Source of the DNA: Escherichia coli | GTDB taxonomy: Bacteria; Pseudomonadota; Gammaproteobacteria; Enterobacterales; Enterobacteriaceae | Length of the DNA: 64,000 nt | Reading direction: 5' to 3' (one strand) | Assembly (NCBI RefSeq): GCF_030013595.1 | Contig: NZ_CP122768.1 | In this document: one piece after another, positions 1 to 64,000 of the stretch | Layout: each line of letters starts with the position of its first letter | How positions within the stretch are numbered: position 1 is the stretch's first letter | Program-made: the position numbers and the translations under genes | The notes under the pieces: model-generated | Told to the model about the DNA's origin: nothing | The model's database searches: none | What the model saw: only the letters and a program-made list of their open reading frames with translations

Positions 1-1632
1 TACCAGTACGAACGCAGGACGAATATTCAGATGACGCTCCCCCTCTTTCTGAACGCGCATCAACTGGCGGGCTTTATCCAGCGATGCCACGTCCATTGCA
101 GCGCTCTCCAGTACGTTTGCATGTTTCGCTTTATCGAACAGACTTACATTATCTGTGGAGATTTTCGGGTTAGACGTCAGAATGGCATAAACCAGATCGG
201 CAATAGTGGATTTCGCCGCACGGCCCAGTTTCATCGGGACATCGGTCAGCATATTCAGATCATCATTGATAATGGCCTGACGGGTGATACTGAACAGCTC
301 GCCATAGGTCGCCAGTGCAATAGTGGCCTGTTTATCTCCGGTGGTGACGTATTTATATTCCGCCCCTTCACGCACCTGACGCAGAGCACTGAAGCCCCCC
401 ATACCCACACGATGGGCAATTTTAAAATCAGACAACTGACCTTTCCGCGTCCACTGTTCATAGGTTTCAGGGGCATCTTCCCAGCCCTGCAGAATGGCTT
501 TGTTCGCAACATCCAGCAGAATATTACCGAAGTCAGACGTACTGTGTGTGAACGCCGCACCGACCATCTGCATCGGGTTATAACTGGAAACCCCAATACC
601 CCGTTCAGTCAGTGACATACGGGCATATTCACGCAGGGTCATCCCGTTGTAGACATTATCACGTTCGGTTTTTTCAAATCCGGCACGCGCCATCAGCGCC
701 TGGCGGATCCCGTCCCCCACAAAATTACCGTTTCCGGCATAAATATGAGCCGGGGTATTTTTATTGGATGGCGTGGACTCGCGCCCCATCTCGTTCAACA
801 GCTTTTCGCGGGCCTGTTCCAGCGAACATTCAGGATCGGCAAGACACTGAGCCTGCAGCGTCTGATAACGCCCGCCAAACATGGCAAACAGATCATTAAT
901 ACCGTTTACACGCGCTTTTTGCTCTGCCAGTACCTGCGCACGGATACTGTTTTCATCCACCACGGGTGCTGCTGCCTGCACTGGCGTCCGGGAGGCTGCA
1001 GGTTCATCATCCTGTACGCGTGGAGCACTGTTGCGTGGCGGAGTAATCATGTTTCGAATGGATTCCGGCATCTTTTTAAATTCCTCTGTACGTTTTGACT
1101 GAATACATGCCATTGCCTTAACGGCTGGCGTCACCTGATCAGCAAATCCCTGTGCCAGACATTCGGCACCGGACATCCAGGTCTCATCCGCCAGCATGGC
1201 AGCAATTTCATCGGTGGTTTTCCCGGTTTTCTGTGCATAAGCGGGTAACAGAACCGCCTCAACCTTATCGAGCAGGTCGGCATAGGTGCGCATGTCCTCC
1301 GCATCACCGCCCGTAAAGCCAAATGGTTTATGAATCATCATGAAGGTGTTTTCCGGCATAATGACCGGGTTTCCCACCATCGCAATGACCGACGCCATTG
1401 ACGCCGCCACACCGTCGACATAAACGGTAATGGACGCACCATGTGTTTTCAGCGCATTAAAAATGGCGATGCCTTCAAAGACATCGCCACCCGGTGAATT
1501 AATATGGAGATTAATGTGGGTGATATCGCCCAGTGCATTCAGATCACTGATAAACTGCTTCGCTGTAACACCCCAGAAACCAATCTCGTCATAAATATAA
1601 ATATCCGCGTCACTCTGGTGACCAGCCTGCAT
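1..1632 (-). CDS. Prohead protease (ClpP/S49-like) with C-terminal HK97-like capsid-type domain; 3' end beyond window
   Basis: Manual translation of the minus strand from ATG at 1632: MQAGHQSDADIYIYDEIGFWGVTA...INSPGGDVFEGIAIFNALK (ClpP/S49 SPGG motif). Frame stays open to position 1 (...NIRPAFVLV). Not in the ORF track because no stop lies in the window. Confidence 0.8.
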   Translation of the reverse strand, partial: MQAGHQSDADIYIYDEIGFWGVTAKQFISDLNALGDITHINLHINSPGGDVFEGIAIFNALKTHGASITVYVDGVAASMASVIAMVGNPVIMPENTFMMIHKPFGFTGGDAEDMRTYADLLDKVEAVLLPAYAQKTGKTTDEIAAMLADETWMSGAECLAQGFADQVTPAVKAMACIQSKRTEEFKKMPESIRNMITPPRNSAPRVQDDEPAASRTPVQAAAPVVDENSIRAQVLAEQKARVNGINDLFAMFGGRYQTLQAQCLADPECSLEQAREKLLNEMGRESTPSNKNTPAHIYAGNGNFVGDGIRQALMARAGFEKTERDNVYNGMTLREYARMSLTERGIGVSSYNPMQMVGAAFTHSTSDFGNILLDVANKAILQGWEDAPETYEQWTRKGQLSDFKIAHRVGMGGFSALRQVREGAEYKYVTTGDKQATIALATYGELFSITRQAIINDDLNMLTDVPMKLGRAAKSTIADLVYAILTSNPKISTDNVSLFDKAKHANVLESAAMDVASLDKARQLMRVQKEGERHLNIRPAFVLV

Positions 1633-1645
1633 CCTGAACCAGGAA

Positions 1646-3226
1646 TTAATCTTCGGACTGGTCGTCGGTGTGCTGCGGCTCCTGTCGTTTCGTTGCGGCA
1701 CTACTGCCTCCTTTATCACTGGCCGGATCGGTATCAAATACCAGATCCAGCTTGCGGTTTTCATCAATTTCGGCCTTGCGCCGACGTTTGACATCATCCG
1801 GATTACGACCACCAGCACGTACCCAGTCTGATTCTGTCGCCGCTCCACCACGAATCTGGATTTTCCAGGCCTCAGCCTCCTTAACAGGGTCAATCCACGG
1901 CATCACTGGTCCGGAATACACCGCGGTATACAGTGAAGAACGGTCAAGATCGCGGGGTAGCCTGATAACACCGGATGCCACAGCCTGTTTCAGCCATGCA
2001 CGATACATCGGGCGGGTGACGGCACCAATAAACCAGTCCTGCAGGATCAGGTAGCCATCAGTGGATTCAACCAGCTCCTGACGCTGGGCGCTGTAAGTGC
2101 CGTTATAGTTGCGCGCTGTACTGGAAAAACTCAGACGACTGCCCGCCGCCACGGCACGCAACTGACCATTACGAAAAGTTTCAAGGTTAGGATTGGGGCG
2201 ATCCGACTTCACCATTCCGATTTCTTCGCCGGGTTTCAGATCATCGTAAATAATGCCTGGCTGAATGGTAAGCTCGCGTTCCTTATCCTTGCTGCCATTA
2301 CCATCCGGTTCATAGCTCTGCCCGTCGCCTTTGCGGATGTACATCCCCAGAGCAGCGGCGATCCTTGCTGCAGTCAGCTCATAATCTTCATAATCTTTCA
2401 GGGCACTGAGGCGGATCAGCACACCGGACAACAAAGACGTCCCGCGCATCTGGTGCAGACGGCGAACAAATTTAAGATGCAGCATTCGCTCTGCATCCAC
2501 TTCTTTGGTTTCCATCTGCCGTCCGGATACGGGACGGCTTTTATACACCAGATATTTTTCGGGACGCCCCCAGTCATCAACAAACACGCCCTGATTCAGC
2601 CTGTTGCTCTCATCACTGGTCATGGGAATAAAGTCCGGCTCGAGCGCCTCCAGCCAGAAATGAACACCGGCAGAAGGCGTCAGGCTGTTTATGCGCCCGG
2701 AAACCATCTGGGCAAACACCTCACCATCGCGCAGCCAGGTACGCAGCATCAGACGTTCCAGCATCGGACGGGTAAACTGCCCGGTGACTTCCGGGCTGAC
2801 AGACCATTCACTCCATCGGGTGCGAATCTCCGCTGCCAGATCACGGGCAATGGCCCCATTGCGTAATACCGGATGTGGCTCGACAATAATCCCGTTTTTC
2901 CCCACCACCCGTTCTTCCAGCTTGTCAAATACACCAATAACCAGATCGTGGTTGTTATCAAGGTAACGGGCCTGCTCACGTAACGACACGGCCCCGTACT
3001 GGCTTAGCTGGTCGGCAGTTCGGTTCTCCCGTCGGGCTTTGTGTGTCCGCGTCGTTTTTACGGCTTCATAAGCCTGGATCACCGCACGGGAACGCAGCCT
3101 TGCCGCTTTCCATCCAGGTGAAAAAACGCCAATCACATCATCAAGAATTGCCATCAGAACCTCGCCAGCCGGTACCCGGGATGCCCCCGTCGTCGTGTAA
3201 TCAGAGCCGCAAGGCGGCGCTCCCAC
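1646..3226 (-). CDS. Phage portal protein (lambda gpB-like)
   Basis: 526-aa ORF between terminase and protease genes; size and position as lambda B. Confidence 0.8.
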   Translation of the reverse strand: MGAPPCGSDYTTTGASRVPAGEVLMAILDDVIGVFSPGWKAARLRSRAVIQAYEAVKTTRTHKARRENRTADQLSQYGAVSLREQARYLDNNHDLVIGVFDKLEERVVGKNGIIVEPHPVLRNGAIARDLAAEIRTRWSEWSVSPEVTGQFTRPMLERLMLRTWLRDGEVFAQMVSGRINSLTPSAGVHFWLEALEPDFIPMTSDESNRLNQGVFVDDWGRPEKYLVYKSRPVSGRQMETKEVDAERMLHLKFVRRLHQMRGTSLLSGVLIRLSALKDYEDYELTAARIAAALGMYIRKGDGQSYEPDGNGSKDKERELTIQPGIIYDDLKPGEEIGMVKSDRPNPNLETFRNGQLRAVAAGSRLSFSSTARNYNGTYSAQRQELVESTDGYLILQDWFIGAVTRPMYRAWLKQAVASGVIRLPRDLDRSSLYTAVYSGPVMPWIDPVKEAEAWKIQIRGGAATESDWVRAGGRNPDDVKRRRKAEIDENRKLDLVFDTDPASDKGGSSAATKRQEPQHTDDQSED

Positions 3227-3366
3227 TCCTGCCGTCCCTGCCGGATCTCAGATAAGTTTTCCATGGTCATCTGCTGACCATTAAAGGTGACGGATTTTCC
3301 GTCCAGCACCGCCATTTCAGCTTCCGTATAACGCTGAATCATGGCTTCGATATCATTCTGGTTCAT
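3154..3366 (-). CDS. Head-tail joining protein (lambda gpW-like)
   Basis: About 70 aa ending ...RRRGHPGYRLARF, resembling the gpW C-terminus; start overlaps the terminase stop (ATGA). Confidence 0.6.
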   Translation of the reverse strand: MNQNDIEAMIQRYTEAEMAVLDGKSVTFNGQQMTMENLSEIRQGRQEWERRLAALITRRRGHPGYRLARF

Positions 3367-5465
3367 AACCATCCTCCGGAAGTCAGCCAGGGGTTAACAT
3401 CGTCAGTTACTGTTTTCTTCCGTTTTTGTTTTTTAACAGGCGTGGATACCGGTTCCGGTGAGGATGACGGTTCGGTACTGTCCTGGACACACTCCAGCCA
3501 GGTTTCCCGGCTCGCCCACTCCGGTGCATCCGGCCAGCGGATCTTTTCGTATCCATGCAGAATGACCAGAGCCTCGGCATACACCATCAGGTCAAAAGCT
3601 TCGTTGGCACCGCGACCAGGCTTACTCCATTTCCCGTCACTGCTCCGCTCTTCATACGTCAGTTCGTCGTAAAACCAGCTCCCCAGCCAGTCAGGGAAAT
3701 GCACATAGCCGGGACCTGGCGAGTCACGCCATAACGCGTTATTCACCCGGTCTTTCAGTGCATCCGTCTGAAGAAGCCAGAGCGGCACATCACCTGCGGC
3801 CTGCGCCCGTCGGCCCGTTCGTCCGGTGTTATCAGGGAATGTACGAGTGATCAGTTTTGCGCGCCGGATGCTGTCGCCCTTAAACAGGTAAATACGTTTA
3901 CCAAGGCCATCACGACGGCAACGACGCCAGAATTTATAGGCATTATCAGTGACCCCGTCTTCACCGCCGGAGTCCACCGCCATTGCCATCAGTCGCATTT
4001 GTTGAGAAGGATCGGAGGCCAGCGGCCAGCTTTTATGAAAAACATCCGTCAGCAGGACATCCCAGTCTTCCGGATAGCTGGCCGGATCAATTCGCTGGCT
4101 CTCCCCGTCGCTGTCACCGCGCAATGACTGCGTGATGTTGTAACGATCAATAATCCAGCGTTCGCCACGGCTGCCATAGCCCGTTACCTGAACCACAAAA
4201 CGGCGATGACGTCCCGCCTGCACATCCACTGTCGCCACAAGGAAATTAACGCCATCCGGCACACTGCGGGAAGGAACTGGCTCTGCCCGCTGCTCAAGCA
4301 GTTCACTTTTTCGTTGCTCCATGCTGGCGCGGGGAAGATAAGGTAATCCCCAGTCGGTATTGATAACCGTCTTGAGTGTTTCTTCACTTCCGGTTGTCTC
4401 GTATTCCTGTTCTGCAGTAAGCAGTTTGTAAACGAGTTGCGAGAGTGTCTGGTAAGCAGCTGCCGGACCCTCCATCCAGAATGACGCAATACGTGAGCGT
4501 CGGGGATCACCATAACGACTGCCATCCGCATTGATGGATTCACCATCCCGCAACCAGACCCCACGTCCGTTCAGCTCACGTTTTTGTTCAGGCATAATCC
4601 GTCCTGAACAGGAAGGGCACTGAATATAAGCCGCCTCACTTGCCAGCACGGGATCGGCAATATCACGGAAACCAGCAACCACATCGCCGCAGGGCTGAAA
4701 ATACTCACCACAGTGTGGACAGGGCCAGTACCAGCGACGGCGATCACCACGGTTATAGAGCGACAGGATCCCCGTGGTTGGTGGAGCCTCATGCGGTGAA
4801 GTCCGTCGCCATTTCACATCCTTCACATCCCTGCCGGGGGAACTCTCCACCAGCGTCATACCGCTGGACATAAATGTGGTGGTACGTTTTGAGGCAAGAG
4901 AGAAAGCATCCCCCTCGCCATCAATATCTTCCGGAAAACGGTCATAATCCGTCAGCGCGACGCATTTATAATCTGATGAGGACATGATATTGACTGACGG
5001 CCAGCCGATTTTCAGGTAGTTACCAGCAAGGAATGTTCTGTCATAAACGTTGTTGTCATTTTTGTTCGGACTCAGGCGACTGACCACTTCCGGGCTGACG
5101 CGAAACGTTCTGGCAAGTCGTTTTTTGGAGTGTTCGCGGGCTTTTTCCTCCGTCATCTGAATGATCAGCATATCAGCAGGATCGCAAATCACGTTGTAAA
5201 TCACCCAGCCGTCAATCAGGCCGATAGTCTTGCCAGTTCGTGCCGGGCCAACAAATATCACTGCGTCGTATTCACGCGAGGCCAGGCAGTTCATCGGCTC
5301 AATAACATACGGTGCCACCAGCGGATCCCACGGGACTGAGTTCCCTGCCCCCATGGGCACCCGCATATACTGAGCAACGGCATCAGCAACCCGCATTCGT
5401 CTCGGTGCGCGAAGGATATAACCTGAATCGGTTCGTGCTGCCTTTGCGGTTTCCTGATTCAGCAT
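3363..5465 (-). CDS. Terminase large subunit (GpA-like)
   Basis: 700-aa ORF with ATPase P-loop VGPARTGKT, directly downstream of the small subunit. Confidence 0.9.
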   Translation of the reverse strand: MLNQETAKAARTDSGYILRAPRRMRVADAVAQYMRVPMGAGNSVPWDPLVAPYVIEPMNCLASREYDAVIFVGPARTGKTIGLIDGWVIYNVICDPADMLIIQMTEEKAREHSKKRLARTFRVSPEVVSRLSPNKNDNNVYDRTFLAGNYLKIGWPSVNIMSSSDYKCVALTDYDRFPEDIDGEGDAFSLASKRTTTFMSSGMTLVESSPGRDVKDVKWRRTSPHEAPPTTGILSLYNRGDRRRWYWPCPHCGEYFQPCGDVVAGFRDIADPVLASEAAYIQCPSCSGRIMPEQKRELNGRGVWLRDGESINADGSRYGDPRRSRIASFWMEGPAAAYQTLSQLVYKLLTAEQEYETTGSEETLKTVINTDWGLPYLPRASMEQRKSELLEQRAEPVPSRSVPDGVNFLVATVDVQAGRHRRFVVQVTGYGSRGERWIIDRYNITQSLRGDSDGESQRIDPASYPEDWDVLLTDVFHKSWPLASDPSQQMRLMAMAVDSGGEDGVTDNAYKFWRRCRRDGLGKRIYLFKGDSIRRAKLITRTFPDNTGRTGRRAQAAGDVPLWLLQTDALKDRVNNALWRDSPGPGYVHFPDWLGSWFYDELTYEERSSDGKWSKPGRGANEAFDLMVYAEALVILHGYEKIRWPDAPEWASRETWLECVQDSTEPSSSPEPVSTPVKKQKRKKTVTDDVNPWLTSGGWL

Positions 5466-5995
5466 TACTCCTCCTGCTGTAATTCCTCCTCATCATCCGC
5501 ACCTGCTTCAGTCACCCGCAGGGCTATCTGATCGCGCAGATCATCAATAATGGACTGAACACGGCTCACAGCGGCAGGCTGCAGACCGCAGTCACGTTCA
5601 AGAATATCCGGTAATGTCTCCAGCACCTGCACGACCGCTTTTACCCAGATGGCAAACTCCCGTCTGACATCACTGGCCGGAATGAGTTGTGCCGTTTCCT
5701 GTTCGAACTTAAGACGCTCACGTTCAGACTGATACCAGGCTTTGCGCTCATGCGCGTCCATTTCGCCTTCTGCAACCGGCGGAGGTAATGCCAGAAATGC
5801 CGACACAATATCAACCACCCGATAAAGCTTGAGGTTGCTTTCATGCCCCCCTGCAACGGGTAGATTTTGCAGCCTTGCCGCAGCAGTCTGGCGATGTACA
5901 CCTGACAGTGCCGCCAGTTGACTGATATTCAGCGTCAGATTTTTTAACTCTCGATCCATACCCGCTCCAGAATGTTTTAAACATGCATCTTGCAA
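5465..5995 (-). CDS. Terminase small subunit (Nu1-like, N-terminal HTH)
   Basis: 176-aa ORF; LNISQLAALSGVHRQTAAARL HTH and acidic C-terminus; true start may be the internal Met (MDRELKN). Confidence 0.65.
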   Translation of the reverse strand: MQDACLKHSGAGMDRELKNLTLNISQLAALSGVHRQTAAARLQNLPVAGGHESNLKLYRVVDIVSAFLALPPPVAEGEMDAHERKAWYQSERERLKFEQETAQLIPASDVRREFAIWVKAVVQVLETLPDILERDCGLQPAAVSRVQSIIDDLRDQIALRVTEAGADDEEELQQEE

Positions 5996-6373
5996 ACAAC
6001 TTTAGGCAAACGGTGTCAGTGATGAACAAAAAACAATCAAGATCGACACCATGAAAATAAAACAGCTGTAATATCAATTAATTATAGTGGTGGTGATGAC
6101 GGATAAAATTTCAAAAACTAGCCTTTTTCCGCGACGCTCCCGCCCCGTGGCAAGGCCACCCCACCGGGAGGACCCATGAAAAATGAGAGAAATTATCATT
6201 TATGCTCAATTAAACATCAGCATTATCGCAGCCCCTCACTGAAGGACTGCTGTAATGCTGATTGTTCAACATCAAAAAACCCAATCTGTTGCAAGTTATA
6301 AAAGCAACAAACGACATTGCGCGTTAAGATTTTCTTAATATTTAAGAAATATATTTTTTAATCTCATTTATTT

Positions 6374-6967
6374 TTGCAAAAGACTTTTCATATGCAGCGT
6401 CGAGAAATAAAGAAAATTACTTATTTAATCACTTTGATTTTAACTACTCTTTTGTTTGTTTATTTTTTAAGAACACCCACCACAATCAATATGAAACAGG
6501 CGCATAAAATAAATCAACAACACCAGACAATTTTCCTTATCCGTCACGGTGAACGATGTGACAGAAGCAAAAATGCATGTCTCTCAAGCAATAAAGGAAT
6601 TACCGTCAATGGTGCCATTAAAGCTCATGATTATGGAAAAATATTTAGCAATACTTTCCCGTCATTCAGCCTTTACTCCACGGATACCATACGGACAATG
6701 CAGACAGCCTGTTTTTTCTCTGGAGGAAAAGCAGCCTCCCGGATACCGTTGGCTGCAACATGCGGACTTGATGCTGCAAAGGACATACTCAAATTGTCAT
6801 CCGATAATAAAACTACCGTTATATTCACCCATAATCATTGCCTGACACAAATAGCAAAAAAAATGAAATGGTGGAAGTTAAAGCCAGAATATCTTGAAAC
6901 ACTGGTTCTTCATATCGAAAACAATCGTCTCATTCTTGACGGAAAACTGACTCACGATAAAGCGTAA
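6374..6967 (+). CDS. Secreted histidine phosphatase, Ais/PmrG-like (moron at the lambda bor position)
   Basis: Hydrophobic N-terminus, then LIRHGERCDRSKNACLSSNKGITVNG ... VIFTHNHCLTQIAK, matching the RHGE catalytic motif and overall pattern of Ais. AT-rich, opposite strand to flanking late genes. Start ambiguous (6374, 6392 or 6491). Confidence 0.7.
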   Translation: MQKTFHMQRREIKKITYLITLILTTLLFVYFLRTPTTINMKQAHKINQQHQTIFLIRHGERCDRSKNACLSSNKGITVNGAIKAHDYGKIFSNTFPSFSLYSTDTIRTMQTACFFSGGKAASRIPLAATCGLDAAKDILKLSSDNKTTVIFTHNHCLTQIAKKMKWWKLKPEYLETLVLHIENNRLILDGKLTHDKA

Positions 6968-7038
6968 CAATCATTCAAAGAGTCAACATATTTTCTGCAT
7001 TAACCCCGAACAGTTCCTCTGCCGGGGTTTTGTATTAG

Positions 7039-7422
7039 TTATCGCCTCAACTGAAAATGCGGTCCGTCTTTCAGGCTGGTCCACTCCCCGCCCCATTCGA
7101 TGGCAGTTCCCAGCTCTGCGGCAGCCTGCTTAAATGCCTGCGCGATTTTCTCGTACAGAGGCCAGTCCCATGACACCTGGCTGCCAACCCAGGCCACAAC
7201 ATCCACCGCATCACCGGTCAGGTGGCGGCTGTTCATGGTCTGGCTCTTGCCTTCTGCAACCAGCTGTTTCTGGCGTTCTTTCGTGCGCAGGCCTTCCGTA
7301 ATACCGAAATCAACCTCCGTCAGCTCCAGCGCACGGCGAACGACAGCAACCAGCTGTGGTTTAACGCCCTCCAGATTTTTCTCGCTCCGACGACTGAATC
7401 TGAATTTACCCGACATATTCAC
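7039..7422 (-). CDS. Endolysin, peptidase M15 family (L-alanyl-D-glutamate peptidase type)
   Basis: 127 aa with SRHLTGDAVD ... DGPHFQL metal-binding signature; last gene of the lysis cassette. Confidence 0.8.
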   Translation of the reverse strand: MNMSGKFRFSRRSEKNLEGVKPQLVAVVRRALELTEVDFGITEGLRTKERQKQLVAEGKSQTMNSRHLTGDAVDVVAWVGSQVSWDWPLYEKIAQAFKQAAAELGTAIEWGGEWTSLKDGPHFQLRR

Positions 7423-7694
7423 CTCAACAATGGAAAGATTTTTGTGACGTTCCCGCGTGCGCGTATCACCAGCACGCAGAACAGCAGATTAAAAAACACT
7501 TCCAGCCAGCCCGTTGCTAACGGGCGACCACACAGATAGCTGAGGGGCGCAAAGGCATACAGCAGCATCAGCAGCCAGGCCAGCCATGACATCAGCGGTT
7601 TGTGCGTGGCATCTTTTCGGCGATAAAAAAAGAACGTCAGCACGATAACCGTGCATAACGCCACATTCAGCAATCCGGGAAGGTTACTTAACAT
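7419..7694 (-). CDS. Small membrane protein of lysis cassette (putative holin/antiholin partner)
   Basis: 91 aa, two or three hydrophobic helices; overlaps both neighbours. Confidence 0.5.
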   Translation of the reverse strand: MLSNLPGLLNVALCTVIVLTFFFYRRKDATHKPLMSWLAWLLMLLYAFAPLSYLCGRPLATGWLEVFFNLLFCVLVIRARGNVTKIFPLLR

Positions 7695-8076
7695 TGCCGC
7701 CTCCTCCGCCCCTCAGGCGGGAGAACAGGCCGGACACCAGTGATGCGATATCCTGCTGGTGGATGAATGACAGAATCTTCACTGACACCACCGATACCAG
7801 CACCGCACACAGCGCATCTGCCGATGTACCGTCATACCCTGTTTTTGATGTAATCCAGGCTGACAGTACACGTGCTCCCAGCACGCCGACGATAAACGAC
7901 ACCAGAAAATGCGCCGCCACACGCCAGGCGGAAATCTTCTGCGGCACAGTTGCCACAAACAAAGCCCCCGCGAACGCACCAAACACAATCCCGAAATCCG
8001 TTCCGGTGAACAGCCCGAATACCGTCGCCCCTCCGAGCGCAGCCGCCGTGCCGGAACCGGATAAGGGTTCAGACAT
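7684..8076 (-). CDS. Putative holin
   Basis: 130 aa, Gly/Ala-rich TM helices and charged C-terminus; first gene of the lysis cassette. Confidence 0.6.
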   Translation of the reverse strand: MSEPLSGSGTAAALGGATVFGLFTGTDFGIVFGAFAGALFVATVPQKISAWRVAAHFLVSFIVGVLGARVLSAWITSKTGYDGTSADALCAVLVSVVSVKILSFIHQQDIASLVSGLFSRLRGGGGGNVK

Positions 8077-8534
8077 ACTTTTTTCTCCTGTAAATAAAAA
8101 AGGGCCACCAGCGGCCCGTAAAAAAACAACACCCCGTCAAAGGCACCCGCAGATACCTTTTGTGTGGTGTATTCAGATTTGACATACGCTGAGCAGGGCG
8201 AAGAAATGAAAAAGGCCCGCAGTAGCGAGCCATGAAGAAACTGAATAAAAAAAACCGCCTGGTACGGCGGTTAAGATGAATTTCCAGGTTTTGCTTAATA
8301 CGTGATTAATCTCAACGTTTTTTATAGATGTTAACAACATCGGAATGATGCATCACCGGCCCTGTCAGGAAATACAAAATCTCCACCGATAATGCACCAT
8401 TACGCTGTTGTAAAAAGACAGCACTGGACTGTAACCGATATCACGTATTACAGAACAGGATGTGGATAAAGATTCAGGAAAACATCCCACATATAATATG
8501 TCAGTGCCCAAAACAACTTGGTATCGTCTACTGC

Positions 8535-8609
<75 letters not shown>

Positions 8610-9026
8610 ATACTATGCGGTCTTCAGTAATCACACGAATTACCGTGAAAGCCAGCACTGGTCTTTCCGACGGTAGTAACACCCCTGTGAACACCAAAAT
8701 AACCGTCTTCCAGACCGACGAGAATACTAACGACATTTTTTCAGATATCAAAAATATATTTTGTTTTTAGTTTTTAATATATGTATGCATCTGTATCAGA
8801 AATATACAATTTATATCATTACTAAATTAAAAACATTTCTCTGACGTCTGATTAAAACGTTCCTGTTCCAGTTCCGCGCCAATCACACATGGTCATTGCG
8901 TTTTACCAGTCCATCGCCACTATCAGGCTGACCAGGGGACGCCCCACCCGAACTGCTGAGAATGCCAGGCACACAAAGAATAATGCCCGCCAAAGCGTTC
9001 CTGCATACAATGACTGCAAAATTCAG

Positions 9027-9878
9027 TTATTCTTGAGCGGAGCCAGAACTCATCTCACTGAATGCAGCCATCCTGTAACCTTCCGGGGTGACCCCAAAAT
9101 AACGCCTGAATACACTGATAAAATAAGATGTATTATTATAGCCACACTGCACAGCGATTCTGTTGATGGCACAGCTATATTGATGCAACAGCATTGCTGC
9201 CATTCTCATTCTCTCCGTAAGCAACAACTCACTGAAACATGTGCCTTCTTCTTTCAGTCTTTTTTTTAACAAACTTTCACTCATACATAACCGTGATGAC
9301 ACATCTCGCAGAGTCCAGTTTGCTGCAATGTCTGTATGAAACAACGCACCAAGCCTGCCGCTGATAGTACTGATACACGCGGTCATAAACGACGAAAACA
9401 TTTTATCTGATGAAAAAAACGCCAGACACGAAAAGGAAAGCATTTCCGCTAAATTGTCCGTATGAATCTTTTCCTCATAAAGATAATCAATCAGGATGCC
9501 CATCAATTCTGGCCTGGGAAAACTCATGCAAAGATATCGTGGCATTTTCCGGACTAAAACAACATCCTGTTTTACCCCACTACGCAACAGGTAACGGCTA
9601 ATTGTCGATTCACTGAGACTTATACGCCGAAAACATTCAGAAAAGGGCAATAACGGTCCAGCCCCTCCCCTGACAAGAAGTGCACTACCACTTTCCAGAG
9701 AGAGTACTTTTCCTTCGAAGAGCACAACAAACGGGGAATGAACAAAAATAACAGAACAGGCCTCATTCATATCAATATCCCTGACATTACTGGTCGCAAG
9801 ATAAGTATATATCACTTTACAAAAATGCAAGCCGTGAGCCCCGAATTCACGACCACCAGCGTGTTTACTGTACTGCAC
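9027..9878 (-). CDS. AraC-family transcriptional regulator (AppY/Rns-like), moron
   Basis: C-terminal AraC HTH (LRDVSSRLCMSESLLKKRLKEEG ... VQCGYNNTSYFISVFRRYFGVTP); AT-rich; start uncertain (internal Met MNEACSVIFV possible). Confidence 0.8.
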   Translation of the reverse strand: MQYSKHAGGREFGAHGLHFCKVIYTYLATSNVRDIDMNEACSVIFVHSPFVVLFEGKVLSLESGSALLVRGGAGPLLPFSECFRRISLSESTISRYLLRSGVKQDVVLVRKMPRYLCMSFPRPELMGILIDYLYEEKIHTDNLAEMLSFSCLAFFSSDKMFSSFMTACISTISGRLGALFHTDIAANWTLRDVSSRLCMSESLLKKRLKEEGTCFSELLLTERMRMAAMLLHQYSCAINRIAVQCGYNNTSYFISVFRRYFGVTPEGYRMAAFSEMSSGSAQE

Positions 9879-10274
9879 CAGGTTTACAGGTACAAAAAAC
9901 CGCTCGACGGCGGGTTTAAGCTGTGTGGCGAAGTAACCACTCTTAACAGATTAAGATAAAATTTGCGGACCGCGGTAATTTTTTTTGCTAAATTAAAGCC
10001 ATATAAAAAAAGATCCATAAGAAATTATTAGTATACTAAGGTTTAACATGGCTACTATTGCGCAATCAAAGAAACAAAAAAACTTAAAATTGGTTTTTAC
10101 ACCAGCAGTTCTGGGACTATCCGCAGCCATTCAGTTGCTAAGCAAGCAATTGAAAATCTGTATAATACTTGCGTAACCGTTACGAATAATCATTTTGATA
10201 CCATCTATAGAAATAAAAAGTTAAAAATAGCTTTTATAAATAAAGATACAAAAGCTAAATATTTCTTCGGCTAC

Positions 10275-18591: not shown

Positions 18592-19284
18592 ATGAACATA
18601 GGAAACCGAGTCAGACAACTTCGCCAGGCGAAGAACATGAAAATAGCCGATCTCGCTGAAGCAATAGGAGTGGATGCGGCGAATATCTCACGCCTGGAAA
18701 CAGGTAAGCAGAAACAATTCACTGAACAAGCCCTGAGTAATATTGCCAGGAGCTTAGGTGTTGATATTGCTGATCTCTTTACCTCAGACTTCAAAAGTAA
18801 TACTGTATGCAAAAACAGTATTAGTGAGGATGTTGCGCAGGTGAAGGATGTATTCCGTATTGAAATGCTGGATGTCAGTGCCAGTGCGGGAAATGGCCTT
18901 ATCCAGGGCGGTGATGTCATTGATGTGATTCATGCCATTGAATACAGAACTGATAATGCTGTATCGATGTTTGGCGGACGGCCAGCCAATCACATTAAAG
19001 TTATCAACGTTCGTGGGGACAGTATGTGTCCAACCATTGAGCCAGGAGATCTCATCTTCGTTGATGTCAGTATCAATCAGTTTGATGGAGATGGTATCTA
19101 TGTATTTGGTTTTGATGATAAAATTTATGTCAAACGACTGCAAATGATACCTGACAAACTACTGGTGATTTCTGATAACCAGATTTACCGTGAATGGGGA
19201 ATTACCAGCGAAAATGAACACCGGTTTATGGTCTTTGGAAAGGTCTTAATCAGCCAGTCACAAACCCTTAAGCGACACAATTAA
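18592..19284 (+). CDS. CI-type prophage repressor (HTH + S24 LexA-like peptidase domain)
   Basis: 230 aa; N-terminal XRE HTH; C-terminal GDSMCPTIEPGDLIFVD (Ser nucleophile) and later Lys in FDDKIYVKRL. Confidence 0.85.
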   Translation: MNIGNRVRQLRQAKNMKIADLAEAIGVDAANISRLETGKQKQFTEQALSNIARSLGVDIADLFTSDFKSNTVCKNSISEDVAQVKDVFRIEMLDVSASAGNGLIQGGDVIDVIHAIEYRTDNAVSMFGGRPANHIKVINVRGDSMCPTIEPGDLIFVDVSINQFDGDGIYVFGFDDKIYVKRLQMIPDKLLVISDNQIYREWGITSENEHRFMVFGKVLISQSQTLKRHN

Positions 19285-19304
19285 CCCTTACCTCCTCATC
19301 AATT

Positions 19305-19329
19305 AGCCACCCGAAGGTGGCTTTTCATT
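19305..19329 (+). terminator. Rho-independent terminator after cI
   Basis: AGCCACC-cgaa-GGTGGCT followed by TTTCATT. Confidence 0.65.
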
Positions 19330-19804
19330 ACTCATCAAATTGCATATCTCGCAACAAAAACACTTGCATAATGCGCAACTTCATTTTATCTTTCTTTCCA
19401 GACAAACAAACAAGGTACTAACAAAATTTGGTTGTAACACGGCGTATGGCACATGCGTCGTTAGCGGTCTGGGGACGTTAAAGGGGACAATCCACTCCTT
19501 GCTCGGGCAAACAAACCAGGTAGCCGGAATGTGCAAGTCAATGATGATGCTGATAAGACGCCTAACCAGCGTGGCGATTCGGTTTGACGCCTGGGAAGAG
19601 ACCAGGGTGCAACGATGAGGGCATTTATGGAACCGCGACAAAGTGTGGTGCCGTAACTGGCTAAGTGCTCTCAGCGTTGTGGTGAATGCGCAGGCTGATG
19701 CGCGAAAGACATTGCAGATATTGCGGAAAAGAGCTGTTCGGCGGGGCAATTAAATGCCCGTGAGAGTCTGAAATAACCGCAAGCCGGAGATCAGCACCGG
19801 TCAC

Positions 19805-19869
19805 CACAACAGCCACTGCTTTGGCGGTACCAGTTTGTACACTTGCTTCCGGCTGGTACCGTCCTTTTT
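19805..19869 (+). ncRNA. Candidate DicF-like sRNA
   Basis: TTTGGCGGTACCAGTTT resembles the DicF core as recalled; followed by GGTACCAG...CTGGTACC hairpin and CCTTTTT; lies in a ~700-nt stretch with no convincing ORF. Confidence 0.35.
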
Positions 19870-20083
19870 ACAAAACAGAGAAGAGCATCACCGGACGACG
19901 GGCTCATAACCCAATCCATCCGGGCGGCTGCCACCGCAGGTGTTCTTCTCTGTTTTGTGGAGAAACTAACCGCCCCTGCGGGGGCATCTATTGAAACGTA
20001 ATTGACTCAATAATCGCCGGATGGTGAGGGCTTCCTTTTCCCAAAATTCAGCGCGGTGCAGCGCATATAAAGTGGAGAACGAA

Positions 20084-20620
20084 ATGTCATTTATTAAAAC
20101 TTTTTCCGGGAAGCATTTTTATTATGACAAGATAAATAAAGACGACATCGTTATTAACGATATCGCGGTTTCCCTTTCAAATATCTGCCGCTTTGCCGGT
20201 CATCTTTCTCACTTCTACAGCGTCGCCCAACATGCGGTGCTTTGCAGCCAGCTGGTGCCGCAGGAATTTGCTTTTGAAGCTTTAATGCATGATGCAACAG
20301 AAGCATATTGCCAGGACATCCCCGCACCACTGAAACGACTTCTTCCTGACTATAAACGGATGGAAGAAAAAATAGACGCCGTAATCCGTGAGAAATACGG
20401 GTTACCTCCTGTTATGAGCACGCCAGTGAAATATGCCGATCTCATTATGCTGGCAACCGAACGCCGCGATCTCGGGCTTGATGATGGCTCTTTCTGGCCT
20501 GTGCTGGAAGGTATCCCGGCAACAGAGATGTTCAACGTGATTCCACTGGCTCCAGGCCATGCCTACGGGATGTTTATGGAACGCTTTAACGAATTATCGG
20601 AGTTACGCAAATGCGCATGA
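20084..20620 (+). CDS. HD-domain phosphohydrolase, YfdR-like 5'-deoxynucleotidase
   Basis: MSFIKTFSGKHFYYDK... with H...HD motif (AQHAVL ... MHDATEAY); recalled as near-identical to CPS-53 YfdR. Start set at internal ATG of ORF 20021..20620. Confidence 0.8.
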   Translation: MSFIKTFSGKHFYYDKINKDDIVINDIAVSLSNICRFAGHLSHFYSVAQHAVLCSQLVPQEFAFEALMHDATEAYCQDIPAPLKRLLPDYKRMEEKIDAVIREKYGLPPVMSTPVKYADLIMLATERRDLGLDDGSFWPVLEGIPATEMFNVIPLAPGHAYGMFMERFNELSELRKCA

Positions 20621-20973
20621 ATGTTTTCGAAATGGAAGGGTTTCTTCGTGGGAGATGTGTACCGCGAGATCTGAAAGTGAATGAAACGGATGCTGAATAC
20701 CTAGTGCGTAAATTCGATGCGCTTGAAGCTAAATGTGCAGCACAGGAAAACAAAGTAATACCAGTGTCAACTGAACTGCCACCAGCAAATGAAAGTGTTT
20801 TGTTATTTGATGCTAATGGAGAAGGCTGGCTGATTGGCTGGCGTTCTCTCTGGTATACATGGGGGCAAAAAGAAACCGGAGAATGGCAGTGGACATTTCA
20901 GGTCGGGGACCTTGAAAACGTCAATATCACTCACTGGGCAGTAATGCCAAAAGCACCGGAGGCTGGAGCATAA
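20611..20973 (+). CDS. Hypothetical prophage protein (YfdS-like)
   Basis: 120-aa ORF overlapping neighbours in an operon. Confidence 0.55.
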   Translation: MRMNVFEMEGFLRGRCVPRDLKVNETDAEYLVRKFDALEAKCAAQENKVIPVSTELPPANESVLLFDANGEGWLIGWRSLWYTWGQKETGEWQWTFQVGDLENVNITHWAVMPKAPEAGA

Positions 20974-21593
20974 TGACCACATTTACCGATAAAGAACTGA
21001 TTAAAGAAATCAAAGAACGAATCAGCAGCCTAGAGGTTCGAGACGATATTGAGCGCCGTGCTTATGAAATTGCTCTGGCATCGCTAGAAGAGGAGCCGGT
21101 GGCATGGCTGCATTCAGAAAATGGCTTAGGTATTCCGGCAATAACGAGGAGTAAAAACATTGCTGACAGTTGGTTATCAAAGGGCTGGTATGTTCAGCCG
21201 CTATATATAGCCAAGCCAGTGCCGGTGGTGCCAGATGCTCGTCCGTCTTTAAATAATGGCATAGTCGGTTTTGATGAAGGCTGGAACGCCTGCCGCGCCG
21301 CCATGCTTCATGGTGCCGAACCTGTAAGCCAGACTTACAAGTTGAACAAGCTGTCGGGCAACTCTCCAGTAACTCCGGATGGTTGGATAAGCTGTAGTGA
21401 GCGAATGCCGAACGATAAACAGTATGTTTGGTGTTGGGGGAAGCCTTACGGCTGGACTGAGTGCGATACCTTCGAAGGGTATTACGATTGGTCGAGAAAC
21501 AAATGGTGGGCAGTTACTGACGATAGGGAAGAACCGGCATCGAAAGTAACCCACTGGATGCCGCTACCGGAGCCGCCGCAGGAGGTGAAGTAA
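20973..21593 (+). CDS. DUF551-domain prophage protein
   Basis: 206 aa; C-terminal ...VTHWMPLPEPP motif. Confidence 0.6.
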   Translation: MTTFTDKELIKEIKERISSLEVRDDIERRAYEIALASLEEEPVAWLHSENGLGIPAITRSKNIADSWLSKGWYVQPLYIAKPVPVVPDARPSLNNGIVGFDEGWNACRAAMLHGAEPVSQTYKLNKLSGNSPVTPDGWISCSERMPNDKQYVWCWGKPYGWTECDTFEGYYDWSRNKWWAVTDDREEPASKVTHWMPLPEPPQEVK

Positions 21594-21787
21594 TGAACAA
21601 CTTAATGACAACTAAACAAGTCGCCGACTTCTGTGGCGTTTCAGTATCGACTGTTCTTCGCTGGAACAGCGTAAACAGGAGAACTGGCCAGAAATACAGG
21701 CCTGACTTTCCAGATCCTGATATTAAATCCTGCCCAAATAAATGGGCATCACGCAAGATATACAGATTTGCTGGAGTTATTGAGTAA
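21593..21787 (+). CDS. Excisionase/AlpA-like small DNA-binding protein (putative)
   Basis: 64 aa; TTKQVADFCGVSVSTVLRW winged-helix-like; position near int. Confidence 0.5.
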   Translation: MNNLMTTKQVADFCGVSVSTVLRWNSVNRRTGQKYRPDFPDPDIKSCPNKWASRKIYRFAGVIE

Positions 21788-22000
21788 CGTGTATTATCTC
21801 AGATGGGAGCTGACATATCTATGGCACAGACCAAACTAATCTGACAGTCAAGTCTGTGCCAAGAGCAAACGTTGCTAATTTAATGTTAAGTTGTTTCTCT
21901 TGAAGACGATCACGCTATGATACAACCTATAAAATTATCGATATCTGAGAGAACCAGTAAAAAGTTTAAGTCAAGGGTTCTATAAGTGTGTTAATTTATT

Positions 22001-22030
22001 GGGAAGCAATAAGCTTCCCTTCTCTTTATT
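22001..22030. terminator. Hairpin terminator between convergent xis operon and AIPR gene
   Basis: GGGAAGC-aataa-GCTTCCC followed by T-rich tract. Confidence 0.45.
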
Positions 22031-23726
22031 TAGGTACGCTATCAACACTTTTGAGAATCGTTGATGTTAAAGGCTGCGACTTTAGTAAGTCTCGAGAAAT
22101 ATCCGGATCTGGTATAGCTATTTTTACTAAACTCTCAAGTTTTTCAAACCACTCCCCATCATTCATTGAGAATAAGTTATGAAGAGCTTCATTTTTATTT
22201 TTGAACCCCCAAGCCTTATAATTATTACCACAGTATTTTGACGCAGCAGTTAGAATATGCCAGCGTAATTTTGAATACTTCCCATCAAACCTCTTATTTG
22301 AGATAAGAGCCTTTAGCCTATACAAGCAATAGCAAGATATATAATAATCATCCTCGAGGGCATCGGAAGAGAAAACCTCATTAAGTAAGTCACCAGTTAA
22401 CCTATTTGGATAACGACTGGAATAATCTGGTCTCATCATAACAATAGCAGCATATGCTCGCGCAACTTCTCTGATATCAAATATGCGTACTGGAGCTATA
22501 CTTTCTGAACTATACTGCCCCTTTCTTCTCTCAAAATAAATTTTATTTCCTTCAATAGCACCTTTAGCATTAAAATAATGTTCTAATTCCCTTAATTTTT
22601 TTAGCGTTGAAATGAACTGTGCATCTTCAACTTTAGATTGTCTATTCGTAGCTCGTACAATGTCATCAAGGATCGCTGGCTCATCGGTTTCAATTAATTT
22701 AATCATTAAACTAACTGATTCATCTACTTGAATGTCTTTTGATATAAGAACATTAGACGTTTGACATCCATTAACAATTTGAAAATCTCGTATAAAAATT
22801 TCTTGCCCTGCAGGCCTCACGCTTGATGCAACTATTGTCACTCCATTATTCATTAAACCAAATCTTGCTTTTTTTCCATCAGTATCTAGTGTTCCTGCAA
22901 TTTCTGAATTTACGTCACCATCAATTCCCAGAAAATCTCTAACATTTTCTTCGAATAATTTTTTTCGAGGGTTTCCATTTTTGTCTTTAAGTATAGAATC
23001 AATAAAACTACGAGCTTTGACTGTAGCTACATAGGCATTATTAATATTAGGGGCCGCTGGGAATGGAGCATAGCCTATTGTAGGAAGTTTAGCTTCTATT
23101 GGACCTTCCGCAGCAAGCCAAAGCTCATGAATCATGTCTTTGTGAGCCATAATGAAGGATGTTTCATGTGAAAACCCGAGTGACTTTAAGCTTTTTTCAC
23201 CCGATGCAAATGCAGCTTTTATTTCTCTGGCCTCTGTATTTTGTGCAGCACTAAAAAAATATGCGTATAAGTCTGGAAGGCCATTTTTGACTCTGCCGAT
23301 ATTAGCAAATATCAAGTTGAACATTTTTTTAAAGTCCGCTAGATATTCACTGTGGGGTTGTTGTGGCGCTGGTGAAAGATAATCTCTTATTGACGCAATG
23401 TAAGAGTCTATTTCCTGTTTGCTCCACTTCTCCGATGACTTAGCTTGCGTGAATACTAATGAAACTTGAAACTCGCGACGTGAGTTTTGGAAAATCTCCT
23501 GAAGTTCTTCAGTTGAAAAAATGGCTCTGTCGTCTAAAAATAAAAATGCTCCATCAATACCAGGGTCCGGGCCTTCATACACAAGATCACTGACCTCAAC
23601 TTTGTCGCCTGAGTATTTTGAAAAAGCACAATAGTTCACAAACGCCTCAAAATTTTTGGTCTCCTCATAGGGCGCAGCGAATGCTTTGCAAAAGGCATCG
23701 AAATAAGATTTCGTGACTAAATGCAT
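22026..23726 (-). CDS. AIPR-family abortive infection protein
   Basis: 566 aa from ATG at 23726 (AAGGAG Shine-Dalgarno 7 nt upstream); FGLMNNGVTIVASSV ... FQIVNGCQTSNVL resembles the AIPR core; very AT-rich. The ORF-track N-terminal extension is translation of AT-rich upstream DNA. Confidence 0.7.
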   Translation of the reverse strand: MHLVTKSYFDAFCKAFAAPYEETKNFEAFVNYCAFSKYSGDKVEVSDLVYEGPDPGIDGAFLFLDDRAIFSTEELQEIFQNSRREFQVSLVFTQAKSSEKWSKQEIDSYIASIRDYLSPAPQQPHSEYLADFKKMFNLIFANIGRVKNGLPDLYAYFFSAAQNTEAREIKAAFASGEKSLKSLGFSHETSFIMAHKDMIHELWLAAEGPIEAKLPTIGYAPFPAAPNINNAYVATVKARSFIDSILKDKNGNPRKKLFEENVRDFLGIDGDVNSEIAGTLDTDGKKARFGLMNNGVTIVASSVRPAGQEIFIRDFQIVNGCQTSNVLISKDIQVDESVSLMIKLIETDEPAILDDIVRATNRQSKVEDAQFISTLKKLRELEHYFNAKGAIEGNKIYFERRKGQYSSESIAPVRIFDIREVARAYAAIVMMRPDYSSRYPNRLTGDLLNEVFSSDALEDDYYISCYCLYRLKALISNKRFDGKYSKLRWHILTAASKYCGNNYKAWGFKNKNEALHNLFSMNDGEWFEKLESLVKIAIPDPDISRDLLKSQPLTSTILKSVDSVPK

Positions 23727-23982
23727 AAAAACTCCTTTCTGAAATAAGATAAGTTTATTAGAAACAACAAGATAAAGATAAAGATAATAGTAATACAAGT
23801 TAAAGACATACTGCATCACATAAGTTGGTCAAGATCAATAAATCAATAAGGATCCCCTATGTTTTATGTATTGTTGATAATTCTATCACCTCTTACTTCT
23901 GGTCTAAGCGTAACCTACTCAAGAATGCCATTGAAAATGTCCACTGTTCGCTCAAAACAGACTGTCAGGGCTACGCAAGCTG

Positions 23983-25206
23983 TCAGGTAGATTCTGGGCC
24001 AGTACAAGTAACGATCGATTCAACTCTCTCCCACCATGCCTGATATGCTTTACGCTGTTCTTCTAGATAATCGCTCTTGTCATAAACCTGCCAAACCCCT
24101 GGCAGTTTATGGCCGAGCATTATTTCTGCAATATGAGGAGCAGTAAGATCAGAAAAGTTTGTTCGTGCTGTTCGCCTCAAATCATGAAGAGACCAATGAG
24201 GGAATTGATGCCCCAAACGCCTCCATGCGTACTGCATTAAATTGTAAGGCAGCGACTGCAATGATGTTCGACCAACGGGTTCCCTGCTTCCTTCCTTAGT
24301 AAAAAGCATATCGGAACCATTGTTCATAGAGATAGCGTTCTTTATAAGCTCCTCCACCGGTTCAATAATGGGCCTCTTTAGCGGTTCGCCTGTTATCTCT
24401 CCAGTCTTATGTCGTTCTGGTGGTACAGTCCATACCTTATTAATGAAATCAAAATCGCCCACCCTGGCAGTAATTAGCTCTGAACTACGGCAGCCAAAAT
24501 GCAGCAATAGCTTAATGAAGGCCCGGTATTTAGGAACCATTCGAGAACCATCGATCGCAGAATAAAGGATTTTAATTTCATCATGTGTCAGAAACCGTTT
24601 CTTCTGACCTTTACGGATATCCATATCTTTACCCGTGATATCCGACAGCGGGCGAGTTTCAATGAGCTTTCTCTTATACGCCCAGACATGGGCCTGCTTT
24701 GCGTTAATTAGCAATCGGTCTGCTATTGCTGGAGTCTTAGTGCTAAGAGGCTCCAGGACTTCTAACCAATCATGCAATGTAGCTGCATCGTGAGGGATAT
24801 TCCCGATTTTAGAGAACAGGTGCAGCTCAAACGAGCGGAGTATCTGTTCAGAACCTTTTTTATTTTTTACACAATATGCTTCATACCAGGCACGGATCAC
24901 AGACTCTACCGTCATGGCTTCAGTAGCTTTTCGTTTTTCAGCCTGCTTGACCAATCGTGGATTACGGTTTGACTCAAGTTCACCACGGAGACGGATAACT
25001 TCTTCTCTGGCCTCTTTTAATCCAGTTGCCGGGTAAGTTCCGATATCAAGACGCTCACCTTTCCCTGCCCATTGATAACGATATTGGAACACTACGCGAC
25101 CTTTCGGTGATACTCTGACAGACAGACCATCACGATCGGATTTAACCAAAACCTTATCACGTTCCTTTCCAACGACTGAACGCAACCACGCATCAGACAA
25201 CGCCAT
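23983..25206 (-). CDS. Tyrosine integrase (P4-type)
   Basis: 407 aa; C-terminal catalytic region HDLRRTARTNFSDL ... HIAEIMLGH ... VYDKSDY. Confidence 0.9.
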   Translation of the reverse strand: MALSDAWLRSVVGKERDKVLVKSDRDGLSVRVSPKGRVVFQYRYQWAGKGERLDIGTYPATGLKEAREEVIRLRGELESNRNPRLVKQAEKRKATEAMTVESVIRAWYEAYCVKNKKGSEQILRSFELHLFSKIGNIPHDAATLHDWLEVLEPLSTKTPAIADRLLINAKQAHVWAYKRKLIETRPLSDITGKDMDIRKGQKKRFLTHDEIKILYSAIDGSRMVPKYRAFIKLLLHFGCRSSELITARVGDFDFINKVWTVPPERHKTGEITGEPLKRPIIEPVEELIKNAISMNNGSDMLFTKEGSREPVGRTSLQSLPYNLMQYAWRRLGHQFPHWSLHDLRRTARTNFSDLTAPHIAEIMLGHKLPGVWQVYDKSDYLEEQRKAYQAWWERVESIVTCTGPEST

Positions 25207-25214
25207 TACTCACC

Positions 25215-25272
25215 TTGTACAAATCGCAAAACACCTCTGCTGTTTTGTACATTATGTACAAGCATATGTACA
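25215..25272. repeat. Four TGTACA-containing repeats beside int (candidate arm-type integrase sites)
   Basis: TTGTACA (25215-25221), TTTGTACA (25244-25251), TATGTACA (25253-25260), TATGTACA (25265-25272). Confidence 0.4.
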
Positions 25273-25426
25273 GATTTTTGATGAAAGCAAACTGATCGAT
25301 TTAAAGTTACATGAAAGAATTTTCAATTAAAGAAGCCACATAACCAAATGTATTTAAATGAGTTATATAGCTCAAGCTCAATTAACTGAAAGGATTTTGA
25401 AAGAGTAAAAGAGCTTTAATTTGGGC

Positions 25427-25501
25427 TTAATTATTGGGGTGAGAAATAATGGCAAAAGTGCGGCGCTTCGCCACCTCTTGCAAATAAGGAGACAACGTCA
25501 T
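25427..25501 (-). pseudogene. prfC: prfC 5' fragment (codons 1-22) truncated by prophage insertion
   Basis: Minus strand reads [22 protein letters not shown] then NN-stop; the host P-loop ...SHPDAGKTT is broken after P22 at 25435/25436. Confidence 0.8.
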
Positions 25502-25590
25502 AATTCTTTCTTCTTGAGTAAGCGGCATCGCGCCGCGCTTGTTGAAAACGAAAAATTGCGGCTATTTTACCCATCAACGGGGGGAGGCAA

Positions 25591-26268
25591 TCAGTGTTTA
25601 CACAGGAGCTGCTCCAGTTCGTGCAACGAAGAAACGGTCCAGGTAGGCGCGATGCCTTCTGGTTGCTCGCGATTGTGCGCATTCAGCCAGCAGGTCGCAA
25701 GCCCGGCGTTGATGCCACCGAGAATATCGGACTCGGCAGTGTCGCCAACCATCAGCACGCGTGAACGGTCAGGATTGCCCGCCTGTTCCAGCGCATAATC
25801 GAAAATTTTCTTATTCGGTTTGGCAACGCCAACTTCTTCGGAAATCACCAGCAAATCGAAATAATCACGCAGGCCCGTGCGTTCCAGACGCACTTGCTGC
25901 AAGGCGCTAAAGCCGTTGGTGATGATGCCAATTTTAGCGTTGCCACGAATGGCGTTAAGCAGAGAAACCGCGCCCGGCAGCGGCGTACAGATTTCCGCCA
26001 TCGCATTAATAAAGGCTTCGTTGAGTTTACCCGGCTCGACGTTCAGCCGTTCGGCCCAGCTCTCAAACCGCCCGTGCTGAAGCTGTAATGAAGTGATCGC
26101 GCCGTTTTGATAATCCACCCACAGTGGCTTGTTAACGGCCTGATAGTCCTGAAAATCTTCAGCGGTAAAGGTGACGCTGTAATCAAGAAACATCCGCTGC
26201 AGGCCGGTGAATGAGTCAAAGGTAAACAGCGTTTCATCGGCATCAAAGAAAATCCAGTCCCACTTCAT
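25591..26268 (-). CDS. yjjG: Pyrimidine 5'-nucleotidase YjjG (HAD family)
   Basis: 225 aa [15 protein letters not shown]...; K-12 synteny. Confidence 0.95.
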
Positions 26269-26282
26269 TATTCCACCTTGTC

Positions 26283-26729
26283 TTACATACTGATTGGCAA
26301 CGCCATGATGATGGCGTCTTCGCGACCGTCCGTGGTGGGGTAGTAATTGCGGCGAATTGTCGCCTCGTTAAAGCCTAAACTTTCGTACAGGGCAATGGCG
26401 GCAGCGTTTGAAGCACGGACTTCCAGCCATAGCGTCGCCACGCCGCGTTTTTCCAGTTCGTCGATCAGATGTTCCAGCAGCGCCCTTCCCAATCCCTGAC
26501 GCTGATAGTCAGGATCGACCGCAATATTGAACAATGTAGCTTCATCCAGCACCACTTGCGTAATCGCAAACGCCGCCATTTTGCCGTTTTGCGTTAACTG
26601 AAAGTTGAGATAACGCTCGCCCTGATTACTGGCAAAGGTTTTTTCACTCCACGGAAAGGCGTGGGCGCGTTGTTCAATGTGGTAAGCCGCTGGTAAATCA
26701 GTCGTTTCGAGGGAAGAAATCGTGTTCAT
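26283..26729 (-). CDS. rimI: Ribosomal protein S18 alanine N-acetyltransferase
   Basis: 148 aa GNAT protein; K-12 synteny. Confidence 0.95.
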
Positions 26730-27111
26730 ATGTGCAAATTTGTTGCCATAACGCGGCGCGTGCCGTTGGGTTTGCCCGTAATTCGGTGAGCGCCGGTGAT
26801 GCCACCTGAGCGCCTTCCAGTGATAGCGGTTCGTCAGTACCCAACCGCCAGCTGTTGCAGCGACTGCCTTGCGGCAGCATCGCGATTTTTTCTGGCGTCA
26901 GTTGCAGCACTTGATCGGGGCTGACGGTTAATGCGCGCAGAACATCGCTCACTAAAGGATCGGTCAGGGCGGGAAGATCGTTTGCCACCATCACCAGACG
27001 GACGTGTGCCGGGATCGCAATGGCAATCTCCCCCTGCAACGCGCCAGGGCGACGCAGCGACCACTGGGTAATGCCCAGTTGCTGTAACTGCCAGTCTCGT
27101 CGGGATGTCAT
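26698..27111 (-). CDS. holD: DNA polymerase III psi subunit
   Basis: 137 aa; overlaps rimI start as in K-12. Confidence 0.95.
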   Translation of the reverse strand: MTSRRDWQLQQLGITQWSLRRPGALQGEIAIAIPAHVRLVMVANDLPALTDPLVSDVLRALTVSPDQVLQLTPEKIAMLPQGSRCNSWRLGTDEPLSLEGAQVASPALTELRANPTARAALWQQICTYEHDFFPRND

Positions 27112-27213
27112 AGCGAATCGCTCCTGTTGTCAGGGGCGCAAATATAGCAAATTCGTCGATACCGCGCCAACATATGGCTATAATCGCCGCCAGTATCAAT
27201 TGAGGAGCATTCC

Positions 27214-28245
27214 ATGTCTGCATTTACCCCGGCAAGTGAAGTCTTGCTGCGTCACAGTGATGATTTCGAACAAAGCCGTATTCTTTTTGCCGGAGACTTA
27301 CAGGATGACCTGCCCGCGCGTTTAGATACCGCGGCCAGCCGTGCTCATACCCAGCAATTCCACCATTGGCAGGTGTTAAGCCGCCAGATGGGGGATAACG
27401 CCCGTTTTAGTCTGGTCGCCACGGCGAATGATGTCGCAGATTGCGATACGTTGATTTACTACTGGCCGAAGAACAAACCGGAAGCCCAGTTCCAGTTGAT
27501 GAATTTACTTTCTCTGCTGCCGGTGGGCACGGATATTTTTGTCGTTGGCGAGAACCGCAGCGGCGTGCGCAGCGCCGAGCAGATGCTGGCAGATTATGCG
27601 CCGTTGAATAAAGTGGACAGCGCTCGTCGCTGTGGCCTCTATTTTGGTCGTCTGGAAAAACAGCCGGTGTTTGATGCCGATAAATTCTGGGGCGAATACA
27701 GCGTCGATGGCCTGACGGTCAAAACGCTGCCGGGCGTGTTTAGCCGCGACGGTCTGGATGTCGGTAGCCAGTTGCTGCTCTCGACGTTAACTCCGCACAC
27801 GAAAGGTAAAGTGCTGGATGTCGGCTGCGGCGCGGGCGTGCTTTCGGTTGCCTTTGCGCGCCATTCACCGAAAATTCGTCTCACTCTGTGCGATGTCTCT
27901 GCGCCAGCGGTAGAAGCCAGCCGCGCAACACTTGCGGCCAACGGTGTTGAAGGTGAAGTCTTTGCCAGTAACGTCTTTTCCGAGGTGAAAGGTCGTTTTG
28001 ATATGATCATCTCCAACCCGCCGTTCCACGATGGGATGCAAACCAGCCTCGATGCGGCGCAAACGCTGATTCGCGGCGCGGTGCGTCATCTTAATAGCGG
28101 CGGCGAGCTGCGAATTGTAGCGAACGCCTTCCTGCCTTATCCGGACGTGCTGGATGAGACATTTGGCTTCCACGAAGTGATCGCGCAAACCGGGCGCTTC
28201 AAGGTGTATCGCGCCATTATGACCCGCCAGGCGAAGAAAGGTTGA
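27214..28245 (+). CDS. rsmC: 16S rRNA m2G1207 methyltransferase
   Basis: 343 aa; methyltransferase motifs ([15 protein letters not shown]). Confidence 0.95.
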
Positions 28246-28257
28246 GTATCTGATATC

Positions 28258-28295
28258 TGTCGCCGCATACCGTGTCGGATGCGGCGTACACGCCT
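28258..28295. repeat. REP-like palindromic element
   Basis: CGCCGCAT ... ATGCGGCG palindrome with REP-type GGATGCGGCG core downstream of rsmC. Confidence 0.45.
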
Positions 28296-28444
28296 TCTCT
28301 GACCGACAAACGAATTATCCACAATCCGCTGATGGACATTTTTCCAGCAATTACACCTCCGGCGATAATTAACTATTGACGAAAAGCTGAAAACCACTAG
28401 AATGCGCCTCCGTGGTAGCAATTCTTTTTAAGAATTGACGGTAT

Positions 28445-28531
28445 GCGAAGGTGGCGGAATTGGTAGACGCGCTAGCTTCAGGTGTTAGTGTCCTTACGGA
28501 CGTGGGGGTTCAAGTCCCCCCCCTCGCACCA
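28445..28531 (+). tRNA. leuQ: tRNA-Leu (CAG)
   Basis: 87 nt GCGAAGGTGGCGGAATTGGTAGACGCG...CCTCGCACCA; anticodon loop UUCAGGU. Confidence 0.95.
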
Positions 28532-28559
28532 AAAACCACGTTGATATTGCTCGCACTGG

Positions 28560-28646
28560 GCGAAGGTGGCGGAATTGGTAGACGCGCTAGCTTCAGGTGT
28601 TAGTGTTCTTACGGACGTGGGGGTTCAAGTCCCCCCCCTCGCACCA
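28560..28646 (+). tRNA. leuP: tRNA-Leu (CAG), single-nucleotide variant copy
   Basis: Identical to flanking copies except GTGTTCTT versus GTGTCCTT in the variable arm (C to T, preserves pairing as G-U). Confidence 0.9.
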
Positions 28647-28680
28647 AACGAGGCGATATCAAAAAAAGTAAGATGACTGT

Positions 28681-28767
28681 GCGAAGGTGGCGGAATTGGT
28701 AGACGCGCTAGCTTCAGGTGTTAGTGTCCTTACGGACGTGGGGGTTCAAGTCCCCCCCCTCGCACCA
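28681..28767 (+). tRNA. leuV: tRNA-Leu (CAG)
   Basis: 87-nt copy identical to the first. Confidence 0.95.
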
Positions 28768-28805
28768 ATTATCTTTACTTCCTTTCTTGTTGCTTCCCTG
28801 TTTTA

Positions 28806-29042
28806 TCATCCCTGTTTCAAATTCATTATCATCAGCATGATGCCAGCAATAAGCGCCAGGCACGATGGCAGCAAAACGTAATGCCGCAACTGTTTGTGAT
28901 ACAGCATCACCGGCGTCAATACTAATCCCATCAGAATGACAATCCGCCACTGATCCGGCGATAAATCCGCATACATCAGCCCTGCAATCAGCAATCCCGG
29001 CAGCAACACTCCCCAGCCACTGCCCAGCATACGTTGCAACAT
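28806..29042 (-). CDS. yjjZ: Small membrane protein YjjZ
   Basis: 78 aa from internal Met MLQRMLGSGWGVLLPGLLIAG...; divergent from fhuF. Confidence 0.6.
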   Translation of the reverse strand: MLQRMLGSGWGVLLPGLLIAGLMYADLSPDQWRIVILMGLVLTPVMLYHKQLRHYVLLPSCLALIAGIMLMIMNLKQG

Positions 29043-29060
29043 GGTTTCATCTCTTTCATT

Positions 29061-29099
29061 GATAATGATAACCAATATCATATGATAATTTTTATCATT
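29061..29099. promoter_or_regulatory. Fur box(es) in the yjjZ/fhuF divergent promoter
   Basis: GATAATGATAACCAATATC (29061-29079) matches the Fur consensus GATAATGATAATCATTATC at 16/19; second TGATAATTTTTATCATT at 29083-29099. Confidence 0.55.
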
Positions 29100-29182
29100 T
29101 GCAAGCCAGAGAAATCCCTTGCTATCGGGTAAACCTATCGCTAGGATTAGCAATCATTATCATTTAGATTACTATCCCGATT

Positions 29183-29971
29183 ATGGCCTATCGTTCCGCA
29201 CCGCTCTATGAAGATGTTATCTGGCGAACGCATCTCCAGCCGCAGGATGCTGGGCTTGCACAAGCCGTACGGGCGACGATCGCCGAACATCGTGAACATT
29301 TGCTCGAGTTTATCCGCCTGGATGAACCCGCTCCGCTTAACGCCATGACGCTGGCGCAATGGTCATCAACGAATGCGCTAAGTTCTCTACTGGCGGTCTA
29401 TTCCGATCATATCTATCGCAACCAACCAACGATGATCCGCGAGAACAAACCGCTGATCTCACTATGGGCGCAATGGTATATCGGCCTGATGGTGCCACCA
29501 TTAATGTTGGCGCTGCTGACGCAGGAAAAAGCATTAGATGTGTCGCCGGAACATTTCCACGTTGAGTTTCACGAAACCGGACGCGCCGCCTGTTTCTGGG
29601 TCGATGTGTGTGAAGATAAAAACGCAACACTACATTCGCCGCAGCAGCGAATGGAAACGTTAATCAGTCAGGCGCTGGTTCCGGTAGTGCAGGCATTAGA
29701 AGCAACGGGAGAGATCAACGGCAAACTTATCTGGAGCAATACCGGTTATTTGATCAACTGGTATCTGACTGAGATGAAACAGCTGCTTGGCGAGGCGACG
29801 GTTGAATCGCTGCGCCATGCCCTCTTTTTTGAGAAAATGCTCACGAACGGTGAAGATAATCCACTCTGGCGTACCGTGGTACTGCGCGACGGCCTGCTGG
29901 TGCGCCGCACTTGCTGCCAGCGTTATCGCTTACCGGATGTGCAGCAATGTGGCGATTGTATGCTGAAATGA
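29183..29971 (+). CDS. fhuF: Ferric-siderophore reductase FhuF (2Fe-2S)
   Basis: 262 aa; C-terminal Cys cluster CCQRYRLPDVQQCGDC. Confidence 0.95.
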   Translation: MAYRSAPLYEDVIWRTHLQPQDAGLAQAVRATIAEHREHLLEFIRLDEPAPLNAMTLAQWSSTNALSSLLAVYSDHIYRNQPTMIRENKPLISLWAQWYIGLMVPPLMLALLTQEKALDVSPEHFHVEFHETGRAACFWVDVCEDKNATLHSPQQRMETLISQALVPVVQALEATGEINGKLIWSNTGYLINWYLTEMKQLLGEATVESLRHALFFEKMLTNGEDNPLWRTVVLRDGLLVRRTCCQRYRLPDVQQCGDCMLK

Positions 29972-30008
29972 AAGCACTGCCGGGGAAGTAAACCCGGCAT
30001 CATGCGGA

Positions 30009-30686
30009 TTAATAGGGATGCAACACATTACTTGCTTCGCAATGCCGCATACATAACAGAATATCTGCGGCCTCCAACAACCCTGCATCAGAACTTACGC
30101 CCAGTTTCGACATCACATTAAATTTATGTGCACGGATCGTTTTGATATTGCGTTTAAGCTGCTCGGCAATTTGTGTCATTGAGTAGCCACGCGACATAAA
30201 GCGCAATATTTCTCTCTCCGTCGGGCTTAGCGTTCGGCTTTGATTAATGTACCACTGATTGTTCAGTCGGTCGGTCGCCTGACGTACACCATTTAATGAC
30301 AAAAAGAGTTCCTGATGAAAAATCTCCAGCGTTGACGCTTTACTTAATACACCGTCCAACGGTGATGGCGACAATGAACCAATCAGCCGAGCTTCAATAT
30401 CATCATCCGCAATAACTAAACGCCGGGTACGCGGAAACTTAATCGCCAGTTCAGTCAGGCAAGATAATCCCTCTCTGCGCTCACTTCTCATGGCAGAAAA
30501 AGAAAAAATGACCGCCGCAAACGAGATCCGCGACATGGCATCCTGAAATGACTCCTGACTGGTATAGGTATGGAGCTTATAAGGGTTACCCGCAAACTTT
30601 CTGAATAAACTCTCAATACCGATACTACTCATGACGCATTTTTCTATGAGTGCGACATTTCTCTTCTTAATTCGGCTGTGTTCCAT
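30009..30686 (-). CDS. bglJ: LuxR-family transcriptional regulator BglJ
   Basis: 225 aa; C-terminal LuxR HTH; K-12 synteny. Confidence 0.9.
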
Positions 30687-31369
30687 TCTGCGGCATCTCC
30701 ATAAACAGAAGGCAAGTTAAGTTCTCTTGCACCCTGCGCGCTATTTATCCATGCATACATTTCAGCGTTGCTGTGAATTGCCAGTCGACGCATCGCACTG
30801 TTTTTTTGGGCGCTGATAGTTTTATTACTTTTCTTAAGCAATGAAGCTATCTGGTTGATGCCCCATCCTTTACCTAATAGCCGCAGTACCTTGCGCTCTG
30901 AAAGAGTGAGAATGACGGAGCGATAGCTAAAATCATGAGTTTCAGTCATTGCCGGAGAGGTCAGCATGGCGCTGATACGCTCTGCGTGCGTATTGCCGGA
31001 ACGTACGGTCTTGACCAGATTCTCAATGGGTTCAACATCAGACAATAACGTTGCCGTAGGGCACATAAGCAGTTCTACTGCCTGGGAATACCAGGAGCGT
31101 GACACCATGAAAACCCAGTGAATTTCCCGATATTGTGAGATTAAAGAATAATAATGTTCACAAACAGAACGTGGATCTTCACTTTCACCGGCTAAATCAG
31201 CAATGACTAATCCGGAACGACGTAATTGTAATAAGGTAAGGTCCTCCGCAGAGGCGCTGGATATTATTTCATATTCAGGGAAGTGAGTCCTCATGACCTC
31301 TTTTAACCCTGCTTGCATAACAGGTATTTTACTGATAACAATTCCATTTTTGCAGCATCCTGGCAACAT
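30644..31369 (-). CDS. yjjQ: LuxR-family transcriptional regulator YjjQ
   Basis: 241 aa; overlaps bglJ as in K-12. Confidence 0.9.
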
Positions 31370-31987
31370 ATTTCCTCCACATCCACTGTCTAAAAATTAT
31401 GATGGTTTATTCAGGATATTCATTCCTTAAATGTTTCCAGCAAATTAATAGATTAAGCGAATAAATTATCCTTAGCATTCACTTTCATATCAGCATACTC
31501 CTGCTGCACAACAACTCCACTGCATGTGTCAGAAGGTTAGCATCAAATGATAACCTGGTGAAATAGCCTGGAGACATTTAAAATATCTACATTAAGTTGT
31601 TAGAAATACTTAATGAAAAACAGAATTCTCATTCATTTAATTTATAATTAACTGATATCCCTTCCAGTAGAATGCAAAATCACACAATCAATATTTACTC
31701 AATAAAATCTGATAGTTTTAACTTGTAAAAAATAAAAAACGCGCCCAGTTATCTTTTATCCTGATTCGTAAAGGCTAAACAATAAATTCATTATAGTGAT
31801 AATATTCATGTGATAATTTGTTTGCGGCGAGAGATAATTCGCTTTTTATCACCGAGCTTCTCCCGATAACCAGGATTAATCAGCGCAATTTTGATCTTAA
31901 CCTACCGCAAAACAACCGTGCTTCATGATACAAATGGATTCTCATTATCTGAACAATACGCAGCACGTCTATGACAAAGGGCGAGTT

Positions 31988-32758
31988 ATGCAAACTGAGC
32001 AACAGCGAGCCGTAACACGGCTTTGTATCCAGTGTGGATTATTTCTTTTGCAACATGGTGCGGAAAGCGCGTTGGTTGATGAGCTTTCCTCACGACTGGG
32101 TCGGGCGCTGGGAATGGACAGCGTCGAAAGTTCTATCTCTTCGAACGCCATAGTGCTGACAACTATTAAAGATGGGCAATGCCTGACATCGACACGAAAA
32201 AATCAAGATCGCGGCATTAATATGCATGTGGTGACTGAAGTCCAGCACATTGTGATTCTGGCGGAGCATCATCTGCTGGATTACAAAGGTGTAGAGAAAC
32301 GATTTAGCCAAATTCAGCCATTACGTTACCCGAGATGGCTGGTAGCCTTAATGGTCGGCCTTTCTTGCGCCTGTTTCTGTAAACTCAATAAAGGTGGCTG
32401 GGATGGTGCCGTCATCACCTTCTTTGCCAGTACGGTCGCGATGTATATCCGCCAGCTACTGGCACAGCGTCATCTTCATCCACAGATCAACTTTTGCCTC
32501 ACCGCTTTCGCCGCCACCACCATTTCCGGATTGCTTTTGCAACTTCCCACTTTCAGCAATACCCCCACCATCGCGATGGCCGCCAGCGTTCTGCTGCTGG
32601 TGCCGGGCTTTCCGTTGATTAATGCCGTCGCCGATATGTTTAAAGGCCACATCAATACCGGACTGGCACGCTGGGCGATCGCCAGTCTGCTGACACTGGC
32701 TACCTGCGTCGGCGTGGTGATGGCACTGACGATTTGGGGGCTACGCGGATGGGTGTGA
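31988..32758 (+). CDS. yjjP: ThrE-family inner membrane protein YjjP
   Basis: 256 aa from [12 protein letters not shown]... Confidence 0.9.
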
Positions 32759-33222
32759 TCGAATTTCTGTTAGCGTTGGCGCAGGATATGATCCTCGCCG
32801 CCATTCCTGCGGTCGGCTTTGCGATGGTGTTCAACGTTCCCGTGCGGGCGTTACGCTGGTGTGCGCTGCTTGGCTCGATAGGTCATGGTTCCCGAATGAT
32901 CTTAATGACCAGCGGGCTGAATATTGAGTGGTCAACTTTTATGGCTTCTATGCTGGTCGGCACCATTGGTATTCAATGGTCGCGCTGGTATCTGGCGCAT
33001 CCGAAAGTGTTTACCGTGGCGGCTGTTATTCCTATGTTCCCTGGCATATCGGCTTATACCGCAATGATTTCGGCGGTAAAAATCAGCCAGCTAGGTTACA
33101 GCGAACCGTTGATGATTACCCTGTTAACCAACTTTCTTACAGCTTCATCAATTGTTGGTGCGTTATCCATCGGTCTTTCCATTCCTGGATTATGGTTGTA
33201 CCGCAAGCGCCCTCGCGTATAA
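32749..33222 (+). CDS. yjjB: Inner membrane protein YjjB
   Basis: 157 aa from [10 protein letters not shown]... Confidence 0.85.
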
Positions 33223-33328
33223 AATTGCCTCGCTTAAGCACACGGATGAGAGACAGCCTCCTCTCCTCCGTGTGTTACTATAAAAGTTATCTCCCTTCTC
33301 GTTCATCGTTCCATATTTGAGAAACAGT

Positions 33329-33868
33329 ATGTCTTCCAGAGTTTTGACCCCGGACGTCGTTGGTATTGACGCCCTGGTACACGATCACCAAACCGTTCTG
33401 GCAAAAGCTGAAGGCGGTGTGGTTGCCGTATTTGCTAACAATGCCCCGGCGTTTTATGCCGTCACGCCTGCACGCCTGGCTGAACTGCTGGCGCTGGAAG
33501 AAAAGCTGGCGCGTCCGGGAAGCGATGTCGCTCTGGACGATCAACTCTATCAGGAACCGCAAGCTGCTCCCGTTGCTGTACCCATGGGGAAATTCGCCAT
33601 GTATCCGGACTGGCAACCCGATGCCGACTTTATCCGCCTGGCGGCGCTATGGGGCGTGGCACTAAGAGAGCCGGTGACCACCGAAGAACTGGCCTCATTC
33701 ATTGCCTACTGGCAGGCGGAAGGTAAAGTCTTTCACCATGTTCAGTGGCAACAAAAACTGGCGCGCAGCCTGCAAATCGGTCGTGCCAGCAACGGCGGAC
33801 TGCCGAAACGAGATGTGAATACGGTCAGTGAACCTGACAGCCAAATTCCACCAGGATTCAGAGGGTAA
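33329..33868 (+). CDS. dnaT: Primosomal protein DnaT
   Basis: 179 aa [17 protein letters not shown]... ending [10 protein letters not shown]. Confidence 0.95.
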
Positions 33869-33870
33869 CG

Positions 33871-34608
33871 ATGAAAAACGTTGGCGACCTGATGCAACGC
33901 CTGCAAAAAATGATGCCTGCCCATATCAAACCTGCTTTCAAAACGGGTGAAGAACTACTGGCCTGGCAGAAAGAACAAGGGGCGATCCGCTCCGCCGCTC
34001 TCGAACGTGAAAATCGGGCGATGAAAATGCAGCGCACCTTTAACCGCTCCGGTATTCGTCCACTGCATCAGAACTGCTCCTTTGAGAACTATCGCGTTGA
34101 GTGTGAAGGGCAAATGAATGCGTTAAGCAAAGCGCGCCAGTATGTCGAAGAGTTTGACGGCAACATCGCCAGCTTCATCTTTTCTGGTAAGCCAGGAACC
34201 GGCAAAAACCATCTGGCGGCGGCAATCTGCAACGAGCTGCTGCTACGCGGTAAATCCGTATTGATCATCACCGTGGCCGATATTATGTCGGCGATGAAAG
34301 ATACCTTCAGGAATAGCGGTACCAGCGAAGAACAACTGCTTAACGATCTGAGCAATGTTGATCTGCTGGTGATCGATGAGATCGGCGTGCAAACCGAATC
34401 GAAATACGAAAAAGTGATCATCAACCAGATCGTCGATCGCCGCTCTTCTTCCAAACGCCCAACCGGGATGCTGACCAACAGTAATATGGAAGAGATGACC
34501 AAGTTGCTGGGCGAACGCGTGATGGACCGTATGCGCCTGGGTAACAGTTTGTGGGTGATCTTCAACTGGGATAGCTACCGTAGCCGGGTAACGGGTAAAG
34601 AGTATTAA
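33871..34608 (+). CDS. dnaC: Helicase loader DnaC
   Basis: 245 aa; Walker A GKPGTGKNHLAAA. Confidence 0.95.
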   Translation: MKNVGDLMQRLQKMMPAHIKPAFKTGEELLAWQKEQGAIRSAALERENRAMKMQRTFNRSGIRPLHQNCSFENYRVECEGQMNALSKARQYVEEFDGNIASFIFSGKPGTGKNHLAAAICNELLLRGKSVLIITVADIMSAMKDTFRNSGTSEEQLLNDLSNVDLLVIDEIGVQTESKYEKVIINQIVDRRSSSKRPTGMLTNSNMEEMTKLLGERVMDRMRLGNSLWVIFNWDSYRSRVTGKEY

Positions 34609-34656
34609 TCCTCGTTTCTGGCGGTATACTGCGACACAATTCCACCTTGAGTAATG

Positions 34657-35151
34657 ATGATGAAAACTGTTAAACATCTTCTGTGCTGTGCCATTGCCGC
34701 CAGCGCATTAATTTCCACCGGGGTGCATGCTGCGTCCTGGAAAGATGCGCTCTCCAGCGCCGCCAGCGAACTTGGCAACCAAAACAGCACGACACAGGAA
34801 GGCGGTTGGTCGCTCGCGTCATTAACTAACTTGCTTAGCAGCGGAAACCAGGCCTTAAGCGCAGATAACATGAACAATGCCGCAGGCATTCTGCAATACT
34901 GCGCGAAGCAAAAGCTGGCTTCGGTAACCGATGCCGAAAACATCAAGAATCAGGTACTGGAAAAACTGGGCCTGAACAGTGAAGAGCAAAAAGAAGACAC
35001 CAATTATCTGGATGGCATTCAGGGTTTGCTGAAAACTAAAGATGGTCAGCAACTCAATCTGGATAATATCGGAACGACTCCGCTGGCAGAAAAGGTGAAA
35101 ACCAAAGCCTGCGATCTGGTGTTAAAGCAGGGGCTGAACTTCATTTCCTGA
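34657..35151 (+). CDS. yjjA: Periplasmic protein YjjA
   Basis: 164 aa with signal peptide. Confidence 0.85.
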   Translation: MMKTVKHLLCCAIAASALISTGVHAASWKDALSSAASELGNQNSTTQEGGWSLASLTNLLSSGNQALSADNMNNAAGILQYCAKQKLASVTDAENIKNQVLEKLGLNSEEQKEDTNYLDGIQGLLKTKDGQQLNLDNIGTTPLAEKVKTKACDLVLKQGLNFIS

Positions 35152-35403
35152 ACCGCGAAACGCCGCGTTTTAGCTGTTACCGGCTGACGCGGCTCTCTCC
35201 TGCCCTTTTCCCTGCTCCTGGACGGTTTTACCCCTGTTACACGGGAAGCGACCGCGATCAAAAAAGTCTGTTTATAAACTAATTCCTAACAACATCGCAT
35301 TTTTTTGACACTAGAATTGCAGCAATATGGCGACGCCATTACATTGTGCTTCTCAAAAAGCTTAAACGTTGGCTAAACGGCCCGGTTTAGTGAGGATCGC
35401 CCG

Positions 35404-37695
35404 TTGTCAGAACTACTCTCTTTCGCCCTTTTTCTCGCCTCTGTGCTGATTTACGCATGGAAAGCGGGACGTAACACCTGGTGGTTTGCAGCCACGTTAA
35501 CGGTGCTGGGGCTATTTGTCGTTTTAAATATCACCCTGTTTGCCAGCGACTATTTTACTGGCGATGGTATTAACGACGCGGTTCTCTATACCTTAACCAA
35601 CAGCCTGACCGGTGCTGGCGTCAGCAAATACATCCTGCCGGGTATCGGCATTGTGCTGGGGCTGACGGCGGTGTTCGGTGCGCTGGGCTGGATCCTGCGC
35701 CGTCGTCGTCATCATCCGCACCATTTTGGTTACAGCCTGCTGGCACTCTTACTGGCGCTGGGTTCAGTGGATGCCAGCCCGGCATTTCGTCAGATAACGG
35801 AACTGGTGAAATCCCAGTCACGCGACGGCGACCCGGACTTTGCGGCTTATTATAAAGAGCCGTCGAAAACTATCCCTGACCCGAAACTCAACCTGGTTTA
35901 TATCTACGGCGAAAGTCTCGAGCGGACCTATTTTGATAACGAAGCTTTCCCGGATCTCACGCCTGAACTGGGCGCGTTGAAAAATGAAGGCCTGGATTTC
36001 AGCCACACGCAGCAGCTGCCGGGAACGGATTACACGATTGCAGGCATGGTGGCTTCTCAGTGTGGCATACCGCTGTTTGCCCCCTTTGAAGGCAACGCCT
36101 CCGCCTCTGTCTCCAGCTTCTTCCCGCAGAACATCTGTCTGGGCGATATCCTGAAAAACTCGGGTTATCAGAACTATTTCGTGCAGGGCGCGAATCTGCG
36201 TTTTGCCGGTAAAGATGTGTTCCTGAAATCGCACGGCTTCGACCACTTATACGGCTCAGAAGAGCTGAAAAGCGTGGTGGCCGACCCGCACTATCGCAAC
36301 GACTGGGGATTCTACGACGATACCGTTCTCGATGAAGCGTGGAAAAAGTTTGAAGAGCTTTCCCGCTCAGGTCAGCGATTCTCACTGTTTACCCTGACAG
36401 TCGATACCCATCACCCGGATGGTTTTATCTCGCGTACCTGTAACCGCAAAAAATATGATTTTGACGGTAAGCCGAATCAGTCATTCAGCGCGGTAAGTTG
36501 CAGCCAGGAGAATATCGCGACGTTTATCAACAAAATCAAAGCGTCACCGTGGTTTAAAGATACCGTCATCGTCGTCTCTTCTGACCATTTAGCGATGAAC
36601 AACACGGCGTGGAAATACCTTAATAAACAGGATCGCAATAACCTGTTTTTTGTCATTCGTGGCGACAAGCCGCAGCAAGAGACGCTGGCAGTGAAGCGTA
36701 ACACGATGGATAACGGCGCGACGGTGCTGGACATTCTCGGTGGCGATAACTATCTCGGACTTGGTCGTAGCAGTTTATCCGGGCAGTCGATGTCGGAAAT
36801 CTTCCTCAATATCAAAGAGAAAACATTGGCGTGGAAGCCGGATATCATCCGCCTGTGGAAATTCCCTAAAGAGATGAAAGAGTTCACCATCGACCAGCAG
36901 AAAAACATGATTGCCTTCTCGGGTAGCCATTTCCGTTTGCCATTGCTGTTGCGGGTTTCAGACAAACGCGTGGAACCGCTGCCGGAAAGTGAATACTCAG
37001 CACCGCTGCGTTTCCAGCTGGCCGATTTCGCTCCACGCGACAATTTCGTCTGGGTTGACCGTTGCTACAAGATGGCACAACTCTGGGCTCCGGAACTGGC
37101 ACTTTCCACCGACTGGTGTGTCTCGCAAGGGCAGCTTGGCGGTCAGCAAATTGTCCAGCATGTTGACAAAACAACATGGAAGGGCAAAACGGTATTTAAA
37201 GATACGGTCATCGACATGGCGCGTTACAAAGGCAATGTCGATACGCTGAAGATTGTTGATAACGATATTCGCTACAAAGCCGACAGTTTCATCTTTAACG
37301 TCGCCGGTGCGCCAGAAGAGGTGAAACAGTTTAGCGGAATTTCCCGTCCGGAGTCGTGGGGCCGCTGGTCCAACGCTCAGCTGGGCGATGAAGTAAAAAT
37401 CGAGTACAAGCATCCGCTGCCGAAGAAATTTGACCTGGTGATTACCGCCAAAGCATACGGCAATAACGCCAGCCGTCCTATTCCGGTACGCGTAGGCAAT
37501 GAAGAACAAACCCTTGTGCTGGGCAATGAAGTGACCACCACCACACTGCATTTCGATAACCCAACCGATGCAGACACACTGGTAATTGTGCCGCCGGAAC
37601 CTGTCTCAACCAACGAAGGGAATATCCTCGGACACTCGCCGCGTAAGCTCGGGATCGGCATGGTGGAAATTAAAGTGGTAGAACGTGAAGGGTAA
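35404..37695 (+). CDS. opgB: Phosphoglycerol transferase I (OPG biosynthesis)
   Basis: 763 aa [19 protein letters not shown]...; TTG start. Confidence 0.95.
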
Positions 37696-37706
37696 TTCCT
37701 GACTGA

Positions 37707-37737
37707 TGTGTAGGTCGCATAAGGTGCGACCTACACA
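37707..37737. repeat. Intergenic palindrome (13-bp stem) between convergent opgB and lgoD
   Basis: TGTGTAGGTCGCA-taagg-TGCGACCTACACA. Confidence 0.4.
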
Positions 37738-37833
37738 CCTTCTCCGGCCTACAAAACATCATTGAGAAACAGAAAAAAACAGCGCCCAACACTTCCCCGG
37801 ACGCTGCATGGCAACTTTAATAATCTCGCCTTA

Positions 37834-38856
37834 TCAGAAAGTAATTACACCCTTAATCAACTCACGATTGTTAATCACATCGCGCTCGTAGGTTTCTGCC
37901 AGCGTGGCGAACGGATAGCGATGGGTTAACATCATGTCGGCAGTGATTTTCCCTTCCGCCATCAGTCGACCGACTTTAGCGAAATCTTCCGGCGTGGCGT
38001 TGCGGCTGCCCATCATCGTCGTTTCTTTTTTATGGAATTCCGGATCGGAGAACTGCAACTCACCTTTAAACAGGCCGACAAATACCACCGTGCCGCCGTG
38101 ACGAATCAGATTCACGGTGTTATTCATCGCATGTTGATTACCTGTCGCGTCGATCACTTTCTGCGCCAGAGAACCACCAAACTGCGCCCGCAGCTGCGCG
38201 TCAAAATCTTCGGCTGACGGGTCCAGTACAGGTAATTCCAGACGTGTTGCCACATGTTCACGGCGCGCCGGACTGGTATCCGCCACCACCACCTGTGCGC
38301 CATCGGCTTTAGCGATTGCCGCCGCGCCCAGACCGATTGGCCCCGCCCCGACCACCAGCACCTGCTCGCCGGGAGCAATGGCTGCGCGACGCACCGCATG
38401 AGCGCTAATAGCGAAAGGTTCAATCAATGCTGCCGCCTGCGGGTCAATACCATCTGCGGGCAAAATGTTCGCCACCGGCACGCTCAAATACTCACTAAAA
38501 CCGCCATCCTGATGCACGCCAATGACTGAAATTTTTTCACAGCAATTGGTACGCCCGCTTTTACACGCCGGGCATTGCTGACAGGCAACATAAGGGATCA
38601 CAGCAACTTGCTGACCATTTTTAAGATCAGCAATATTTTTACCCAGCCCAACAATCTCCCCACATATTTCATGGCCTAAAACCCGTGGATAACTAAAAAA
38701 TGGTTGATTTCCACCCCAGGCATGAATATCGGTACCGCAAATCCCGACAGACTTAATTTTTATTAATGCTTCATTGTCACCCGGAATAGGTATCTCGCGT
38801 TGTTTCCAGACTAATTCTTTCGGCTGCTGGCAAATTAAAACATTCATCGTAGACAT
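37834..38856 (-). CDS. lgoD: L-galactonate 5-dehydrogenase (Zn-dependent ADH family)
   Basis: 340 aa from MSTMNVLICQQPKELVW... Confidence 0.9.
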   Translation of the reverse strand: MSTMNVLICQQPKELVWKQREIPIPGDNEALIKIKSVGICGTDIHAWGGNQPFFSYPRVLGHEICGEIVGLGKNIADLKNGQQVAVIPYVACQQCPACKSGRTNCCEKISVIGVHQDGGFSEYLSVPVANILPADGIDPQAAALIEPFAISAHAVRRAAIAPGEQVLVVGAGPIGLGAAAIAKADGAQVVVADTSPARREHVATRLELPVLDPSAEDFDAQLRAQFGGSLAQKVIDATGNQHAMNNTVNLIRHGGTVVFVGLFKGELQFSDPEFHKKETTMMGSRNATPEDFAKVGRLMAEGKITADMMLTHRYPFATLAETYERDVINNRELIKGVITF

Positions 38857-38994
38857 GATTCGGCTCTCCATTTTTTGTTGCCTTAGATATCAATGAAAAT
38901 GAAAAATGGCAGCGGAACGGAAAATCTGTTTTGTGAAAACACACGCATAAAAATGTTTTAAATCGGGTTTTAATGGACTCACAAGGAGGAAAAT

Positions 38995-39909
38995 ATGAGT
39001 CGTTCACAAAATTTACGCCACAATGTGATTAACCAGGTCATTGATGATATGGCGCGGGGTCATATCCCTTCCCCACTTCCATCGCAAAGTGCGCTGGCGG
39101 AAATGTACAACATCAGCCGCACTACAGTGCGTCATATTCTCAGCCACTTACGCGAATGCGGCGTCTTAACGCAGGTTGGAAACGACTATGTTATTGCGCG
39201 TAAACCTGACCATGATGACGGTTTCGCCTGTACTACCGCTTCAATGAGTGAACAAAACAAAGTGTTTGAGCAGGCTTTTTTCACGATGATAAACCAGCGC
39301 CAGTTACGCCCTGGGGAAACTTTTTCTGAACTGCAACTGGCTCGGGCCGCGGGTGTCAGCCCGGTTGTAGTAAGAGAATATCTTTTAAAATTCGGCCGTT
39401 ATAATCTTATTCAAAGCGAAAAGCGCGGCCAGTGGAGCATGAAGCAATTCGATCAATCCTACGCCGAGCAGCTGTTTGAACTACGCGAAATGCTCGAAAC
39501 ACATTCACTTCAGCACTTTCTCAACCTGCCTGATCATGATCCCCGCTGGCTGCAGGCGAAAACCATGCTCGAACGTCATCGGCTACTGCGTGACAACATC
39601 GGCAATAGCTTTCGCATGTTCTCGCAACTTGACAGAGATTTTCACTCCTTACTGCTTTCAGCTGCCGACAATATCTTTTTTGATCAATCTCTTGAGATCA
39701 TCTCAGTCATCTTTCATTTTCACTATCAATGGGACGAAAGCGATCTTAAACAGCGCAATATCATTGCCGTCGATGAGCATATGACCATTCTCAGCGCTCT
39801 GATTTGCCGCAGTGACCTTGATGCCACCCTTGCGCTCCGTAACCATTTGAATTCAGCTAAACAATCAATGATTCGATCCATTAATGAGAACACGCGTTAT
39901 GCTCATTAA
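38995..39909 (+). CDS. lgoR: GntR-family regulator of L-galactonate operon
   Basis: 304 aa; N-terminal GntR HTH. Confidence 0.9.
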   Translation: MSRSQNLRHNVINQVIDDMARGHIPSPLPSQSALAEMYNISRTTVRHILSHLRECGVLTQVGNDYVIARKPDHDDGFACTTASMSEQNKVFEQAFFTMINQRQLRPGETFSELQLARAAGVSPVVVREYLLKFGRYNLIQSEKRGQWSMKQFDQSYAEQLFELREMLETHSLQHFLNLPDHDPRWLQAKTMLERHRLLRDNIGNSFRMFSQLDRDFHSLLLSAADNIFFDQSLEIISVIFHFHYQWDESDLKQRNIIAVDEHMTILSALICRSDLDATLALRNHLNSAKQSMIRSINENTRYAH

Positions 39910-40123
39910 GTACGGATTAAAAACAGCAAACTATTAGCGGGTGCACGGTTTTATCAAAAGATAAATACCGGGAAATTCCCGCTTACCTATGCTCACAATC
40001 AGTCGACTAAAAATGTTTTTGTGAGCGGTAGTAAAGTCCTAAAACTTTAACCTGCCGTTAATGTCAACCTTGCGTAATGCACAATTACGTAAACAATTAA
40101 AATTATAAATACAGGAGTCCGGC

Positions 40124-41485
40124 GTGGAAAAAGAAAATATCACCTTCGATCCGCGTTCTTCATTTACTCCATCTTCATCGGCAGATATTCCCGTGCCACC
40201 AGATGGATTAGTTCAACGCAGTACCCGAATTAAACGCATTCAAACCACCGCCATGTTGTTATTATTTTTTGCGGCGGTAATCAATTATCTCGACCGCAGT
40301 TCGCTGTCGGTAGCAAATTTAACGATTCGTGAAGAATTGGGATTAAGTGCCACCGAAATCGGCGCTTTGCTCTCCGTGTTTTCACTCGCTTACGGGATTG
40401 CGCAACTTCCTTGCGGCCCACTATTGGATCGTAAAGGCCCACGCCTGATGCTGGGACTGGGGATGTTCTTCTGGTCACTGTTCCAGGCCATGTCTGGCAT
40501 GGTGCACAGCTTTACGCAGTTCGTGTTGGTGCGTATTGGTATGGGGATTGGTGAAGCGCCGATGAACCCATGCGGTGTAAAAGTCATTAACGACTGGTTC
40601 AACATCAAAGAGCGCGGACGCCCGATGGGCTTCTTCAACGCAGCTTCTACCATTGGCGTTGCCGTAAGCCCACCGATTCTTGCGGCGATGATGCTGGTGA
40701 TGGGCTGGCGCGGGATGTTTATTACCATTGGTGTACTGGGGATTTTTCTCGCCATCGGCTGGTATATGCTCTATCGCAACCGCGAGCACGTAGAACTGAC
40801 TGCCGTTGAACAAGCTTATCTCAATGCAGGTAGCGTCAATGCCCGCCGAGATCCGCTCAGTTTTGCCGAATGGCGCAGCCTGTTCCGTAACCGCACAATG
40901 TGGGGAATGATGCTCGGATTCAGTGGCATCAACTACACTGCGTGGCTGTATCTGGCCTGGCTTCCTGGTTACCTGCAAACAGCCTATAACCTGGATTTAA
41001 AAAGCACAGGATTGATGGCGGCTATCCCTTTCCTGTTTGGGGCTGCCGGGATGCTGGTCAACGGTTACGTTACCGACTGGCTGGTCAAAGGGGGAATGGC
41101 TCCGATTAAAAGCCGTAAGATCTGCATTATTGCCGGGATGTTCTGTTCTGCCGCCTTTACGCTGGTCGTACCGCAAGCGACAACATCCATGACGGCGGTT
41201 CTGCTGATTGGCATGGCACTGTTCTGTATTCACTTTGCCGGAACATCCTGCTGGGGCTTGATCCACGTCGCAGTTGCTTCTCGCATGACTGCATCGGTGG
41301 GCAGTATCCAGAACTTTGCCAGCTTCATCTGCGCCTCTTTCGCGCCGATCATTACTGGTTTTATTGTTGATACCACCCACTCATTCCGTCTGGCACTAAT
41401 CATCTGCGGTTGCGTCACCGCAGCGGGGGCACTGGCGTACATCTTCCTGGTTCGTCAGCCGATCAACGACCCGCGTAAAGATTAA
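40124..41485 (+). CDS. lgoT: MFS L-galactonate transporter
   Basis: 453 aa, 12-TM MFS pattern. Confidence 0.9.
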   Translation: MEKENITFDPRSSFTPSSSADIPVPPDGLVQRSTRIKRIQTTAMLLLFFAAVINYLDRSSLSVANLTIREELGLSATEIGALLSVFSLAYGIAQLPCGPLLDRKGPRLMLGLGMFFWSLFQAMSGMVHSFTQFVLVRIGMGIGEAPMNPCGVKVINDWFNIKERGRPMGFFNAASTIGVAVSPPILAAMMLVMGWRGMFITIGVLGIFLAIGWYMLYRNREHVELTAVEQAYLNAGSVNARRDPLSFAEWRSLFRNRTMWGMMLGFSGINYTAWLYLAWLPGYLQTAYNLDLKSTGLMAAIPFLFGAAGMLVNGYVTDWLVKGGMAPIKSRKICIIAGMFCSAAFTLVVPQATTSMTAVLLIGMALFCIHFAGTSCWGLIHVAVASRMTASVGSIQNFASFICASFAPIITGFIVDTTHSFRLALIICGCVTAAGALAYIFLVRQPINDPRKD

Positions 41486-41494
41486 ACTCCCTAT

Positions 41495-41527
41495 GCCCGA
41501 TAACATTTTGCTTATCGGGCATTTTTA
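41495..41527 (+). terminator. Rho-independent terminator shared by lgoT and convergent tsr
   Basis: GCCCGATAA-cattttgc-TTATCGGGC followed by ATTTTTAT. Confidence 0.7.
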
Positions 41528-41533
41528 TGGCGA

Positions 41534-43198
41534 TTAAAACGTTTCCCAGTTCTCCCCGCTATCTGCCACGGCCATTTTACGCGGCGTAGCTGGCGTCACG
41601 GTTTTTACTACAGCCGATGTTTCACGCTGCTGTTGCTGCTGTTGCTGAATCCGGAACACTGCCACAGCTTCGGTCAGGCGACTGGCCTGCTCTTCCAGCG
41701 CGGCAGCGGCGGCGGCAGATTCTTCCACCAGCGCGGCGTTCTGTTGAGTTACCCGGTCCATCTCAGCAACCGCTAATCCAACCTGATCGATACCACGGCT
41801 CTGCTCATCAGAAGCAGAAGCAATTTCGCCCATAATGTCCGTCACGCGGGTCACGGCACTGACAATCTCCGCCATTGTTTCCCCTGCGCTTTCGACCAGC
41901 GTAGAGCCAACATCTACTTTCCCCACCGAGTCTTCAATCAGGCTTTTAATTTCACGAGCCGCCTGAGCGCTGCGCTGGGCCAGATTACGCACTTCACCCG
42001 CGACCACCGCAAAACCGCGCCCTTGCTCACCCGCGCGCGCTGCTTCAACCGCCGCGTTCAAAGCCAGAATATTGGTCTGGAAGGCAATGCCGTCAATTAC
42101 GCTGATAATATCGGCGATTTTCTGCGAACTGGTGGAGATATCGCGCATAGTCTGCACCACGTTATCTACCACTTTGCCGCCGCGTTGCGCCGTTTCGGAA
42201 GCACTTAACGCCAGGTGGCTGGCCTGACGCGCATTTTCGGCGTTCTGCTTCACCGTTGCGGTCAGTTGCTCCATGCTGGCTGCCGTCTCTTCCAGCGAAG
42301 CGGCCTGTTGCTCGGTGCGCGAAGAGAGATCGTTATTGCCGGTGGCGATTTCGCTGGCACCGCTATAGATGGCATTGGCCCCGTTGCGCACATCACCGAC
42401 GGTACGCATCAGCTCTCCCTGCATATGGCGCAAACTCTCTGCCAGTTGCCCCATCTCATTAGAGCCATCCACCTCAATCGGTTTCACCAGATCGCCGCCT
42501 GCAATATGACGAATGCTGTCAATCAGGCGATTCATTGGCGCTACCAACGAGGCTTTAATACCGAACCAGACGGCGAAGATGACCGCCAGTACGACGATCA
42601 TCACGCCCACCAGAATCCACATCGCCTGGCTGTAGGAGGCATTATTATCGCTGACGGCGATATCATAGAGCCGATCGTTTTGCTCCATGTAAGCCACATA
42701 CTGCTTCTCGAAACCGTCCTGATATCCCTGGGTTGGCTGATCAAAGAACTCGTTGATTTTGCCTGCACCTAACAGTTGGATCAGCTCCGCCAGCGCATTG
42801 TGATAAATATCGTAATTACGTTTGATCTCTGCCGCTGCGGCGGTGCTCTGACGCGGGTCACGCGGCAACGCTTCGTAATCCGCCCAGTTTTTTTCCGCCT
42901 GTTTCAGCGAAATACTGGCACTCTGCATTAGCTCAGCAACGGTTGAACCGCTACCAATATTATTCTGATCCATCATGTAGCGGATACCCGCGCGGTTGAG
43001 GGTGTTACGCGTCTGCAACAACGCAACCCAGCTGCCATTCAGCGTGGATTGCTGCTGGCGAATGGTTTGTAAAACAGTGAAATTTTCTTTGTCATTCTTT
43101 AAGGCATTAAAGAACAGACCGCCTGATGTCAGTTGTAAAAGGCCAAAAACGGCCAAAACCAGCAGTAAGCTGGTCACAATTTTGATACGTTTTAACAT
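41534..43198 (-). CDS. tsr: Serine chemoreceptor Tsr (MCP I), with a 7-Gln tract before the C-terminal tail
   Basis: 554 aa; near-identical to K-12 Tsr as recalled; CAG/CAA tract at 41627-41647 encodes Q7. Confidence 0.95.
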
Positions 43199-43574
43199 GG
43201 TTTCTCTTTCCTGTGGACCGATGCAAGATTTTCGGCCTGGAAAGGAAAAACTTTATGAATATCCCGCGGAGATTACGCCGAGTAATTTTATTCACACTCT
43301 GAATTTAAAAAACCATTATTTACATAAATTATTCACAATATAAATATGTGATATGAATCACATATTTATCGTCACTTAAACGACGCCTTTGCCGCTCAAC
43401 CGCAAAACTGACCGCTTACATCCCTAAAATAACCACTCAGTTATTTACCTTACTTTACGCGCGCGTAACTCTGGCAACATCACTGCAGGATAGCGGTCAA
43501 TTTACCTCCTCAAACGCAACGCAAACCTAGAACGGCTTCGGCCAACTATTAATCAATACATGCCAGGTTTTACT

Positions 43575-45725
43575 ATGGATACTAAAAAGATATTCAAGCA
43601 CATACCCTGGGTGATTCTCGGAATCATCGGTGCATTCTGCCTCGCGGTAGTTGCATTACGTCGGGGGGAGCACGTCAGCGCCCTGTGGATCGTGGTCGCC
43701 TCTGTGTCGGTGTATCTGGTGGCTTATCGCTACTACAGTCTGTACATCGCCCAGAAGGTAATGAAACTCGACCCCACGCGCGCGACGCCTGCGGTTATTA
43801 ACAACGACGGTCTGAACTATGTTCCGACCAACCGTTACGTGTTGTTTGGTCACCACTTCGCCGCTATCGCCGGTGCTGGTCCGCTGGTTGGTCCGGTGCT
43901 CGCCGCGCAGATGGGCTACCTGCCTGGCACGCTGTGGCTGCTGGCGGGGGTAGTACTGGCCGGTGCGGTTCAGGACTTTATGGTGCTGTTTATCTCCTCT
44001 CGCCGTAACGGCGCATCTCTCGGTGAGATGATCAAAGAAGAGATGGGACCAGTACCGGGGACTATCGCGCTGTTTGGCTGTTTCTTAATCATGATCATCA
44101 TCCTCGCCGTTCTGGCGCTGATTGTGGTTAAAGCCCTGGCCGAAAGTCCGTGGGGTGTCTTCACCGTTTGCTCAACCGTACCAATTGCGCTGTTTATGGG
44201 TATCTACATGCGCTTTATCCGTCCGGGGCGTGTGGGTGAAGTCTCTGTCATTGGTATCGTGCTGCTGGTTGCCTCTATCTACTTCGGTGGCGTGATTGCT
44301 CACGATCCGTACTGGGGTCCGGCACTGACCTTTAAAGACACCACCATTACCTTCGCGCTGATTGGCTATGCGTTTGTTTCCGCACTGCTGCCGGTGTGGC
44401 TGATCCTCGCACCGCGCGACTATCTGGCAACCTTCCTGAAAATCGGTGTTATCGTCGGCCTGGCGCTGGGTATCGTGGTGCTGAACCCGGAACTGAAAAT
44501 GCCTGCGATGACCCAGTACATTGACGGTACTGGCCCGCTGTGGAAAGGCGCTCTGTTCCCGTTCCTGTTCATCACCATCGCCTGTGGTGCGGTATCTGGC
44601 TTCCACGCACTGATCTCTTCCGGTACGACGCCGAAACTGCTGGCTAATGAAACCGACGCGCGTTTCATTGGCTACGGCGCAATGCTGATGGAGTCCTTCG
44701 TGGCGATTATGGCGCTGGTTGCAGCGTCCATCATCGAACCGGGTCTTTACTTCGCGATGAACACCCCGCCTGCGGGCCTTGGCATCACCATGCCTAACCT
44801 GCATGAAATGGGTGGCGAGAACGCGCCGATCATCATGGCGCAGTTGAAAGACGTTACCGCACACGCGGCGGCGACCGTCAGCTCCTGGGGCTTCGTGATT
44901 TCGCCAGAGCAGATCCTGCAAACCGCGAAAGACATTGGTGAGCCTTCTGTCCTGAACCGTGCAGGTGGTGCGCCGACACTGGCGGTAGGTATCGCTCACG
45001 TGTTCCACAAAGTGCTGCCGATGGCTGACATGGGCTTCTGGTATCACTTCGGTATTCTGTTCGAAGCCCTGTTCATCCTGACCGCGCTGGATGCCGGTAC
45101 CCGTTCTGGCCGCTTTATGCTGCAAGACCTGCTGGGTAACTTCATCCCGTTCCTGAAAAAAACCGACTCTCTGGTTGCTGGTATCATCGGTACTGCGGGC
45201 TGTGTGGGTCTGTGGGGCTACCTGCTGTATCAGGGCGTGGTCGATCCGCTGGGCGGCGTTAAGAGCCTGTGGCCGCTGTTCGGTATCTCCAACCAGATGC
45301 TGGCCGCCGTGGCGCTGGTACTGGGTACCGTTGTGCTGATTAAGATGAAGCGCACCCAATACATCTGGGTAACTGTTGTTCCGGCTGTATGGCTGCTTAT
45401 CTGCACCACCTGGGCGCTGGGCCTGAAACTGTTCAGTACCAACCCGCAGATGGAAGGCTTCTTCTACATGGCAAGCCAGTACAAAGAGAAGATTGCTAAC
45501 GGTACTGACCTGACGGCGCAGCAGATTGCCAACATGAACCACATCGTTGTGAATAACTACACCAACGCAGGTCTGAGTATTCTGTTCCTGATCGTGGTGT
45601 ACAGCATCATCTTCTATGGTTTCAAAACCTGGCTTGCGGTGCGTAACAGCGACAAACGTACTGACAAAGAAACACCGTACGTTCCAATCCCGGAAGGCGG
45701 CGTGAAGATCTCTTCGCACCACTAA
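43575..45725 (+). CDS. btsT: Pyruvate/H+ symporter BtsT (CstA family)
   Basis: 716 aa from MDTKKIFKHIPWVILG... Confidence 0.9.
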   Translation: MDTKKIFKHIPWVILGIIGAFCLAVVALRRGEHVSALWIVVASVSVYLVAYRYYSLYIAQKVMKLDPTRATPAVINNDGLNYVPTNRYVLFGHHFAAIAGAGPLVGPVLAAQMGYLPGTLWLLAGVVLAGAVQDFMVLFISSRRNGASLGEMIKEEMGPVPGTIALFGCFLIMIIILAVLALIVVKALAESPWGVFTVCSTVPIALFMGIYMRFIRPGRVGEVSVIGIVLLVASIYFGGVIAHDPYWGPALTFKDTTITFALIGYAFVSALLPVWLILAPRDYLATFLKIGVIVGLALGIVVLNPELKMPAMTQYIDGTGPLWKGALFPFLFITIACGAVSGFHALISSGTTPKLLANETDARFIGYGAMLMESFVAIMALVAASIIEPGLYFAMNTPPAGLGITMPNLHEMGGENAPIIMAQLKDVTAHAAATVSSWGFVISPEQILQTAKDIGEPSVLNRAGGAPTLAVGIAHVFHKVLPMADMGFWYHFGILFEALFILTALDAGTRSGRFMLQDLLGNFIPFLKKTDSLVAGIIGTAGCVGLWGYLLYQGVVDPLGGVKSLWPLFGISNQMLAAVALVLGTVVLIKMKRTQYIWVTVVPAVWLLICTTWALGLKLFSTNPQMEGFFYMASQYKEKIANGTDLTAQQIANMNHIVVNNYTNAGLSILFLIVVYSIIFYGFKTWLAVRNSDKRTDKETPYVPIPEGGVKISSHH

Positions 45726-45732
45726 CCGTGTT

Positions 45733-45760
45733 TAGCCCCGCTTCGGCGGGGCTTTGTTCT
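45733..45760 (+). terminator. Rho-independent terminator after btsT
   Basis: AGCCCCGC-ttcg-GCGGGGCT followed by TTGTTCTT. Confidence 0.7.
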
Positions 45761-45774
45761 TATCAGAGTGAACT

Positions 45775-45978
45775 ATGTTTGGTAACTTAGGACAGGCAAA
45801 AAAATATCTCGGCCAGGCGGCGAAGATGTTGATTGGCATTCCAGACTACGACAACTACGTCGAGCATATGAAGACCAACCATCCCGACAAGCCGTACATG
45901 AGCTATGAAGAATTCTTCCGCGAACGCCAGAACGCGCGCTACGGCGGCGATGGTAAAGGCGGTATGCGCTGTTGTTAA
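45775..45978 (+). CDS. yjiX: Small protein YjiX (DUF466)
   Basis: 67 aa [33 protein letters not shown]... Confidence 0.85.
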
Positions 45979-45988
45979 TGGAGAGAGC

Positions 45989-46945
45989 ATGAACCCGATT
46001 GCAGTGACCCTACTCACCGGTTTTTTAGGCGCGGGCAAAACTACCCTGCTGCGCCATATTCTTAACGAACAACACGGCTACAAGATTGCCGTGATTGAAA
46101 ACGAATTCGGCGAAGTCTCCGTTGATGATCAACTGATTGGCGACCGCGCCACGCAGATCAAAACGCTGACCAACGGCTGCATCTGCTGTTCGCGCTCCAA
46201 CGAGCTGGAGGACGCGCTACTCGACCTGCTGGACAATCTCGACAAGGGCAATATTCAGTTCGACCGTCTGGTCATTGAATGCACCGGCATGGCCGATCCT
46301 GGCCCGATTATTCAGACCTTTTTCTCCCATGAGATTTTATGCCAGCGCTACCTGCTGGACGGCGTGATTGCGCTGGTGGATGCGGTACATGCCGATGAGC
46401 AGATGAACCAGTTCACCATCGCCCAGTCCCAGGTTGGCTACGCCGACCGTATTCTGCTGACTAAAACCGACGTCGCAGGCGAAGCAGAGAAACTGCGTGA
46501 ACGTCTGGCACGCATCAACGCCCGCGCGCCGGTCTACACCGTCACCCACGGCGACATCGACCTGGGCCTGTTGTTCAACACCAACGGTTTTATGCTGGAA
46601 GAAAACGTCGTCAGCACCAAACCGCGTTTCCACTTTATCGCGGATAAACAAAACGATATTTCGTCGATTGTGGTGGAACTGGATTACCCGGTAGATATCA
46701 GCGAAGTTTCCCGCGTGATGGAAAACCTGCTGCTGGAATCGGCAGATAAACTGCTGCGTTACAAAGGGATGCTGTGGATTGACGGCGAACCTAACCGCCT
46801 GCTGTTCCAGGGCGTCCAGCGCCTCTACAGCGCCGACTGGGACAGGCCGTGGGGTGATGAAACACCGCATAGCACAATGGTGTTTATCGGGATTCAGCTG
46901 CCGGAGGATGAGATTCGGGCGGCGTTTGCGGGGTTGAGGAAGTAA
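45989..46945 (+). CDS. yjiA: GTPase YjiA (CobW/COG0523 family)
   Basis: 318 aa from MNPIAVTLLTGFLGAGKTTLL (P-loop). Confidence 0.9.
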   Translation: MNPIAVTLLTGFLGAGKTTLLRHILNEQHGYKIAVIENEFGEVSVDDQLIGDRATQIKTLTNGCICCSRSNELEDALLDLLDNLDKGNIQFDRLVIECTGMADPGPIIQTFFSHEILCQRYLLDGVIALVDAVHADEQMNQFTIAQSQVGYADRILLTKTDVAGEAEKLRERLARINARAPVYTVTHGDIDLGLLFNTNGFMLEENVVSTKPRFHFIADKQNDISSIVVELDYPVDISEVSRVMENLLLESADKLLRYKGMLWIDGEPNRLLFQGVQRLYSADWDRPWGDETPHSTMVFIGIQLPEDEIRAAFAGLRK

Positions 46946-46954
46946 GGGGTTATG

Positions 46955-46984
46955 GGCCGGATAAGGCGCAGCCGCATCCGGCCT
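46955..46984. repeat. REP element
   Basis: GCCGGATAAGGCGCAGCCGCATCCGGC palindrome between convergent yjiA and mrr. Confidence 0.6.
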
Positions 46985-46990
46985 GATATT

Positions 46991-47905
46991 TCACTCAAAA
47001 TAGTCCATATCCAGTTTCGGCACCTTCAACAAACGTGAAGAAACCCCTACTTCGTTTTCGATCATTAAGTGCACCAGGCGTTCCCCATCAACCAACACCA
47101 TACCCTCAACGGATTGGGCAAAGTCACGCGCCTGAGAAGTAAATCCAGAAGTGGTAATAAACACCCCACGTTTCGCTTTTTGCCCAGCCAGTGCGCCGTA
47201 AAATGCCTGTAATTCTGGCCTGCCTACAGTATTCTGCCAACGTTTTGCCTGAACATAAACTTTCTCCAGGCCAAGTTTATCAAGCGATATCACACCATCG
47301 ATGCCACCATCTCCAGTACCGCCAACACGCTGCAAATCATCACGGTGGCCGCCATACCCCAGGCGATGCAAAACATCCAGAACAATGACTTCAAAGCGCG
47401 AAGGAGAAACCTGCAATAAGTTTTCCAGAACCTCATCAGCCACCGCATCACGAAGCTCTTTTAGCGCCTGATCTAACCGATCGTCCGGGCTGCTCTTTGC
47501 AAGTTCTTCATGATCGGGAGAGTCGGCTTTCGGATCTAAATCGACGGCATCCGGCCGTGACTTAAGTTTGACATTCACAAAATCGAAGGCCAGATGGTTC
47601 GTCTCCTGCTCCGTCATTGGCTGGGGATGAGACGCAACCCAGTCAAAACCCGCAGGAGTCAGGCACCATTTGCCACGCGACAAACTTTGCGACAACCCGG
47701 CACGTTTTAAACGGTCATGCGCCCAGCCTGCACGATTTTTATAAACAAGTTGTCCGCTGGTAATGACTTTCGCTCGCTGGCTGTCATCCAGTCCTAATGC
47801 ATCCGCGGCAGCCTCATGAACATCACGCGCGGCTGCACCTTCCGGTTTTGTCGCCAGATAACGCAGAACAGGTTCAATAAATTTGTCATAGGTTGGAACC
47901 GTCAT
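46991..47905 (-). CDS. mrr: Type IV restriction endonuclease Mrr
   Basis: 304 aa MTVPTYDKFIEPVLRYLATKPEGAAARD... Confidence 0.95.
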   Translation of the reverse strand: MTVPTYDKFIEPVLRYLATKPEGAAARDVHEAAADALGLDDSQRAKVITSGQLVYKNRAGWAHDRLKRAGLSQSLSRGKWCLTPAGFDWVASHPQPMTEQETNHLAFDFVNVKLKSRPDAVDLDPKADSPDHEELAKSSPDDRLDQALKELRDAVADEVLENLLQVSPSRFEVIVLDVLHRLGYGGHRDDLQRVGGTGDGGIDGVISLDKLGLEKVYVQAKRWQNTVGRPELQAFYGALAGQKAKRGVFITTSGFTSQARDFAQSVEGMVLVDGERLVHLMIENEVGVSSRLLKVPKLDMDYFE

Positions 47906-48092
47906 AGTACATCCTTGCAGAATCAGGTAGATGTTTTTCGGCTACTATAACACTACCAAAATAGGCGAACACGTTAGAAATGAGTCAGTTGCTGTGACCG
48001 TGGTCATTGCCCGGAAAGGTACAGAAAGCTAAGATGCGATGTTATGGGCCTTAAATATTTGGACAGGCCCACACAGCAATGGATTAATAACA

Positions 48093-51000
48093 ATGATGAA
48101 TAAATCCAATTTTGAATTCCTGAAGGGCGTCAACGACTTCACTTATGCCATCGCCTGTGCGGCGGAAAATAACTACCCCGATGATCCCAACACGACGCTG
48201 ATTAAAATGCGTATGTTTGGCGAAGCCACAGCGAAACATCTTGGTCTGTTACTCAACATCCCCTCTTGTGAGAATCAACACGATCTCCTGCGCGAACTTG
48301 GCAAAATCGCCTTCGTTGATGACAACATTCTCTCTGTATTCCACAAATTACGCCGCATTGGTAACCAGGCGGTGCACGAATATCATAACGATCTCGACGA
48401 TGCCCAGATGTGCCTGCGGCTAGGCTTCCGTCTGGCTGTCTGGTACTACCGTCTGGTCACCAAAGATTATGACTTCCCGGTGCCGGTATTTGTGTTGCCA
48501 GAACGTGGCGAGAACCTCTATCACCAGGAAGTGCTGACGCTAAAACAACAGCTTGAACAGCAGGTGCGAGAAAAAGCGCAAACTCAGGCAGAAGTCGAAG
48601 CGCAACAGCAGAAGCTGGTTGCTCTGAACGGCTATATCGCCATTCTGGAAGGCAAACAGCAGGAAACAGAAGCGCAAACCCAGGCTCGCCTTGCGGCGCT
48701 GGAAGCACAGCTTGCCGAGAAGAACGCGGAACTGGCAAAACAGACCGAACAGGAACGTAAGGCTTACCACAAAGAAATTACCGATCAGGCCATCAAGCGC
48801 ACACTCAACCTTAGCGAAGAAGAGAGTCGCTTCCTGATTGACGCGCAACTGCGTAAAGCAGGCTGGCAGGCCGATAGCAAAACCCTGCGCTTCTCCAAAG
48901 GCGCACGCCCGGAACCCGGCGTCAATAAAGCCATTGCCGAATGGCCGACCGGGAAAGATGAAACGGGTAATCAGGGTTTTGCGGATTATGTGCTGTTTGT
49001 CGGCCTCAAGCCCATCGCGGTGGTAGAGGCGAAACGTAAAAATATCGACGTTCCCGGCAAGCTCAATGAGTCGTATCGCTACAGCAAATGCTTCGATAAT
49101 GGCTTCCTGCGGGAAACCTTGCTTGAGCATTACTCGCCGGATGAAGTGCATGAAGCGGTGCCGGAGTATGAAACCAGCTGGCAGGACACCAGCGGCCAAC
49201 AACGGTTTAAAATCCCCTTCTGCTACTCGACCAACGGGCGCGAATACCGCGCAGCAATGAAAACTAAAAGCGGCATCTGGTATCGCGACGTGCGTGATAC
49301 CCGTAATATGTCGAAAGCCTTACCCGAGTGGCATCGCCCGGAAGAGCTGCTGGAAATGCTCGGCAGTGAACCGCAAAAACAGAATCAGTGGTTTGCCGAT
49401 AACCCTGGCATGAGCGAGCTGGGCCTGCGTTATTATCAGGAAGATGCCGTCCGCGCGGTTGAAAAGGCAATCGTCAAGGGTCAACAAGAGATCCTGCTGG
49501 CGATGGCGACCGGTACCGGTAAAACCCGTACCGCAATCGCCATGATGTTCCGCCTGATCCAGTCCCAGCGTTTTAAACGCATTCTCTTCCTTGTGGATCG
49601 CCGTTCTCTTGGCGAGCAGGCGCTGGGGGCGTTTGAAGATACGCGTATTAACGGCGACACTTTCAACAGCATTTTCGACATTAAAGGGCTGACGGATAAA
49701 TTCCCGGAAGACAGCACCAAAATTCACGTTGCCACCGTACAGTCGCTGGTGAAACGCACCCTGCAATCGGATGAACCGATGCCGGTGGCCCGTTACGACT
49801 GTATCGTCGTCGATGAAGCGCATCGCGGCTATATTCTCGATAAAGAGCAGACCGAAGGCGAGCTGCAGTTCCGCAGCCAGCTGGATTATGTCTCTGCCTA
49901 CCGTCGCATTCTCGATCATTTCGATGCGGTAAAAATCGCCCTCACCGCCACCCCGGCGCTGCATACGGTGCAGATTTTCGGTGAGCCGGTTTACCGTTAT
50001 ACCTACCGGACCGCAGTTATCGACGGTTTTCTGATCGACCAGGATCCGCCGATCCAAATCACCACCCGCAACGCCCAGGAGGGAGTTTATCTCTCCAAAG
50101 GCGAGCAGATAGAGCGCATCAGCCCGCAGGGGGAAGTGATCAACGACACCCTGGAAGACGATCAGGATTTTGAGGTCGCCGACTTTAACCGTGGCCTGGT
50201 GATCCCGGCGTTTAACCGCGCCGTCTGTAACGAACTCACCAACTACCTTGATCCGACCGGGTCGCAAAAAACGCTGGTCTTCTGTGTCACTAATGCTCAT
50301 GCCGATATGGTGGTGGAAGAGCTGCGTACCGCATTCAAGAAAAAGTATCCGCAACTGGAGCACGACGCGATCATCAAGATCACCGGTGATGCCGATAAAG
50401 ACGCGCGCAAAGTGCAGACCATGATCACCCGTTTCAATAAAGAGCGGCTGCCCAATATCGTGGTAACCGTCGACCTGCTGACGACCGGCGTCGATATTCC
50501 GTCGATCTGTAATATCGTGTTCCTGCGTAAAGTACGCAGCCGTATTCTGTACGAGCAGATGAAAGGCCGCGCCACGCGCTTGTGCCCGGACGTGAATAAA
50601 ACCAGCTTTAAGATTTTCGACTGTGTCGATATCTACAGCACACTGGAGAGCGTCGACACCATGCGTCCGGTGGTGGTGCGTCCGAAGGTGGAATTACAAA
50701 CGCTGGTCAACGAAATTACCGATTCAGAAACCTATAAAATTACCGAAGCGGATGGCCGTAGCTTTGCCGAGCACAGCCATGAACAATTGGTGGCGAAGCT
50801 CCAGCGCATCATCGGCCTGGCCACGTTTAACCGTGACCGCAGCGAAACGATAGATAAACAGGTGCGTCGTCTGGATGAGCTATGCCAGGACGCGGCGGGA
50901 GTGAACTTTAACGGCTTCGCCTCGCGCCTGCGGGAAAAAGGGCCGCACTGGAGCGCCGAAGTCTTTAACAAACTGCCTGGCTTTATCGCCCGTCTGGAAA

Positions 51001-51605
51001 AGCTGAAAACCGACATCAACAACCTGAACGATGCGCCGATCTTCCTCGATATCGACGATGAAGTGGTGAGCGTAAAATCGCTGTACGGTGATTACGACAC
51101 GCCGCAGGATTTCCTCGAAGCCTTTGACTCGCTGGTGCAACGTTCCCCGAACGCACAGCCGGCATTGCAGGCGGTGATTAATCGCCCGCGCGATCTCACC
51201 CGTAAAGGGCTGGTCGAGCTACAGGAGTGGTTTGACCGCCAGCACTTTGAGGAATCTTCCCTGCGCAAAGCATGGAAAGAGACGCGCAATGAAGATATCG
51301 CCGCCCGGCTGATTGGTCATATTCGCCGTGCAGCGGTAGGCGATGCGCTGAAACCGTTTGAGGAACGTGTCGATCACGCGCTGACGCGCATTAAGGGCGA
51401 AAACGACTGGAGCAGCGAGCAATTAAGCTGGCTCGATCGTTTAGCGCAGGCGCTGAAAGAGAAAGTGGTGCTCGACGACGATGTCTTCAAAACCGGCAAC
51501 TTCCACCGTCGCGGCGGGAAGGCGATGCTGCAAAGAACCTTTGACGATAATCTCGACAACCTGCTCGATAAATTCAGCGATTATATCTGGGACGAGCTGG
51601 CCTGA
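48093..51605 (+). CDS. hsdR: Type I restriction enzyme R subunit (EcoKI family)
   Basis: 1170 aa from MMNKSNFEFLKGV...; helicase motifs ATGTGKTR and DEAH (VVDEAHRG). Confidence 0.95.
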   Translation: MMNKSNFEFLKGVNDFTYAIACAAENNYPDDPNTTLIKMRMFGEATAKHLGLLLNIPSCENQHDLLRELGKIAFVDDNILSVFHKLRRIGNQAVHEYHNDLDDAQMCLRLGFRLAVWYYRLVTKDYDFPVPVFVLPERGENLYHQEVLTLKQQLEQQVREKAQTQAEVEAQQQKLVALNGYIAILEGKQQETEAQTQARLAALEAQLAEKNAELAKQTEQERKAYHKEITDQAIKRTLNLSEEESRFLIDAQLRKAGWQADSKTLRFSKGARPEPGVNKAIAEWPTGKDETGNQGFADYVLFVGLKPIAVVEAKRKNIDVPGKLNESYRYSKCFDNGFLRETLLEHYSPDEVHEAVPEYETSWQDTSGQQRFKIPFCYSTNGREYRAAMKTKSGIWYRDVRDTRNMSKALPEWHRPEELLEMLGSEPQKQNQWFADNPGMSELGLRYYQEDAVRAVEKAIVKGQQEILLAMATGTGKTRTAIAMMFRLIQSQRFKRILFLVDRRSLGEQALGAFEDTRINGDTFNSIFDIKGLTDKFPEDSTKIHVATVQSLVKRTLQSDEPMPVARYDCIVVDEAHRGYILDKEQTEGELQFRSQLDYVSAYRRILDHFDAVKIALTATPALHTVQIFGEPVYRYTYRTAVIDGFLIDQDPPIQITTRNAQEGVYLSKGEQIERISPQGEVINDTLEDDQDFEVADFNRGLVIPAFNRAVCNELTNYLDPTGSQKTLVFCVTNAHADMVVEELRTAFKKKYPQLEHDAIIKITGDADKDARKVQTMITRFNKERLPNIVVTVDLLTTGVDIPSICNIVFLRKVRSRILYEQMKGRATRLCPDVNKTSFKIFDCVDIYSTLESVDTMRPVVVRPKVELQTLVNEITDSETYKITEADGRSFAEHSHEQLVAKLQRIIGLATFNRDRSETIDKQVRRLDELCQDAAGVNFNGFASRLREKGPHWSAEVFNKLPGFIARLEKLKTDINNLNDAPIFLDIDDEVVSVKSLYGDYDTPQDFLEAFDSLVQRSPNAQPALQAVINRPRDLTRKGLVELQEWFDRQHFEESSLRKAWKETRNEDIAARLIGHIRRAAVGDALKPFEERVDHALTRIKGENDWSSEQLSWLDRLAQALKEKVVLDDDVFKTGNFHRRGGKAMLQRTFDDNLDNLLDKFSDYIWDELA

Positions 51606-51805
51606 CACGTATACACTTCATCCTTCAGGCTGCCTCTGCGTTGGCTGCGCTCGTTCACCCCGGTCACGTACTTCTGTACGCTCCCGGGGATTCACTCACT
51701 TGCCGCCTTGATGCAACCTGAATGATTTTGTGTATATTACCCTCGGCAATTTCTTCTTCTGCGGCCCGATGAATTTGGGCCGCTGCTTAATTTACGGAAC
51801 TCACA

Positions 51806-53395
51806 ATGAACAATAACGATCTGGTCGCGAAGCTGTGGAAGCTGTGTGACAATCTGCGCGATGGCGGCGTTTCCTATCAAAACTACGTCAATGAACTCGC
51901 CTCGCTGCTGTTTTTGAAAATGTGTAAAGAGACCGGACAGGAAGCGGAGTACCTGCCGGTAGGCTACCGCTGGGATGACCTGAAATCCCGTATCGGTCAG
52001 GAGCAGTTGCAGTTCTACCGTAATCTGCTGGTACATCTGGGCGCCGACAATCAAAAGCTGGTGCAGGCGGTGTTCCAGAACGTCAACACCACCATTACCC
52101 AGCCGAAACAGTTGACCGAACTGGTCGGCAATATGGATTCACTGGACTGGTACAACGGCGCACACGGTAAGTCGCGCGATGACTTCGGCGATATGTACGA
52201 AGGGCTGTTGCAGAAAAACGCCAACGAAACCAAGTCTGGCGCGGGCCAGTACTTCACCCCGCGTCCGCTGATTAAAACCATTATTCATCTGCTGAAACCG
52301 CAGCCGCGTGAAGTGGTGCAGGACCCGGCAGCCGGTACGGCGGGCTTTTTGATTGAAGCCGACCGCTACGTTAAGTCGCAGACCAATGATCTGGACGACC
52401 TTGATGGCGACACGCAGGATTTCCAGATCCACCGCGCGTTTATCGGCCTCGAACTGGTGCCCGGCACCCGTCGTCTGGCGCTGATGAACTGCCTGCTGCA
52501 CGATATTGAAGGCAACCTCGACCACGGCGGCGCAATCCGTCTGGGCAACACCCTGGGCAGCGACGGTGAAAACCTGCCGAAGGCGCATATTGTCGCCACT
52601 AACCCGCCGTTTGGCAGCGCCGCGGGCACCAACATTACCCGCACCTTTGTTCACCCGACCAGCAACAAACAGCTGTGCTTTATGCAGCATATTATCGAAA
52701 CGCTGCATCCCGGCGGTCGTGCGGCGGTAGTGGTGCCAGATAACGTGCTGTTTGAAGGCGGCAAAGGCACCGACATCCGTCGTGACCTGATGGATAAGTG
52801 TCATCTGCATACCATCCTGCGTCTGCCGACCGGTATTTTTTACGCTCAGGGCGTGAAAACTAACGTGCTGTTCTTTACCAAAGGGACGGTGGCGAACCCG
52901 CATCAGGATAAGAACTGCACCGATGATGTGTGGGTGTACGACCTGCGTACCAATATGCCGAGCTTCGGCAAGCGCACGCCGTTTACCGACGAGCATTTGC
53001 AGCCGTTTGAGCGCGTGTATGGCGAAGATCCCCACGGTTTAAGCCCGCGCACTGAAGGTGAATGGAGTTTTAACGCCGAAGAGACGGAAGTTGCCGACAG
53101 CGAAGAGAACAAAAACACCGATCAGCATCTGGCTACCAGCCGCTGGCGCAAGTTCAGCCGCGAGTGGATCCGCACCGCGAAATCCGATTCGCTGGATATC
53201 TCCTGGCTGAAAGATAAAGACAGTATTGATGCCGACAACCTGCCGGAGCCGGATGTATTAGCGGCAGAAGCGATGGGTGAACTGGTGCAGGCGCTGGGCG
53301 AACTGGATGCGCTGATGCGTGAACTGGGGGCGAGCGATGAGGCCGATTTGCAGCGTCAGTTGCTGGAAGAAGCATTTGGTGGGGTGAAGGAATGA
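51806..53395 (+). CDS. hsdM: Type I restriction-modification M subunit (N6-adenine methyltransferase)
   Basis: 529 aa; NPPF motif (ATNPPFGSA). Confidence 0.95.
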   Translation: MNNNDLVAKLWKLCDNLRDGGVSYQNYVNELASLLFLKMCKETGQEAEYLPVGYRWDDLKSRIGQEQLQFYRNLLVHLGADNQKLVQAVFQNVNTTITQPKQLTELVGNMDSLDWYNGAHGKSRDDFGDMYEGLLQKNANETKSGAGQYFTPRPLIKTIIHLLKPQPREVVQDPAAGTAGFLIEADRYVKSQTNDLDDLDGDTQDFQIHRAFIGLELVPGTRRLALMNCLLHDIEGNLDHGGAIRLGNTLGSDGENLPKAHIVATNPPFGSAAGTNITRTFVHPTSNKQLCFMQHIIETLHPGGRAAVVVPDNVLFEGGKGTDIRRDLMDKCHLHTILRLPTGIFYAQGVKTNVLFFTKGTVANPHQDKNCTDDVWVYDLRTNMPSFGKRTPFTDEHLQPFERVYGEDPHGLSPRTEGEWSFNAEETEVADSEENKNTDQHLATSRWRKFSREWIRTAKSDSLDISWLKDKDSIDADNLPEPDVLAAEAMGELVQALGELDALMRELGASDEADLQRQLLEEAFGGVKE

Positions 53396-54760
53396 GTGCG
53401 GAGAAATTGCCGGAGGGGTGGGTTGAGTGTGAATTATCCGAACTCGGTAACATTGTTACAGGGAAAACTCCCAGTACCAAGGAGCCTTCCAATTTTGGAG
53501 GCAGCATTCCTTTCATTAAACCAGGCGATCTTGATCTCGGTGGCTATATCATGAATACCGCCGATACTCTGACGGAGAAAGGGTTATCTCTTGTCCCCAC
53601 TCTTCCTGCCAATTCAGTCGTTGTGACGTGTATTGGAAATTTAGGAAAAGTTGGAATTACCGCTAAAAAATCAGCATCTAATCAACAAATAAATGCATTG
53701 ATCCCGTCAGAAAAGCTAAATGTAAAATTTGTTTATTACCAAATTTTAACATTAAAACCATGGTTAGAGTCTCAATCAGCAGCTACTACAATTGCGATTG
53801 TGAACAAGAGCAAATTTTCTCAGGCACCATTTAAATTCCCGTCGCTTGCCGAACAAAAAATCATCACTGAAAAACTCGATACGCTGCTGGCGCAGGTAGA
53901 CAGCACCAAAGCACGTCTTGAGCAAATCCCACAAATCCTGAATCGTTTTCGTCAGGCTATTCTAGCTAATGCTGTGGAAGGAAAATTGACCGACGAATGG
54001 CGAGCCGGAAAATGTTATATTACAGAAATCAAAAAATATCTGATATTATTCAGAATGCTCAAGTCGGATTAGTTCGTTCAGCTTCAGATCAAAGCGAAAT
54101 ATGCACTCAAAAAATGAGAACGCCTTACATAAAAATGAATAACATTCACAATGTTCTCGGAACAAATTTAGAAAAACTCGCTTATGTCAACTGTGATAGC
54201 TATGAACTGGAAAAATATAGATTAAAAAATGGAGATTGGCTCTTTAATACACGAAATAGTTATGAGTTAGTTGGTAAATCCTGTGTCTGGAATGGATGTA
54301 GCAATGCTGTATATAATAATAATATATTAAGAGTTAGACTAAAAGAAAACTACAATTCTGTTTTTTTAGATTATTGGTTTCACTCGTTCTATGGAGTGAG
54401 CATGCTTAATAGTATTAAATCCGCAACAACAAATGTTGCTGCGATATATCAGAAAGAACTCTTAAGTAAAAGTGTTCCATTCCCCCCCTTCCCGAACAAG
54501 CCGAGATTGTTCGCCGCGTCGAACAACTCTTCGCCTACGCCGACACCATAGAAAAACAGGTCAACAACGCCTTAGCCCGCGTTAACAACCTGACGCAATC
54601 CATCCTGGCAAAAGCGTTCCGTGGTGAACTCACCGCCCAGTGGCGGGCCGAAAACCCGGATTTAATCAGCGGAGAAAACAGCGCCGCCGCGTTGCTGGAA
54701 AAAATCAAAGCTGAACGCGCAGCCAGCGGGGGTAAAAAAGCCTCGCGTAAAAAATCCTGA
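53392..54760 (+). pseudogene. hsdS: Type I specificity subunit HsdS with non-EcoKI TRDs, interrupted by two -1 frameshifts
   Basis: TRD1 and central repeat in frame of 53392 (stop at 54070-54072). TRD2 in ORF 53997..54551. Conserved C-terminus [51 protein letters not shown]...SRKKS in a third frame ending 54760. Frame changes coincide with A6 (54031-54036) and C7 (54482-54488) homopolymers. Confidence 0.6.
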
Positions 54761-54893
54761 TCATTATTTTCTGGCGCACCTTTCCGGTGCGCTTTTTATT
54801 ATTTTACGCCAATCATAACTCACGCAAATATATTTAAATCATTCCAGAAATTGCCTATTTTATTCTATTTTTAGCTGGACTTTCCCTGTATTT

Positions 54894-54911
54894 ACTGATG
54901 ATATATCCAGG
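54894..54911. promoter_or_regulatory. LexA (SOS) box upstream of symE
   Basis: aCTGatgatatatcCAGg fits CTG-N10-CAG. Confidence 0.5.
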
Positions 54912-54916
54912 TATTT

Positions 54917-54993
54917 AGCGCGGTGCGGATGTGCGCCAACACACCCGCACCGCTCATCACAATCACTATTCCAGGAGAATAGCAGTTATGACT
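54917..54993 (-). ncRNA. symR: SymR antisense sRNA (approximate, placed from K-12 knowledge)
   Basis: In K-12 a 77-nt antisense RNA overlaps the symE 5' UTR and start codon; coordinates inferred, not read from sequence signals. Confidence 0.3.
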
Positions 54994-55329
54994 GACACGA
55001 ATTTTATTGCACAACCGTTCGAAGCAGAAGTCTCCCCGGCAAATAACCGTCAATTAACCGTGAGTTATGCGAGCCGCTACCCGGATTACAGCCGTATTCC
55101 CGCCATCACCCTGAAAGGTCAGTGGCTGGAAGCCGCCGGTTTTGCCACCGGCACGGCGGTAGATGTCAAAGTGATGGAAGGCTGTATTGTCCTCACCGCC
55201 CAACCCCCCGCCGCTGAAGAGAGCGAACTGATGCAGTCGCTGCGCCAGGTGTGCAAACTGTCGGCGCGTAAACAAAAGCAGGTGCAGGCGTTTATTGGAG
55301 TGATTGCCGGTAAACAGAAAGTCGCGTAA
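54988..55329 (+). CDS. symE: SOS-induced toxin-like endoribonuclease SymE
   Basis: 113 aa from [38 protein letters not shown]... Confidence 0.9.
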
Positions 55330-55490
55330 CAGCGTTTACTCCCGGTTAACCACCGGGAGCCTTCCACTGACTCAATAGAAACTTTCCCCCTCAGTAAATA
55401 TTTACCTGCCTGATTGTGCAGTAAAAATCTATTGTTTCAGTACGTTGCGAAAGCGATAATAGAGGCTTAGCAATGAGGAAGGCACATCTT

Positions 55491-56870
55491 ATGGAATCAA
55501 TTCAAGCCTGGATTGAAAAATTTATTGAGCAAGCACAGCAACAAAGTTCACAATCCACTAAAGATTATCCAACGTCTTACCGTAACCTGCGAGTAAAAGT
55601 GAGTTTCGGTTATGGCAATTTTACATCTATTCCCTGGTTTGCATTTCTTGGAGAAGGTCAGGAAGTTTCTAACGGTATATATCCCGTTATTCTCTATTAT
55701 AAAGATTTTGATGAGTTGGTTTTGGCTTATGGTATAAGTGACACGAATAAACCACATGCACAATGGCACTTTTCTTCTGACATACCTAAAACAATCGCAG
55801 AGTATTTCCAGACAACTTCGGGTGTATATCCTAAAAAATACGGACAGTCCTATTACGCCTGTGCCCAAAAAGTCTCACAGGGTATTGATTACACCCGGTT
55901 TGCCTCTATGCTGGACAACATAATCAACGACTATAAATTAATATTTAATTCCGGCGAGAGTGTTATTCCACCTATGTCAAAAACTGAATCATACTGTCTG
56001 GAAGATGCGTTAAATGATTTGTTTATCCCTGAAACCACAATAGAGACGATACTCAAACGATTAACCATCAAAAAAAATATTATCCTCCAGGGGCCGCCCG
56101 GCGTTGGAAAAACCTTTGTTGCACGCCGTCTGGCTTACCTGCTGACAGGAGAGAAGGCTCCGCAACGCGTCAATATGGTTCAGTTCCATCAATCTTATAG
56201 CTATGAGGATTTTATACAGGGCTATCGTCCGAATGGTGTCGGCTTCCGACGTAAAGACGGTATATTTTACAATTTTTGTCAGCAAGCTAAAGAGCAGTCA
56301 GAGAAAAAGTATGTTTTTATTATAGATGAAATCAATCGAGCCAATCTCAGTAAAGTATTTGGCGAAGTGATGATGTTAATGGAACATGATAAACGAGGCG
56401 AAAACTGGTCTGTTCCCTTAACCTACTCCAAAAACGATGAAGAACGATTCTATGTTCCGGAGAATGTTTATATTATCGGTTTAATGAATACTGCCGATCG
56501 CTCTCTGGCCGTTGTTGATTATGCCCTGCGCAGACGATTTTCTTTCATAGATATTGAGCCAGGTTTTGATACGCCACAGTTCCGGAATTTTTTACTGAAT
56601 AAAAAAGCAGAACCTTCATTTGTTGAATCTTTATGCCAAACAATGAACGAGTTAAACCAGGAAATCAGCAAAGAGGCCACTATCCTTGGGAAAGGATTCC
56701 GCATTGGGCATAGTTACTTCTGCTCCGGGTTAGAAGATGGCACCTCTCCGGATACGCAATGGCTTAAGGAAATTGTGATGACGGATATCGCGCCTTTACT
56801 CGAAGAATATTTCTTTGATGACCCCTATAAACAACAGATATGGACCGACAGATTATTAGGTGACTCATAG
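55491..56870 (+). CDS. mcrB: McrBC GTPase subunit McrB (5-methylcytosine-specific restriction)
   Basis: 459 aa from MESIQAWIEKFIEQAQQQ...; AAA+ GTPase motif GPPGVGKT; an upstream in-frame start at 55473 is also possible. Confidence 0.95.
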   Translation: MESIQAWIEKFIEQAQQQSSQSTKDYPTSYRNLRVKVSFGYGNFTSIPWFAFLGEGQEVSNGIYPVILYYKDFDELVLAYGISDTNKPHAQWHFSSDIPKTIAEYFQTTSGVYPKKYGQSYYACAQKVSQGIDYTRFASMLDNIINDYKLIFNSGESVIPPMSKTESYCLEDALNDLFIPETTIETILKRLTIKKNIILQGPPGVGKTFVARRLAYLLTGEKAPQRVNMVQFHQSYSYEDFIQGYRPNGVGFRRKDGIFYNFCQQAKEQSEKKYVFIIDEINRANLSKVFGEVMMLMEHDKRGENWSVPLTYSKNDEERFYVPENVYIIGLMNTADRSLAVVDYALRRRFSFIDIEPGFDTPQFRNFLLNKKAEPSFVESLCQTMNELNQEISKEATILGKGFRIGHSYFCSGLEDGTSPDTQWLKEIVMTDIAPLLEEYFFDDPYKQQIWTDRLLGDS

Positions 56871-57916
56871 TGGAACAGCCCGTGATACCTGTCCGTAATA
56901 TCTATTACATGCTTACCTATGCATGGGGTTATTTACAGGAAATTAAGCAGGCAAACCTTGAAGCCATACCCGGTAACAATCTTCTTGATATCCTGGGGTA
57001 TGTATTAAATAAAGGGGTTTTACAGCTTTCACTCCGAGGGCTTGAGCTTGATTACAATCCTCATACCGGGATCATTCCTGGCATCAAAGGGCGAATAGAG
57101 TTTGCTAAAACAATACGCGGCTTCCATCTTAATCATGGGAAAACCGTCAGTACTTTTGATATGCTTAATGAAGACACGCTGGCTAACCGAATTATAAAAA
57201 GCACATTAGCCATGTTAATTAAGCATGAAAAATTAAATTCAACCATCAGAGATGAAGCTCGTTCACTTTATAGAAAATTACCGGGCATTAGCACTCTTCA
57301 TTTAACTCCGCAGCATTTCAGCTATCTGAACGGCGGAAAAAATACGCGTTATTATAAATTCGTTATCAGTGTCTGCAAATTCATCGTCAATAATTCTATT
57401 CCAGGTCAAAACAAAGGACATTATCGTTTCTATGATTTTGAAAGAAACGAAAAAGAGATGTCATTACTTTATCAAAAGTTTCTTTTTGAATTTTGCCGCC
57501 GTGAATTAACGTCTGCAAACACAACCCGCTCTTATTTAAAATGGAATGCATCAAGCATATCGGATCAGTCACTTAATTTGTTACCTCGAATGGAAACGGA
57601 CATCACCATTCGCTCATCAGAGAAAATACTTATCGTAGACGCAAAATACTATAAAAGCATTTTTTCACGACGAATGGGCTCAGAAAAATTTCATTCTCAA
57701 AATCTTTATCAACTGATGAATTACTTATGGTCGTTAAAGCCTGAAAATGGCGAAAACATAGGGGGGTTATTAATATACCCCCACGTAGACACCGCAGTGA
57801 AACATCGTTATAAAATTAATGGCTTCGATATTGGCTTGTGTACCATCAATTTAGGTCAGGAATGGCCGTGTATACATCAAGAATTACTCGACATTTTCGA
57901 TGAATATCTCAAATAA
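56870..57916 (+). CDS. mcrC: McrBC endonuclease subunit McrC
   Basis: 348 aa; start overlaps mcrB stop. Confidence 0.95.
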   Translation: MEQPVIPVRNIYYMLTYAWGYLQEIKQANLEAIPGNNLLDILGYVLNKGVLQLSLRGLELDYNPHTGIIPGIKGRIEFAKTIRGFHLNHGKTVSTFDMLNEDTLANRIIKSTLAMLIKHEKLNSTIRDEARSLYRKLPGISTLHLTPQHFSYLNGGKNTRYYKFVISVCKFIVNNSIPGQNKGHYRFYDFERNEKEMSLLYQKFLFEFCRRELTSANTTRSYLKWNASSISDQSLNLLPRMETDITIRSSEKILIVDAKYYKSIFSRRMGSEKFHSQNLYQLMNYLWSLKPENGENIGGLLIYPHVDTAVKHRYKINGFDIGLCTINLGQEWPCIHQELLDIFDEYLK

Positions 57917-57938
57917 GCGGTAAGTTTTATAGAAAATA

Positions 57939-57965
57939 CCGCTCCCGACACGACGTCGGGAGCGG
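57939..57965. terminator. Strong hairpin between convergent mcrC and giant helicase gene
   Basis: CCGCTCCCGAC-acgac-GTCGGGAGCGG (11-bp stem). Confidence 0.55.
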
Positions 57966-57972
57966 CACATCA

Positions 57973-60900
57973 TCAGGAGGCGAGCACCTCCACCAGCACA
58001 TCCGTTGCCCAGCTCTCTTCACTGTTGACCACATTCCCTTCCTGACAAGCTTGATCCATTTTGACTAACTGGAAAGAAACGTCATCGCGGAAGTCAAAGT
58101 AATGCCATTGCGATGCAAAGTTGATACGCCAGTAGCCCATCCCCTGATCGAAGCGGATCTTCAATACCTGACCATCCTCAAAAGTCACCGTCAGTTTACG
58201 ATGGTGAGGGATATCGCGCGGCGAGTCGAACACCGCCAGTTCTACCGGCCTGCCCAGCGCAGCTGCAAACCACTGATCAGCGAAATCCTGAAAATCCGCT
58301 ATGCTCATCCAGTCATGAAAAGGCCGGTTACCGGGGCGATCTTTATCTTTAAACAGCGTATCCAGCGTCACTTCAGCGCCATCGGTCAGCTTTGTTTTTA
58401 GCGGTCTCAGAATTGATCCCAACAACGCCAGCGCAACCGGGTTTTGCAGATAGCGATCGGTATAGTGAACGCCGGTAATTCGCGTATTTTTCATCAGTGA
58501 CTGCGCTTCTTCATGGTCGTTAAACAGCACGTCCCAGAAGCGTTGCCCAAACTGCGACAACGGTCCATTCAACTGTTTGTGGATCTGGATGTCTTTGACC
58601 CGCTCGACAGCGTTGGCGGCTTTAGCTGGCAGAATAAACTCGCTCAGTTCTACCGTTTTATAACCGAGGCTACGCACTACCAGTTCGTCATTCAGGTGCC
58701 ACTCCGGCCCCGGAATCGTTGCCTGCTGACTGCGAGAGGCCAGCGTCATCACGCGATCGGCAAAGGTAACCTGGGCAACAATCGGTAATTGCAGATCCTG
58801 TTCAACATGGCACAGTCGCACACCCAGCGCAGTAAATTGCGATAGTTCATGCAACAGGTCCGGATCATCCACTCCCGCAGGAATAACAAGATCGACCTCG
58901 ACGTTGTCTTTTAGCCGATAGCTCTGAATAGCCGCGCGGAACTGACGGGCGTATAAATCCCACTCATTGGGCGCGCCAGTCATCCACAGGGTGAGCTTTT
59001 CAGCGCCTTCGTTAATCGCCCGGCGAATCGTATCGCCAATAGCGCCAGGGCAGTAGCGGGCATCCGGCAGCGAGAATGTCTCTTCATCCGGTAAACCGAT
59101 GTAATACGTGAAGTCATCGCCAAGCCAGGCCAGCGCCGCTTTGCGATCCAGCAAATCATGATCGTGGCGAGTCTGGGAATCAAGCAGGCATTCACTGCAT
59201 GCAGTATCACAATGGCGGCAGCCTAACTGTTTCACCATTCCCTGCAAAATAGCTTCAATGTGTACCGGTGCGCTGGAGGCAAAACCTGCACCACCGCTGA
59301 TCACATCATAAAGCTGTACGGCTAATACCGATTGCCCATCCTCCAGTCTGACCGGACGTACAGAATAGCCGAGTTCTGCGGTGGAGATACCCAGAACGCC
59401 CGCCAGCGCCTGACGCAGAGCAACCGCCAGAGTCATGGCGACAATCCGCCCCTCTTCTGTGTTATCTGGCAGATACTCGCCATTTTGTGGTTTGCGCAGA
59501 ACCATTTCAAAGACATCGGTGCGCGCCAGTGCGCCCAGGGTGACTTTCTTCACGAGTGCCGTCGAACCTGGGCAAATCAGACGATGATTCTGGCTGTCGC
59601 GGTCCGCTTTACCCGGACGCGGTGGATAGTGAGCTTCCATACTTTTCGGCGCATCATTTTCATTCAGCATCGACTCCGCACGGCCACAGCTCAGACACAA
59701 TGCATAACCGTGTCCACCTTCCCCCAGACTTTGCTGGAAAACATGCCCATCAGCCCCAGAAGCCATATAACCCATTAGCGGGTTAGGCAACGGTACGGGC
59801 TCTGCTTTAACAAAGACCCACGCGGGGACAACCGGGACGAATTTCATGGTTTCAATATTGTTCGTTACCGGAGCATGTGCATCGGTAACAAACCCGGCAG
59901 GCTGCAGCACCTGACGGCGATTATCCAGGATGATTTTTTCGCCGCAGGCGCTGTTGGAGCAAAAGAGCATCCCGGAACTGCTCATCCCCTCTTCATAGCC
60001 AATGGTCCCGCATTTATGACAGCGCCAGGCGCAATCCAGACGCTGGGCTTCATTGGTATCAGCATTAATGTTGTGCCAGTGCAGTGAGACACCGGCAGAG
60101 CGGAAGACACGGCCATCAAGAATGATCTCTGCTCCCGGTGCATATTCACGAATGGCAACACCGAGGTTACGGGAAGGTAATCCTTTATAACGGGAGACGT
60201 TATCTTCACGGTCCTTTTTATCACGACTTTTCTGCGATTTTTCGCGGATATAATCTTCCATCGTGAAGTTATCAAACGTCACTACATCTGTCGGGAAACC
60301 GTATCCCGGCAGGAAGGTTCTGGCAGCCAGATCGCGCAGCAGATACTCGCCACAGTGCCGTTTCTTCTCCAGCTCTATGCGCTTACGATAAGGCGTTTGC
60401 GGCTGCGACTCACGCTCCTGGGTCACGAGATCGCGATAAACGGAGAGCCACCGCTGTTGCAGGAAGGTGATCGCGTTGATTGTTTTGTCCCGCAGATGTT
60501 CGGCTCTTGCGCCATGCAATGCCGTACCTTTCACCAGCCGTTCCAGCGCCGTGTCGATATCAAGAACAGAGCGTTCCAGCCAGACTTTGAAGCGTTCGCA
60601 TTTTGACTCCCCGTCATCTTCACCGAAAAACCAGAGGCTATCGAGGCTGGTTTTCTCTTTATCGGTTTCGCCAATAACGTTACATAAAAAGTCGGACAGT
60701 AATAATGCATTGACGTGACGTTGCACCAGTCGGGCGGAGTTCATCGCGACCATGGGTGCCGGGATCATGGTTTCAAACGGCCAGAGTGGGTTGGCAAAAA
60801 CCTGTTGGTCGTGTGGGTTACCCTTACATAGGGTGTAAGAGATCGCGCGCGATTCTTTACTACGCCCGGCTCGCCCGGCGCGCTGTAAATAGTTGGCCGG

Positions 60901-63900
60901 ATGTGGCGGTACGTTGTTCATTACCACCGCAGTAATGCCCCCGATATCAACCCCCATTTCCATGGTGGTGGAACAGTTGAGAACATTTAGTTGCCCATTC
61001 TTGAACATCTTTTCATAGCTTTGCAGACGTTCTGACGACTGCTGGGCAGAGTGCTCGGCAGTGCGATAGTAGAAACCGCCTTCCACGACACGATCGTTGA
61101 TGTCTGTCCAGACGTTTTCCGACCGCAATTGTGCGATCAGCGGATCATTGCTGACCCAGTCGCGTGCTTTTGCCAGACCCTCTGCGTAGTCTTCCTGTGA
61201 ACGATCCAGCTTCCAGATTTCCGGCATGGTGACTTTCTGCGCGACAAAAGTGTCATATTGCGCCTGGGTAAGATGCTCGAACGAAATATGGGTAGGCAGA
61301 TAAGGGGTTAAGCCTTTAAAAGCCGTATCCAGGATTTTATTGGTTACCGGGCAAATCCAGGCATCCGTGATTAAAGAAAAAGTCATATGCTCTTTCGGTA
61401 AATAAAAACGGTTGCCATCGGGTTTCAGTACTGCAAGCGGTCCGGTAAGTTGGGCCCATGCTTCTTTCAGCCATGTATTGATAATATCAATAGTCGCCGT
61501 ATTGACGGTTTTGAATCCAGCCCCCAGCATCAGTAACTTCGCTAAACGATGGGATACGTTGCCATTACGAATTTGAGGCCAGCGTCTGTTCTGATTATCT
61601 TCAGGATCTTTTGATTCCGGGTTACGGACGAATTTTGATGAAAAACGGCTACCAATCCAGTTTTTCAGCTCATCATCCAGCTGTGTGAAGTTGCTTTCGC
61701 GAACATAAAGATCCAACGTAACCTTGAGAAAATCGCGCCAGTCATCCAGCGTTAATCCTTTTTCCTGCCAGTGCAAGGGGCTCTTATGTATTTTCTCCAG
61801 CCCCTGGTAACCAACCTGAACCAGCCCCTGTGTTTCCAGGCTGTTAGTCCGTTTAGGGCGACGCATGAATTCCCGGAACAACAACATTTCCGAAAGCTTT
61901 AGTGGCCCGCCGTTTTTATTAAACACTTCAGGCTGCAAATAGTGGTTATATTTCAGTACCGGGCCACGGATATCGGCTTTATCTTTAAGCTCGTTAACCA
62001 TTTCTGTCCAGGTGCGGGATACCAGGGTAGTTGCTGCTTTTCCACCGGTTGCAGCCTGATAAGCCTGTTCAAGCTGTTCAGCCTGCGCTTGTGACAATTT
62101 CGCCTGGTCTGGCATTCCCCAGCTTCGATATTCTTCTGCCTGCTCACGGGCTTGCTTCGCCCTGGCCGCTAATTTTTCCAGATCGGCATTGGCATTCGGC
62201 GCCGTGGACGTTTGCGTCCGTTGATGCCAGCTCAGAATTTCGACTACGCTTCCGCGTAAGAGACTGCGTTCTGCTTCTTGCTGCATACGCACCGCCATTC
62301 GAGCTGTACCTTGTCGACTGTCCGTAAAGGTAATGAGTCGACGTCCTCGCCCTGGCAACGAATCTGGTCCGACGCCCTCTTTGCCTTCATCACTGGTAAA
62401 GTCCTGACAATACTCAAGAACGGTAGGCACGATGTTAGTAACGTAAAATGGCCCACCTAATAATGCACGCCGGAAGGGTTGTTTCCCACTCATGCCTCGG
62501 TAGCCACAGCCGCTGGCGCTACAAACCTTTTTATCATTAATAATCAGCGGAATGCTGTCATTATTAATAACGCCAATACGGCGCGTCTGACGGTCGAGGC
62601 GTTGTAGGGTATAGCCTGTCTCGCTGGTCTCTCCTGCGGCAATAATCAACGGAGGCAGGAAACCGTTCTCTTTTTCGACTTTTTCCTCTGTAGTGTCATG
62701 TTCAACAGGTACTTCATCCTGCAAGGAGAACTCATCGCCACCTTTATTTTCCCATTGGACAAGTTTGCCCTTTTTGTCCTGCGCCAGAAGATGAGGCTCA
62801 TTACAATCATTACAGAACGCCACTTCGTAGACAGGGCTTCCACAGTCGCAATTTTGTCGCTGGTTCACATACACATAGCCAAAGGGCCAGCCTTTTTCGA
62901 GCGGTGTACCGTGCTTTAATCTGCAATCTTTATCAACACAAGCCCATATTCCTTGGGTATTACGCTGGAAGATATGCGCCCTGACTTTAAGAAATGCGGG
63001 ATCCTTTGCATTAGGTTGAGTCCCTGAACAGACATCGATCCAACGCAGTACTTCCTGCTGGCTGTAATGCTGTTTTGTCAGCGCATTTAACCGCTGCGTC
63101 ATCTCATCCAGTTTCATTGGATTAGGTTGGCTAACCAACATTTCACGTATGTAACGCGCTTCGGGGGAGTGCGTAAGCGCATAAAAGCGCTCAGGACTTA
63201 TCCCTTTAATTTTATTATCATTTTTATCTTTTAGATCCAGATCAGGTATTTGCTCTATTTCGTCTAACGGAACAGAAACGTTTTTGGATGGTTCCAGTTC
63301 AGGAATCACCCGACTTCCGTCCAGAACATCGATGCGCTCCTGCGGGATACCGGATAATTCAGAGAGAAATTTTTTCAGCTGTTTTTCGGCGTCGCTGCCG
63401 GCAATGGTCGCAGAGGTCGCTACAAAGCGCACATCATCTGGCGTCACGCCAAACGCTGTCATCACACGACGCAGCTGGAGTGCCAGTTCAGCGGCCTGCG
63501 ACCCGACATAGGTATGCGCTTCATCCAGTACAATCCAGCGTAGTGATTTTTGTGCTTTGGATTGCTGGATAATCGGGGCGTCGACCTGGCGAACCATCAT
63601 ATATTCCAGCATCGTGCCGTTGGTCACCAGAATCGGGGCAGGCTCCAGACGCATCTTTTCACGGGATAAGACTTCATTTGGTCTATTATCCTGCACTGTT
63701 TTCATTTTTGCGTGGAGCTCTTCTGTATTTCCGTTATACAAGCAGTAGCGGATCCCAGTACCAAAACCACGCGTCCAGGCATCCAGACGCTCGCGCTGTG
63801 AATTAATCAAGGCGTTCAATGGATAGAGAAAAAGGGCTCGGACACCAACCAACGGATTGTTGCCATTTTCATGCAGTTCCCGGTAAAGATCTTCCAGCAC

Positions 63901-64000: not shown

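Follow-up and report, generated by a model that had tools for sequence, protein, structure and literature searches.

The window, a stretch of 64,000 nucleotides of Escherichia coli DNA (NZ_CP122768.1), contains a lambdoid prophage lying between prfC and yjjG, whose late region bears a phiP27-type lysis module (Table 1). Three minus-strand genes fill exactly positions 7039-8076, all in the same orientation and each overlapping or abutting the next: a Phage_holin_8 gene, a Phage_holin_3_7 gene and an endolysin gene, in the order and the tightly packed arrangement of phiP27. Every family match among the three is far beyond chance, and the Pfam and PHROG assignments bear out the original prediction of an M15 endolysin accompanied by two membrane proteins. 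The last of the three terminator-like hairpins preceding the cassette abuts the ribosome-binding site of the first holin gene; further upstream lies a tRNA-Gly(UCC) gene, which is also found upstream of the cassette in SerU-LTIIb, ETEC6333, A10 and RM10740, and then the gene for antiterminator Q, which presumably drives late transcription through the cassette. Beyond the lysis region in the downstream direction, the structural and packaging genes begin with that of the terminase small subunit. Outside the Q-to-cos module, the backbone is 98.6-99% identical (blastn) to that of Ecol_224 prophage L003, which has an essD-rrrD-Rz/Rz1 module in its place.

Table 1. Features of the lysis region and its surroundings (positions in the window)
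Feature	Position	Strand	Evidence or remark
Terminase small subunit (DUF1441)	5465-5995	-	PF07278 E=3e-41; phrog_141 E=1.5e-74
Q-to-cos module (ais-like gene, lysis cassette, tRNA-Gly, AraC-like gene, DUF6731 gene)	6176-11462		blastn vs Ecol_224 prophage L003
Low-GC moron segment, 0.8 kb	6201-7001		breakpoints vs L033, L087, L084; GC profile
Ais/PmrG-like LPS core heptose(II)-phosphate phosphatase, 191 aa	6392-6967	+	NCBIfam NF011945 205 bits (cutoff 142); PF00300 His_Phos_1
G+C-rich hairpin	7002-7029		fold -19 kcal/mol, z=-2.7; 10 nt past endolysin stop codon
M15 L-Ala-D-Glu endopeptidase endolysin (predicted activity), 125 aa from ATG (127 aa from GTG)	7039-7416 (7039-7422 from GTG)	-	PF13539 Peptidase_M15_4 E=9e-12, 45.8 bits (cutoff 25); phrog_465 endolysin E=1e-73
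Phage_holin_3_7 protein, 91 aa	7419-7694	-	PF05449 E=7.9e-21; phrog_217 holin E=3.6e-37
Phage_holin_8 membrane protein, 130 aa	7684-8076	-	PF16931 E=5.7e-24; phrog_198 holin E=3.9e-42
Three intrinsic-terminator-like hairpins	8102-8272	-	directly upstream of first holin gene
Prophage tRNA-Gly(UCC)	8535-8609	-	ARAGORN; upstream of cassette
Antiterminator Q	11459-11836	-	PF06530 E=5e-52

The 130-aa product of the first cassette gene has three to four hydrophobic stretches by hydropathy and is 87% identical in amino acid sequence to phiP27 L28; judging by its sequence, it would be either the holin or the holin's partner. The start of the 91-aa gene overlaps the end of this gene by 11 nt, and its product, with three hydrophobic stretches and a cationic C-terminus, has the predicted topology of a class-I-like holin. 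The sequence features expected of a holin (small size, at least one transmembrane domain, a charged C-terminus and an endolysin neighbor) were thus found by Pfam, PHROG and hydropathy analysis; our literature search for experimental or functional studies of PF16931 and PF05449 proteins returned none. For the endolysin, we favor the ATG at 7416 over the GTG at 7422 chosen by the ORF finder, because the former agrees with the RefSeq annotation of near-identical copies and is preceded by a GAGG ribosome-binding site. The protein aligns end to end with the solved L-Ala-D-Glu endopeptidases 8q2g, 5opz (ChiX) and 2mxz (T5) and retains the zinc motif H-x6-D...H (SRHLTGDAVD...GPHF); both the M15 fold and its metal ligands are present in this predicted endopeptidase. 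Hydropathy analysis reveals no signal sequence, SAR sequence or other hydrophobic stretch in the endolysin, which points to a soluble, cytoplasmic protein.

Immediately beyond the endolysin gene, the composition of the DNA changes: segment 6201-7001 has a GC content of 30-43%, against 51-58% in its neighbors, and it sits where relatives with the same flanks carry a (gp53-like)-lipoprotein-L33 gene block. The hairpin at 7002-7029 is common to the gp53-type relatives, and homology to them ends just past it (alignments with L087 and A10); it is followed on the plus strand by a T-run (TTTTGTATT), so that it probably terminates the ais-like gene of the segment, which is convergent with the late operon. 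That gene encodes an Ais-like phosphatase with an N-terminal membrane anchor or signal (hydropathy) and the histidine-phosphatase motif RHGERCDRS of its family, a call with which the RefSeq annotation of copies 99.6-99.8% identical to it agrees. It scores 112 where a PmrG equivalog would need 170, which makes it a member of the subfamily rather than a PmrG equivalog. On the opposite strand to the lysis genes, with its own hairpin and T-run, of atypical GC content, and absent from relatives that share both flanks, the gene has the attributes of a moron, and the slot 3' of the endolysin is indeed held by an opposite-strand Ais-like moron, as had been proposed. Phage GER2 and locus L035 also have ais-like morons, in their case behind complete Rz/Rz1 cassettes. 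We considered recombination between such an Rz-ais donor and the M15 flank through a shared hairpin, and rejected it on finding the post-Rz hairpins of L035 and GER2 to be unrelated to the one in the window. We read the ais-like gene as, most likely, a passenger for lysogenic conversion rather than a part of the lysis machinery.

What the region appears to lack is any gene for disrupting the outer membrane. The original prediction described a cassette without recognizable spanin genes, and we confirmed this for positions 5995-8540 and for the part of the prophage within the window. Searched by tblastn with six spanin types (lambda Rz/Rz1, T1 gp11, Klebsiella i- and o-spanins, and the phiP27 candidates), the prophage returned nothing above noise, and homology searches of two sister prophages were likewise negative. 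Lipobox scans over all start codons and all six frames, with relaxed criteria, yielded no credible candidate in window positions 1-26000, in the complete 37-kb sister prophage in RM10740, or at the A10 locus; the output consisted of spurious out-of-frame fragments, and the positive controls (lambda-type Rz1, the Klebsiella o-spanin and the phiP27 lipoprotein) were all recovered. By these scans and searches, there is no small lipobox lipoprotein in or near the cassette that could be an o-spanin, no ORF in 5995-8540 with the N-terminal transmembrane domain and periplasmic coiled coil of an i-spanin, and no ORF joining an N-terminal lipobox to a C-terminal transmembrane domain in the manner of the unimolecular T1 gp11. 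The all-frame search for an embedded lipoprotein ORF with spanin features, which had been proposed as a check, likewise found none.

Individual small ORFs were examined and set aside. A 55-aa ORF nested in the 91-aa gene (7489-7656) has Asp residues in the core of its would-be signal peptide and no lipobox, and a 47-aa ORF nested in the endolysin gene (7071-7214) has no valid signal peptide or lipobox. The L31-like ORF over the 3' end of the endolysin gene (6983-7096) has a different C-terminus in every relative (47, 62, 71 or 106 aa), and the conservation of its N-terminus is due solely to the endolysin gene in which that part is embedded. The sole strongly cationic ORF on the late strand (8069-8233, 54 aa, net charge +11) was rejected as a disruptin, since it overlaps the three terminator hairpins and since, among 88 related loci, most lack it or have it frameshifted; no conserved gene of about 50-60 aa for a strongly cationic, amphipathic peptide like phiKT gp28 was thus found in the lysis region.

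Comparison with relatives shows what might have been expected in the slot. Among 75 informative IMG/VR loci carrying the same holin (at least 92% amino acid identity), a 60-aa lipoprotein follows the endolysin in 56 and Rz/Rz1 in five, so that about 80% of these close relatives have either the lipoprotein (alone or accompanied by a small transmembrane protein) or canonical Rz/Rz1. The lipoprotein gene starts 14 nt past the endolysin stop codon in 22 of the loci, and 52 of 57 copies are intact. This lipoprotein (phrog_7528), the fourth gene of the phiP27-type order, is absent from the window. It is entered in SpaninDB as the phiP27 o-spanin, a prediction that makes phiP27 the shortest spanin listed there, at 62 residues. 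We detected no homology between it and the o-spanin of the Klebsiella branch of the cassette, which has overlapped i- and o-spanins, and a search of 5.8 billion proteins returned matches in Enterobacteriaceae named only "hypothetical" or "lipoprotein." In relatives whose terS is the same (99%), the two flanks match those of the window, but (gp53-like)-lipoprotein-L33 lies between the points corresponding to window positions 7002/7047 and 6200. Since relatives nearly always have a fourth gene after the endolysin, the absence of a spanin from the window looks secondary, a loss by moron replacement rather than a design for spanin-free lysis. The original prediction was right about the Ais-like moron in the slot and the lack of a spanin-sized gene, and less so about what follows from them: of its two suggestions, a missed spanin is contradicted by the scans, and spanin-independent lysis is not the best reading of the comparative data. 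The outer-membrane role of the lipoprotein is itself a SpaninDB prediction, so the lost function may not be lysis; it is also conceivable, though improbable, that the lipoprotein family constitutes a new, non-spanin class of outer-membrane disruptor, of which the window would be a natural knock-out.

Taken together, these observations lead us to think it probable, if well short of certain, that the prophage encodes only the inner-membrane and peptidoglycan steps of lysis and depends on outside factors for rupture of the outer membrane. Going by the family assignments, Q-antiterminated transcription would express the two holin-family proteins, probably a holin and antiholin or a two-part holin pair, together with the endolysin, which, having no export signal, would need the holin lesions to reach the cell wall. 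The outer-membrane step would have been lost because a small foreign gene block, the 0.8-kb convergent ais-like moron, sits between the same flanks in the slot that relatives use for the last lysis gene. Final rupture might then come from shear, osmotic stress, gut bile or low divalent cations, or else from spanins supplied by co-induced resident prophages.

A different reading of the same loss, which we consider unlikely but which has the most in its favor among the alternatives, is that the cassette is a relic: the outer-membrane gene disappeared as part of prophage decay, and productive lysis is no longer completed. The cassette itself is borne by 303 complete genomes. Both the moron segment as a unit and the M15-ais junction occur in 28 of 5,426 complete E. 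coli genomes, the junction at 40 places, and 26 of the 28 genomes come from pigs. No isolated phage in a collection of 50,697 records carries the junction, and two of the five junction copies examined lie in clearly degraded prophages, one of them (K_EC180) deleted from terL through the tail genes and the other (ETEC6333) reduced to a terS remnant beside IS3. Other lipoprotein-less variants are also clearly damaged, by an IS66 insertion in one case and with a fused terS in an LT-II prophage. Against decay, however, the terS, terL, portal, Q, replication and integrase genes of the window are full length and 98.6-99% identical to those of an apparently complete prophage (the left part with the head and tail genes lies outside the window and was checked in sister prophages only), and RM10740 and A10 carry the junction in prophages whose structural regions look complete. 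The junction is moreover found at at least three chromosomal sites (prfC, thrW and adjacent to zinT), and a copy with 10% divergence, whose ORFs are intact, has the identical junction directly beyond the hairpin. The cassette ORFs are also intact and have low dN/dS values (0.05-0.18 for the endolysin against relatives). We rejected low dN/dS as evidence for selection after the loss: the ais gene is 99.7% identical between copies whose adjacent M15 genes are only 96-97% identical, so the low values may reflect recombination with other cassettes.

It is less probable still that the holin_8/holin_3_7/M15 system is inherently independent of spanins and that what relatives carry after the endolysin gene are unrelated passengers. 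Neither the 60-aa lipoprotein nor the gp53-like protein has a Pfam or NCBIfam match; the two fall only in PHROGs without an assigned function (phrog_7528 and phrog_4493), together they do not reach the periplasmic length of a canonical spanin, and morons (LT-II genes, KilA-N and ais) are known to land in the slot, all of which would fit passengers. Against this, the lipoprotein gene has the same orientation as the endolysin gene and follows it closely (14 nt past its stop codon or, in one case, overlapping it by 4 nt) in E. coli, Salmonella, Cronobacter and metagenomes, and does so whether the endolysin is of the M15 or the GH108 type; other branches, in addition, put canonical spanins in the same slot.

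We give very little credence to the idea that the Ais-like phosphatase compensates for the lost gene by removing the Hep(II) phosphate of the LPS core in the lysogen, thereby weakening cation bridging so that the outer membrane ruptures after the holin and endolysin have acted. The phosphates of the LPS core, bridged by Mg2+/Ca2+, stabilize the outer membrane, and it is chiefly at high divalent cation concentrations that lambda spanin mutants are blocked; the protein is a confident family member whose N-terminal anchor or signal would place it in the envelope, and its junction with the M15 gene recurs in at least four prophage contexts and persists through 10% divergence. The layout, a convergent gene with its own terminator, is however that of a moron expressed in the lysogen, late read-through would produce antisense RNA against the gene, and the occurrence of ais-like morons beside complete Rz/Rz1 in GER2 and L035 indicates that they are not tied to spanin loss. 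Were compensation nevertheless real, it would represent a new enzymatic, pre-conditioning route to spanin-independent release, and would account for the recurrence of the junction across prophage backbones in pig-associated E. coli. Finally, a spanin that exists but was overlooked (embedded out of frame in a holin or endolysin gene, as a unimolecular protein, or elsewhere in the prophage) has precedents in the nested spanin ORFs between the holin and endolysin genes of Shewanella LambdaSo (bioRxiv 10.1101/2024.01.23.576932) and in the 196 unannotated o-spanins added by Kongari et al. (PMC6139136), but is already largely refuted by the empty scans, the noise-level tblastn results and the failings of ORFs 7489-7656 and 8069-8233, and strikes us as barely credible.

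Phages lacking spanins are already known, and mechanistically the present case adds little. It does bear on an acknowledged problem, namely how spanin-less phages breach the outer membrane, and it offers a clean comparison provided by nature in a host that is easy to work with: the cassette comes in versions bearing the 60-aa lipoprotein, Rz/Rz1 or neither of them, in some cases on prophage backbones that are nearly identical. Such variants make it testable whether the lipoprotein is a real outer-membrane lysis factor and what its loss costs. They also illustrate that the slot after the endolysin is a landing site at which virulence or surface-modifying genes, such as LT-II or ais-like genes, can displace a lysis gene.

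Among known systems, the closest counterpart is the Stx2e phage phiP27, whose L28-L30 comprise the same three genes with the same order and overlaps at about 90% nucleotide identity, likewise placed between a Q/moron region (stx2e in phiP27, tRNA-Gly and the AraC-like gene in the window) and the terminase genes. The match ends at the stop codon of the endolysin gene (about 7047), after which phiP27 has about 1.3 kb more, including the lipoprotein gene, whereas the window proceeds into the ais-like moron. The cassette-lipoprotein order extends to Cronobacter, Salmonella and a metagenome. In the LT-II enterotoxin prophages Rac-SA53 and SerU-LTIIb, the same two holin genes and an endolysin gene are, as in the window, followed directly by a moron with no spanin annotated; there, however, the endolysin is of the GH108 type, the moron is a co-oriented eltAB toxin operon, and terS shows deletions and fusions.

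Spanin-less phages are a recognized class, estimated at about 13% of phages of Gram-negative hosts (Kongari et al. 2018, PMC6139136), and include phiKT, which has the gp28 disruptin (bioRxiv 10.1101/515445). Like them, the window has a holin and an endolysin and no identifiable two-component or unimolecular spanin; unlike phiKT, it has no conserved gene for a disruptin-like cationic peptide, and unlike the class, it appears to owe its lack of a spanin to the replacement of a gene still present in relatives, and it concerns a temperate lambdoid prophage rather than a virulent phage. A close homolog of the endolysin, ChiX (5opz, E=8e-42), belongs to the chiWXYZ cluster of Serratia marcescens. 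ChiWXYZ is a domesticated secretion system that has retained the spanin-like ChiY and ChiZ. With the S-R-Rz/Rz1 genes of lambda and the DLP12-type essD-rrrD-rzpD/rzoD genes the window shares the Q-to-cos slot and the three-step logic, as well as a convergent moron downstream of the lysis genes (bor in lambda, the ais-like gene here), but its holin families are unrelated to theirs, its endolysin is an M15 peptidase rather than a transglycosylase or lysozyme, and it has no Rz/Rz1. Lambda Rz/Rz1 mutants have a conditional phenotype, which would match the dependence on outside factors proposed here for this prophage.

Computationally, a phage-encoded outer-membrane step is absent from the lysis cassette, which consists of three co-oriented minus-strand genes (7039-8076) in a lambdoid prophage between prfC and yjjG, near the leuQPV tRNA genes. 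There are 3-4 hydrophobic stretches in the 130-aa membrane protein and 3 in the 91-aa one. Over its full length, the endolysin aligns with L-Ala-D-Glu endopeptidases of known structure (8q2g, Serratia ChiX 5opz and T5 endolysin 2mxz), and it retains the H-x6-D...H zinc motif; hydropathy reveals no hydrophobic segment, and its access to the cell wall therefore depends on a holin that forms holes. Family assignments support holin-dependent release, in which a two-protein membrane set, one member acting as holin, would free the cytoplasmic M15 endopeptidase; our literature search found no functional study on either holin-family protein (PF16931, PF05449). As originally predicted, an opposite-strand Ais-like gene fills the spanin slot, within the order hairpin, ais-like gene, terS, terL and portal gene 3' of the endolysin. 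On the 5' side lie three terminator-like hairpins, tRNA-Gly(UCC), an AraC-family gene, a DUF6731 gene and antiterminator Q; the hairpins are consistent with a late operon needing Q antitermination, though Q is ~3.4 kb upstream. The tRNA position is occupied by Gly, Gly+Thr or Ile+Thr+Gly sets in related prophages, and the sister prophage of strain RM10740 has an additional ompC porin gene in the cargo region between Q and the cassette.

Features of the cassette, its surroundings and related loci (window positions unless a locus is named)
Feature	Position	Strand	Remarks
Phage_holin_8 protein, 130 aa	7684-8076	-	PF16931 E=5.7e-24; phrog_198
Phage_holin_3_7 protein, 91 aa	7419-7694	-	PF05449 E=7.9e-21; phrog_217
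M15 peptidase endolysin	7039-7416/7422	-	PF13539; phrog_465 E=1e-73
Hairpin	7002-7029		3' of endolysin
Ais-family LPS core heptose(II)-phosphate phosphatase	6392-6967		convergent with cassette; NF011945, 205 bits, cutoff 142
terS	5465-5995		beyond ais-like gene
Three consecutive intrinsic-terminator-like hairpins	8102-8272	-	just 5' of first holin gene
tRNA-Gly(UCC)	8535-8609	-	within prophage, between moron region and cassette
AraC-family regulator	9027-9878	-	low-GC cargo between Q and cassette
DUF6731 protein	10275-10988	+	low-GC cargo between Q and cassette
147-aa ORF	10992-11435	+	low-GC cargo between Q and cassette; no family match
AIPR-family protein (abortive-infection-type)	22026-23819	-	adjoins prophage integrase (23983-25206)
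60-aa lipoprotein	L087 3128-3307
60-aa lipoprotein	L001 (phiP27) 4325-4513	-
60-aa lipoprotein	L098 3001-3183
Small membrane protein	L004 2903-3076	-	between endolysin and lipoprotein
Small membrane proteins	L095 2641-2844, 2862-2996		between endolysin and lipoprotein
64-aa ORF, SpaninDB i-spanin	L001 4644-4838	-
90-aa ORF	L001 4582-4854	+
M15-terminase fusion ORF	L029 8522-9550; L007 7523-8551		LT-II prophages
Ais-like moron	L099 (phage GER2) 4229-4501
Ais-like moron	L035 7591-8208	-

Of 5426 complete E. coli genomes, 303 contain the entire three-gene cassette and 28 contain the ais module (6201-7001), which is found at 40 places in total, with as many as three in a single genome. The module is nearly confined to pig-associated E. 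coli (26 of the 28 carriers are from pigs), these being ETEC and oedema-disease lineages O139:H1 and O141:H4. It adjoins the M15 endolysin, with no spanin, in every context examined: at the prfC site in the window and in K_EC180, at thrW in RM10740, next to zinT in ETEC6333, and in A10, whose prophage has different head genes. Among isolated phages of the phage collection we found no M15-ais junction. The degraded K_EC180 prophage and the ETEC6333 remnant would fit a decaying relic, but the complete-looking RM10740 and intact-looking A10 prophages make this unlikely. Cassette ORFs are intact in all examined contexts, with M15 dN/dS of 0.05-0.18, a measure confounded by recombination.

The cassette is ~90% identical to L28-L30, the holin, holin and endolysin genes of the Stx2e phage phiP27, and homology ends at the endolysin stop codon. 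Among 80 IMG/VR loci with holin_8 at least 92% identical, 75 were informative; the endolysin is followed by a 60-aa lipoprotein gene in 56, an IS66 insertion in 10, Rz/Rz1 in 5, LT-II toxin genes in 2 and other content in 2. In a more distant Klebsiella branch, overlapped i- and o-spanins follow another endolysin. Because lipoprotein or spanin genes are usual at this position in relatives, the holin_8/holin_3_7 family normally has a fourth, envelope-targeted gene, which the window lacks; that the cassette is inherently spanin-independent seems to us doubtful. In the LT-II prophages, the ORF after eltAB fuses ~30 residues of an M15 endolysin N-terminus to a terminase small subunit, which suggests insertion of the toxin operon together with a GH108 endolysin on the upstream side of an older M15 cassette, followed by a deletion reaching into that cassette.

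In E. coli, Salmonella, Citrobacter and Cronobacter, holin_8/holin_3_7 cassettes nearly always have as their fourth gene the one for the 60-aa lipoprotein (phrog_7528), a protein always annotated as hypothetical. Cronobacter, Salmonella and a metagenome also show holin_8 and holin_3_7 followed by an endolysin (M15 or GH108) and then the lipoprotein. Intact in 52 of 57 copies, the lipoprotein combines an extended cationic n-region with an LVGC lipobox, and its mature peptide of 30 aa contains three invariant Cys (consensus CVSLDKARQLFDTASQVCeivDgVRQClQN). The gene starts 14 nt past the endolysin stop in 22 loci and in one case overlaps that stop by 4 nt; in 26 loci the gene for a 57-aa gp53-like transmembrane protein comes before it. 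Proteins of the latter type (57-67 aa; phrog_4493 and phrog_1115) have a cationic N-terminus and a C-terminal hydrophobic segment. Many relatives encode small membrane proteins between endolysin and lipoprotein, including an additional 44-aa transmembrane protein in Cronobacter. Neither the lipoprotein nor the gp53-like protein has a Pfam or NCBIfam family, only PHROGs of unknown function. The lipoprotein is too short for a canonical o-spanin, often with no i-spanin candidate nearby; gp53-like and other small membrane proteins could be its partners. Kongari et al. class the phiP27 spanin as two-component and 'separated', with a periplasmic span that at 62 residues is shorter than any other; they place its 64-aa i-spanin at 20348-20542 of the record and its o-spanin, a 51-aa lipoprotein, at 20706-20861 (PMC6139136). 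On the strand opposite the 64-aa ORF lies a 90-aa ORF with a match to phrog_36812 (E=5e-20) and homologs of 46% identity in L044 and L048; the 64-aa ORF has no PHROG match itself and is found in no other locus, and so is probably spurious.

Relatives matched at terS (99% identity: L033, L084, L087) resemble the window on both flanks and carry (gp53-like)-lipoprotein-L33 between window positions 7002/7047 and 6200, where the window instead has a 0.8-kb segment of 30-43% GC amid neighbours of 51-58% GC. The breakpoint falls directly past a hairpin that gp53-type relatives also possess; that this breakpoint is identical in an A10 copy diverged by ~10% indicates a single older event. On a larger scale, 6176-11462 was exchanged as one module, within a backbone 98.6-99% identical to the Ecol_224 prophage, which has essD-rrrD-Rz/Rz1 there. 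Ais-like LPS phosphatase morons (61% identity to that of the window) follow complete S-R-Rz/Rz1 cassettes in Stx phage GER2 and IMG/VR prophage L035, which makes this slot the customary 'bor-position' site for morons; compensation for spanin loss by the phosphatase is very improbable. In L035, insertion of the moron trimmed the 5' end of the 60-aa lipoprotein gene.

All membership tests for spanins and disruptins that we applied to the cassette were negative. Across the whole window, tblastn with lambda Rz and Rz1, T1 gp11, the Klebsiella i-/o-spanin pair and phiP27 candidates returned only noise. A lipobox scan from each start codon in six frames, requiring signal peptide and lipobox, yielded no candidate in or near the cassette and elsewhere only short out-of-frame fragments, while recovering the phiP27 lipoprotein, Klebsiella o-spanin and Ecol_224 Rz1 as positive controls; the RM10740 and A10 prophages gave nothing credible. 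The predicted lack of a spanin-sized ORF is thus borne out, and an overlooked embedded or unimolecular spanin, for which the prediction had allowed, has next to no likelihood, with no embedded lipoprotein ORF found. No ORF nested within a holin or endolysin gene has a valid signal sequence. Only one late-strand ORF is strongly cationic (8069-8233, net charge +11); it runs across the terminator hairpins and is missing or frameshifted in most relatives, and is therefore not a disruptin.

In lambda, mutants lacking Rz/Rz1 function lyse nonetheless when sheared or when divalent cations are low; otherwise they arrest as spheres. By analogy, a gut prophage may tolerate loss of the outer-membrane step, or may borrow spanins from co-induced prophages.

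The window has the gene order of the phiP27-type cassette but without its fourth gene. This cassette belongs to a recognised class of spanin-less lysis systems, ~13-15% of phages (PMC6139136; bioRxiv 10.1101/515445), and is chiefly useful as one member of a naturally occurring comparison set.

Follow-up and report, generated by a model that had tools for sequence, protein, structure and literature searches.

Known prophage-borne regulators of acid resistance

YdeO, GadW, and GadX regulate the genes of the AR2 acid-resistance system; YdeO and GadW are encoded in the chromosomal core or in the acid fitness island. Rns, CsvR, and ToxT are plasmid- or island-borne virulence regulators that have a fatty-acid pocket, in which H20 and R75 (Rns) or K31 and K230 (ToxT) are the binding residues. 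Other regulators of this kind are found in prophages. AppY, encoded at the end of the DLP12 prophage of strain K-12 beside ompT, directly activates gadE, gadY, nhaR, hya, and app, and its binding motif overlaps the -35 element (PMC10057817). PatE (ECs_0287 or z0321), from prophage Sp1 (OI-8) of O157:H7, activates hdeA, gadE, and gadBC; both PatE and PsrB act at hdeA (-132 to -45) and gadE, and PsrB binds the promoters of these two genes (PMC10877973). PsrA and PsrB increase the levels of GadE and YhiF, through which they repress the LEE (PMC10877973). The hijacking of host acid resistance by prophage AraC-like regulators (AppY, PatE, PsrA, and PsrB) is already known, and the locus described here adds no new principle.

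This locus lies in a 64,000-nt stretch of Escherichia coli contig NZ_CP122768.1, referred to below as the window. The first-pass annotation held that prophage regulators of this kind rewire host acid-stress or virulence regulons, which is in line with published work on AppY, PatE, PsrA, and PsrB (PMC10057817, PMC10877973); for the present protein, we infer the same.

The AraC-type gene and its start codon

The longest open reading frame of the locus is found on the minus strand at positions 9027 to 9878 and encodes 283 amino acids from a GTG codon. Residues 183 to 269 of this product match the Pfam domains HTH_18 (E value of 5e-15) and HTH_AraC (1e-9 and 0.003), so this is a genuine AraC/XylS-type gene and not a chance ORF. 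As is typical of the family, the C-terminal domain of ~100 residues carries two helix-turn-helix motifs, and the initial assignment to the AraC family is borne out by Pfam, NCBIfam, and PDB searches as well as by the structural model.

The ORF was thus correctly recognized as a real gene, but its start has to be moved. The true start is almost certainly not the GTG at 9878, which was used in the first-pass annotation and by PGAP, but the ATG at 9770, giving a predicted product of 247 residues (positions 9027 to 9770, minus strand, with the stop codon at 9027 to 9029) that is covered by the Pfam and phrog_1450 matches and by the AlphaFold2 (AF2) model. Full-length homologues have 233 to 258 residues, and those inspected start with M-x-x-x-C-S-V, aligned with the ATG at 9770. 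This codon is preceded, at a distance of 7 nt, by the Shine-Dalgarno-like sequence AGGGA (9778 to 9782, minus strand), of which AGG is retained in four of four alleles; there is no Shine-Dalgarno sequence before the GTG at 9878. The 108-nt (36-codon) extension at 9771 to 9878 on the minus strand is not conserved between alleles, and in other alleles it lacks the start codon. Thus, the 91%-identical allele has no GTG and is annotated with 247 residues, whereas the variable lengths of 283, 308, and 315 residues annotated for other alleles reflect differences in the upstream sequence. Translation from the GTG would, moreover, cross the promoter-like core described below and enter the Chi site at 9853 to 9860. 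The GTG start was therefore rejected, and the extension is most likely untranslated and contains the 5' untranslated region, the promoter-like core, and the Chi site. The 8-bp AppY motif ATGSCWGM has only a near match at six of eight positions, found by eye (ATGTCAGG), which overlaps the Shine-Dalgarno region and was judged meaningless.

The gene has a GC content of 42.9% (41.9% at third codon positions); the lysis genes reach 56%, the Q-like and DUF968 genes 52%, and the window as a whole 49%. It had been called AT rich, which holds true in comparison with its surroundings but only to a moderate degree.

Sequence relatives

Among the NCBIfam models, the best match is that of YdeO (NF007407), which aligns end to end (residues 2 to 230 with positions 2 to 228 of 253) at 144 bits, below the equivalog cutoff of 348 bits. 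The models of GadX, HilD, and other regulators align with the C-terminal half only, and for the GadX equivalog (NF007432) the score is 104 bits against a cutoff of 500. In BLASTP comparisons with reference proteins taken from strains K-12, Sakai, and EDL933, the protein is identical over its full length to PatE at 39%, to the OI-57 regulator at 38%, to GadW at 36%, to YdeO at 35%, and to AppY at 31% of positions; the 39% identity to GadX is restricted to the C-terminal 141 residues. The named members are mutually 28 to 37% identical over their full length. Any one of them is as similar to the protein of the window as to the other named members; the protein is therefore a peer in this clade and an orthologue of none of its named members.

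Sequence comparison, with homology that extends through the N-terminal domain and includes the M..CSV start, accordingly places the gene in a small Escherichia/Salmonella clade that includes the chromosomal YdeO and GadW and the prophage-borne AppY, PatE, and OI-57 regulator. A neighbor-joining tree (without bootstrap support) puts it on a long branch of its own, grouped with PatE and with the regulators of OI-57 and phage phiSTEC1575. In PHROGs, residues 4 to 234 match positions 11 to 248 (of 254) of phrog_1450, a family of "unknown function" (E value of 8e-58), which also includes the EDL933 OI-57 protein (E value of 4e-99). When 1.84 billion representative sequences were scanned exhaustively with HMMER, only nine clusters were obtained at E values of ≤1e-30; in the ten clusters that were looked up, all named sequences come from Escherichia or Salmonella and bear generic names only. 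At ≤39% identity to any characterized protein and 43 to 44% to unnamed relatives, the protein represents, by sequence, an unnamed subfamily.

The similarities to individual members differ in kind. PatE is likewise prophage borne, has 247 residues, the same two-domain architecture, and the M..CSV start, and aligns over 233 residues; it differs in being encoded at the prophage end, after the tail fiber genes, and not behind a Q gene, and at 39% identity it is no orthologue. The OI-57 regulator (WP_000301797.1, from prophage CP-933O of EDL933) is probably PsrB (z2104), judging from its island and position. It resembles the present gene in its location but has 237 residues and an unrelated promoter region. 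PsrA was left out of the comparison, as no homologue was found in Sakai Sp6 or EDL933 CP-933N. YdeO and GadW share the full-length homology and have recognition helices near the clade consensus; they differ in their chromosomal location, and the NCBIfam equivalog scores fall below the cutoffs. AppY, another AraC-type regulator kept in a defective prophage, is the most distant of the characterized members.

The protein had been described as Rns/AppY-like. The second half of this description is supported by the full-length alignment with AppY, whereas the similarity to Rns is loose. Full-length homology to the Rns/CfaD/AggR group was not detected by phmmer, which aligns residues 87 to 232 only, and Rns was rejected as the nearest relative, since PatE, GadW, and YdeO are closer in the NCBIfam, PDB, and BLASTP searches. 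The BLASTP comparison that had been proposed as a check thus leaves AppY as a full-length and GadX as a C-terminal relative.

The prophage and its late region

Positions 8800 to 10100 of the window recur at 100% identity in the chromosomes of ETEC4073, ETEC4090, and ETEC1706, three enterotoxigenic (ETEC) strains from pigs. The prophage is a 23-kb lambdoid remnant between prfC and yjjG (approximately positions 300 to 23800 of the window) without head or tail genes. In the RefSeq annotation of ETEC4073, prfC is followed by genes for a DinI-like protein, a hypothetical protein, a tail fiber assembly protein, a truncated terminase, and a DUF1441 protein; then by an LPS heptose-phosphate phosphatase on the opposite strand, an M15 endolysin, two holins, tRNA-Gly, and the AraC-type gene; and finally by two genes of the opposite strand, encoding a DUF6731 protein and a small membrane protein, and by Q, DUF968, KilA-N, RusA, the immunity region, the integrase, and yjjG.

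The AraC-type gene has the orientation of the late genes. On one side of it is a small-type Q-like antiterminator gene (11459 to 11836, minus strand; phrog_79, E value of 4e-45) and on the other a lysis cassette of two holins and an M15 endolysin (7039 to 8076, minus strand), in accordance with the earlier placement of the gene in the Q-to-lysis region. Between the gene and the lysis cassette lie a co-oriented tRNA-Gly(UCC) (8535 to 8609, minus strand), which accompanies only the pig allele of the gene, and, between the tRNA and the holin gene, three hairpins resembling intrinsic terminators (8102 to 8272, minus strand) that were found in a terminator scan.

Boundaries and signals of the cassette

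The junctions of the cassette were read from an alignment of four genomic contexts and then from the upstream regions of four alleles. Homology between the contexts begins at an intrinsic terminator in the position of tR' (9893 to 9916, minus strand), which consists of CCGCCGTCGAGCGG followed by six T residues; its stem is shortened in this window by a 1-nt deletion. A Chi site, GCTGGTGG (9853 to 9860, minus strand), marks the 5' junction of the cassette. It is invariant in all alleles and present in 43 of the 44 IMG/VR loci. The 72-nt element that comprises the terminator and the Chi site (9845 to 9916) is found in 2,883 of 5,426 E. coli genomes and also in phages that do not carry the AraC-type gene, among them cdtI, mEp460, and Ayreon, the last of which has it annotated as "terminator". 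On this comparative evidence, the element is part of the phage backbone and not of the cassette, whose own sequence starts at approximately position 9844. The conserved segment from -95 to -75 was considered as a cassette-specific signal and rejected, as it coincides with this Chi element of the backbone, which is also present in phages without the gene.

Downstream of the Chi site is a promoter-like core, CTTGCATTTTTGTAAAGTGATATATACTTATCTT (9798 to 9831, minus strand), in which TTGCAT (9830 to 9825), a weak -35 element, is separated by 15 nt from TATACT (9809 to 9804), with a predicted transcription start near position 9797. The core is nearly invariant, and the region from -70 to -25 is 84 to 91% identical between alleles with dS values of 0.23 to 0.59. 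In a comparison with P0005, the allele farthest from that of the window (dS of 0.52), the segment from -95 to -1 is 85% and the core 91% identical, whereas neutral sites should have retained ~62% identity. Each of the 44 IMG/VR loci (44 of 44) contains a match to a regular expression describing the core, and the core sequence occurs only once within the window. A consensus promoter scan did not report it because its spacer, at 15 nt, is shorter than the 16 to 18 nt that the scanner requires. Given this conservation, the cassette likely has its own promoter.

At the 3' end, comparison with allele B points to a degenerate remnant of a cassette terminator at 8974 to 9003 on the minus strand. Allele B has a strong hairpin and a U-run just after the stop codon (fold z score of -3.7, against -0.96 for the allele of the window). 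With this hairpin decayed, transcripts of the present allele would continue through tRNA-Gly to the terminators at 8102 to 8272. Between positions 9917 and 10047, no convincing pR' was seen by eye, and the consensus scan reported none.

The slot behind Q

The position behind Q is a classical slot for morons. The AraC-type gene occupies it in 42 of 44 IMG/VR loci and likewise in all RefSeq contexts inspected; in these contexts the Q-like gene is upstream on the same strand, and holin genes are downstream. The upstream Q-like genes belong to three unrelated families: phrog_79, phrog_753 (DUF1133), and phrog_127 (YdfT type). The distance from Q to the AraC-type gene is 231 to 262 nt for phrog_753 and phrog_127; with the small phrog_79 type, other genes intervene and the distance is 815 to 1,871 nt. 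Identical copies of the pig allele follow members of all three families, which shows recent exchange between prophage backbones. Homologues with 38 to 43% identity use the same slot: P0012 follows a PF03589 antiterminator, gp36 of phiSTEC1575-Stx2k lies between Q and tRNAs with stx2k, and the OI-57 regulator of EDL933 follows a DUF1133 gene and precedes tRNA-Ile and tRNA-Arg. The latter two belong to phrog_1450 and share with the present locus the direct succession to a Q-like gene, a Chi site ~100 nt upstream, and then tRNAs, cargo, and lysis genes. In phages Stx2a_WGPS2 and cdtI, the slot is taken up by a DNA methylase gene together with a small hypothetical one, to which Stx2a_WGPS2 adds tRNAs and stx2. 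Family members are also found outside phages: the nearest outgroup, P0014 (44% identical), adjoins a K88-type fimbrial operon, not acid-resistance genes, and P0018 and P0021 are located in other islands.

As had been proposed, the gene is a moron; its cassette is located directly downstream of the late-region terminator-Chi element and upstream of the lysis genes. It is dispensable, being absent from related phages at the same position (the backbone element is found in 2,883 genomes and the gene in 64 of them), and differs in composition from the flanking phage genes. As for signals of its own, the promoter-like core is conserved, though uncalled by the consensus scan, and the 3' terminator, though strong in allele B, has degenerated here. 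In Stx phages, genes of this slot are transcribed from pR' by Q-modified polymerase at induction, while in lysogens transcription stops at tR' (PMC7547250). By its position behind Q, the AraC-type gene would be induced together with the late operon, and during lysogeny its transcription would depend on its own promoter. StxS accompanies the 144-aa type of Q (PMC7547250); no StxS-like small RNA is claimed upstream of the present gene, where an Rfam search found none.

The constancy of this place, maintained in 42 of 44 loci and by homologues of 38 to 43% identity, could mean that the regulator serves the phage cycle and has its targets within the prophage, such as the late or lysis genes, the tRNA, or the control of lysogeny. 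We consider this very unlikely. Most prophages with the same backbone do without the gene, and the three unrelated Q-like families and the variable neighbors (tRNA, TerB, holin) leave no constant phage partner or target apparent. The single occurrence of the core sequence in the window likewise argues against targets inside the prophage, the gene is kept intact in a remnant that cannot make particles, and in related phages the slot holds obvious cargo, such as stx2 or a DNA methylase gene.

Distribution, alleles, and selection

The gene is found in 64 of 5,426 complete E. coli genomes (1.2%) and is chromosomal in all of them. The allele of the window (≥99.9% identity) is present in 22 genomes. 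Pigs are the source of 20 of these, among which are one from a feral pig and one of an O139:H1 edema disease strain. The remaining 42 genomes carry an allele of ~91.6% identity, whose product is 87% identical to that of the window; the predominant sources of these genomes are cattle, sheep meat, buffalo, farm environments, and wildlife. A split between pig and ruminant alleles is suggested by these counts, which ignore clonality, with many of the pig genomes belonging to one Belgian ETEC series.

Across four alleles (76 to 100% protein identity), dN/dS is 0.22 to 0.35. Both domains are constrained, with values of 0.25 to 0.42 in the N-terminal and 0.19 to 0.27 in the C-terminal domain; divergence between the two main alleles is greatest in the N-terminal domain (dN/dS of 0.41, against 0.20). 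Approximately 62 of the 64 RefSeq copies and 42 of the 44 in IMG/VR (ORFs of 247 to 248 aa) are intact, i.e., ~95%. The exceptions are the copy in strain C3, with a 2-nt deletion verified in the alignment; that in K_EC180, which aligns over 743 of 744 nt but has a split annotation and is probably broken; and the IMG/VR loci L042 and L067. Draft data add the cut-off fragments P0006 to P0011. Disruption of the gene in population data, which the first-pass annotation had named as counterevidence, is not borne out by these counts, and the pattern of substitution indicates that it is functional and under constraint.

These values also bear on whether the gene could be silent or decaying cargo, intact but unexpressed (e.g., silenced by H-NS) and without a present function in this strain. 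The degraded state of the prophage, the higher AT content of the gene relative to its surroundings, the degenerate 3' terminator of this allele, and the frameshifted or truncated copies and fragments would all fit such a state. It nevertheless seems very unlikely, given the low dN/dS, the high fraction of intact copies, the conservation of the upstream core well above the neutral expectation, and the retention of an identical allele in three or more prophage backbones of pig strains.

Domain structure and DNA binding

The AF2 model, built from a 36-sequence alignment (pLDDT of 90.4; pTM of 0.81), predicts an N-terminal β-sandwich (~135 residues with its helices), a helical linker, and a DNA-binding domain of seven helices (~100 residues). 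The closest PDB sequences are the GadX DNA-binding domain (E value of 5e-24), followed by Rns and CsvR (~1e-17; residues 87 to 232 only) and then ToxT; in phmmer searches, the similarity of the C-terminal half to the Rns/CsvR/ToxT group has an E value of 6e-18 over the same residues. The Foldseek matches that span the whole protein are CsvR, Rns, and ToxT (E values of 1e-12 to 1e-8; 18 to 22% identity), with TM scores of ~0.43 that indicate a different orientation of the domains. The C-terminal domain alone matches GadX (PDB 3mkl) with a root mean square deviation of 1.1 to 1.3 Å and 44% identity. The model thus shows a two-domain factor with an Rns/ToxT-like β-sandwich at the N terminus and a double helix-turn-helix that is nearly superimposable on that of GadX.

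Of the 11 residues of the first recognition helix, MSESLLKKRLK, 10 are those of the clade consensus (MSESLLKKKLK); the second helix, TSYFISVFRRYFG, agrees with the conserved positions of the clade. Lys169 is aligned with Lys170 of AppY, whose replacement in the K170E variant abolishes DNA binding (PMC10057817).

The best full-length fold matches of the protein, CsvR, Rns, and ToxT, raise the question of whether, in the manner of Rns, CsvR, or PerA, it regulates virulence or adhesins and switches on fimbrial or toxin operons (e.g., for F18 or F4 fimbriae) of porcine ETEC or Shiga toxin-producing strains instead of acid resistance. The origin of most genomes with this allele from pigs, ETEC and the O139:H1 strain among them, and the K88-type fimbrial operon next to P0014 fit this reading, which we nevertheless regard as unlikely. 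Similarity to Rns and CsvR is limited to residues 87 to 232, at 18 to 22% identity, and does not extend by sequence to the N-terminal domain, whereas the alignments with PatE, GadW, YdeO, and AppY span the whole protein at 31 to 39%. For this branch, the PDB contains only one full-length structure type, so that the fold match cannot distinguish between the two roles, and strains from ruminants, farms, and wildlife make up most carriers of the sister allele.

Predicted function

By analogy with the characterized members of its clade, the protein would most likely be an activator of the host AR2/GAD acid-resistance regulon (gadE and hdeAB), an assignment that we consider slightly better than even. 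It is the best-supported one because the similarity to the named members equals that among them and the recognition helix closely fits their consensus. The target specificity could still differ, since identity does not exceed 39% and the scores are far from the YdeO and GadX cutoffs.

In a lysogen, the gene would be transcribed from its own promoter-like core (TTGCAT-N15-TATACT), with additional read-through by Q-modified polymerase upon prophage induction. The protein would then bind AT-rich sites near the -35 elements of host promoters and, as the characterized clade members do, activate the AR2/GAD network (gadE, hdeAB, and gadY-type targets), which might help a host cell of the pig gut through stomach passage. 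If so, porcine ETEC and edema disease strains would carry an extra mobile input into the network that governs stomach survival and therefore infectious dose, in parallel to PatE and PsrA/PsrB in O157:H7 and AppY in K-12.

Of mild interest are the host-associated alleles and the terminator-Chi junction, which may promote exchange of the cassette. The repeated occurrence of the family in the stx-type slot behind Q, beside this element, offers part of an explanation for the movement of such regulators between prophages. One could speculate further that the post-Q AraC cassette is a host-niche module, the alleles of which sense different small molecules of the gut (fatty acids or bile) and tune acid resistance or colonization to the animal host, with the late-operon site tying a burst of the regulator to induction and Chi driving RecBCD-mediated shuffling between Q types; to this conjecture we assign little probability.

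The opposite-strand insert

Between Q and the terminator lies a pair of genes on the plus strand (10048 to 11435), which encode a DUF6731 protein (phrog_7651) and a small membrane protein (phrog_8552). The pair was considered as a possible defense system and rejected, having no match in PADLOC. This insert lies outside the AraC cassette.

Chi sites and cargo at the post-Q junction

The AraC/XylS-type regulator gene (AraC gene; 9027-9770, minus strand) adjoins a 72-nt backbone element (9845-9916) that combines a terminator with a Chi site and is found in 2,883 of 5,426 E. coli genomes. This element coincides exactly with the junction at which differing cargo is inserted. Its Chi site (9853-9860, minus strand) is, from our reading of the geometry, oriented toward RecBCD arriving from the cos/lysis side, so that crossovers toward Q would be stimulated. 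Chi sites (GCTGGTGG) are dense throughout the prophage, with 17 copies in 21 kb (window 1-21000), of which 13 lie on the strand of late transcription, whereas the remaining 43 kb of chromosomal sequence contain only 4; the chance expectation for the entire window is 1.8.

Between Q and the terminator element lies a two-gene insert on the opposite strand (10048-11435, plus strand) with a GC content of 34%. Its products are a DUF6731 protein (phrog_7651) and a membrane protein of 147 aa (phrog_8552). The same pair is present in phage cdtI, and Stx2a_WGPS2 carries a two-gene insert at a similar position. PADLOC returned no match for this pair. In the window, an A8 run of the DUF6731 gene (about 10076-10083) has lost one A, which causes a frameshift.

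The Q gene itself (11459-11836, minus strand) was compared, after applying an offset of 3,201 nt, with its PGAP-annotated counterpart in the porcine enterotoxigenic strain ETEC4073 (locus L001, 14670-15026). The two differ by 10 to 11 nt at both ends, a shift not divisible by 3; hence, a small indel may separate the two sequences outside 8800-10100, the only interval over which identity to ETEC4073 was checked.

A tRNA-Gly(UCC) gene (8535-8609, minus strand) is located downstream of the AraC gene. Among the contexts examined, it follows the AraC gene in those with the window (pig) allele and is absent from those with the ruminant allele (~91.6% identity), where the AraC gene is followed directly by TerB/DUF3927 genes or a holin gene. 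Of the 14 glycine codons in the AraC gene, 6 are GGA or GGG, as are 10 of the 19 glycine codons of the first holin gene.

Related regulators in other settings

Prophage CP-933O/OI-57 of EDL933 encodes a 237-aa regulator of the same family, phrog_1450 (WP_000301797.1; L069 30274-30987, NZ_CP008957.1 1905274-1905987), which is presumably PsrB. Like the AraC gene of the window, it occupies the post-Q slot, with a Chi site ~100 nt upstream and tRNA-Ile and tRNA-Arg downstream; a PerC/Pch-family gene is found behind the lysis genes. The Stx2k phage phiSTEC1575 encodes a protein, gp36, with 92% identity to this regulator, and the gp36 gene is directly upstream of the tRNAs and stx2k.

P0014, the closest outgroup to the window clade at 44% identity, has a non-phage location on a metagenome scaffold (L020, 108-5702), where its gene adjoins another AraC/GyrI-like regulator and a divergent K88-type chaperone-usher fimbrial operon.

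Other prophage genes and RNAs

A second cargo gene (6392-6967, plus strand, opposite the late genes), whose annotation is LPS core heptose(II)-phosphate phosphatase, is located between the endolysin and DUF1441/terminase genes, an arrangement retained in PEC422. In the early region, close to a Rha-family regulator gene, Rfam recognises a tandem of C4 antisense RNA and isrK at 17145-17333 (minus strand), with scores of 83.6 and 67 bits, respectively. This tandem is a P1/P7-type antisense immunity module within the lambdoid remnant.

Follow-up and report, generated by a model that had tools for sequence, protein, structure and literature searches.

What does the DNA between an immunity repressor gene and the first recognisable gene of its early operon specify when it holds 799 nt and no obvious protein? 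We asked this of positions 19285-20083 of the window, by which we mean the whole 64,000-nt stretch of Escherichia coli DNA analysed here. An earlier note on this DNA had seen no credible ORF in the region and had proposed regulatory RNAs in place of protein genes; the analysis supports a non-coding region and structured RNAs. The two ORFs that the note described as overlapping on opposite strands are present (19340-19618, + strand; 19381-19749, - strand), but no reading frame is conserved. Substitutions per codon position were 341/221/250 for the 122-aa ORF and 183/270/253 for the 92-aa ORF, with no third-position excess in the ORFs of the region, and frameshifting indels outnumbered in-frame ones by 81:15 and 62:14 respectively. 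The 122-aa ORF aligned with its TL-2011b homologue in two different frames. A conserved small ORF, the finding that the note thought would overturn its proposal, did not emerge from these comparisons of codon positions, indels and frames. Part of the 799 nt was matched in 2963 of 5426 complete E. coli genomes, where the RefSeq annotation calls nothing beneath the matches; within the 64-kb window there is no second copy, and the modules described below are absent from the yfdR-bearing K-12 prophage CPS-53. As judged from these alignments, the region is non-coding.

Instead, conserved RNA modules, each with its own fold, follow one another along the region: U, X1 and A come first, then a terminator hairpin of the DicF family, then B, and a last hairpin closes the series (Table 1). 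In A, B and U, compensatory changes have kept the helices intact, and the loops of A that can kiss covary. Our preferred reading, which we regard as probable though by no means secure, is that 19285-20083 forms the untranslated leader of a repressor-controlled early-left (pL-type) operon, composed of tandem structured-RNA modules that are processed and of which A and B are tRNA mimics.

Table 1. Coordinates of the repressor gene, control sites and RNA modules in the window, with the basis of each assignment.
Feature	Position	Strand	Basis or detail
cI-like S24 repressor ORF	18592-19284	+	ORF list; directly upstream of the region
Intrinsic terminator of the cI-like repressor gene	19305-19326	+	7-bp GC-rich stem, then T-run
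Putative OL operators, TTGC-N7-GCAA	19340-19354 and 19364-19378	+	Exact motif matches; overlap putative pL
Putative pL promoter	19364-19392	+	-35 TTGCAT (19364-19369), 17-nt spacer, -10 TATCTT (19387-19392); read by eye
Module U, conserved structured RNA of ~170 nt	19439-19606	+	Recurrence; RNAalifold consensus
Module X1, imperfect long-stem cassette	19608-19683	+	5' arm GCAACGAUGAGGGCA, 3' arm AGUGCUCUCAGCGUUGUGG; stem in MFE fold
Module A, tRNA-shaped four-way junction	19676-19810	+	Comparative alignment; covariation
A P1	19676-19685 with 19801-19810	+	7-bp core
A P2	19688-19703	+	Loop GCUGA can pair with P4 loop UCAGC
A P3, the hypervariable interior	within 19676-19810	+	Interior lengths differ between instances
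A P4	19783-19801	+	5 bp; compensatory changes
DicF-family terminator hairpin	19820-19869	+	5' arm UUUGGCGGUACCAG, variable apical loop, 3' arm CUGGUACCGUCC, then U5
Module B, three-way junction	19866-19962	+	Contains the inverted repeat; P1, P2, P3
B P1, ~24 bp	19866/19870-19894 with 19934-19962	+	Fold; repeat
B P2	19891-19923	+	Carries hairpin GGGCUCAUAACCC (19900-19912)
B P3	19924-19937	+	Fold; variable length among homologues
Hairpin C, GC-rich, CCGCCCC-UGC-GGGGGC	19970-19985	+	Fold; 3' edge of conserved block; no + strand U-run
Variable junction and 5' leader of next gene	19986-20083	+	Segment absent from most homologues

The position of the region is that of such a leader. The site homologous to the repressor gene's terminator is annotated as a rho-independent terminator in phage SfII; we considered whether the SfII 'terminator' might be the DicF-like hairpin, but it corresponds to the cI terminator. 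The motif TTGC-N7-GCAA is matched exactly at 18557, between cI and cro, and at 19340 and 19364, and BLAST breakpoints mark the segment 19340-19392 as immunity-specific. The putative pL was read by eye from the letters; it is weak by consensus, and a consensus promoter scan did not flag it. The next gene, starting at 20084, is of the yfdR type and encodes a 5'-deoxynucleotidase, and this CDS is annotated in a 99.9%-identical genome.

Module A recurs as 114 distinct instances in which conserved flanks surround interiors of 13-176 nt. The flanks include a 20-mer that recurs without mismatch in at least 120 viral contigs and in at least 120 bacterial species, and is common to Escherichia, Pseudomonas, Xanthomonadales and Burkholderiales. 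In the alignment of the shell, 94% of cells were paired, compared with 83% in shuffles, and 212 cells had changed on both sides (68 in shuffles), a total of changes that none of 500 shuffles reached. The 7-bp core of P1 (columns 9-15 with 58-64) was 81-99% paired with three to four pair types per position, and the 5-bp P4 abuts it without a spacer, giving the 7-bp acceptor-type and 5-bp T-type stems of a tRNA. The kissing loop also covaries, the partner loop carrying CGGC in 7 of the 8 loci that have GGCCGA; six loci carry variants without compensation (C26 to A and G28 to U). A can be modelled as a copy of the acceptor/T minihelix (7 + 5 bp) with an 'elbow' made by two kissing loops, from which a hypervariable arm would be displayed. 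Its minimum free energy is unremarkable (z-score -1.67).

Module A is, however, not a tRNA by the usual detectors. ARAGORN found no tRNA in 19000-20500, and neither A nor B matched the Rfam tRNA model, whether in the window at the gathering threshold or in 19200-20200 at E<=10; A copies with short interiors were likewise missed by Rfam. The canonical D-loop GG and T-loop UUCRANY are absent from both A and B, the loops reading GGCUGA and AGAUCAGCA. The 3' tails of A are C/A-rich (CACC, CCCA, CCAA and ACCC are the commonest; ACAGCC in the window), with no fixed NCCA. We dropped the idea that A is simply an sRNA gene with its own terminator, since downstream terminators are enriched only about twofold (26% of copies, against 12-13% in controls).

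Where A is found bears on the best-surviving alternative, which we nonetheless consider unlikely, namely that A and/or U are cis-acting processive antitermination or anti-Rho elements, comparable to HK022 put or rrn boxA, that allow read-through of the DicF-like terminator and of a leader or tRNA array that is long, untranslated and sensitive to Rho. A cI-type repressor is found upstream of A more often than any other neighbour (25 of 120 loci), and further copies follow Q and the late promoter pR', so that A stands in both of the leaders in which a lambdoid phage requires antitermination. In the window 10 nt separate the end of A from a strong terminator that stands in the way of the downstream genes, there is no N-like gene, and the extreme conservation across Proteobacteria would suit a conserved target such as RNA polymerase. 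An octamer resembling boxA, UGCUCUUA, occurs in the 3' arms of X stems, but there it is base-paired and locked in a long stem. HK022 putL and putR are likewise cis-encoded structured RNAs in early-operon leaders of phages without an N protein, where they work in cis on RNA polymerase, and the pL/pR' leader position is compatible with such a role. The put RNA (~70 nt), however, has two stems arranged in a V and includes a triplex (PMC9378689), and we found no likeness to it in sequence or topology among the modules, A being a four-way junction of tRNA-like size and B a three-way junction. Moreover, A also occurs mid-cluster among the tRNAs of P1-like, T1-like and Ackermannviridae phages, and a terminator follows just 26% of its copies.

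The tRNA likeness of module B is of another kind and began with a repeat. The 15-bp inverted repeat reported in the earlier note, ACAAAACAGAGAAGA (19870-19884) and TCTTCTCTGTTTTGT (19944-19958), consists of perfect complements 59 nt apart, and its pairing extends to about 24-25 bp. When folded as the note had proposed, the whole element gave -49.3 kcal/mol (z = -7.8), and none of 200 shuffles was as stable. Rather than standing alone, the repeat forms the stem that closes the conserved, tRNA-like module B. This module was recovered as 27 sequence clusters from at least 120 viral contigs, and in every cluster P1 is long, P2 is conserved and P3 varies in length. The covariation that the note had suggested looking for in this element is seen across phages in the P2 helix, in which 89.6% of cells were paired (73.7% in shuffles) and 37 cells had changed on both sides (10.6 in shuffles). 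P2 contains CGGGCUCAUAACCC, identical at 14 of 14 nt to the anticodon arm of the four-copy E. coli tRNA-Met, which we take to be the initiator tRNA. Three G-C pairs are the hallmark of the initiator tRNA anticodon stem, and in B the arm GGG-CUCAUAA-CCC, with a CAU anticodon in a 7-nt loop, is invariant in the 27 distinct variants except that the third pair is G-U in four. B thus appears to display an initiator-tRNA-like anticodon arm, although, unlike other tRNA mimics, its likeness is limited to that arm.

These features could also be read as bait, a reading we rate slightly below antitermination. Here A and B would be anti-defence or translation-targeting decoys that titrate tRNA-directed nucleases or factors of the host, B acting as bait for VapC-type anticodon nucleases, the 30S subunit, IF3 or MetRS, and the arm of A being caught in an arms race. 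The invariance of the 14-nt initiator anticodon stem-loop in all 27 clusters and the hypervariable interior of A between ultraconserved flanks are consistent with this. Early-left operons commonly hold anti-defence genes, and the same prophage carries an AIPR abortive-infection gene. The case is purely inferential, however; the hypervariability of the A interior could equally mean an absence of constraint, and the analysis of gene neighbourhoods gave no tie to any specific defence system.

The terminator hairpin lies where the earlier note had placed a hairpin and T-run, which it likened to the sRNA DicF of the Qin prophage. TTTGGCGGTACCAGTTT (19820-19836) opens an 11-bp bulged hairpin (19823-19864) followed by TTTTT (19865-19869), with a predicted stability of -20.5 kcal/mol (z = -3.4 relative to shuffles). 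Alignment to the K-12 dicF sequence upheld part of the proposed likeness: the match of 16/17 over UUUGGCGGUAyCAGUUU (DicF nt 13-29) is real, and a second, collinear match covers the terminator tail (CCGyCCTTTTTA, 11/12). The order also parallels that of Qin (dicA, ydfABC, dicF, dicB), in which an early-left operon lies downstream of the immunity repressor: the repressor gene, the operator-like sites and then the hairpin follow one another on the same strand. Both RNAs are Rho-independent terminator hairpins with a GGCGG...CCGCC base and a U-tail. What did not stand was the match to the DicF model and the half that pairs with ftsZ. The Rfam model RF00039 (gathering threshold 48 bits) gave no match even at E<=10 on 19200-20200, nor did it match the closer variant L295, whereas the positive control, K-12 dicF, scored 76.7 bits. 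DicF pairs with ftsZ through its 3' part (PMC5069750); in the window's hairpin this part is replaced, the apical half being unrelated, the ftsZ-pairing nucleotides and the DicF loop sequence absent and the stem longer (11 bp). The predicted duplex of the hairpin with the ftsZ start region (-29.9 kcal/mol) fell at the 50th percentile of shuffles, whereas that of DicF (-38.5 kcal/mol) fell at the 4th.

An improbable alternative is that the hairpin is a true DicF orthologue, an Hfq-dependent RNA that blocks ftsZ translation and causes filamentation on derepression, with the rest of the region as its processing context. Beyond the shared operon position and the two sequence matches, it could call on some members of the hairpin family (L280, L295, L334 and L273), which retain the DicF loop motif ACyCCGUGA. 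Since the pairing half is replaced and the predicted ftsZ pairing is no better than that of shuffled sequence, the division-inhibition phenotype that the earlier note wished to see tested is without sequence support. Hairpins with the same base and a different apical part stand 5' of module B in dozens of phages. By its sequence, then, the window's hairpin is a relative of DicF and one of a large group of DicF-like terminators that occupy this place in the operon, and its variable loop would point to targets other than those of DicF, if any.

The remaining modules lie mainly upstream of A. The earlier note missed two further conserved modules, which lie upstream of the repeat at 19439-19810, a span that runs from U to the end of A. 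A 19-mer of U (GGTAGCCGRAATGTGCAAG) occurs in at least 120 viral contigs, and in P1-like phages U follows directly after tRNA-Met (L005, 4497-4680). Although its MFE z-score is unremarkable (-0.76), the RNAalifold consensus contains a long-range helix and eight pairs with compensatory changes, including C-G to U-A in 8 of 19 sequences, and a hairpin CCUGG/CCAGG that becomes CCUCG/CGAGG or GCCGG/CCGGC. X1 overlaps P1 of A at its 3' end, and its arms match the recurrent CACAACAG.AGAGCA / UGCUCU.GUUGUG stems of RCS47, IME207 and phiEt88. At the other edge, the conserved block ends at 19983 in most phages; homologues hold a hairpin of different sequence where the window has hairpin C, which a terminator scan found to be terminator-like on the - strand.

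How the leader might work is suggested by analogy with DicF, for which the 5' end is made by RNase E, the 3' end by termination (53 nt) or alternatively by RNase III processing (72 nt), and Hfq binding is described (PMC5069750). In our own mapping of the Qin sequence, the point 19 nt past the 53-nt DicF end falls within a 13-bp stem, GAAUUUUGUGAUG/CAUCACAAAAUUC. Directly after the U-tract, Qin thus has, like the window, an element with a long closing stem, and it is in this stem that we would place the RNase III cut that yields 72-nt DicF. Unlike in Qin, the window's hairpin is preceded by structured RNA modules and not by small ydfABC-type ORFs. We envisage that on loss of the repressor pL would yield a single polycistronic non-coding transcript. 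Many such transcripts would end at the DicF-family terminator, giving an RNA with a hairpin and U-tail at its 3' end comparable to 53-nt DicF, whilst those that read through would fold the ~24-bp B stem, a likely RNase III substrate, cleavage of which would part the non-coding RNAs from the downstream mRNA. As tRNA mimics, A and B would be handled by, or act on, host machinery that recognises tRNAs; in the simplest form, tRNA-processing enzymes would release them as stable RNAs, like neighbouring tRNAs. The actions of RNase III and RNase P on the modules are proposed here by analogy.

The distribution of the modules is consistent with this reading. A and B recur in phages across Proteobacteria, and the modules are found alone or in other orders in many phages, in three settings: after a cI-type repressor, as here; after Q, in the late leader; or among the tRNA genes of a phage cluster. 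Their orientation is always that of the tRNA genes. A tRNA gene lay within 300 nt of A in 27 of 240 instances, on the same strand as A in all 27, and in TL-2011b a tRNA gene replaces A, starting exactly at the start of A P1. This swap at an identical junction, the coincidence of phage BLAST breakpoints with module borders and the presence of the same modules at 97-100% identity in unrelated phage families would also be expected if the repeats and flanks acted as DNA, either as recombination hot-spots or mosaic junctions (boundary motif CACAACAG / CnGTTGTG) or as single-strand hairpins in replication or recombination. We consider this very improbable, as G-U pairs in A are tolerated on the + strand only, co-orientation with tRNA genes is strict, and covariation of loop-loop contacts and internal helices is not needed for a recombination site. 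Least credible of all is that the region encodes small proteins, either the 122-aa (-) ORF annotated in mEp460 or a 52-aa ORF over module B that matches phrog_33599 (E = 3.6e-16): depositors of several phages have annotated hypothetical proteins over the region, but the codon-position, indel and frame comparisons given above speak against it, the lengths of B P3 differ by non-multiples of three, the RefSeq pipeline calls nothing, and the other three ORFs belong to no PHROG family in the PHROG search.

If the region is, as we prefer, a leader of processed and partly tRNA-like modules, do they belong to known RNAs? Rfam scans of the window at the gathering threshold and of 19200-20200 at E<=10 returned chance matches only; A, B and U are not detected by Rfam 15 models, and searches of the literature, by topic and by sequence string, brought up no account of them. 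Several candidates were set aside. Hammerhead-like CUGAUG and GAAA strings occur in A, but stem II does not lie between them and the Rfam ribozyme models gave no match; the border motifs do not suit the RYYYAAC / GTTRRRY boxes of integron attC sites; and papers on Pas sRNA and anti-sRNA concern other loci. The YrlA-type Y RNA (PMC4201824) and the stable non-tRNA species of phage tRNA clusters offer a parallel, being tRNA-like non-coding RNAs that are co-transcribed with tRNAs or replace them and that occur in phages; in A, another module takes the place of one cloverleaf arm. Identity with a Y RNA was rejected, however: GNCGAA(N)G, the Ro-binding GNCGAA motif, was seen in no module by eye, A has no TψC-type T-loop or tRNA-type T-arm, TROVE/rsr is not among the recurrent flanking ORFs, and the Rfam Y RNA models gave no match. 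In addition, the D-like and T-like loops of A kiss by Watson-Crick pairing and do not form the canonical elbow. ROOL and GOLLD are elaborate RNAs encoded by phages, frequently beside tRNA genes, and they have kissing loops and no known function. They are much larger, with other folds and in other host phyla, and their Rfam models had no match on 19200-20200 at E<=10.

We would tentatively go further, and hold it possible, though less likely than the leader reading itself, that A is an undescribed, ultraconserved tRNA-shaped scaffold with a hypervariable arm and B a carrier of the initiator anticodon arm, the two forming with U a new class of phage 'tRNA-cluster RNAs' that work on some conserved host machinery, be it enzymes that process or target tRNAs, the ribosome or RNA polymerase, and not by sRNA-style pairing. 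With a constant shell and a hypervariable arm, at least two unusually strongly conserved families of tRNA-like RNA would then be added to those in Rfam 15. Phages and hosts would be seen to interact at a further, new level if these RNAs make contact with anticodon nucleases, enzymes that handle tRNAs, RNA polymerase or the ribosome. More than half of the complete E. coli genomes searched match part of this stretch, unannotated or under 'hypothetical proteins', and recognising the array of RNA modules corrects the annotation of many phage genomes. DicF, for its part, becomes one member of a far larger family of terminator hairpins with exchangeable loops, which would be a modular route to new prophage sRNAs. 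Since the RNAs are small and modular and occur in cultivable coliphages (mEp460, P1-like and T1-like phages), the question is directly testable.

The arrays also include RNAs already catalogued. Proteo-phage-1 (RF03044), for which we know of no function, and sRNA-Xcc1 (RF02221) are compact RNAs closed by a terminal stem, like the modules described here, but differ from them in sequence and fold, and neither is in the window. In related proteobacterial phages they share non-coding arrays with the modules: Proteo-phage-1 lies 160 nt upstream of an A copy (L074) and sRNA-Xcc1 downstream of a B copy (L278).

The window covers part of an E. coli chromosome into which a lambdoid prophage of the SfV/mEp460/cdtI type is integrated. 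In the annotation of genomes 99.9% identical over 19285-20083, the XRE/S24 repressor (18592-19284, +), with cro-like and ymfL/Rha genes divergent from it, is followed by an unannotated gap of 799 bp and then by yfdR (5'-deoxynucleotidase, from 20084), further early-left genes, an AIPR gene and the integrase, and this gene order therefore places the region between cI and the first pL gene of the lambdoid map. Two exact TTGC-N7-GCAA sites (19340 and 19364) match one at 18557 in the cI/cro intergenic region, that at 19364 overlapping readable -35 and -10 boxes, TTGCAT and TATCTT, set 17 nt apart. These plausibly represent OL/pL, a reading that we infer from sequence because the putative pL promoter was not flagged by a consensus scan.

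The earlier note had seen no credible coding frame after cI, and comparison of the window with 59 distinct homologous segments agreed. Substitutions at codon positions 1/2/3 were 341/221/250 in a 122-aa minus-strand ORF and 183/270/253 in a 92-aa plus-strand ORF, frameshifting to in-frame indels were 81:15 and 62:14 respectively, and in the phage TL-2011b homologue the 122-aa ORF aligned in two different frames. Of four ORFs compared with PHROGs, only one matched a family (phrog_33599), over module B, whose third helix changes length by non-multiples of three. The region is non-coding, and small proteins are an unlikely explanation for it. It holds instead a series of structured-RNA modules on the + strand, named U, X1, A and B, with a DicF-like hairpin (19820-19869) between the last two.

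Features of the region and of comparable phage regions (L003, K-12 Qin; L005, P1-like phage; L006 and L008, other retrieved regions)
Feature	Coordinates	Remarks
cI terminator	19305-19326	
Module U	19439-19606	mostly covered by matching segment 19426-19603
X1	between U and A	imperfect long-stem cassette
Module A	19676-19810	BLAST recurrence of 19675-19811; shell helices P1, P2, P4
TTTGGCGGTACCAGTTT	19820-19836	start of 11-bp hairpin, then U5
Perfect 15-bp inverted repeat	19870-19884 and 19944-19958	extends to about 24-25 bp
Border motif examples, window	19674-19683, 19804-19812, 19870-19878	
Border motif examples, other phages	L005 2420-2700; L006 1420-1640; L008 1335-1640	
Qin segment between dicF and dicB	L003 2946-3091 (K-12)	closing 13-bp stem GAATTTTGTGATG / CATCACAAAATTC

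By BLAST, the module A segment recurs in P1-like and T1-like phages at 97% identity, whilst its first 30 nt are 100% identical in unrelated Klebsiella, Erwinia, Enterobacter and Edwardsiella phages. At least 120 viral contigs carry its 20-mer GAATGCGCAGGCTGATGCGC, as do at least 120 bacterial species from Enterobacterales, Pseudomonas, Xanthomonadales, Burkholderiales, Neisseriales, Aeromonas and other taxa. Exact copies were also seen in two Verrucomicrobiota MAGs, one Acetothermia MAG and the alphaproteobacterium Martelella (regions L412, L418, L424 and L401), which may point either to a very wide host range or to contamination of the bins. What instances of A have in common is a 5' block and a 3' block (..GCCGGAGATCAGCACCGGCC..); the interiors between these, 13-176 nt long, show no sequence relationship. 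The shell comprises three helices, P1, P2 (GCGCA/UGCGC) and P4 (GCCGG/CCGGC); each position of the 7-bp P1 core shows 3-4 pair types, and compensatory changes occur in P4. Across the shell alignment, cells changed on both sides numbered 212 vs 68 in shuffled controls, a value reached by 0 of 500 shuffles, and slid-register controls collapsed. The loops of P2 (GCUGA) and P4 (UCAGC) are complementary, and loci with a GCCGA P2 loop carry CGGC in P4 in seven of eight cases; among the other loop variants one C-to-U change is compensated, two are wobble and six uncompensated. The stacking of 7 bp on 5 bp gives the shell the size of a tRNA acceptor/T minihelix. Every one of the 27 tRNA genes lying within 300 nt of A is co-oriented with it, and in TL-2011b a tRNA gene starts at the exact start point of P1. 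Among protein neighbours, a cI-type repressor located upstream is the most frequent (25/120 loci), and further copies of A lie behind Q/pR'.

Most of module U matches a segment directly 3' of tRNA-Met in P1-like phages, and a U 19-mer was found in at least 120 viral contigs. An alignment of 19 sequences, in which 8 pairs show compensatory changes, supported two hairpins and a long-range helix. The arms of X1 carry the border motifs CACAACAG / CnGTTGTG, recurrent around modules and tRNA genes in other phages; CACAACAG flanks these 5' and CnGTTGTG flanks them 3', and BLAST breakpoints fall at the motif. A sequence identical to a boxA core, UGCUCUUA, is present in the 3' arms of X-type stems but is base-paired there.

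All elements described in the earlier note were found where it placed them, including the perfect inverted repeat, which proved to be part of a longer stem and closes a three-way junction, module B (19866-19962). Both folding and covariation bear out this element: the fold closed by the repeat has -49.3 kcal/mol (z = -7.8), and helix P2 is 89.6% paired (shuffles, 73.7%) and has 37 cells with both sides changed (shuffles, 10.6). The GGGCTCATAAYCCAAYC motif of B is present in at least 120 viral contigs, and copies fall into 27 sequence clusters, in all of which P1 is long and varied in sequence, P2 conserved and P3 hypervariable. The sequence of the P2 hairpin, CGGGCUCAUAACCC, is exactly that of the anticodon stem-loop in the four-copy E. 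coli tRNA-Met, which we take to be the initiator; three G-C pairs closing the CAU loop are the initiator hallmark. B lies directly 3' of tRNA-Arg in Klebsiella phages, and in lambdoid phages it follows the DicF-family terminator. In one retrieved region (L281, around 1715, -) the B core motif is embedded in a tRNA-like sequence that has a 3' CCA and a canonical T-arm, GGTTCGATTCC, and in two others (L095 and L096) a tRNA-type T-arm occurs in the hypervariable A interior; such forms may stand between tRNAs and modules in evolution.

The likeness to DicF held only in part. The hairpin folds at -20.5 kcal/mol (z = -3.4), and K-12 dicF shares with the window 16 of 17 nt (DicF nt 13-29) and the terminator tail, collinearly; however, the Rfam DicF model gave no score on the window even at E<=10 (K-12 dicF, 76.7 bits), so that by the family model the hairpin is not DicF. 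Repression of ftsZ by DicF runs through its 3' part (PMC5069750). This part is replaced in the window hairpin, whose predicted pairing with the ftsZ start region lies at the median of shuffled controls (DicF, 4th percentile), and nothing predicts division inhibition by it. Hairpins gathered from sequence 5' of module B in many phages form a family in which the base (UUGGCGG... / ...CCGCCCUUUUUAC) is constant and the apical part exchangeable, the DicF loop motif ACyCCGUGA being kept in some members. The window hairpin is thus a relative of DicF at a homologous position.

Qin dicF likewise directly precedes a module closed by a stem, here of 13 bp, as the window hairpin precedes B. The 72-nt DicF has an RNase III-dependent end (PMC5069750), which our own mapping on the Qin sequence places inside that stem; the Qin segment thus probably holds the RNase III site giving 72-nt DicF and, by analogy, the closing stem of B is likely to be one too. 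The segment also contains GTGGTGAATGCGGCTGAGCGC and CCTGGAGGCACCAGGCAC and so resembles module A in degenerate form, with kissing loops that have lost their complementarity.

On the best-supported reading, 19285-20083 forms the untranslated leader of the early-left operon under repressor control, assembled from mobile structured-RNA modules such as populate phage tRNA clusters. The leader would be transcribed, with termination at the DicF-family hairpin; RNase III may cleave the B stem, as proposed for Qin, and tRNA-recognising machinery would handle A and B. Possible rival functions for the modules are cis-antitermination and service as decoys against tRNA-directed defence; that they are DNA-level elements is unlikely. 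The interpretation in the earlier note is partly supported, as the region holds non-coding, structured modules and not a new DicF. The region is more interesting than first proposed, though not on the grounds given then: it brings to light tRNA-like RNA families that are widespread, strongly conserved and still uncatalogued. Rfam 15 detected none of A, B and U, copies of A with short interiors included, and no description of them turned up in literature searches, whether by topic or by sequence string, which is no proof of their being undescribed. In related phage arrays Rfam placed Proteo-phage-1 (63.7 bits, L074 5903-5982) 160 nt upstream of an A copy and sRNA-Xcc1 (70.4 bits, L278 2209-2293) downstream of a B copy, an arrangement suggesting that the two catalogued orphan RNAs come from this same pool of exchangeable modules.

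Elsewhere in the window, Rfam identified C4 antisense RNA (83.6 bits) and isrK (67 bits) at 17145-17333 (-), within the 5' third of a 383-aa ORF (16542-17693) annotated in RefSeq as a Rha-family regulator; the true protein start is probably near MATIPTLTQPE, the upstream part probably being an isrK/C4-type RNA control region for an antirepressor. A tRNA-Gly (UCC) with encoded CCA, presumably close in likeness to host glyT, lies inside the prophage late region (8535-8609, -), and the SymR antitoxin RNA (54917-54993, -; 93.5 bits) is a known chromosomal feature. The AIPR-family (abortive infection) gene between the early-left genes and the integrase (22026-23819, -) is on the opposite strand in an AT-rich segment, and looks like a defence 'moron'.

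Follow-up and report, generated by a model that had tools for sequence, protein, structure and literature searches.

The window, a stretch of 64,000 nucleotides of Escherichia coli DNA, carries between the xis and int genes of a lambdoid prophage a gene which is probably a stand-alone anti-phage defence gene of the AbiU type (AIPR family), lodged in an exchangeable slot and proposed to encode a gated nuclease. An earlier note had seen here an AIPR-type abortive infection gene, and both its observation and its interpretation are correct; the gene is an ordinary one that standard annotation recognises, and the identical protein is named 'AIPR family protein' in RefSeq (WP_001419254.1, MULTISPECIES Enterobacteriaceae). 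The new element of our analysis is the assignment of two domains to this protein on the basis of a structural model, namely a predicted nuclease domain and an AIPR domain with a ParB/sulfiredoxin-like (Srx-like) fold. The gene and its neighbours are located as follows.

21593..21787, plus strand: xis (excisionase, 64 aa), the last gene of the early-left operon (PHROG 1553, E=7.7e-36)
22026..23726, minus strand: AbiU/AIPR gene, 566 codons and a TAA stop (RefSeq CDS WP_001419254.1)
23732..23737, minus strand: Shine-Dalgarno sequence AAGGAG, 5 nt upstream of the ATG of the AIPR gene, read from the sequence
23983..25206, minus strand: tyrosine integrase gene int (PHROG_1, E=3.6e-75; RefSeq annotation)

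In the ORF listing, the AIPR/AbiU frame lies on the minus strand with its stop at 22026 and can start either from a GTG at 23819 or from an ATG at 23726. We assigned the start to the ATG, because AAGGAG is situated 5 nt upstream of it, the homologs align from residue 1 and the RefSeq CDS has the same length of 1701 nt; the GTG start would add only a Tyr/Leu-rich peptide from the AT-rich leader. Translation from the ATG gives the 566-aa protein reported in the earlier note, identical to the RefSeq CDS, and the strong Shine-Dalgarno sequence, the location between xis (plus strand) and int (minus strand) and the orientation opposite to the early-left operon are likewise as described there: the AIPR gene is on the minus strand and yfdR..xis are on the plus strand, so that they converge. 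The strand itself had not been given in that claim; it is minus. The gene was also rightly called AT-rich, since its G+C content is 36.9% compared to 45-54% in the flanks. More precisely, the gene has a G+C content of 0.369 and a GC3 of 0.279, and the values around it are 0.473 for yfdR..xis, 0.453 for int and 0.541 for the host genes yjjG-holD. At the composition of the AIPR gene, the chance of 566 codons free of stops is about 2e-19. The gene is co-oriented with int and located 256 nt downstream of it. The promoter scan yielded 14 candidates against 9.4 ± 3.1 expected, i.e., no enrichment, and detected no consensus promoter on the minus strand between int and the AIPR gene.

The family assignment is practically certain as judged from sequence comparisons. 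Residues 258-518 matched the Pfam AIPR model (PF10592) with E=8.5e-43 over model positions 1-292 of 308, and residues 2-562 matched the PADLOC AbiU model PDLC02357 with E=2.6e-111 over positions 3-535 of 537, that is, end to end. In addition, the protein matched PHROG 1841 ('Abi alpha-like abortive infection mechanism') with E=1.9e-70. The Pfam search and the DefenseFinder/PADLOC check had both been proposed in the earlier note as ways to examine the assignment, and both the Pfam AIPR search and the PADLOC AbiU match turned out positive. The two strings quoted for the central region, which had been described as AIPR-like, FGLMNNGVTIVASSV and FQIVNGCQTSNVL, are found in the protein and span the family-invariant positions N294-G295-T297 and N319-G320-Q322. 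To define the conserved positions we used an alignment of 98 full-length homologs (~25-35% identity), and the Pfam AIPR domain was found in every one of the 98. Residues N261, R263, N294-G295-T297, N319-G320-Q322, N361 and E399-R400 are all present in the window protein and are kept in 96-98 of the 98 homologs. The cassette at 21847-23989 contains the AIPR ORF alone, without a partner gene, in agreement with the single-gene definition of AbiU. The term 'abortive infection' is here the label of a family and not a demonstrated phenotype of the window protein.

Several related identities were considered and rejected. The protein is not MzaE, as it reached 37.7 bits against the NCBIfam cut-off of 1050, and no Mza partner genes are present in the cassette, which holds one gene. 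It does not belong to GmrSD/BrxU/SspE, since the Pfam scan detected no DUF1524 and the C-terminal region is helical and devoid of conserved catalytic residues. AIPR proteins have been said to carry an N-terminal HEPN domain (PMC3506569). This statement does not hold for the window protein, in which we found neither an Rx4-6H motif nor matches to the HEPN fold.

The family is large and widely distributed. At E ≤ 0.001 it comprised 3553 clusters (50% identity), 476 of which were retained at E ≤ 1e-30, and the best 150 clusters were mostly full-length proteins of about 565-580 aa. The exact protein of the window occurs on at least 1000 contigs, and the DNA of the gene is present at ≥99% identity in 58 of the 5426 complete E. 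coli genomes. The closest relative from outside E. coli among the matches listed is encoded by a Burkholderia glumae plasmid (72.7% identity). 'AIPR family proteins' of Lactococcus plasmids aligned over residues 54-476 with 24% identity (E=9e-20); AbiU1 of pND001 was not confirmed among them. In the phage collection, the DNA-level search with the AIPR gene gave no match, and only distant relatives appeared at the protein level, the best of them being a full-length homolog in Salmonella phage Fels-2 (30% identity, E=2e-82); some mycobacteriophages encode a homolog at 26% identity. AbiU has also been recorded in Salmonella prophages in the literature.

The domain architecture was evaluated from a confident AlphaFold2 model of the full-length protein (pLDDT 94.2, pTM 0.89) and a model of residues 146-566 (pLDDT 86.9). 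The parts of the protein correspond to the following segments of the gene.

23292..23726, minus strand: residues 1-145, predicted PD-(D/E)xK nuclease domain, FokI/MspJI/Mrr-like, with E27, D58 and Q94-x-K96
22977..23291, minus strand: residues ~146-250, small alpha/beta linker domain
22173..22955, minus strand: residues 258-518, Pfam AIPR domain, the first part of which (~255-370) has a ParB/sulfiredoxin-like fold and the rest of which is helical

The modelled window protein contains a restriction-endonuclease-like fold and, likewise, a ParB/Srx-like fold. The matches of the former among PD-(D/E)xK proteins were of the FokI/MspJI/Mrr-like kind (FokI 9.6, MspJI 7.6, N.BspD6I 7.6, AF1548 7.5 and AspBHI 7.4), with further matches to LlaBIII, Avs4, CdiA-CT, HamA, Can2 and NucS. 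The pattern E...D...Q-x-K is complete in the window protein and is conserved among the homologs at E27 (97/98), D58 (98/98), Q94 (96/98) and K96 (86/98). These residues are of a catalytic type and are the putative active site. At the level of sequence, a scan of residues 1-256 for Pfam nuclease families such as Mrr_cat gave nothing below E=8, and sequence searches of the PDB, run once with the protein alone and once with a profile built from the 98 sequences, retrieved no solved relative.

The matches of the ParB/sulfiredoxin-like fold were ParB-N (6.3), PadC (6.2), Srx (5.3) and BrxU (5.1). The invariant motifs of the AIPR domain are NVR (261-263), NNGxT (293-297), NGCQT (319-323), TNxQ (360-363) and ERR (399-401). 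In the AlphaFold2 model, NGCQT is located at the junction of the strand 309-319 and the helix 321-329. At the presumably equivalent strand-helix junction ParB (GERR), DUF262 (DGQQR), DndB (DGQHR) and sulfiredoxin (GCHR) have a phosphate-binding motif. None of these canonical nucleotide motifs is found in the window protein, where N319-G320-C321-Q322-T323 keeps the Gly and the Gln, as well as a Cys as in Srx, and lacks the Asp and the Arg. The absence of the canonical Asp and Arg makes nucleotide binding by the AIPR domain uncertain. The Cys of NGCQT is almost invariant and would occupy the position of the catalytic Cys of sulfiredoxin.

The left half of the window is a lambdoid prophage. It contains genes for terminase, portal, lysis, Q and a cI-like repressor, a ClpP-capsid fusion and, among other early-left genes of the CPS-53-like kind, yfdR. 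The prophage is inserted between prfC and yjjG. Insertion of lambdoid (Stx) phages has been described at prfC and, separately, at a site adjacent to yjjG (PMC8065619). In the annotation of this region, xis is missing from several RefSeq records and appears as 'DNA-binding protein' in one relative. When positions 20901-25600 were compared with relatives by BLAST, the homology ended at 21843-21873 and restarted at 23971-24001, which delimits the slot given below; its left end lies about 60 nt downstream of xis and its right end at the stop codon of int.

21847..23989, no strand: variable cargo slot of ~2.1 kb with the AIPR gene as its sole substantial ORF, its limits given by BLAST breakpoints in comparisons with loci that carry different cargoes

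Members of this int family were present in 699 of the 5426 E. coli genomes (~13% of complete genomes), and the AIPR cassette, found in 58 genomes, corresponds to about 8% of them. We sampled the contents of the slot in eleven genomes at the prfC/yjjG site. The alternative cargoes were a CHAT-domain protein with a full-length match to BovA of Borvo (PADLOC E=2.5e-241), a protein annotated in RefSeq as 'anti-phage dCTP deaminase', hypothetical proteins of 239 aa, 331 aa (encoded on the other strand) and 345 aa, and a pair of small genes for proteins of 160 and 150 aa. The earlier note had placed the gene in the classic defence-cargo position beside the integrase. The exchange of the segment 21847-23989 in sister prophages for Borvo/BovA, the anti-phage dCTP deaminase and other cassettes is comparative evidence which goes beyond analogy and supports the interpretation of the xis-int slot as a hotspot for defence cargo.

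Two hairpins were found at the xis-proximal side of the slot.

21818..21864, plus strand: stable hairpin at the left slot edge, immediately after xis (fold -20.2 kcal/mol, z=-4.3)
22001..22019, no strand: G+C-rich hairpin of 7 bp, 6 nt beyond the stop of the AIPR gene (terminator scan)

The stem of the hairpin downstream of xis is retained through compensatory changes in a relative that carries Borvo. The hairpin at 22001-22019 folds with -12.4 kcal/mol on the plus strand and -13.3 kcal/mol on the minus strand (z about -3.4), and a T-run follows it on the plus strand only. Due to the position of the T-run, it seems better suited to stopping read-through from the early-left operon than transcription of the AIPR gene, and would then act as a terminator. 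Another hairpin, located downstream of int and apparently conserved on inspection by eye, folded no better than shuffled sequences (z=+2.3) and was discarded. We also rejected as recombination sites an inverted repeat (CTGACAGTC/GACTGTCAG) present at both slot edges. The left arm belongs to the loop of the hairpin downstream of xis, the right arm is not kept as a repeat in other alleles, and chance alone would yield about 30 such 9-mers in 4.2 kb.

We consider a role of the gene in anti-phage defence likely. In lactococci, AbiU reduces phage plating by a factor of 10 to 100 and causes a delay in phage transcription (PMC13064643), and a Vibrio AbiU has been validated, for which a phage-encoded inhibitor, 'Surt', has been reported (preprint, bioRxiv 10.1101/2024.06.14.598830). 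The window gene would have been gained horizontally as an AT-rich cassette, and it would presumably be expressed from the lysogen, protecting the host, and hence the prophage, from other phages. With regard to the mechanism, the structural model points tentatively to a gated nuclease. The N-terminal FokI/MspJI-like domain (E27, D58, Q94-x-K96) could be the effector that cuts DNA, and the AIPR domain, with its ParB/sulfiredoxin fold and NGCQT motif, could serve as a sensor or switch. Binding of a nucleotide and/or phage DNA by the switch would license the nuclease, possibly through self-association, which FokI-type domains need for double-strand breaks. Cleavage of phage DNA after injection or during replication would agree with the delay in phage transcription caused by the lactococcal AbiU, and the outcome for the infected cell might be abortive or direct. 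A weak point of the gated-nuclease model is that it offers no explanation for how the cell's own DNA is spared.

A more far-reaching version of this model would regard the AbiU proteins as gated nucleases that form a class of their own, a domain-swapped counterpart of GmrSD/BrxU that was assembled independently, and the xis-int slot as an uncatalogued hotspot whose four uncharacterised cassettes would include new defence systems. Here the sensor for a nucleotide or a feature of phage DNA would be a degenerate module of the ParB/sulfiredoxin kind, in which NGCQT replaces DGQQR/GERR, and the sensing would trigger self-association of the FokI/MspJI-like cleavage domain. We regard this version as conceivable but somewhat doubtful.

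The same protein might instead provide direct immunity resembling restriction, as a type IV-like enzyme which, like MspJI/AspBHI or GmrSD/BrxU/SspE, acts on phage DNA that is modified or marked in another way, and which lets the cell survive. This is rather unlikely: the Pfam scans detected no SRA or YTH domain and no other recognisable reader of modified bases, and the lactococcal prototype is classed as an Abi system and confers modest protection against unmodified phages (PMC13064643). It is also conceivable that the gene is intact but silent, an AT-rich hitch-hiker that is silenced by H-NS and has no current function in its host. Its G+C content (0.369 compared to 0.45-0.54 in the flanks) and the lack of a consensus promoter immediately upstream would agree with this, and the copies are near-clonal, with ≥99% identity in 58 of the 59 records, so that purifying selection is not assessable. 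However, we consider a silent passenger improbable, as the frame is full-length, the ribosome-binding site is strong and every conserved residue is present; moreover, the exact protein is found on no fewer than 1000 contigs, and the co-orientation with int would permit read-through transcription.

Finally, the gene might not be involved in defence and could encode a DNA-binding regulator or a factor for prophage maintenance or addiction. Its nuclease-like domain would then either serve in DNA binding alone or act as a toxin with a stabilising effect on the prophage. Such a role would be consistent with the example of DndB, which has a ParB-like domain related to AbiU1/AIPR and is described as a repressor that depends on ATP (PMC3632139; PMC12704722), and with the vicinity of int/xis, which is also home to recombination-directionality and maintenance functions. 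We find this very improbable. The conservation of E27, D58, Q94 and K96 over the 98 homologs, which share only ~25-35% identity, argues for an active enzyme, and validated defence genes fill the slot in sister prophages. Furthermore, the AIPR gene accompanies the int family in only ~8% of cases (58/699), implying that it is dispensable for the prophage life cycle, and there is no antitoxin candidate. A stand-alone AbiU-type defence gene is the explanation that we prefer.

Parts of this picture were already available in databases or papers, namely the identification as AIPR, the AbiU label and the carriage of AbiU by prophages and at hotspots of phages and satellites. Our literature searches retrieved no description of the xis-int slot and its cassette repertoire, no explicit two-domain mechanism with residues for the E. 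coli AbiU, and no study of AbiU/AIPR that deals with its mechanism or reports experiments in E. coli. The two-domain reading with named residues provides an entry point to the mechanism of AbiU in an E. coli representative that is easily handled. In addition, the slot represents a clean natural site of cassette exchange in ~13% of complete E. coli genomes, and its unannotated cassettes are reasonable candidates for new defence genes.

Among the known systems, the window gene is most readily compared with AbiU of Lactococcus lactis (AbiUi/AbiU1). The window protein matches the AbiU model over the full length and contains the AIPR domain; as in the case of AbiU, a single gene is carried by a mobile element, and the proteins are of similar length (566 aa in the window and about 570-590 aa for AbiU). 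The AlphaFold model of the lactococcal AbiUi resembles FokI (2026 review, PMC13064643). At the same time, the window protein shares only ~24% identity with the proteins of lactococcal plasmids, its host is Gram-negative and its carrier is a lambdoid prophage, and the gene lacks the HEPN-type partner AbiU2. The resemblance to MzaE of the MZA system is confined to the common AIPR core at residues ~250-405 (PADLOC E=6.4e-09; NCBIfam 37.7 bits).

The type IV restriction and phosphorothioate-sensing nucleases GmrSD/BrxU/SspE, which combine DUF262 with DUF1524, appear to follow a similar logic, and we regard this as an analogy and not as membership. In the window protein the order is reversed, with the predicted nuclease at the N-terminus, and this nuclease is of the PD-(D/E)xK type and not a DUF1524 His-Me finger; the motif is NGCQT and not DGQQR, and there is no match at the sequence level. 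Nor is there a sequence-level Pfam match to the FokI/MspJI/AspBHI/Mrr-like nucleases, and in the window protein the putative nuclease domain is joined to AIPR, not to a DNA-binding domain that reads sequence or modification. As for the genomic setting, the slot resembles the hotspots of P2/P4 and of prophage morons, where unrelated defence genes interchange at a fixed position of the backbone, and AbiU is among the cargoes of the P2/P4 hotspots (bioRxiv 10.64898/2026.02.27.708500). Unlike the P2/P4 hotspots, the slot described here is the gap between xis and int of a lambdoid prophage with a CPS-53-like early region, inserted at prfC/yjjG.

In sister prophages that share the prfC/yjjG insertion site, the xis-int slot was found to carry, besides alleles with AbiU, Borvo or an anti-phage dCTP deaminase, uncharacterised cassettes encoding hypothetical proteins of 239, 331 or 345 aa or a pair of genes of 160 and 150 aa. 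In the loci from related E. coli genomes (L handles) these uncharacterised cassettes lie as follows.

L004, 24305-25024, minus strand: uncharacterised slot cassette
L010, 3477-4196, minus strand: uncharacterised slot cassette
L005, 24232-25227, plus strand: uncharacterised slot cassette
L008, 3132-4127, plus strand: uncharacterised slot cassette
L009, 3349-4386, plus strand: uncharacterised slot cassette
L007, 3424-4400, minus strand: uncharacterised slot cassette

The 239-aa protein had no match in PADLOC and the 331-aa protein matched only marginally ('2TM effector', E=0.0055). We consider these cassettes candidates for new defence genes.

At the left of the slot, the excisionase gene xis (window 21593-21787, plus strand) was recognised by its PHROG match (E=7.7e-36); most RefSeq records that were inspected (e.g., AR434, Ecol_224 and GPEC389) leave it unannotated, and one enters it as a 'DNA-binding protein'. 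Directly 3' of xis lies the following element.

Window 21818-21864, plus strand: stable hairpin (-20.2 kcal/mol, z=-4.3)

Its stem is kept in the Borvo-carrying relative through compensatory substitutions (GGCACAGAC/GTCTGTGCC versus GGCACAGAGC/GCTCTGTGCC), and the hairpin may serve as a terminator or processing site that marks the cargo slot's left boundary. In the interval separating int from yjjG, RefSeq annotates for every relative a truncated 'hypothetical protein' pseudogene of 69 nt (window ~25433-25501, minus strand), possibly a piece of a gene that was duplicated at the attachment site of the prophage.

What looks like a second cargo slot of the prophage is located immediately upstream of the gene for antiterminator Q.

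Window 10275-11435, plus strand: two co-oriented genes, 237 aa (phrog_7651) and 147 aa (phrog_8552), both PHROGs of unknown function

The pair runs in the reverse direction to the late/Q region around it, and neither protein had a match in PADLOC or NCBIfam. In relatives this position is occupied by other genes, namely a hypothetical of 339 aa, DUF6731 together with a hypothetical, or a hypothetical of 148 aa. Elsewhere, the prophage carries a tRNA-Gly gene (anticodon TCC; window 8535-8609, minus strand), flanked by the lysis/late region on one side and the terminase genes on the other. Outside the prophage, in chromosomal sequence, Rfam matched a SymR antitoxin RNA (93.5 bits; window 54917-54993, minus strand), unrelated to the AbiU/AIPR gene.

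The genes yfdP and yfdQ, located in relatives between the cI-like repressor gene and yfdR, are missing from the prophage of the window and from Ecol_224; the corresponding ~740 bp (window 19285-20020; G+C 49-54%) contain no convincing ORF. Rfam searches also detected two RNAs in the prophage.

Window 17145-17333, minus strand: C4 antisense RNA (83.6 bits) and isrK (67 bits)

The two matches fall within the 5' part of the ORF for a 'Rha family phage regulatory protein', annotated in RefSeq as 383 aa (window 16542-17693), and the start of this CDS is possibly over-extended. The presence of C4 and isrK inside the Rha ORF suggests a c4-ant immunity region of the P1/P7 type.

Follow-up and report, generated by a model that had tools for sequence, protein, structure and literature searches.

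An integrase-proximal prophage junction in Escherichia coli prfC and the probable rebuilding of the gene at the far prophage end

The integration of a prophage within the 5′ end of a gene raises the question of whether the gene is lost or rebuilt. We studied such a case in a 64,000-nucleotide stretch of the Escherichia coli contig NZ_CP122768.1 (assembly GCF_030013595.1), which we refer to as the window. Its minus strand, read from the ATG at 25501, gives the native 5′ end of prfC, the gene for release factor 3 (RF3), and then an NN-stop in phage DNA. The initial annotation of the region had proposed that a prophage was integrated inside prfC near the P-loop, and that its distal end, beyond the window start, must either restore a prfC reading frame or leave the gene inactivated.

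The displaced native prfC 5′ end (25427..25501, minus strand) forms a 24-codon remnant ORF that consists of host codons 1–22 and the phage NN-stop. In alignments, K-12 prfC with its leader was an exact match for a 14-bp core within codons 18–22 and for the 70 nucleotides upstream of that core, which are prfC codons 1–17 and the last 19 nucleotides of the leader. A tblastn comparison of full-length RF3 with the whole window matched residues 1–23 only (E = 5e-9) and found no second prfC piece in the 64 kb, indicating that the window lacks the remainder of prfC. The ORF, the K-12 alignment and the tblastn result together bear out the reading of a prfC N-terminus that runs into NN-stop. Host identity stops at 25437, and 25436, the third base of codon 22 (CCC here vs. 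CCG in the host), is the first phage-specific base, so that the junction previously placed at 25435/25436 was correct to within one base. Integration at codons 18–22 also falls, as had been proposed, in the P-loop, where the G1 motif (SHPDAGKT) begins. The earlier description of an integration in the 5′ end of an essential-pathway gene stands as to the 5′ end but not as to essentiality, as prfC is not essential.

The right flank of the junction carries yjjG, rimI, holD, rsmC and three tRNA-Leu genes, which is the usual prfC neighborhood. The three tRNA-Leu(cag) genes lie in tandem downstream of rsmC (28445..28767, plus strand) and represent the ordinary E. coli leu-tRNA cluster. In a scan of viral contigs with an integrase alignment, the host-side junction sequence was invariant across 19 loci. 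The equivalent stub in E. coli Ecol_224 is annotated in RefSeq as an incomplete pseudogene.

On the other side of the junction, the in-window part of the prophage (1..25436, minus strand) contains head genes, lysis genes, Q, replication and immunity genes, xis, a defense gene and int, with the tail end and the far junction lying beyond the window start. Of positions 1–25000, 79% matched a ~45-kb lambdoid prophage of Ecol_224 at 98.7% identity, in which terminase, portal, a protease/capsid fusion, lysis genes, Q, Rha and an XRE repressor are annotated, among others. ARAGORN predicted a tRNA-Gly(tcc) within the prophage (8535..8609, minus strand). An excisionase, or recombination directionality factor, is encoded at 21593..21787 on the plus strand and matched phrog_1553 over its full length (E = 7.7e-36). 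Between int and xis lies a gene for a 597-residue AIPR/Abi-alpha-like abortive-infection protein (22026..23819, minus strand; phrog_1841, E = 2.2e-70) that had a weak MzaE-like match in NCBIfam and whose counterpart in Ecol_224 is annotated as an AIPR family protein. This gene is cargo next to int, outside the recombination machinery, and it looks like a defense moron at the prophage end.

The integrase gene (23983..25206, minus strand) encodes a 407-residue tyrosine recombinase of the prfC-targeting group. The protein has the arm-binding, core-binding and catalytic domains of a lambda/P4-type integrase, as found with Pfam (Arm-DNA-bind_3, 5e-16; Phage_int_M, 3e-7; Phage_integrase, 4e-17), and its best NCBIfam result was a weak match to a generic integrase domain, with no specific family assigned. 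In an alignment of ten sequences R240, K267, R344, H366 and Y375 were invariant and H341 nearly so, giving the R-K-H-R-H-Y set of catalytic residues. The H-3-R-22-H-9-Y spacing is as in lambda Int, and by position these residues would be the catalytic ones.

As the far junction of this prophage is outside the window, we turned to relatives for its structure. Ecol_224 is the closest complete genome, and its prophage adjoins, at the far end, a prfC annotated as intact (1,587 nucleotides, 528 residues), the first 21 codons of which are phage-supplied and in frame with the host prfC body. The same far-end arrangement is found in FDAARGOS_1262, a second lysogen, whose cargo differs and whose rebuilt prfC reads MTSLLASEVAKRR. 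When the two sides were counted separately in 5,426 complete E. coli genomes, the near, int-side junction was present in 699 and the far junction, of phage 5′ end to prfC, was likewise present in 699; the exact chimeric RF3 protein was found on at least 1,000 contigs. Relatives therefore resolve the restore-or-inactivate alternative as an in-frame, restored 528-residue RF3, and from the 699 related genomes we infer a restored prfC at the far end in the present genome also.

The chimeric RF3 differs from the native protein only in residues 2–8, which are poorly conserved, and is one residue shorter. Across surrogate codons 9–17 (EVAKRRTFA), eight nucleotides in six codons differ from the host and all of these changes are synonymous. 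Changes that are exclusively synonymous imply selection on the encoded RF3 segment, and the comparison indicates that the surrogate is probably under purifying selection. The conserved RR within the surrogates is written in rare arginine codons, AGA AGA in the phage (L001 3656..3706) and CGA AGG in the integrative and conjugative element (ICE) R997 (L097 1514..1569), compared with CGC CGC in the host. These rare codons may be a compositional effect or a limit on expression. The far arm of the Ecol_224 prophage also carries a TIR-domain anti-phage reverse transcriptase (L001 4544..6148, plus strand) and a DinI-like gene; the latter is divergent from the rebuilt prfC and is preceded by a LexA-box-like CTGTATAAATAAACAG (about 3870..3890), ~170 bp upstream of the rebuilt gene.

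To define the core we aligned the K-12 attB, the window junction, the Ecol_224 far junction and two attP sites. This alignment to an empty site, which the initial annotation had suggested as a check, was exact up to the core and delimited it as ATTATTTCTCACCC (25437..25450, minus strand), 14 bp within prfC codons 18–22 that are identical in attB, attP and both junctions. Strand exchange must fall inside these 14 bp. In attP the core lies between AATTATT and AATAATT, which are inverted repeats of 7 bp; the right one encodes the NN-stop and is located at 25429–25435 in the window. We interpret the two heptamers as candidate core-type sites around a 7-bp overlap, probably CTCACCC.

The phage-derived P′ arm of the junction (25207..25436, minus strand) is 230 bp of AT-rich DNA that contains four TGTACA-core arm-type sites, at 25216–21, 25246–51, 25255–60 and 25267–72. 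TGTACA occurs only ten times in the whole 64-kb window, and four occurrences within 57 bp (25216–25272) just upstream of int are therefore not due to chance. The int ORF starts 9 bp past the last of them, which confirms that the junction lies beside the integrase (23983..25206) and four such repeats.

In the attP sites of phages cdtI (AB285204) and Ayreon (MF807953), and of p13P484A-1 (NZ_CP019281.1), a circular record of 33.7 kb that was deposited as an E. coli plasmid, the P′ arm and the other arm form one continuous stretch. In cdtI and Ayreon attP is uninterrupted and the integrase is in mid-genome. The site spans ~430 bp and, in the prfC sense, comprises P arm sites, AAGAGA and an ATG, a 24-codon mini-ORF that mimics prfC, ~170 bp of AT-rich DNA, P′ arm sites and the int start. 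Each arm has four arm-type sites, located relative to the core at −183, −114, −86 and −74 on one side and +178, +190, +199 and +229 on the other, so that arm-type repeats flank, on either side, the core that attP shares with attB, as in lambda/P4-type attP sites. A 35-nucleotide direct repeat with tandem TTGTACAT units is common to both arms. In both the attP sites and the far junctions of related genomes, the element thus provides prfC with new 5′ codons in frame.

The sequence of p13P484A-1 is nearly identical to that of the arm in the window, and in this record the far arm (DRT, DinI) is joined directly to the near arm (int, AIPR). It runs from a TIR-domain reverse transcriptase through DinI, attP and int to AIPR, and its attP is perfect (L094 1480..2010). 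We consider p13P484A-1 to be probably an excised, and probably deleted, circular form of this prophage type. In Ayreon, surrogate codon 17 is GCC, as in the host, rather than GCA (L002 3950..3970), which extends the identity with attB from 14 to 20 bp; this may be polymorphism or may be left over from an exchange with a K-12 host. The scan of viral contigs with the integrase alignment returned no diverse attP sites, yielding only E. coli prophage fragments of at least 97% identity that were cut at int.

Based on these data, we consider it very probable that the window contains the int-proximal junction of a lambdoid prophage that entered prfC codons 18–22 by site-specific integration with a tyrosine recombinase, and whose far end rebuilds prfC. 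In the model that we propose, attP consists of a P arm with four TGTACA-type sites, a ribosome-binding site, the 21-codon surrogate, the core, the NN-stop tail, a P′ arm with four sites and int. Recombination between attP and the host core would swap the two prfC 5′ ends. The host promoter, leader and codons 1–22 would be left as the 24-codon stub ahead of int, as in the window, and at the far end the phage-borne start would be fused in frame to the host prfC body to give the 528-residue RF3. Excision by Int and the excisionase would reverse the swap; for this prophage type, xis is present in the window and attP is intact in the phage genomes and in the circular record.

The window shows a single junction, which could in principle come from an assembly chimera or from a duplicated prfC remnant with no connection to integration; the initial annotation had named both as findings that would refute its reading. 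The counts of 699 genomes for the near and the far junction exclude a chimera, as do phage genomes and the circular record, in which attP is uninterrupted, and the duplicated remnant was rejected on the junction counts, the K-12 empty-site alignment and the attP of the circular record. An identical junction in 699 independent complete genomes, a matching attP and an empty K-12 site that aligns exactly up to the core leave this explanation with almost no probability. Simple inactivation of prfC, in which the far-end ORF would go unexpressed after the removal of the native promoter and ribosome-binding site and lysogens would be RF3-deficient, a state tolerated by E. coli, has more in its favor. 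E. coli deleted for prfC is viable, no consensus promoter was found upstream of the surrogate start, Ogura 2007 (PMC2323221) gives prfC as non-essential and the expression of the rebuilt gene as unknown, and Bobay 2013 (PMC3603311) counts prfC as disrupted. We nevertheless regard inactivation as quite improbable. The surrogate has changed six codons, all synonymously, with no replacement in the RF3 residues that it preserves; its start codon and AAGAGA motif are positioned as in the native gene; and it belongs to a chimeric ORF annotated as intact in both lysogens that we inspected.

We also considered that the prophage could be a decayed, immobile remnant that has kept int and the junction, such that the anatomy would be historical and not functional in this strain. 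The tail half is outside the window, and prophages at the prfC site vary in cargo and show deletions. Against this, int, xis, the arm sites and the core are all intact in the window, the 25 kb within it keep the full set of early, lysis and head genes when compared with Ecol_224, and near-identical modules occur in the isolated phages Ayreon and cdtI; on balance, we find decay unlikely. The reading of a site-specific integration that rebuilds prfC also has a practical consequence for annotation: the 24-codon stub is the displaced native 5′ end, and prfC in such lysogens is not to be scored as disrupted.

If prfC is rebuilt, the gene has exchanged its expression signals as well as its first codons. 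The surrogate start consists of an ATG preceded by AAGAGA, which resembles a Shine-Dalgarno motif and is positioned as in native prfC. A strict scan of the sense strand upstream of this start found no sigma-70 consensus promoter, and the candidates from a relaxed scan of our own making, TGcTATGCT at −87 and TTTTCT-17-CATAAT at −22, were all weak. The last 45 bp of the phage leader of the rebuilt gene are tandem Int arm-type sites, and the coding start contains the tandem rare AGA codons. The rebuilt prfC would be transcribed from phage DNA.

The native leader and ribosome-binding site of prfC remain in the yjjG-prfC intergenic region (25502..25590, minus strand), which faces the stub and int and probably holds the native prfC promoter; in K-12 the relaxed scan gave a candidate, TTGCCT-16-TAAAAT, at −90 to −63. 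A C-run in this intergenic region (25560..25591) is one C shorter in the window than in K-12, which reduces the spacer of the promoter candidate from 16 to 15 nucleotides. The strict promoter and terminator scans returned nothing useful near either junction. As no terminator-like site was predicted by the strict scan between the intergenic region and int, the native promoter would read through the stub into int. A regulatory effect of the 5′-end swap, with the native prfC promoter feeding int and the phage setting an RF3 level that responds to Int and Xis, is a speculation to which we attach little likelihood. If it were correct, the level of RF3, and hence the fidelity of termination, would be set by the phage and be responsive to both proteins in lysogens that make up ~13% of complete E. 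coli genomes, and occupancy by the prophage could alter the site that is used by SXT/R391 resistance ICEs.

The arrangement of a prophage in prfC is common and has already been described; the present case is correct but ordinary. Published accounts include those of Ogura 2007 for an Stx1 phage and Hochhut & Waldor 1999 for SXT, and, for the cdt-I phage, the work cited by Smyshlyaev 2021 (PMC8138268). Stx1a and Stx2c phages of O103 and CC119 STEC have prfC as a recurrent integration site (PMC10132054). Ogura 2007 reported that RF-3 is altered over a short stretch at its N terminus by the Stx1 phage, which also takes away the native promoter and ribosome-binding site, and stated that transcription and translation of the rebuilt gene were not known (PMC2323221). 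Bobay 2013 lists prfC among genes "disrupted" by prophages (PMC3603311), and the anatomy of the junctions argues against that reading of prfC.

Among phages the closest relatives of the prophage are cdtI and Ayreon, whose int and arm DNA are 96–97% identical to the window and whose core, arm sites and surrogate prfC 5′ end are the same as in the prophage type found here. The cargo differs from that of Stx and cdt phages, as no stx or cdt gene is annotated in the matching part of the Ecol_224 prophage and AIPR/Abi adjoins int here. The Int of the cdt1 phage clusters with IntSXT in the prfC-targeting group of tyrosine recombinases (Smyshlyaev 2021, PMC8138268). The window integrase is 98% identical to cdtI Int and 39% identical, over its full length, to the Int of R997 (E = 8e-91), with the arm-binding N-terminal domain best conserved, which places it with this cluster by homology. 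More distant relatives, at 51–84% identity, in Pantoea stewartii, Xenorhabdus, Serratia, Shewanella and Pseudomonas adjoin a prfC stub that ends exactly in ...AIISHP, and TGTACA-type 7-mers are enriched in the arm between stub and int. With the motif that we used, no prfC stub was found in two relatives at 51–55% Int identity (Morganella L008 and Pantoea agglomerans L012), indicating that prfC targeting is not universal at that level of identity.

The SXT/R391 conjugative elements, of which R997 is one (PMC5561048; R997 is not mentioned in Wozniak 2009), use a 17-bp site in the 5′ end of prfC (Hochhut & Waldor 1999). The 17-bp attP consensus of these elements, ATcATcTCtCACCCtGA (PMC9058013), aligns with E. 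coli ATTATTTCTCACCCGGA, and the 14-bp core of the prophage lies within this site, which is the integration site of the IntSXT cluster. On a Proteus chromosome with an SXT/R391 ICE the host prfC stub is broken at the same CACCC. In the ICE (R997, Proteus), GTGTACAAA arm repeats flank the core, and two of these repeats are just upstream of the ICE-borne surrogate prfC start. R997 and the phage in the window therefore both have TGTACA-core arm sites flanking the attP core, the same core position and their own surrogate start.

In other respects the two differ. The SXT/R391 elements are conjugative, whereas the element here carries, in place of a conserved backbone of tra, mobI, setCD and other conjugation genes, the terminase, portal, capsid, lysis and Q genes of a lambdoid phage. 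In R997, xis occupies the space between int and the core, and the two genes are convergent, with int directed toward the junction; the phage int borders directly on the P′ arm and is oriented away from the junction, and the phage xis is found 2 kb deeper in the prophage. The surrogate N-termini are also distinct (MANQDFLNEINKRR vs. MTSLLAAEVAKRR), as are the tails after the core, DAAQPFNA-stop in R997 vs. NN-stop in the phage. The prophage is thus not an SXT/R391 ICE, with which it has the type of integration module alone in common. By these comparisons, the phage and ICE modules are homologous in enzyme, target, arm motif and strategy, and differ in gene order and surrogate sequence. Lambdoid phages, including Stx- and Cdt-converting ones, thereby have an integration-module type and a 17-bp target in common with the SXT/R391 resistance ICEs. 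A promoter supplied for the rebuilt prfC has been reported for SXT only (PMC8409611).

There is nothing new in principle at this locus and its value is mainly for annotation, yet it shows clearly how an attP can bring with it a start codon, a ribosome-binding site and an N-terminal coding segment for the gene that it invades. Other elements rebuild their targets from the opposite end, as phage 21 and e14 integrate at icd, in gene 3′ ends, and duplicate the displaced end. Duplication of 3′ ends by phages is mentioned in PMC3603311. In such phages, as here, the attP copy of the displaced segment preserves the ORF. However, 3′-end integrators need no promoter or start, whereas the prfC phage must supply a 5′ end, start codon, ribosome-binding site and promoter. 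Integrative elements specific for dusA (e.g., IMEVchUSA3), for which expression was shown by lacZ fusion (PMC8409611), have another target gene and an integrase of another group, and the analogy to the prfC prophage is one of strategy only.

Follow-up and report, generated by a model that had tools for sequence, protein, structure and literature searches.

The stretch of DNA analysed here (64,000 nt of the E. coli contig NZ_CP122768.1, referred to hereafter as the window) contains four tRNA genes, three of which were placed by ARAGORN on the + strand as co-oriented tRNA-Leu(cag) genes. The array and the features around it are listed below in order.

27214-28245, + strand: rsmC, encoding the 16S rRNA m2G1207 methyltransferase, the conserved upstream neighbour (open reading frame; annotated there in all fetched E. 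coli loci)
28376-28403, + strand: promoter-like site, TTGACG, 16 nt and TAGAAT, then the G+C-rich GCGCCTCC (consensus scan, 10 of 12 matches)
28420-28436, + strand: perfect 7-bp inverted repeat AATTCTT-TTT-AAGAATT in the 5' leader (read from the sequence; kept in the aligned E. coli loci)
28445-28531, + strand: copy 1, leuQ, tRNA-Leu(CAG) with C at nt 48 (ARAGORN, Rfam, alignment; its trailer CCAAAAACC is that of leuQ in PMC2190699)
28532-28559, + strand: spacer 1, 28 nt (sequence)
28560-28646, + strand: copy 2, leuP, tRNA-Leu(CAG) isodecoder with T at nt 48 (ARAGORN, alignment; its trailer CCAAACGAG is that of leuP)
28607, + strand: the variant base, T where copies 1 and 3 have C, giving U48·G55 in the variable-arm stem (alignment, fold energy)
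28647-28680, + strand: spacer 2, 34 nt, with an A7 run of strain-dependent length (sequence, aligned loci)
28681-28767, + strand: copy 3, leuV, tRNA-Leu(CAG) with C at nt 48 (ARAGORN, Rfam, alignment)
28806-29042, - strand: yjjZ, encoding a DUF1435 protein of 78 aa, the downstream neighbour, convergent with the array (open reading frame; annotated in all fetched E. coli loci)

These genes form the leuQ-leuP-leuV operon of E. coli. Its chromosomal context is the one expected, with rsmC upstream of the array and yjjZ, fhuF and bglJ downstream, and in the fetched E. coli loci the genes run in the order holD (-), rsmC (+), three tRNA-Leu genes, yjjZ (-), fhuF and bglJ. A 551-nt query spanning the array found matches in 5425 of 5426 complete E. 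coli genomes, with the annotation tRNA-Leu (x3) followed by yjjZ. A 24-kb query matched E. coli chromosomes from end to end at 98-98.6% identity, and the two queries taken together gave identities of 98-99.6%. The trailers (CCA-AAAACC in copy 1, CCA-AACGAG in copy 2) both lack a U right after CCA, as was reported for leuQ and leuP of K-12. Since they match the leuQ and leuP trailers of PMC2190699, the three copies are, in order, leuQ, leuP and leuV; the name leuQPV, which a sequence-only reading of this DNA had given the array, was correct.

The 87-nt sequence of copy 2 is identical to K-12 leuP, including the T at nt 48, and the spacers, trailers, promoter hexamers and the neighbours rsmC, yjjZ and fhuF are all the same. 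When the window was aligned with 12 E. coli leuQPV loci, only one leader base and a few bases downstream of leuV differed, and none of these differences fell inside the tRNAs. At 28439, which precedes the mature 5' end of leuQ by 6 nt and comes shortly after the leader hairpin at 28420-28436, the window has C and the 12 aligned loci have T (GAATTGACGGTAT versus GAATTGATGGTAT). The sequence of the promoter-like site is identical in every aligned E. coli locus, and the site is the putative promoter of the operon. In K-12, leuQ-leuP-leuV is transcribed as a single polycistronic RNA from which the tRNAs are separated by RNase P (Mohanty and Kushner, PMC2190699). By analogy with K-12, leuQ, leuP and leuV of the window would be made as one precursor from the site at 28376-28403 and cut apart by RNase P.

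Alignment of the three 87-nt copies left 86 of 87 columns invariant. Column 48 alone differs, reading C, T and C in copies 1, 2 and 3, and in copy 2 it corresponds to window position 28607 (28492 and 28728 are the matching positions of copies 1 and 3). The sequence-only reading had placed a C to T substitution in a middle copy at 28560-28646, had described copies 1 and 3 as identical and had proposed that the change converts a C-G pair of the variable-arm stem to U-G. Coordinates, direction and pairing all agree with our results; on the cloverleaf, nt 48 lies opposite G55.

To describe the effect on structure, a cloverleaf was written by hand and both sequences were evaluated on this same constrained structure. 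Its stems are acceptor (1-7/77-83), D (10-12/24-26), anticodon (28-32/40-44), variable-arm (46-49/54-57) and T (60-64/72-76). The 15-nt variable region (nt 45-59), with its 4-bp stem and 4-nt loop, is that of a class II tRNA. The four pairs of the variable arm are 46-57 (G-C), 47-56 (U-A), 48-55 (C-G or U-G) and 49-54 (C-G), so that in leuP it is the third pair of the stem that changes from C-G to U·G. The constrained cloverleaf had an energy of -30.0 kcal/mol with C48 and -27.1 kcal/mol with U48, making the U form about 2.9 kcal/mol weaker, and the isolated variable-arm hairpin gave -5.2 (C) and -2.3 (U). Unconstrained minimum free energy folding of the whole 87-nt RNAs produced no cloverleaf for either variant. 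Nor did the Rfam tRNA model separate the two forms, for each of the three tRNA-Leu(CAG) copies scored 48.5 bits; the model presumably leaves the long variable arm unscored. All three copies also have an A·C mismatch at the fifth pair of the acceptor stem (nt 5/79; 28449 with 28523 in copy 1).

The T form is the usual state of the middle gene in E. coli. T in the middle copy with C in the outer copies was found in K-12 MG1655 (NZ_CP010441.1), E. coli B and CFT073, and likewise in CFSAN061771, RIVM_C037166, 03_3013 and SY038; besides K-12, B and CFT073, five further E. coli had T in the middle copy. The exact 87-nt T variant was found in 4536 of 5429 complete E. coli records and a query of spacer 1 plus the T variant again returned 4536 records; as these two queries test slightly different things, the figure is taken as about 84% and not as an exact count. 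The one-base difference of leuP is already documented and is not private to this strain. In K-12, leuP has been reported to differ by one nucleotide of the variable loop (PMC12472396), and a tRNA-seq preprint on K-12 lists "(leuP), (leuQ leuT leuV)" as separate sequence classes (bioRxiv 10.1101/2020.02.21.958157). A figure legend in PMC2190699 calls the leu genes identical, which is a simplification. A phrase search of the early RNA-sequencing literature for two CUG-reading tRNA-Leu species one base apart returned only the unrelated Takai 1994, on UUN codons.

These data bear on the suggestion of the sequence-only reading that the T might be a sequencing error, and on the related possibility of an assembly error, for instance a base mis-called in a repeat that was collapsed or polished with mixed reads. 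Repeats of 87 bp are prone to assembly errors, and there are obvious errors in the run of eight C residues (C8) in the public assemblies 25DN, ET474, Z1814 and 2015C-4136CT1. One assembly of MG1655 (NZ_CP025268.1) has C in the middle copy together with a 9-C run in copy 3, which indicates that single assemblies can be wrong or divergent at this locus. Against an error in the window, the T at 28607 is exactly what the species consensus predicts, K-12 MG1655, B, CFT073 and others, assembled independently, carry it in the same copy, at least 12 other genera have it in the orthologous gene (see below), the leuP difference is in the literature, and the C8 runs of all three window copies are intact at eight C. 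We give an error at 28607 almost no chance, and the suggestion was not borne out. The comparisons show instead that the leuP difference is real, inherited and old.

The C8 run spans the T arm and the acceptor strand and is recorded with 5, 6, 7 or 9 C in some public E. coli assemblies. These length differences are either homopolymer sequencing errors or real slippage; the run is an indel hotspot in mismatch-repair-defective lines (PMC8510543).

The age of the difference is apparent from its distribution beyond E. coli. An exact-pattern scan for the T form, using one genome per species and selecting on the T allele, yielded at least 120 loci. Among these were at least 31 three-gene arrays with the C-T-C order, at least 18 two-gene T-C arrays (mostly Xenorhabdus and Photorhabdus), at least nine two-gene C-T arrays (mostly Proteus and Morganella) and at least 40 loci at which a single T-form gene occupies the leuT position of the Arg-His-Leu-Pro operon. 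Among the loci listed, C-T-C arrays were seen in Escherichia albertii, Escherichia sp., Salmonella enterica subsp. arizonae, Citrobacter, Klebsiella, Raoultella, Kosakonia, Pseudocitrobacter, Pseudenterobacter, Phytobacter, Intestinirhabdus and Enterobacter sp. In at least 12 genera of Enterobacteriaceae the C-T-C order is accompanied by orthologous spacers and by rsmC upstream. When 42 arrays were tested by tblastn, rsmC was directly upstream and co-oriented in 41, including those of Xenorhabdus, Proteus, Morganella and Photorhabdus, the rsmC proteins of Morganellaceae being 54-58% identical. The one array in which rsmC was not found, that of Klebsiella spallanzanii, comes from a locus with too little upstream DNA. 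Spacer 1 is near-identical in E. albertii, Salmonella arizonae, Citrobacter, Klebsiella, Phytobacter and Intestinirhabdus, and both spacers are recognisably orthologous between genera in alignments. Because orthologous spacers and an upstream rsmC are shared across genera, the array and the T of its middle gene predate the divergence of these genera. On this evidence from aligned sequences, the rsmC-linked array with a middle T already existed when Escherichia diverged from Salmonella, Citrobacter, Klebsiella, Raoultella, Kosakonia and other genera.

Taken as a whole, the best explanation is that the middle gene is leuP, a standard minor isodecoder with a substitution that would be near-neutral, and that the window carries the array in its common C-T-C state. 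We put the probability of this reading at about 0.93, and no observation speaks against the identification of the gene.

The sequence-only reading had also proposed that the substitution could mark gene conversion dynamics, and for the species this part of the proposal stands. The following other arrangements were verified from sequence in E. coli.

C-C-C: O55:H7 RM12579, ETEC H10407 and one MG1655 assembly (which also has a 9-C run)
C-T-T: Nissle 1917 and ATCC 25922
T-T-C: FHI_NMBU_03
C-C, two copies: O157:H7 TR01 and ECCTRSRTH03
T-C, two copies: 2015C-4136CT1
Single C: O157:H7 Gim1-1, O157:H7 Z1814 and strain 109
Single T: EcPNK004

Both the placement of the marker and the number of copies vary in these strains, yet the flanking spacers are unchanged, which is the pattern of gene conversion and unequal crossing-over. 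At most 62 E. coli records carry T in the third copy, and 61 carry it in the first. A query with C next to spacer 1 returned 563 records, made up of about 431 collapsed arrays without spacer 1 and at least 132 full-length C copies; counts by identity band are to be read with this in mind, as partial but perfect matches score 99% or more in genomes that lack the spacer context. Given the varied arrangements in other strains, nt 48 naturally marks where gene conversion and unequal crossing-over have acted on the 87-bp repeats. Homologous recombination between these repeats would sometimes convert the site or collapse the array in other E. coli lineages.

The window itself is another matter. If the T had arisen only recently and in this strain alone, by point mutation or by gene conversion, the evidence that conversion and unequal crossing-over do occur at this locus would supply a mechanism, but the window has the C-T-C arrangement that is both the majority state and the ancestral one. 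No event need be invoked to explain such a state, and so the proposal of the sequence-only reading fails for this strain; we regard a recent, private origin as very improbable.

In O157:H7 the leuQPV array is down to one gene and in several other strains to two. As a result of array collapse, the dosage of tRNA-Leu(CAG) genes varies between E. coli lineages. The three all-C copies of O55:H7 fit a course of events in the O157:H7 lineage in which homogenisation came before collapse.

Another gene for the same tRNA species, leuT, lies outside the array in the argX-hisR-leuT-proM operon, and its processing goes through RNase E (PMC2190699). The E. coli leuT sequence is that of copies 1 and 3, with C48. 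In contrast, the genes with the T form at the leuT position, in at least 40 loci as noted above, all come from outside E. coli and include those of Escherichia whittamii, Klebsiella, Enterobacter, Citrobacter, Morganella and Xenorhabdus. At leuT, many genera have the T form in addition to the array or in place of it.

Is the substitution of any consequence? According to a review of the E. coli enzyme, LeuRS recognises A73 and the tertiary core formed by the D and T loops, and the variable arm is not an identity element, its sequence and folding being uncorrelated with leucylation (PMC9976931). Because LeuRS ignores the variable arm, a change from C-G to U·G is unlikely to affect charging, and because the anticodon arm is unchanged, CUG decoding should stay the same. 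Both RNAs would thus be charged by LeuRS and decode CUG alike, and the U48 substitution is probably near-neutral in function. Lineages of E. coli that lack the T form thrive, O157:H7 with its single C and O55:H7 with C-C-C. That these two do without T, O157:H7 with only one gene at the locus, argues against a strong requirement for it.

The persistence of both states across Enterobacterales could instead mean that they are selectively maintained. C48/U48 would then be an ancient dimorphism kept by selection, with a distinct property of the U48 isodecoder in stability, modification, RNase P processing, fragment production or kinetics with EF-Tu or the ribosome. Both states persist at orthologous positions across the order although recombination homogenises the copies within one species, and the T form moves between the rsmC-linked array and leuT. 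In Morganellaceae, the C48 and U48 forms share a derived acceptor stem (a G·U pair, G5 with U at its partner) and still differ at nt 48. The evidence for this reading, however, is a scan selected on the T allele, whose 120 or more loci give no fraction of species without T, and the E. coli lineages that succeed without any T include H10407 as well as O157:H7 and O55:H7. Moreover, a change from C to U opposite G is the mildest possible in a stem and can recur, variants at neighbouring positions (GUCU and others) are present in some genera among the loci listed, and LeuRS ignores the arm in any case. We consider maintenance by selection unlikely and favour a near-neutral isodecoder.

The window contains other RNA genes at some distance from the array. 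The fourth tRNA, tRNA-Gly(tcc) at 8535-8609 on the - strand (ARAGORN; 65.6 bits with the Rfam tRNA model), is some 20 kb upstream of leuQPV. In the best-matching strain, E. coli 200177, the corresponding DNA is a lambdoid prophage by yjjG with an integrase and an AIPR-family gene, and there is no tRNA at the place that corresponds to tRNA-Gly(tcc). The window's gene is probably prophage-borne. Rfam also identified a C4 antisense RNA at 17145-17232 (-; 83.6 bits) adjoining an isrK Hfq-binding RNA at 17257-17333 (-; 67 bits); these RNAs are typical of a phage immunity region and are consistent with a prophage. A SymR antitoxin RNA lies at 54917-54993 (-), with a full-length Rfam match of 93.5 bits.

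For the window, these results mean that the base is correct and the operon a textbook leuQPV, whose annotation needs nothing beyond naming the middle gene leuP. For the species, nt 48 is a built-in recombination marker for the tandem tRNA-Leu genes, and E. coli lineages vary both in how many copies they have (3, 2 or 1) and in which isodecoders these encode. Two sequences, rather than one, are to be expected when tRNA-seq reads are mapped or the quality of an assembly is judged at this repeat. That both forms have lasted across a bacterial order poses the small question of whether bacterial isodecoders ever differ functionally.

The tandem array resembles other known systems. Tandem tRNA genes of bacteria undergo concerted evolution and unequal recombination, as in valV-valW and tyrT-tyrV; a literature search on concerted evolution of such genes returned nothing relevant. 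Such genes have near-identical copies with short, unique spacers, and recombination alters their copy number and the copy that carries a marker, as it does here. The leuQPV array differs from the concerted evolution of other tandem tRNA genes in that its marker stays in the same copy across many genera, which suggests that homogenisation is slow relative to divergence at the level of the genus or that selection opposes it.
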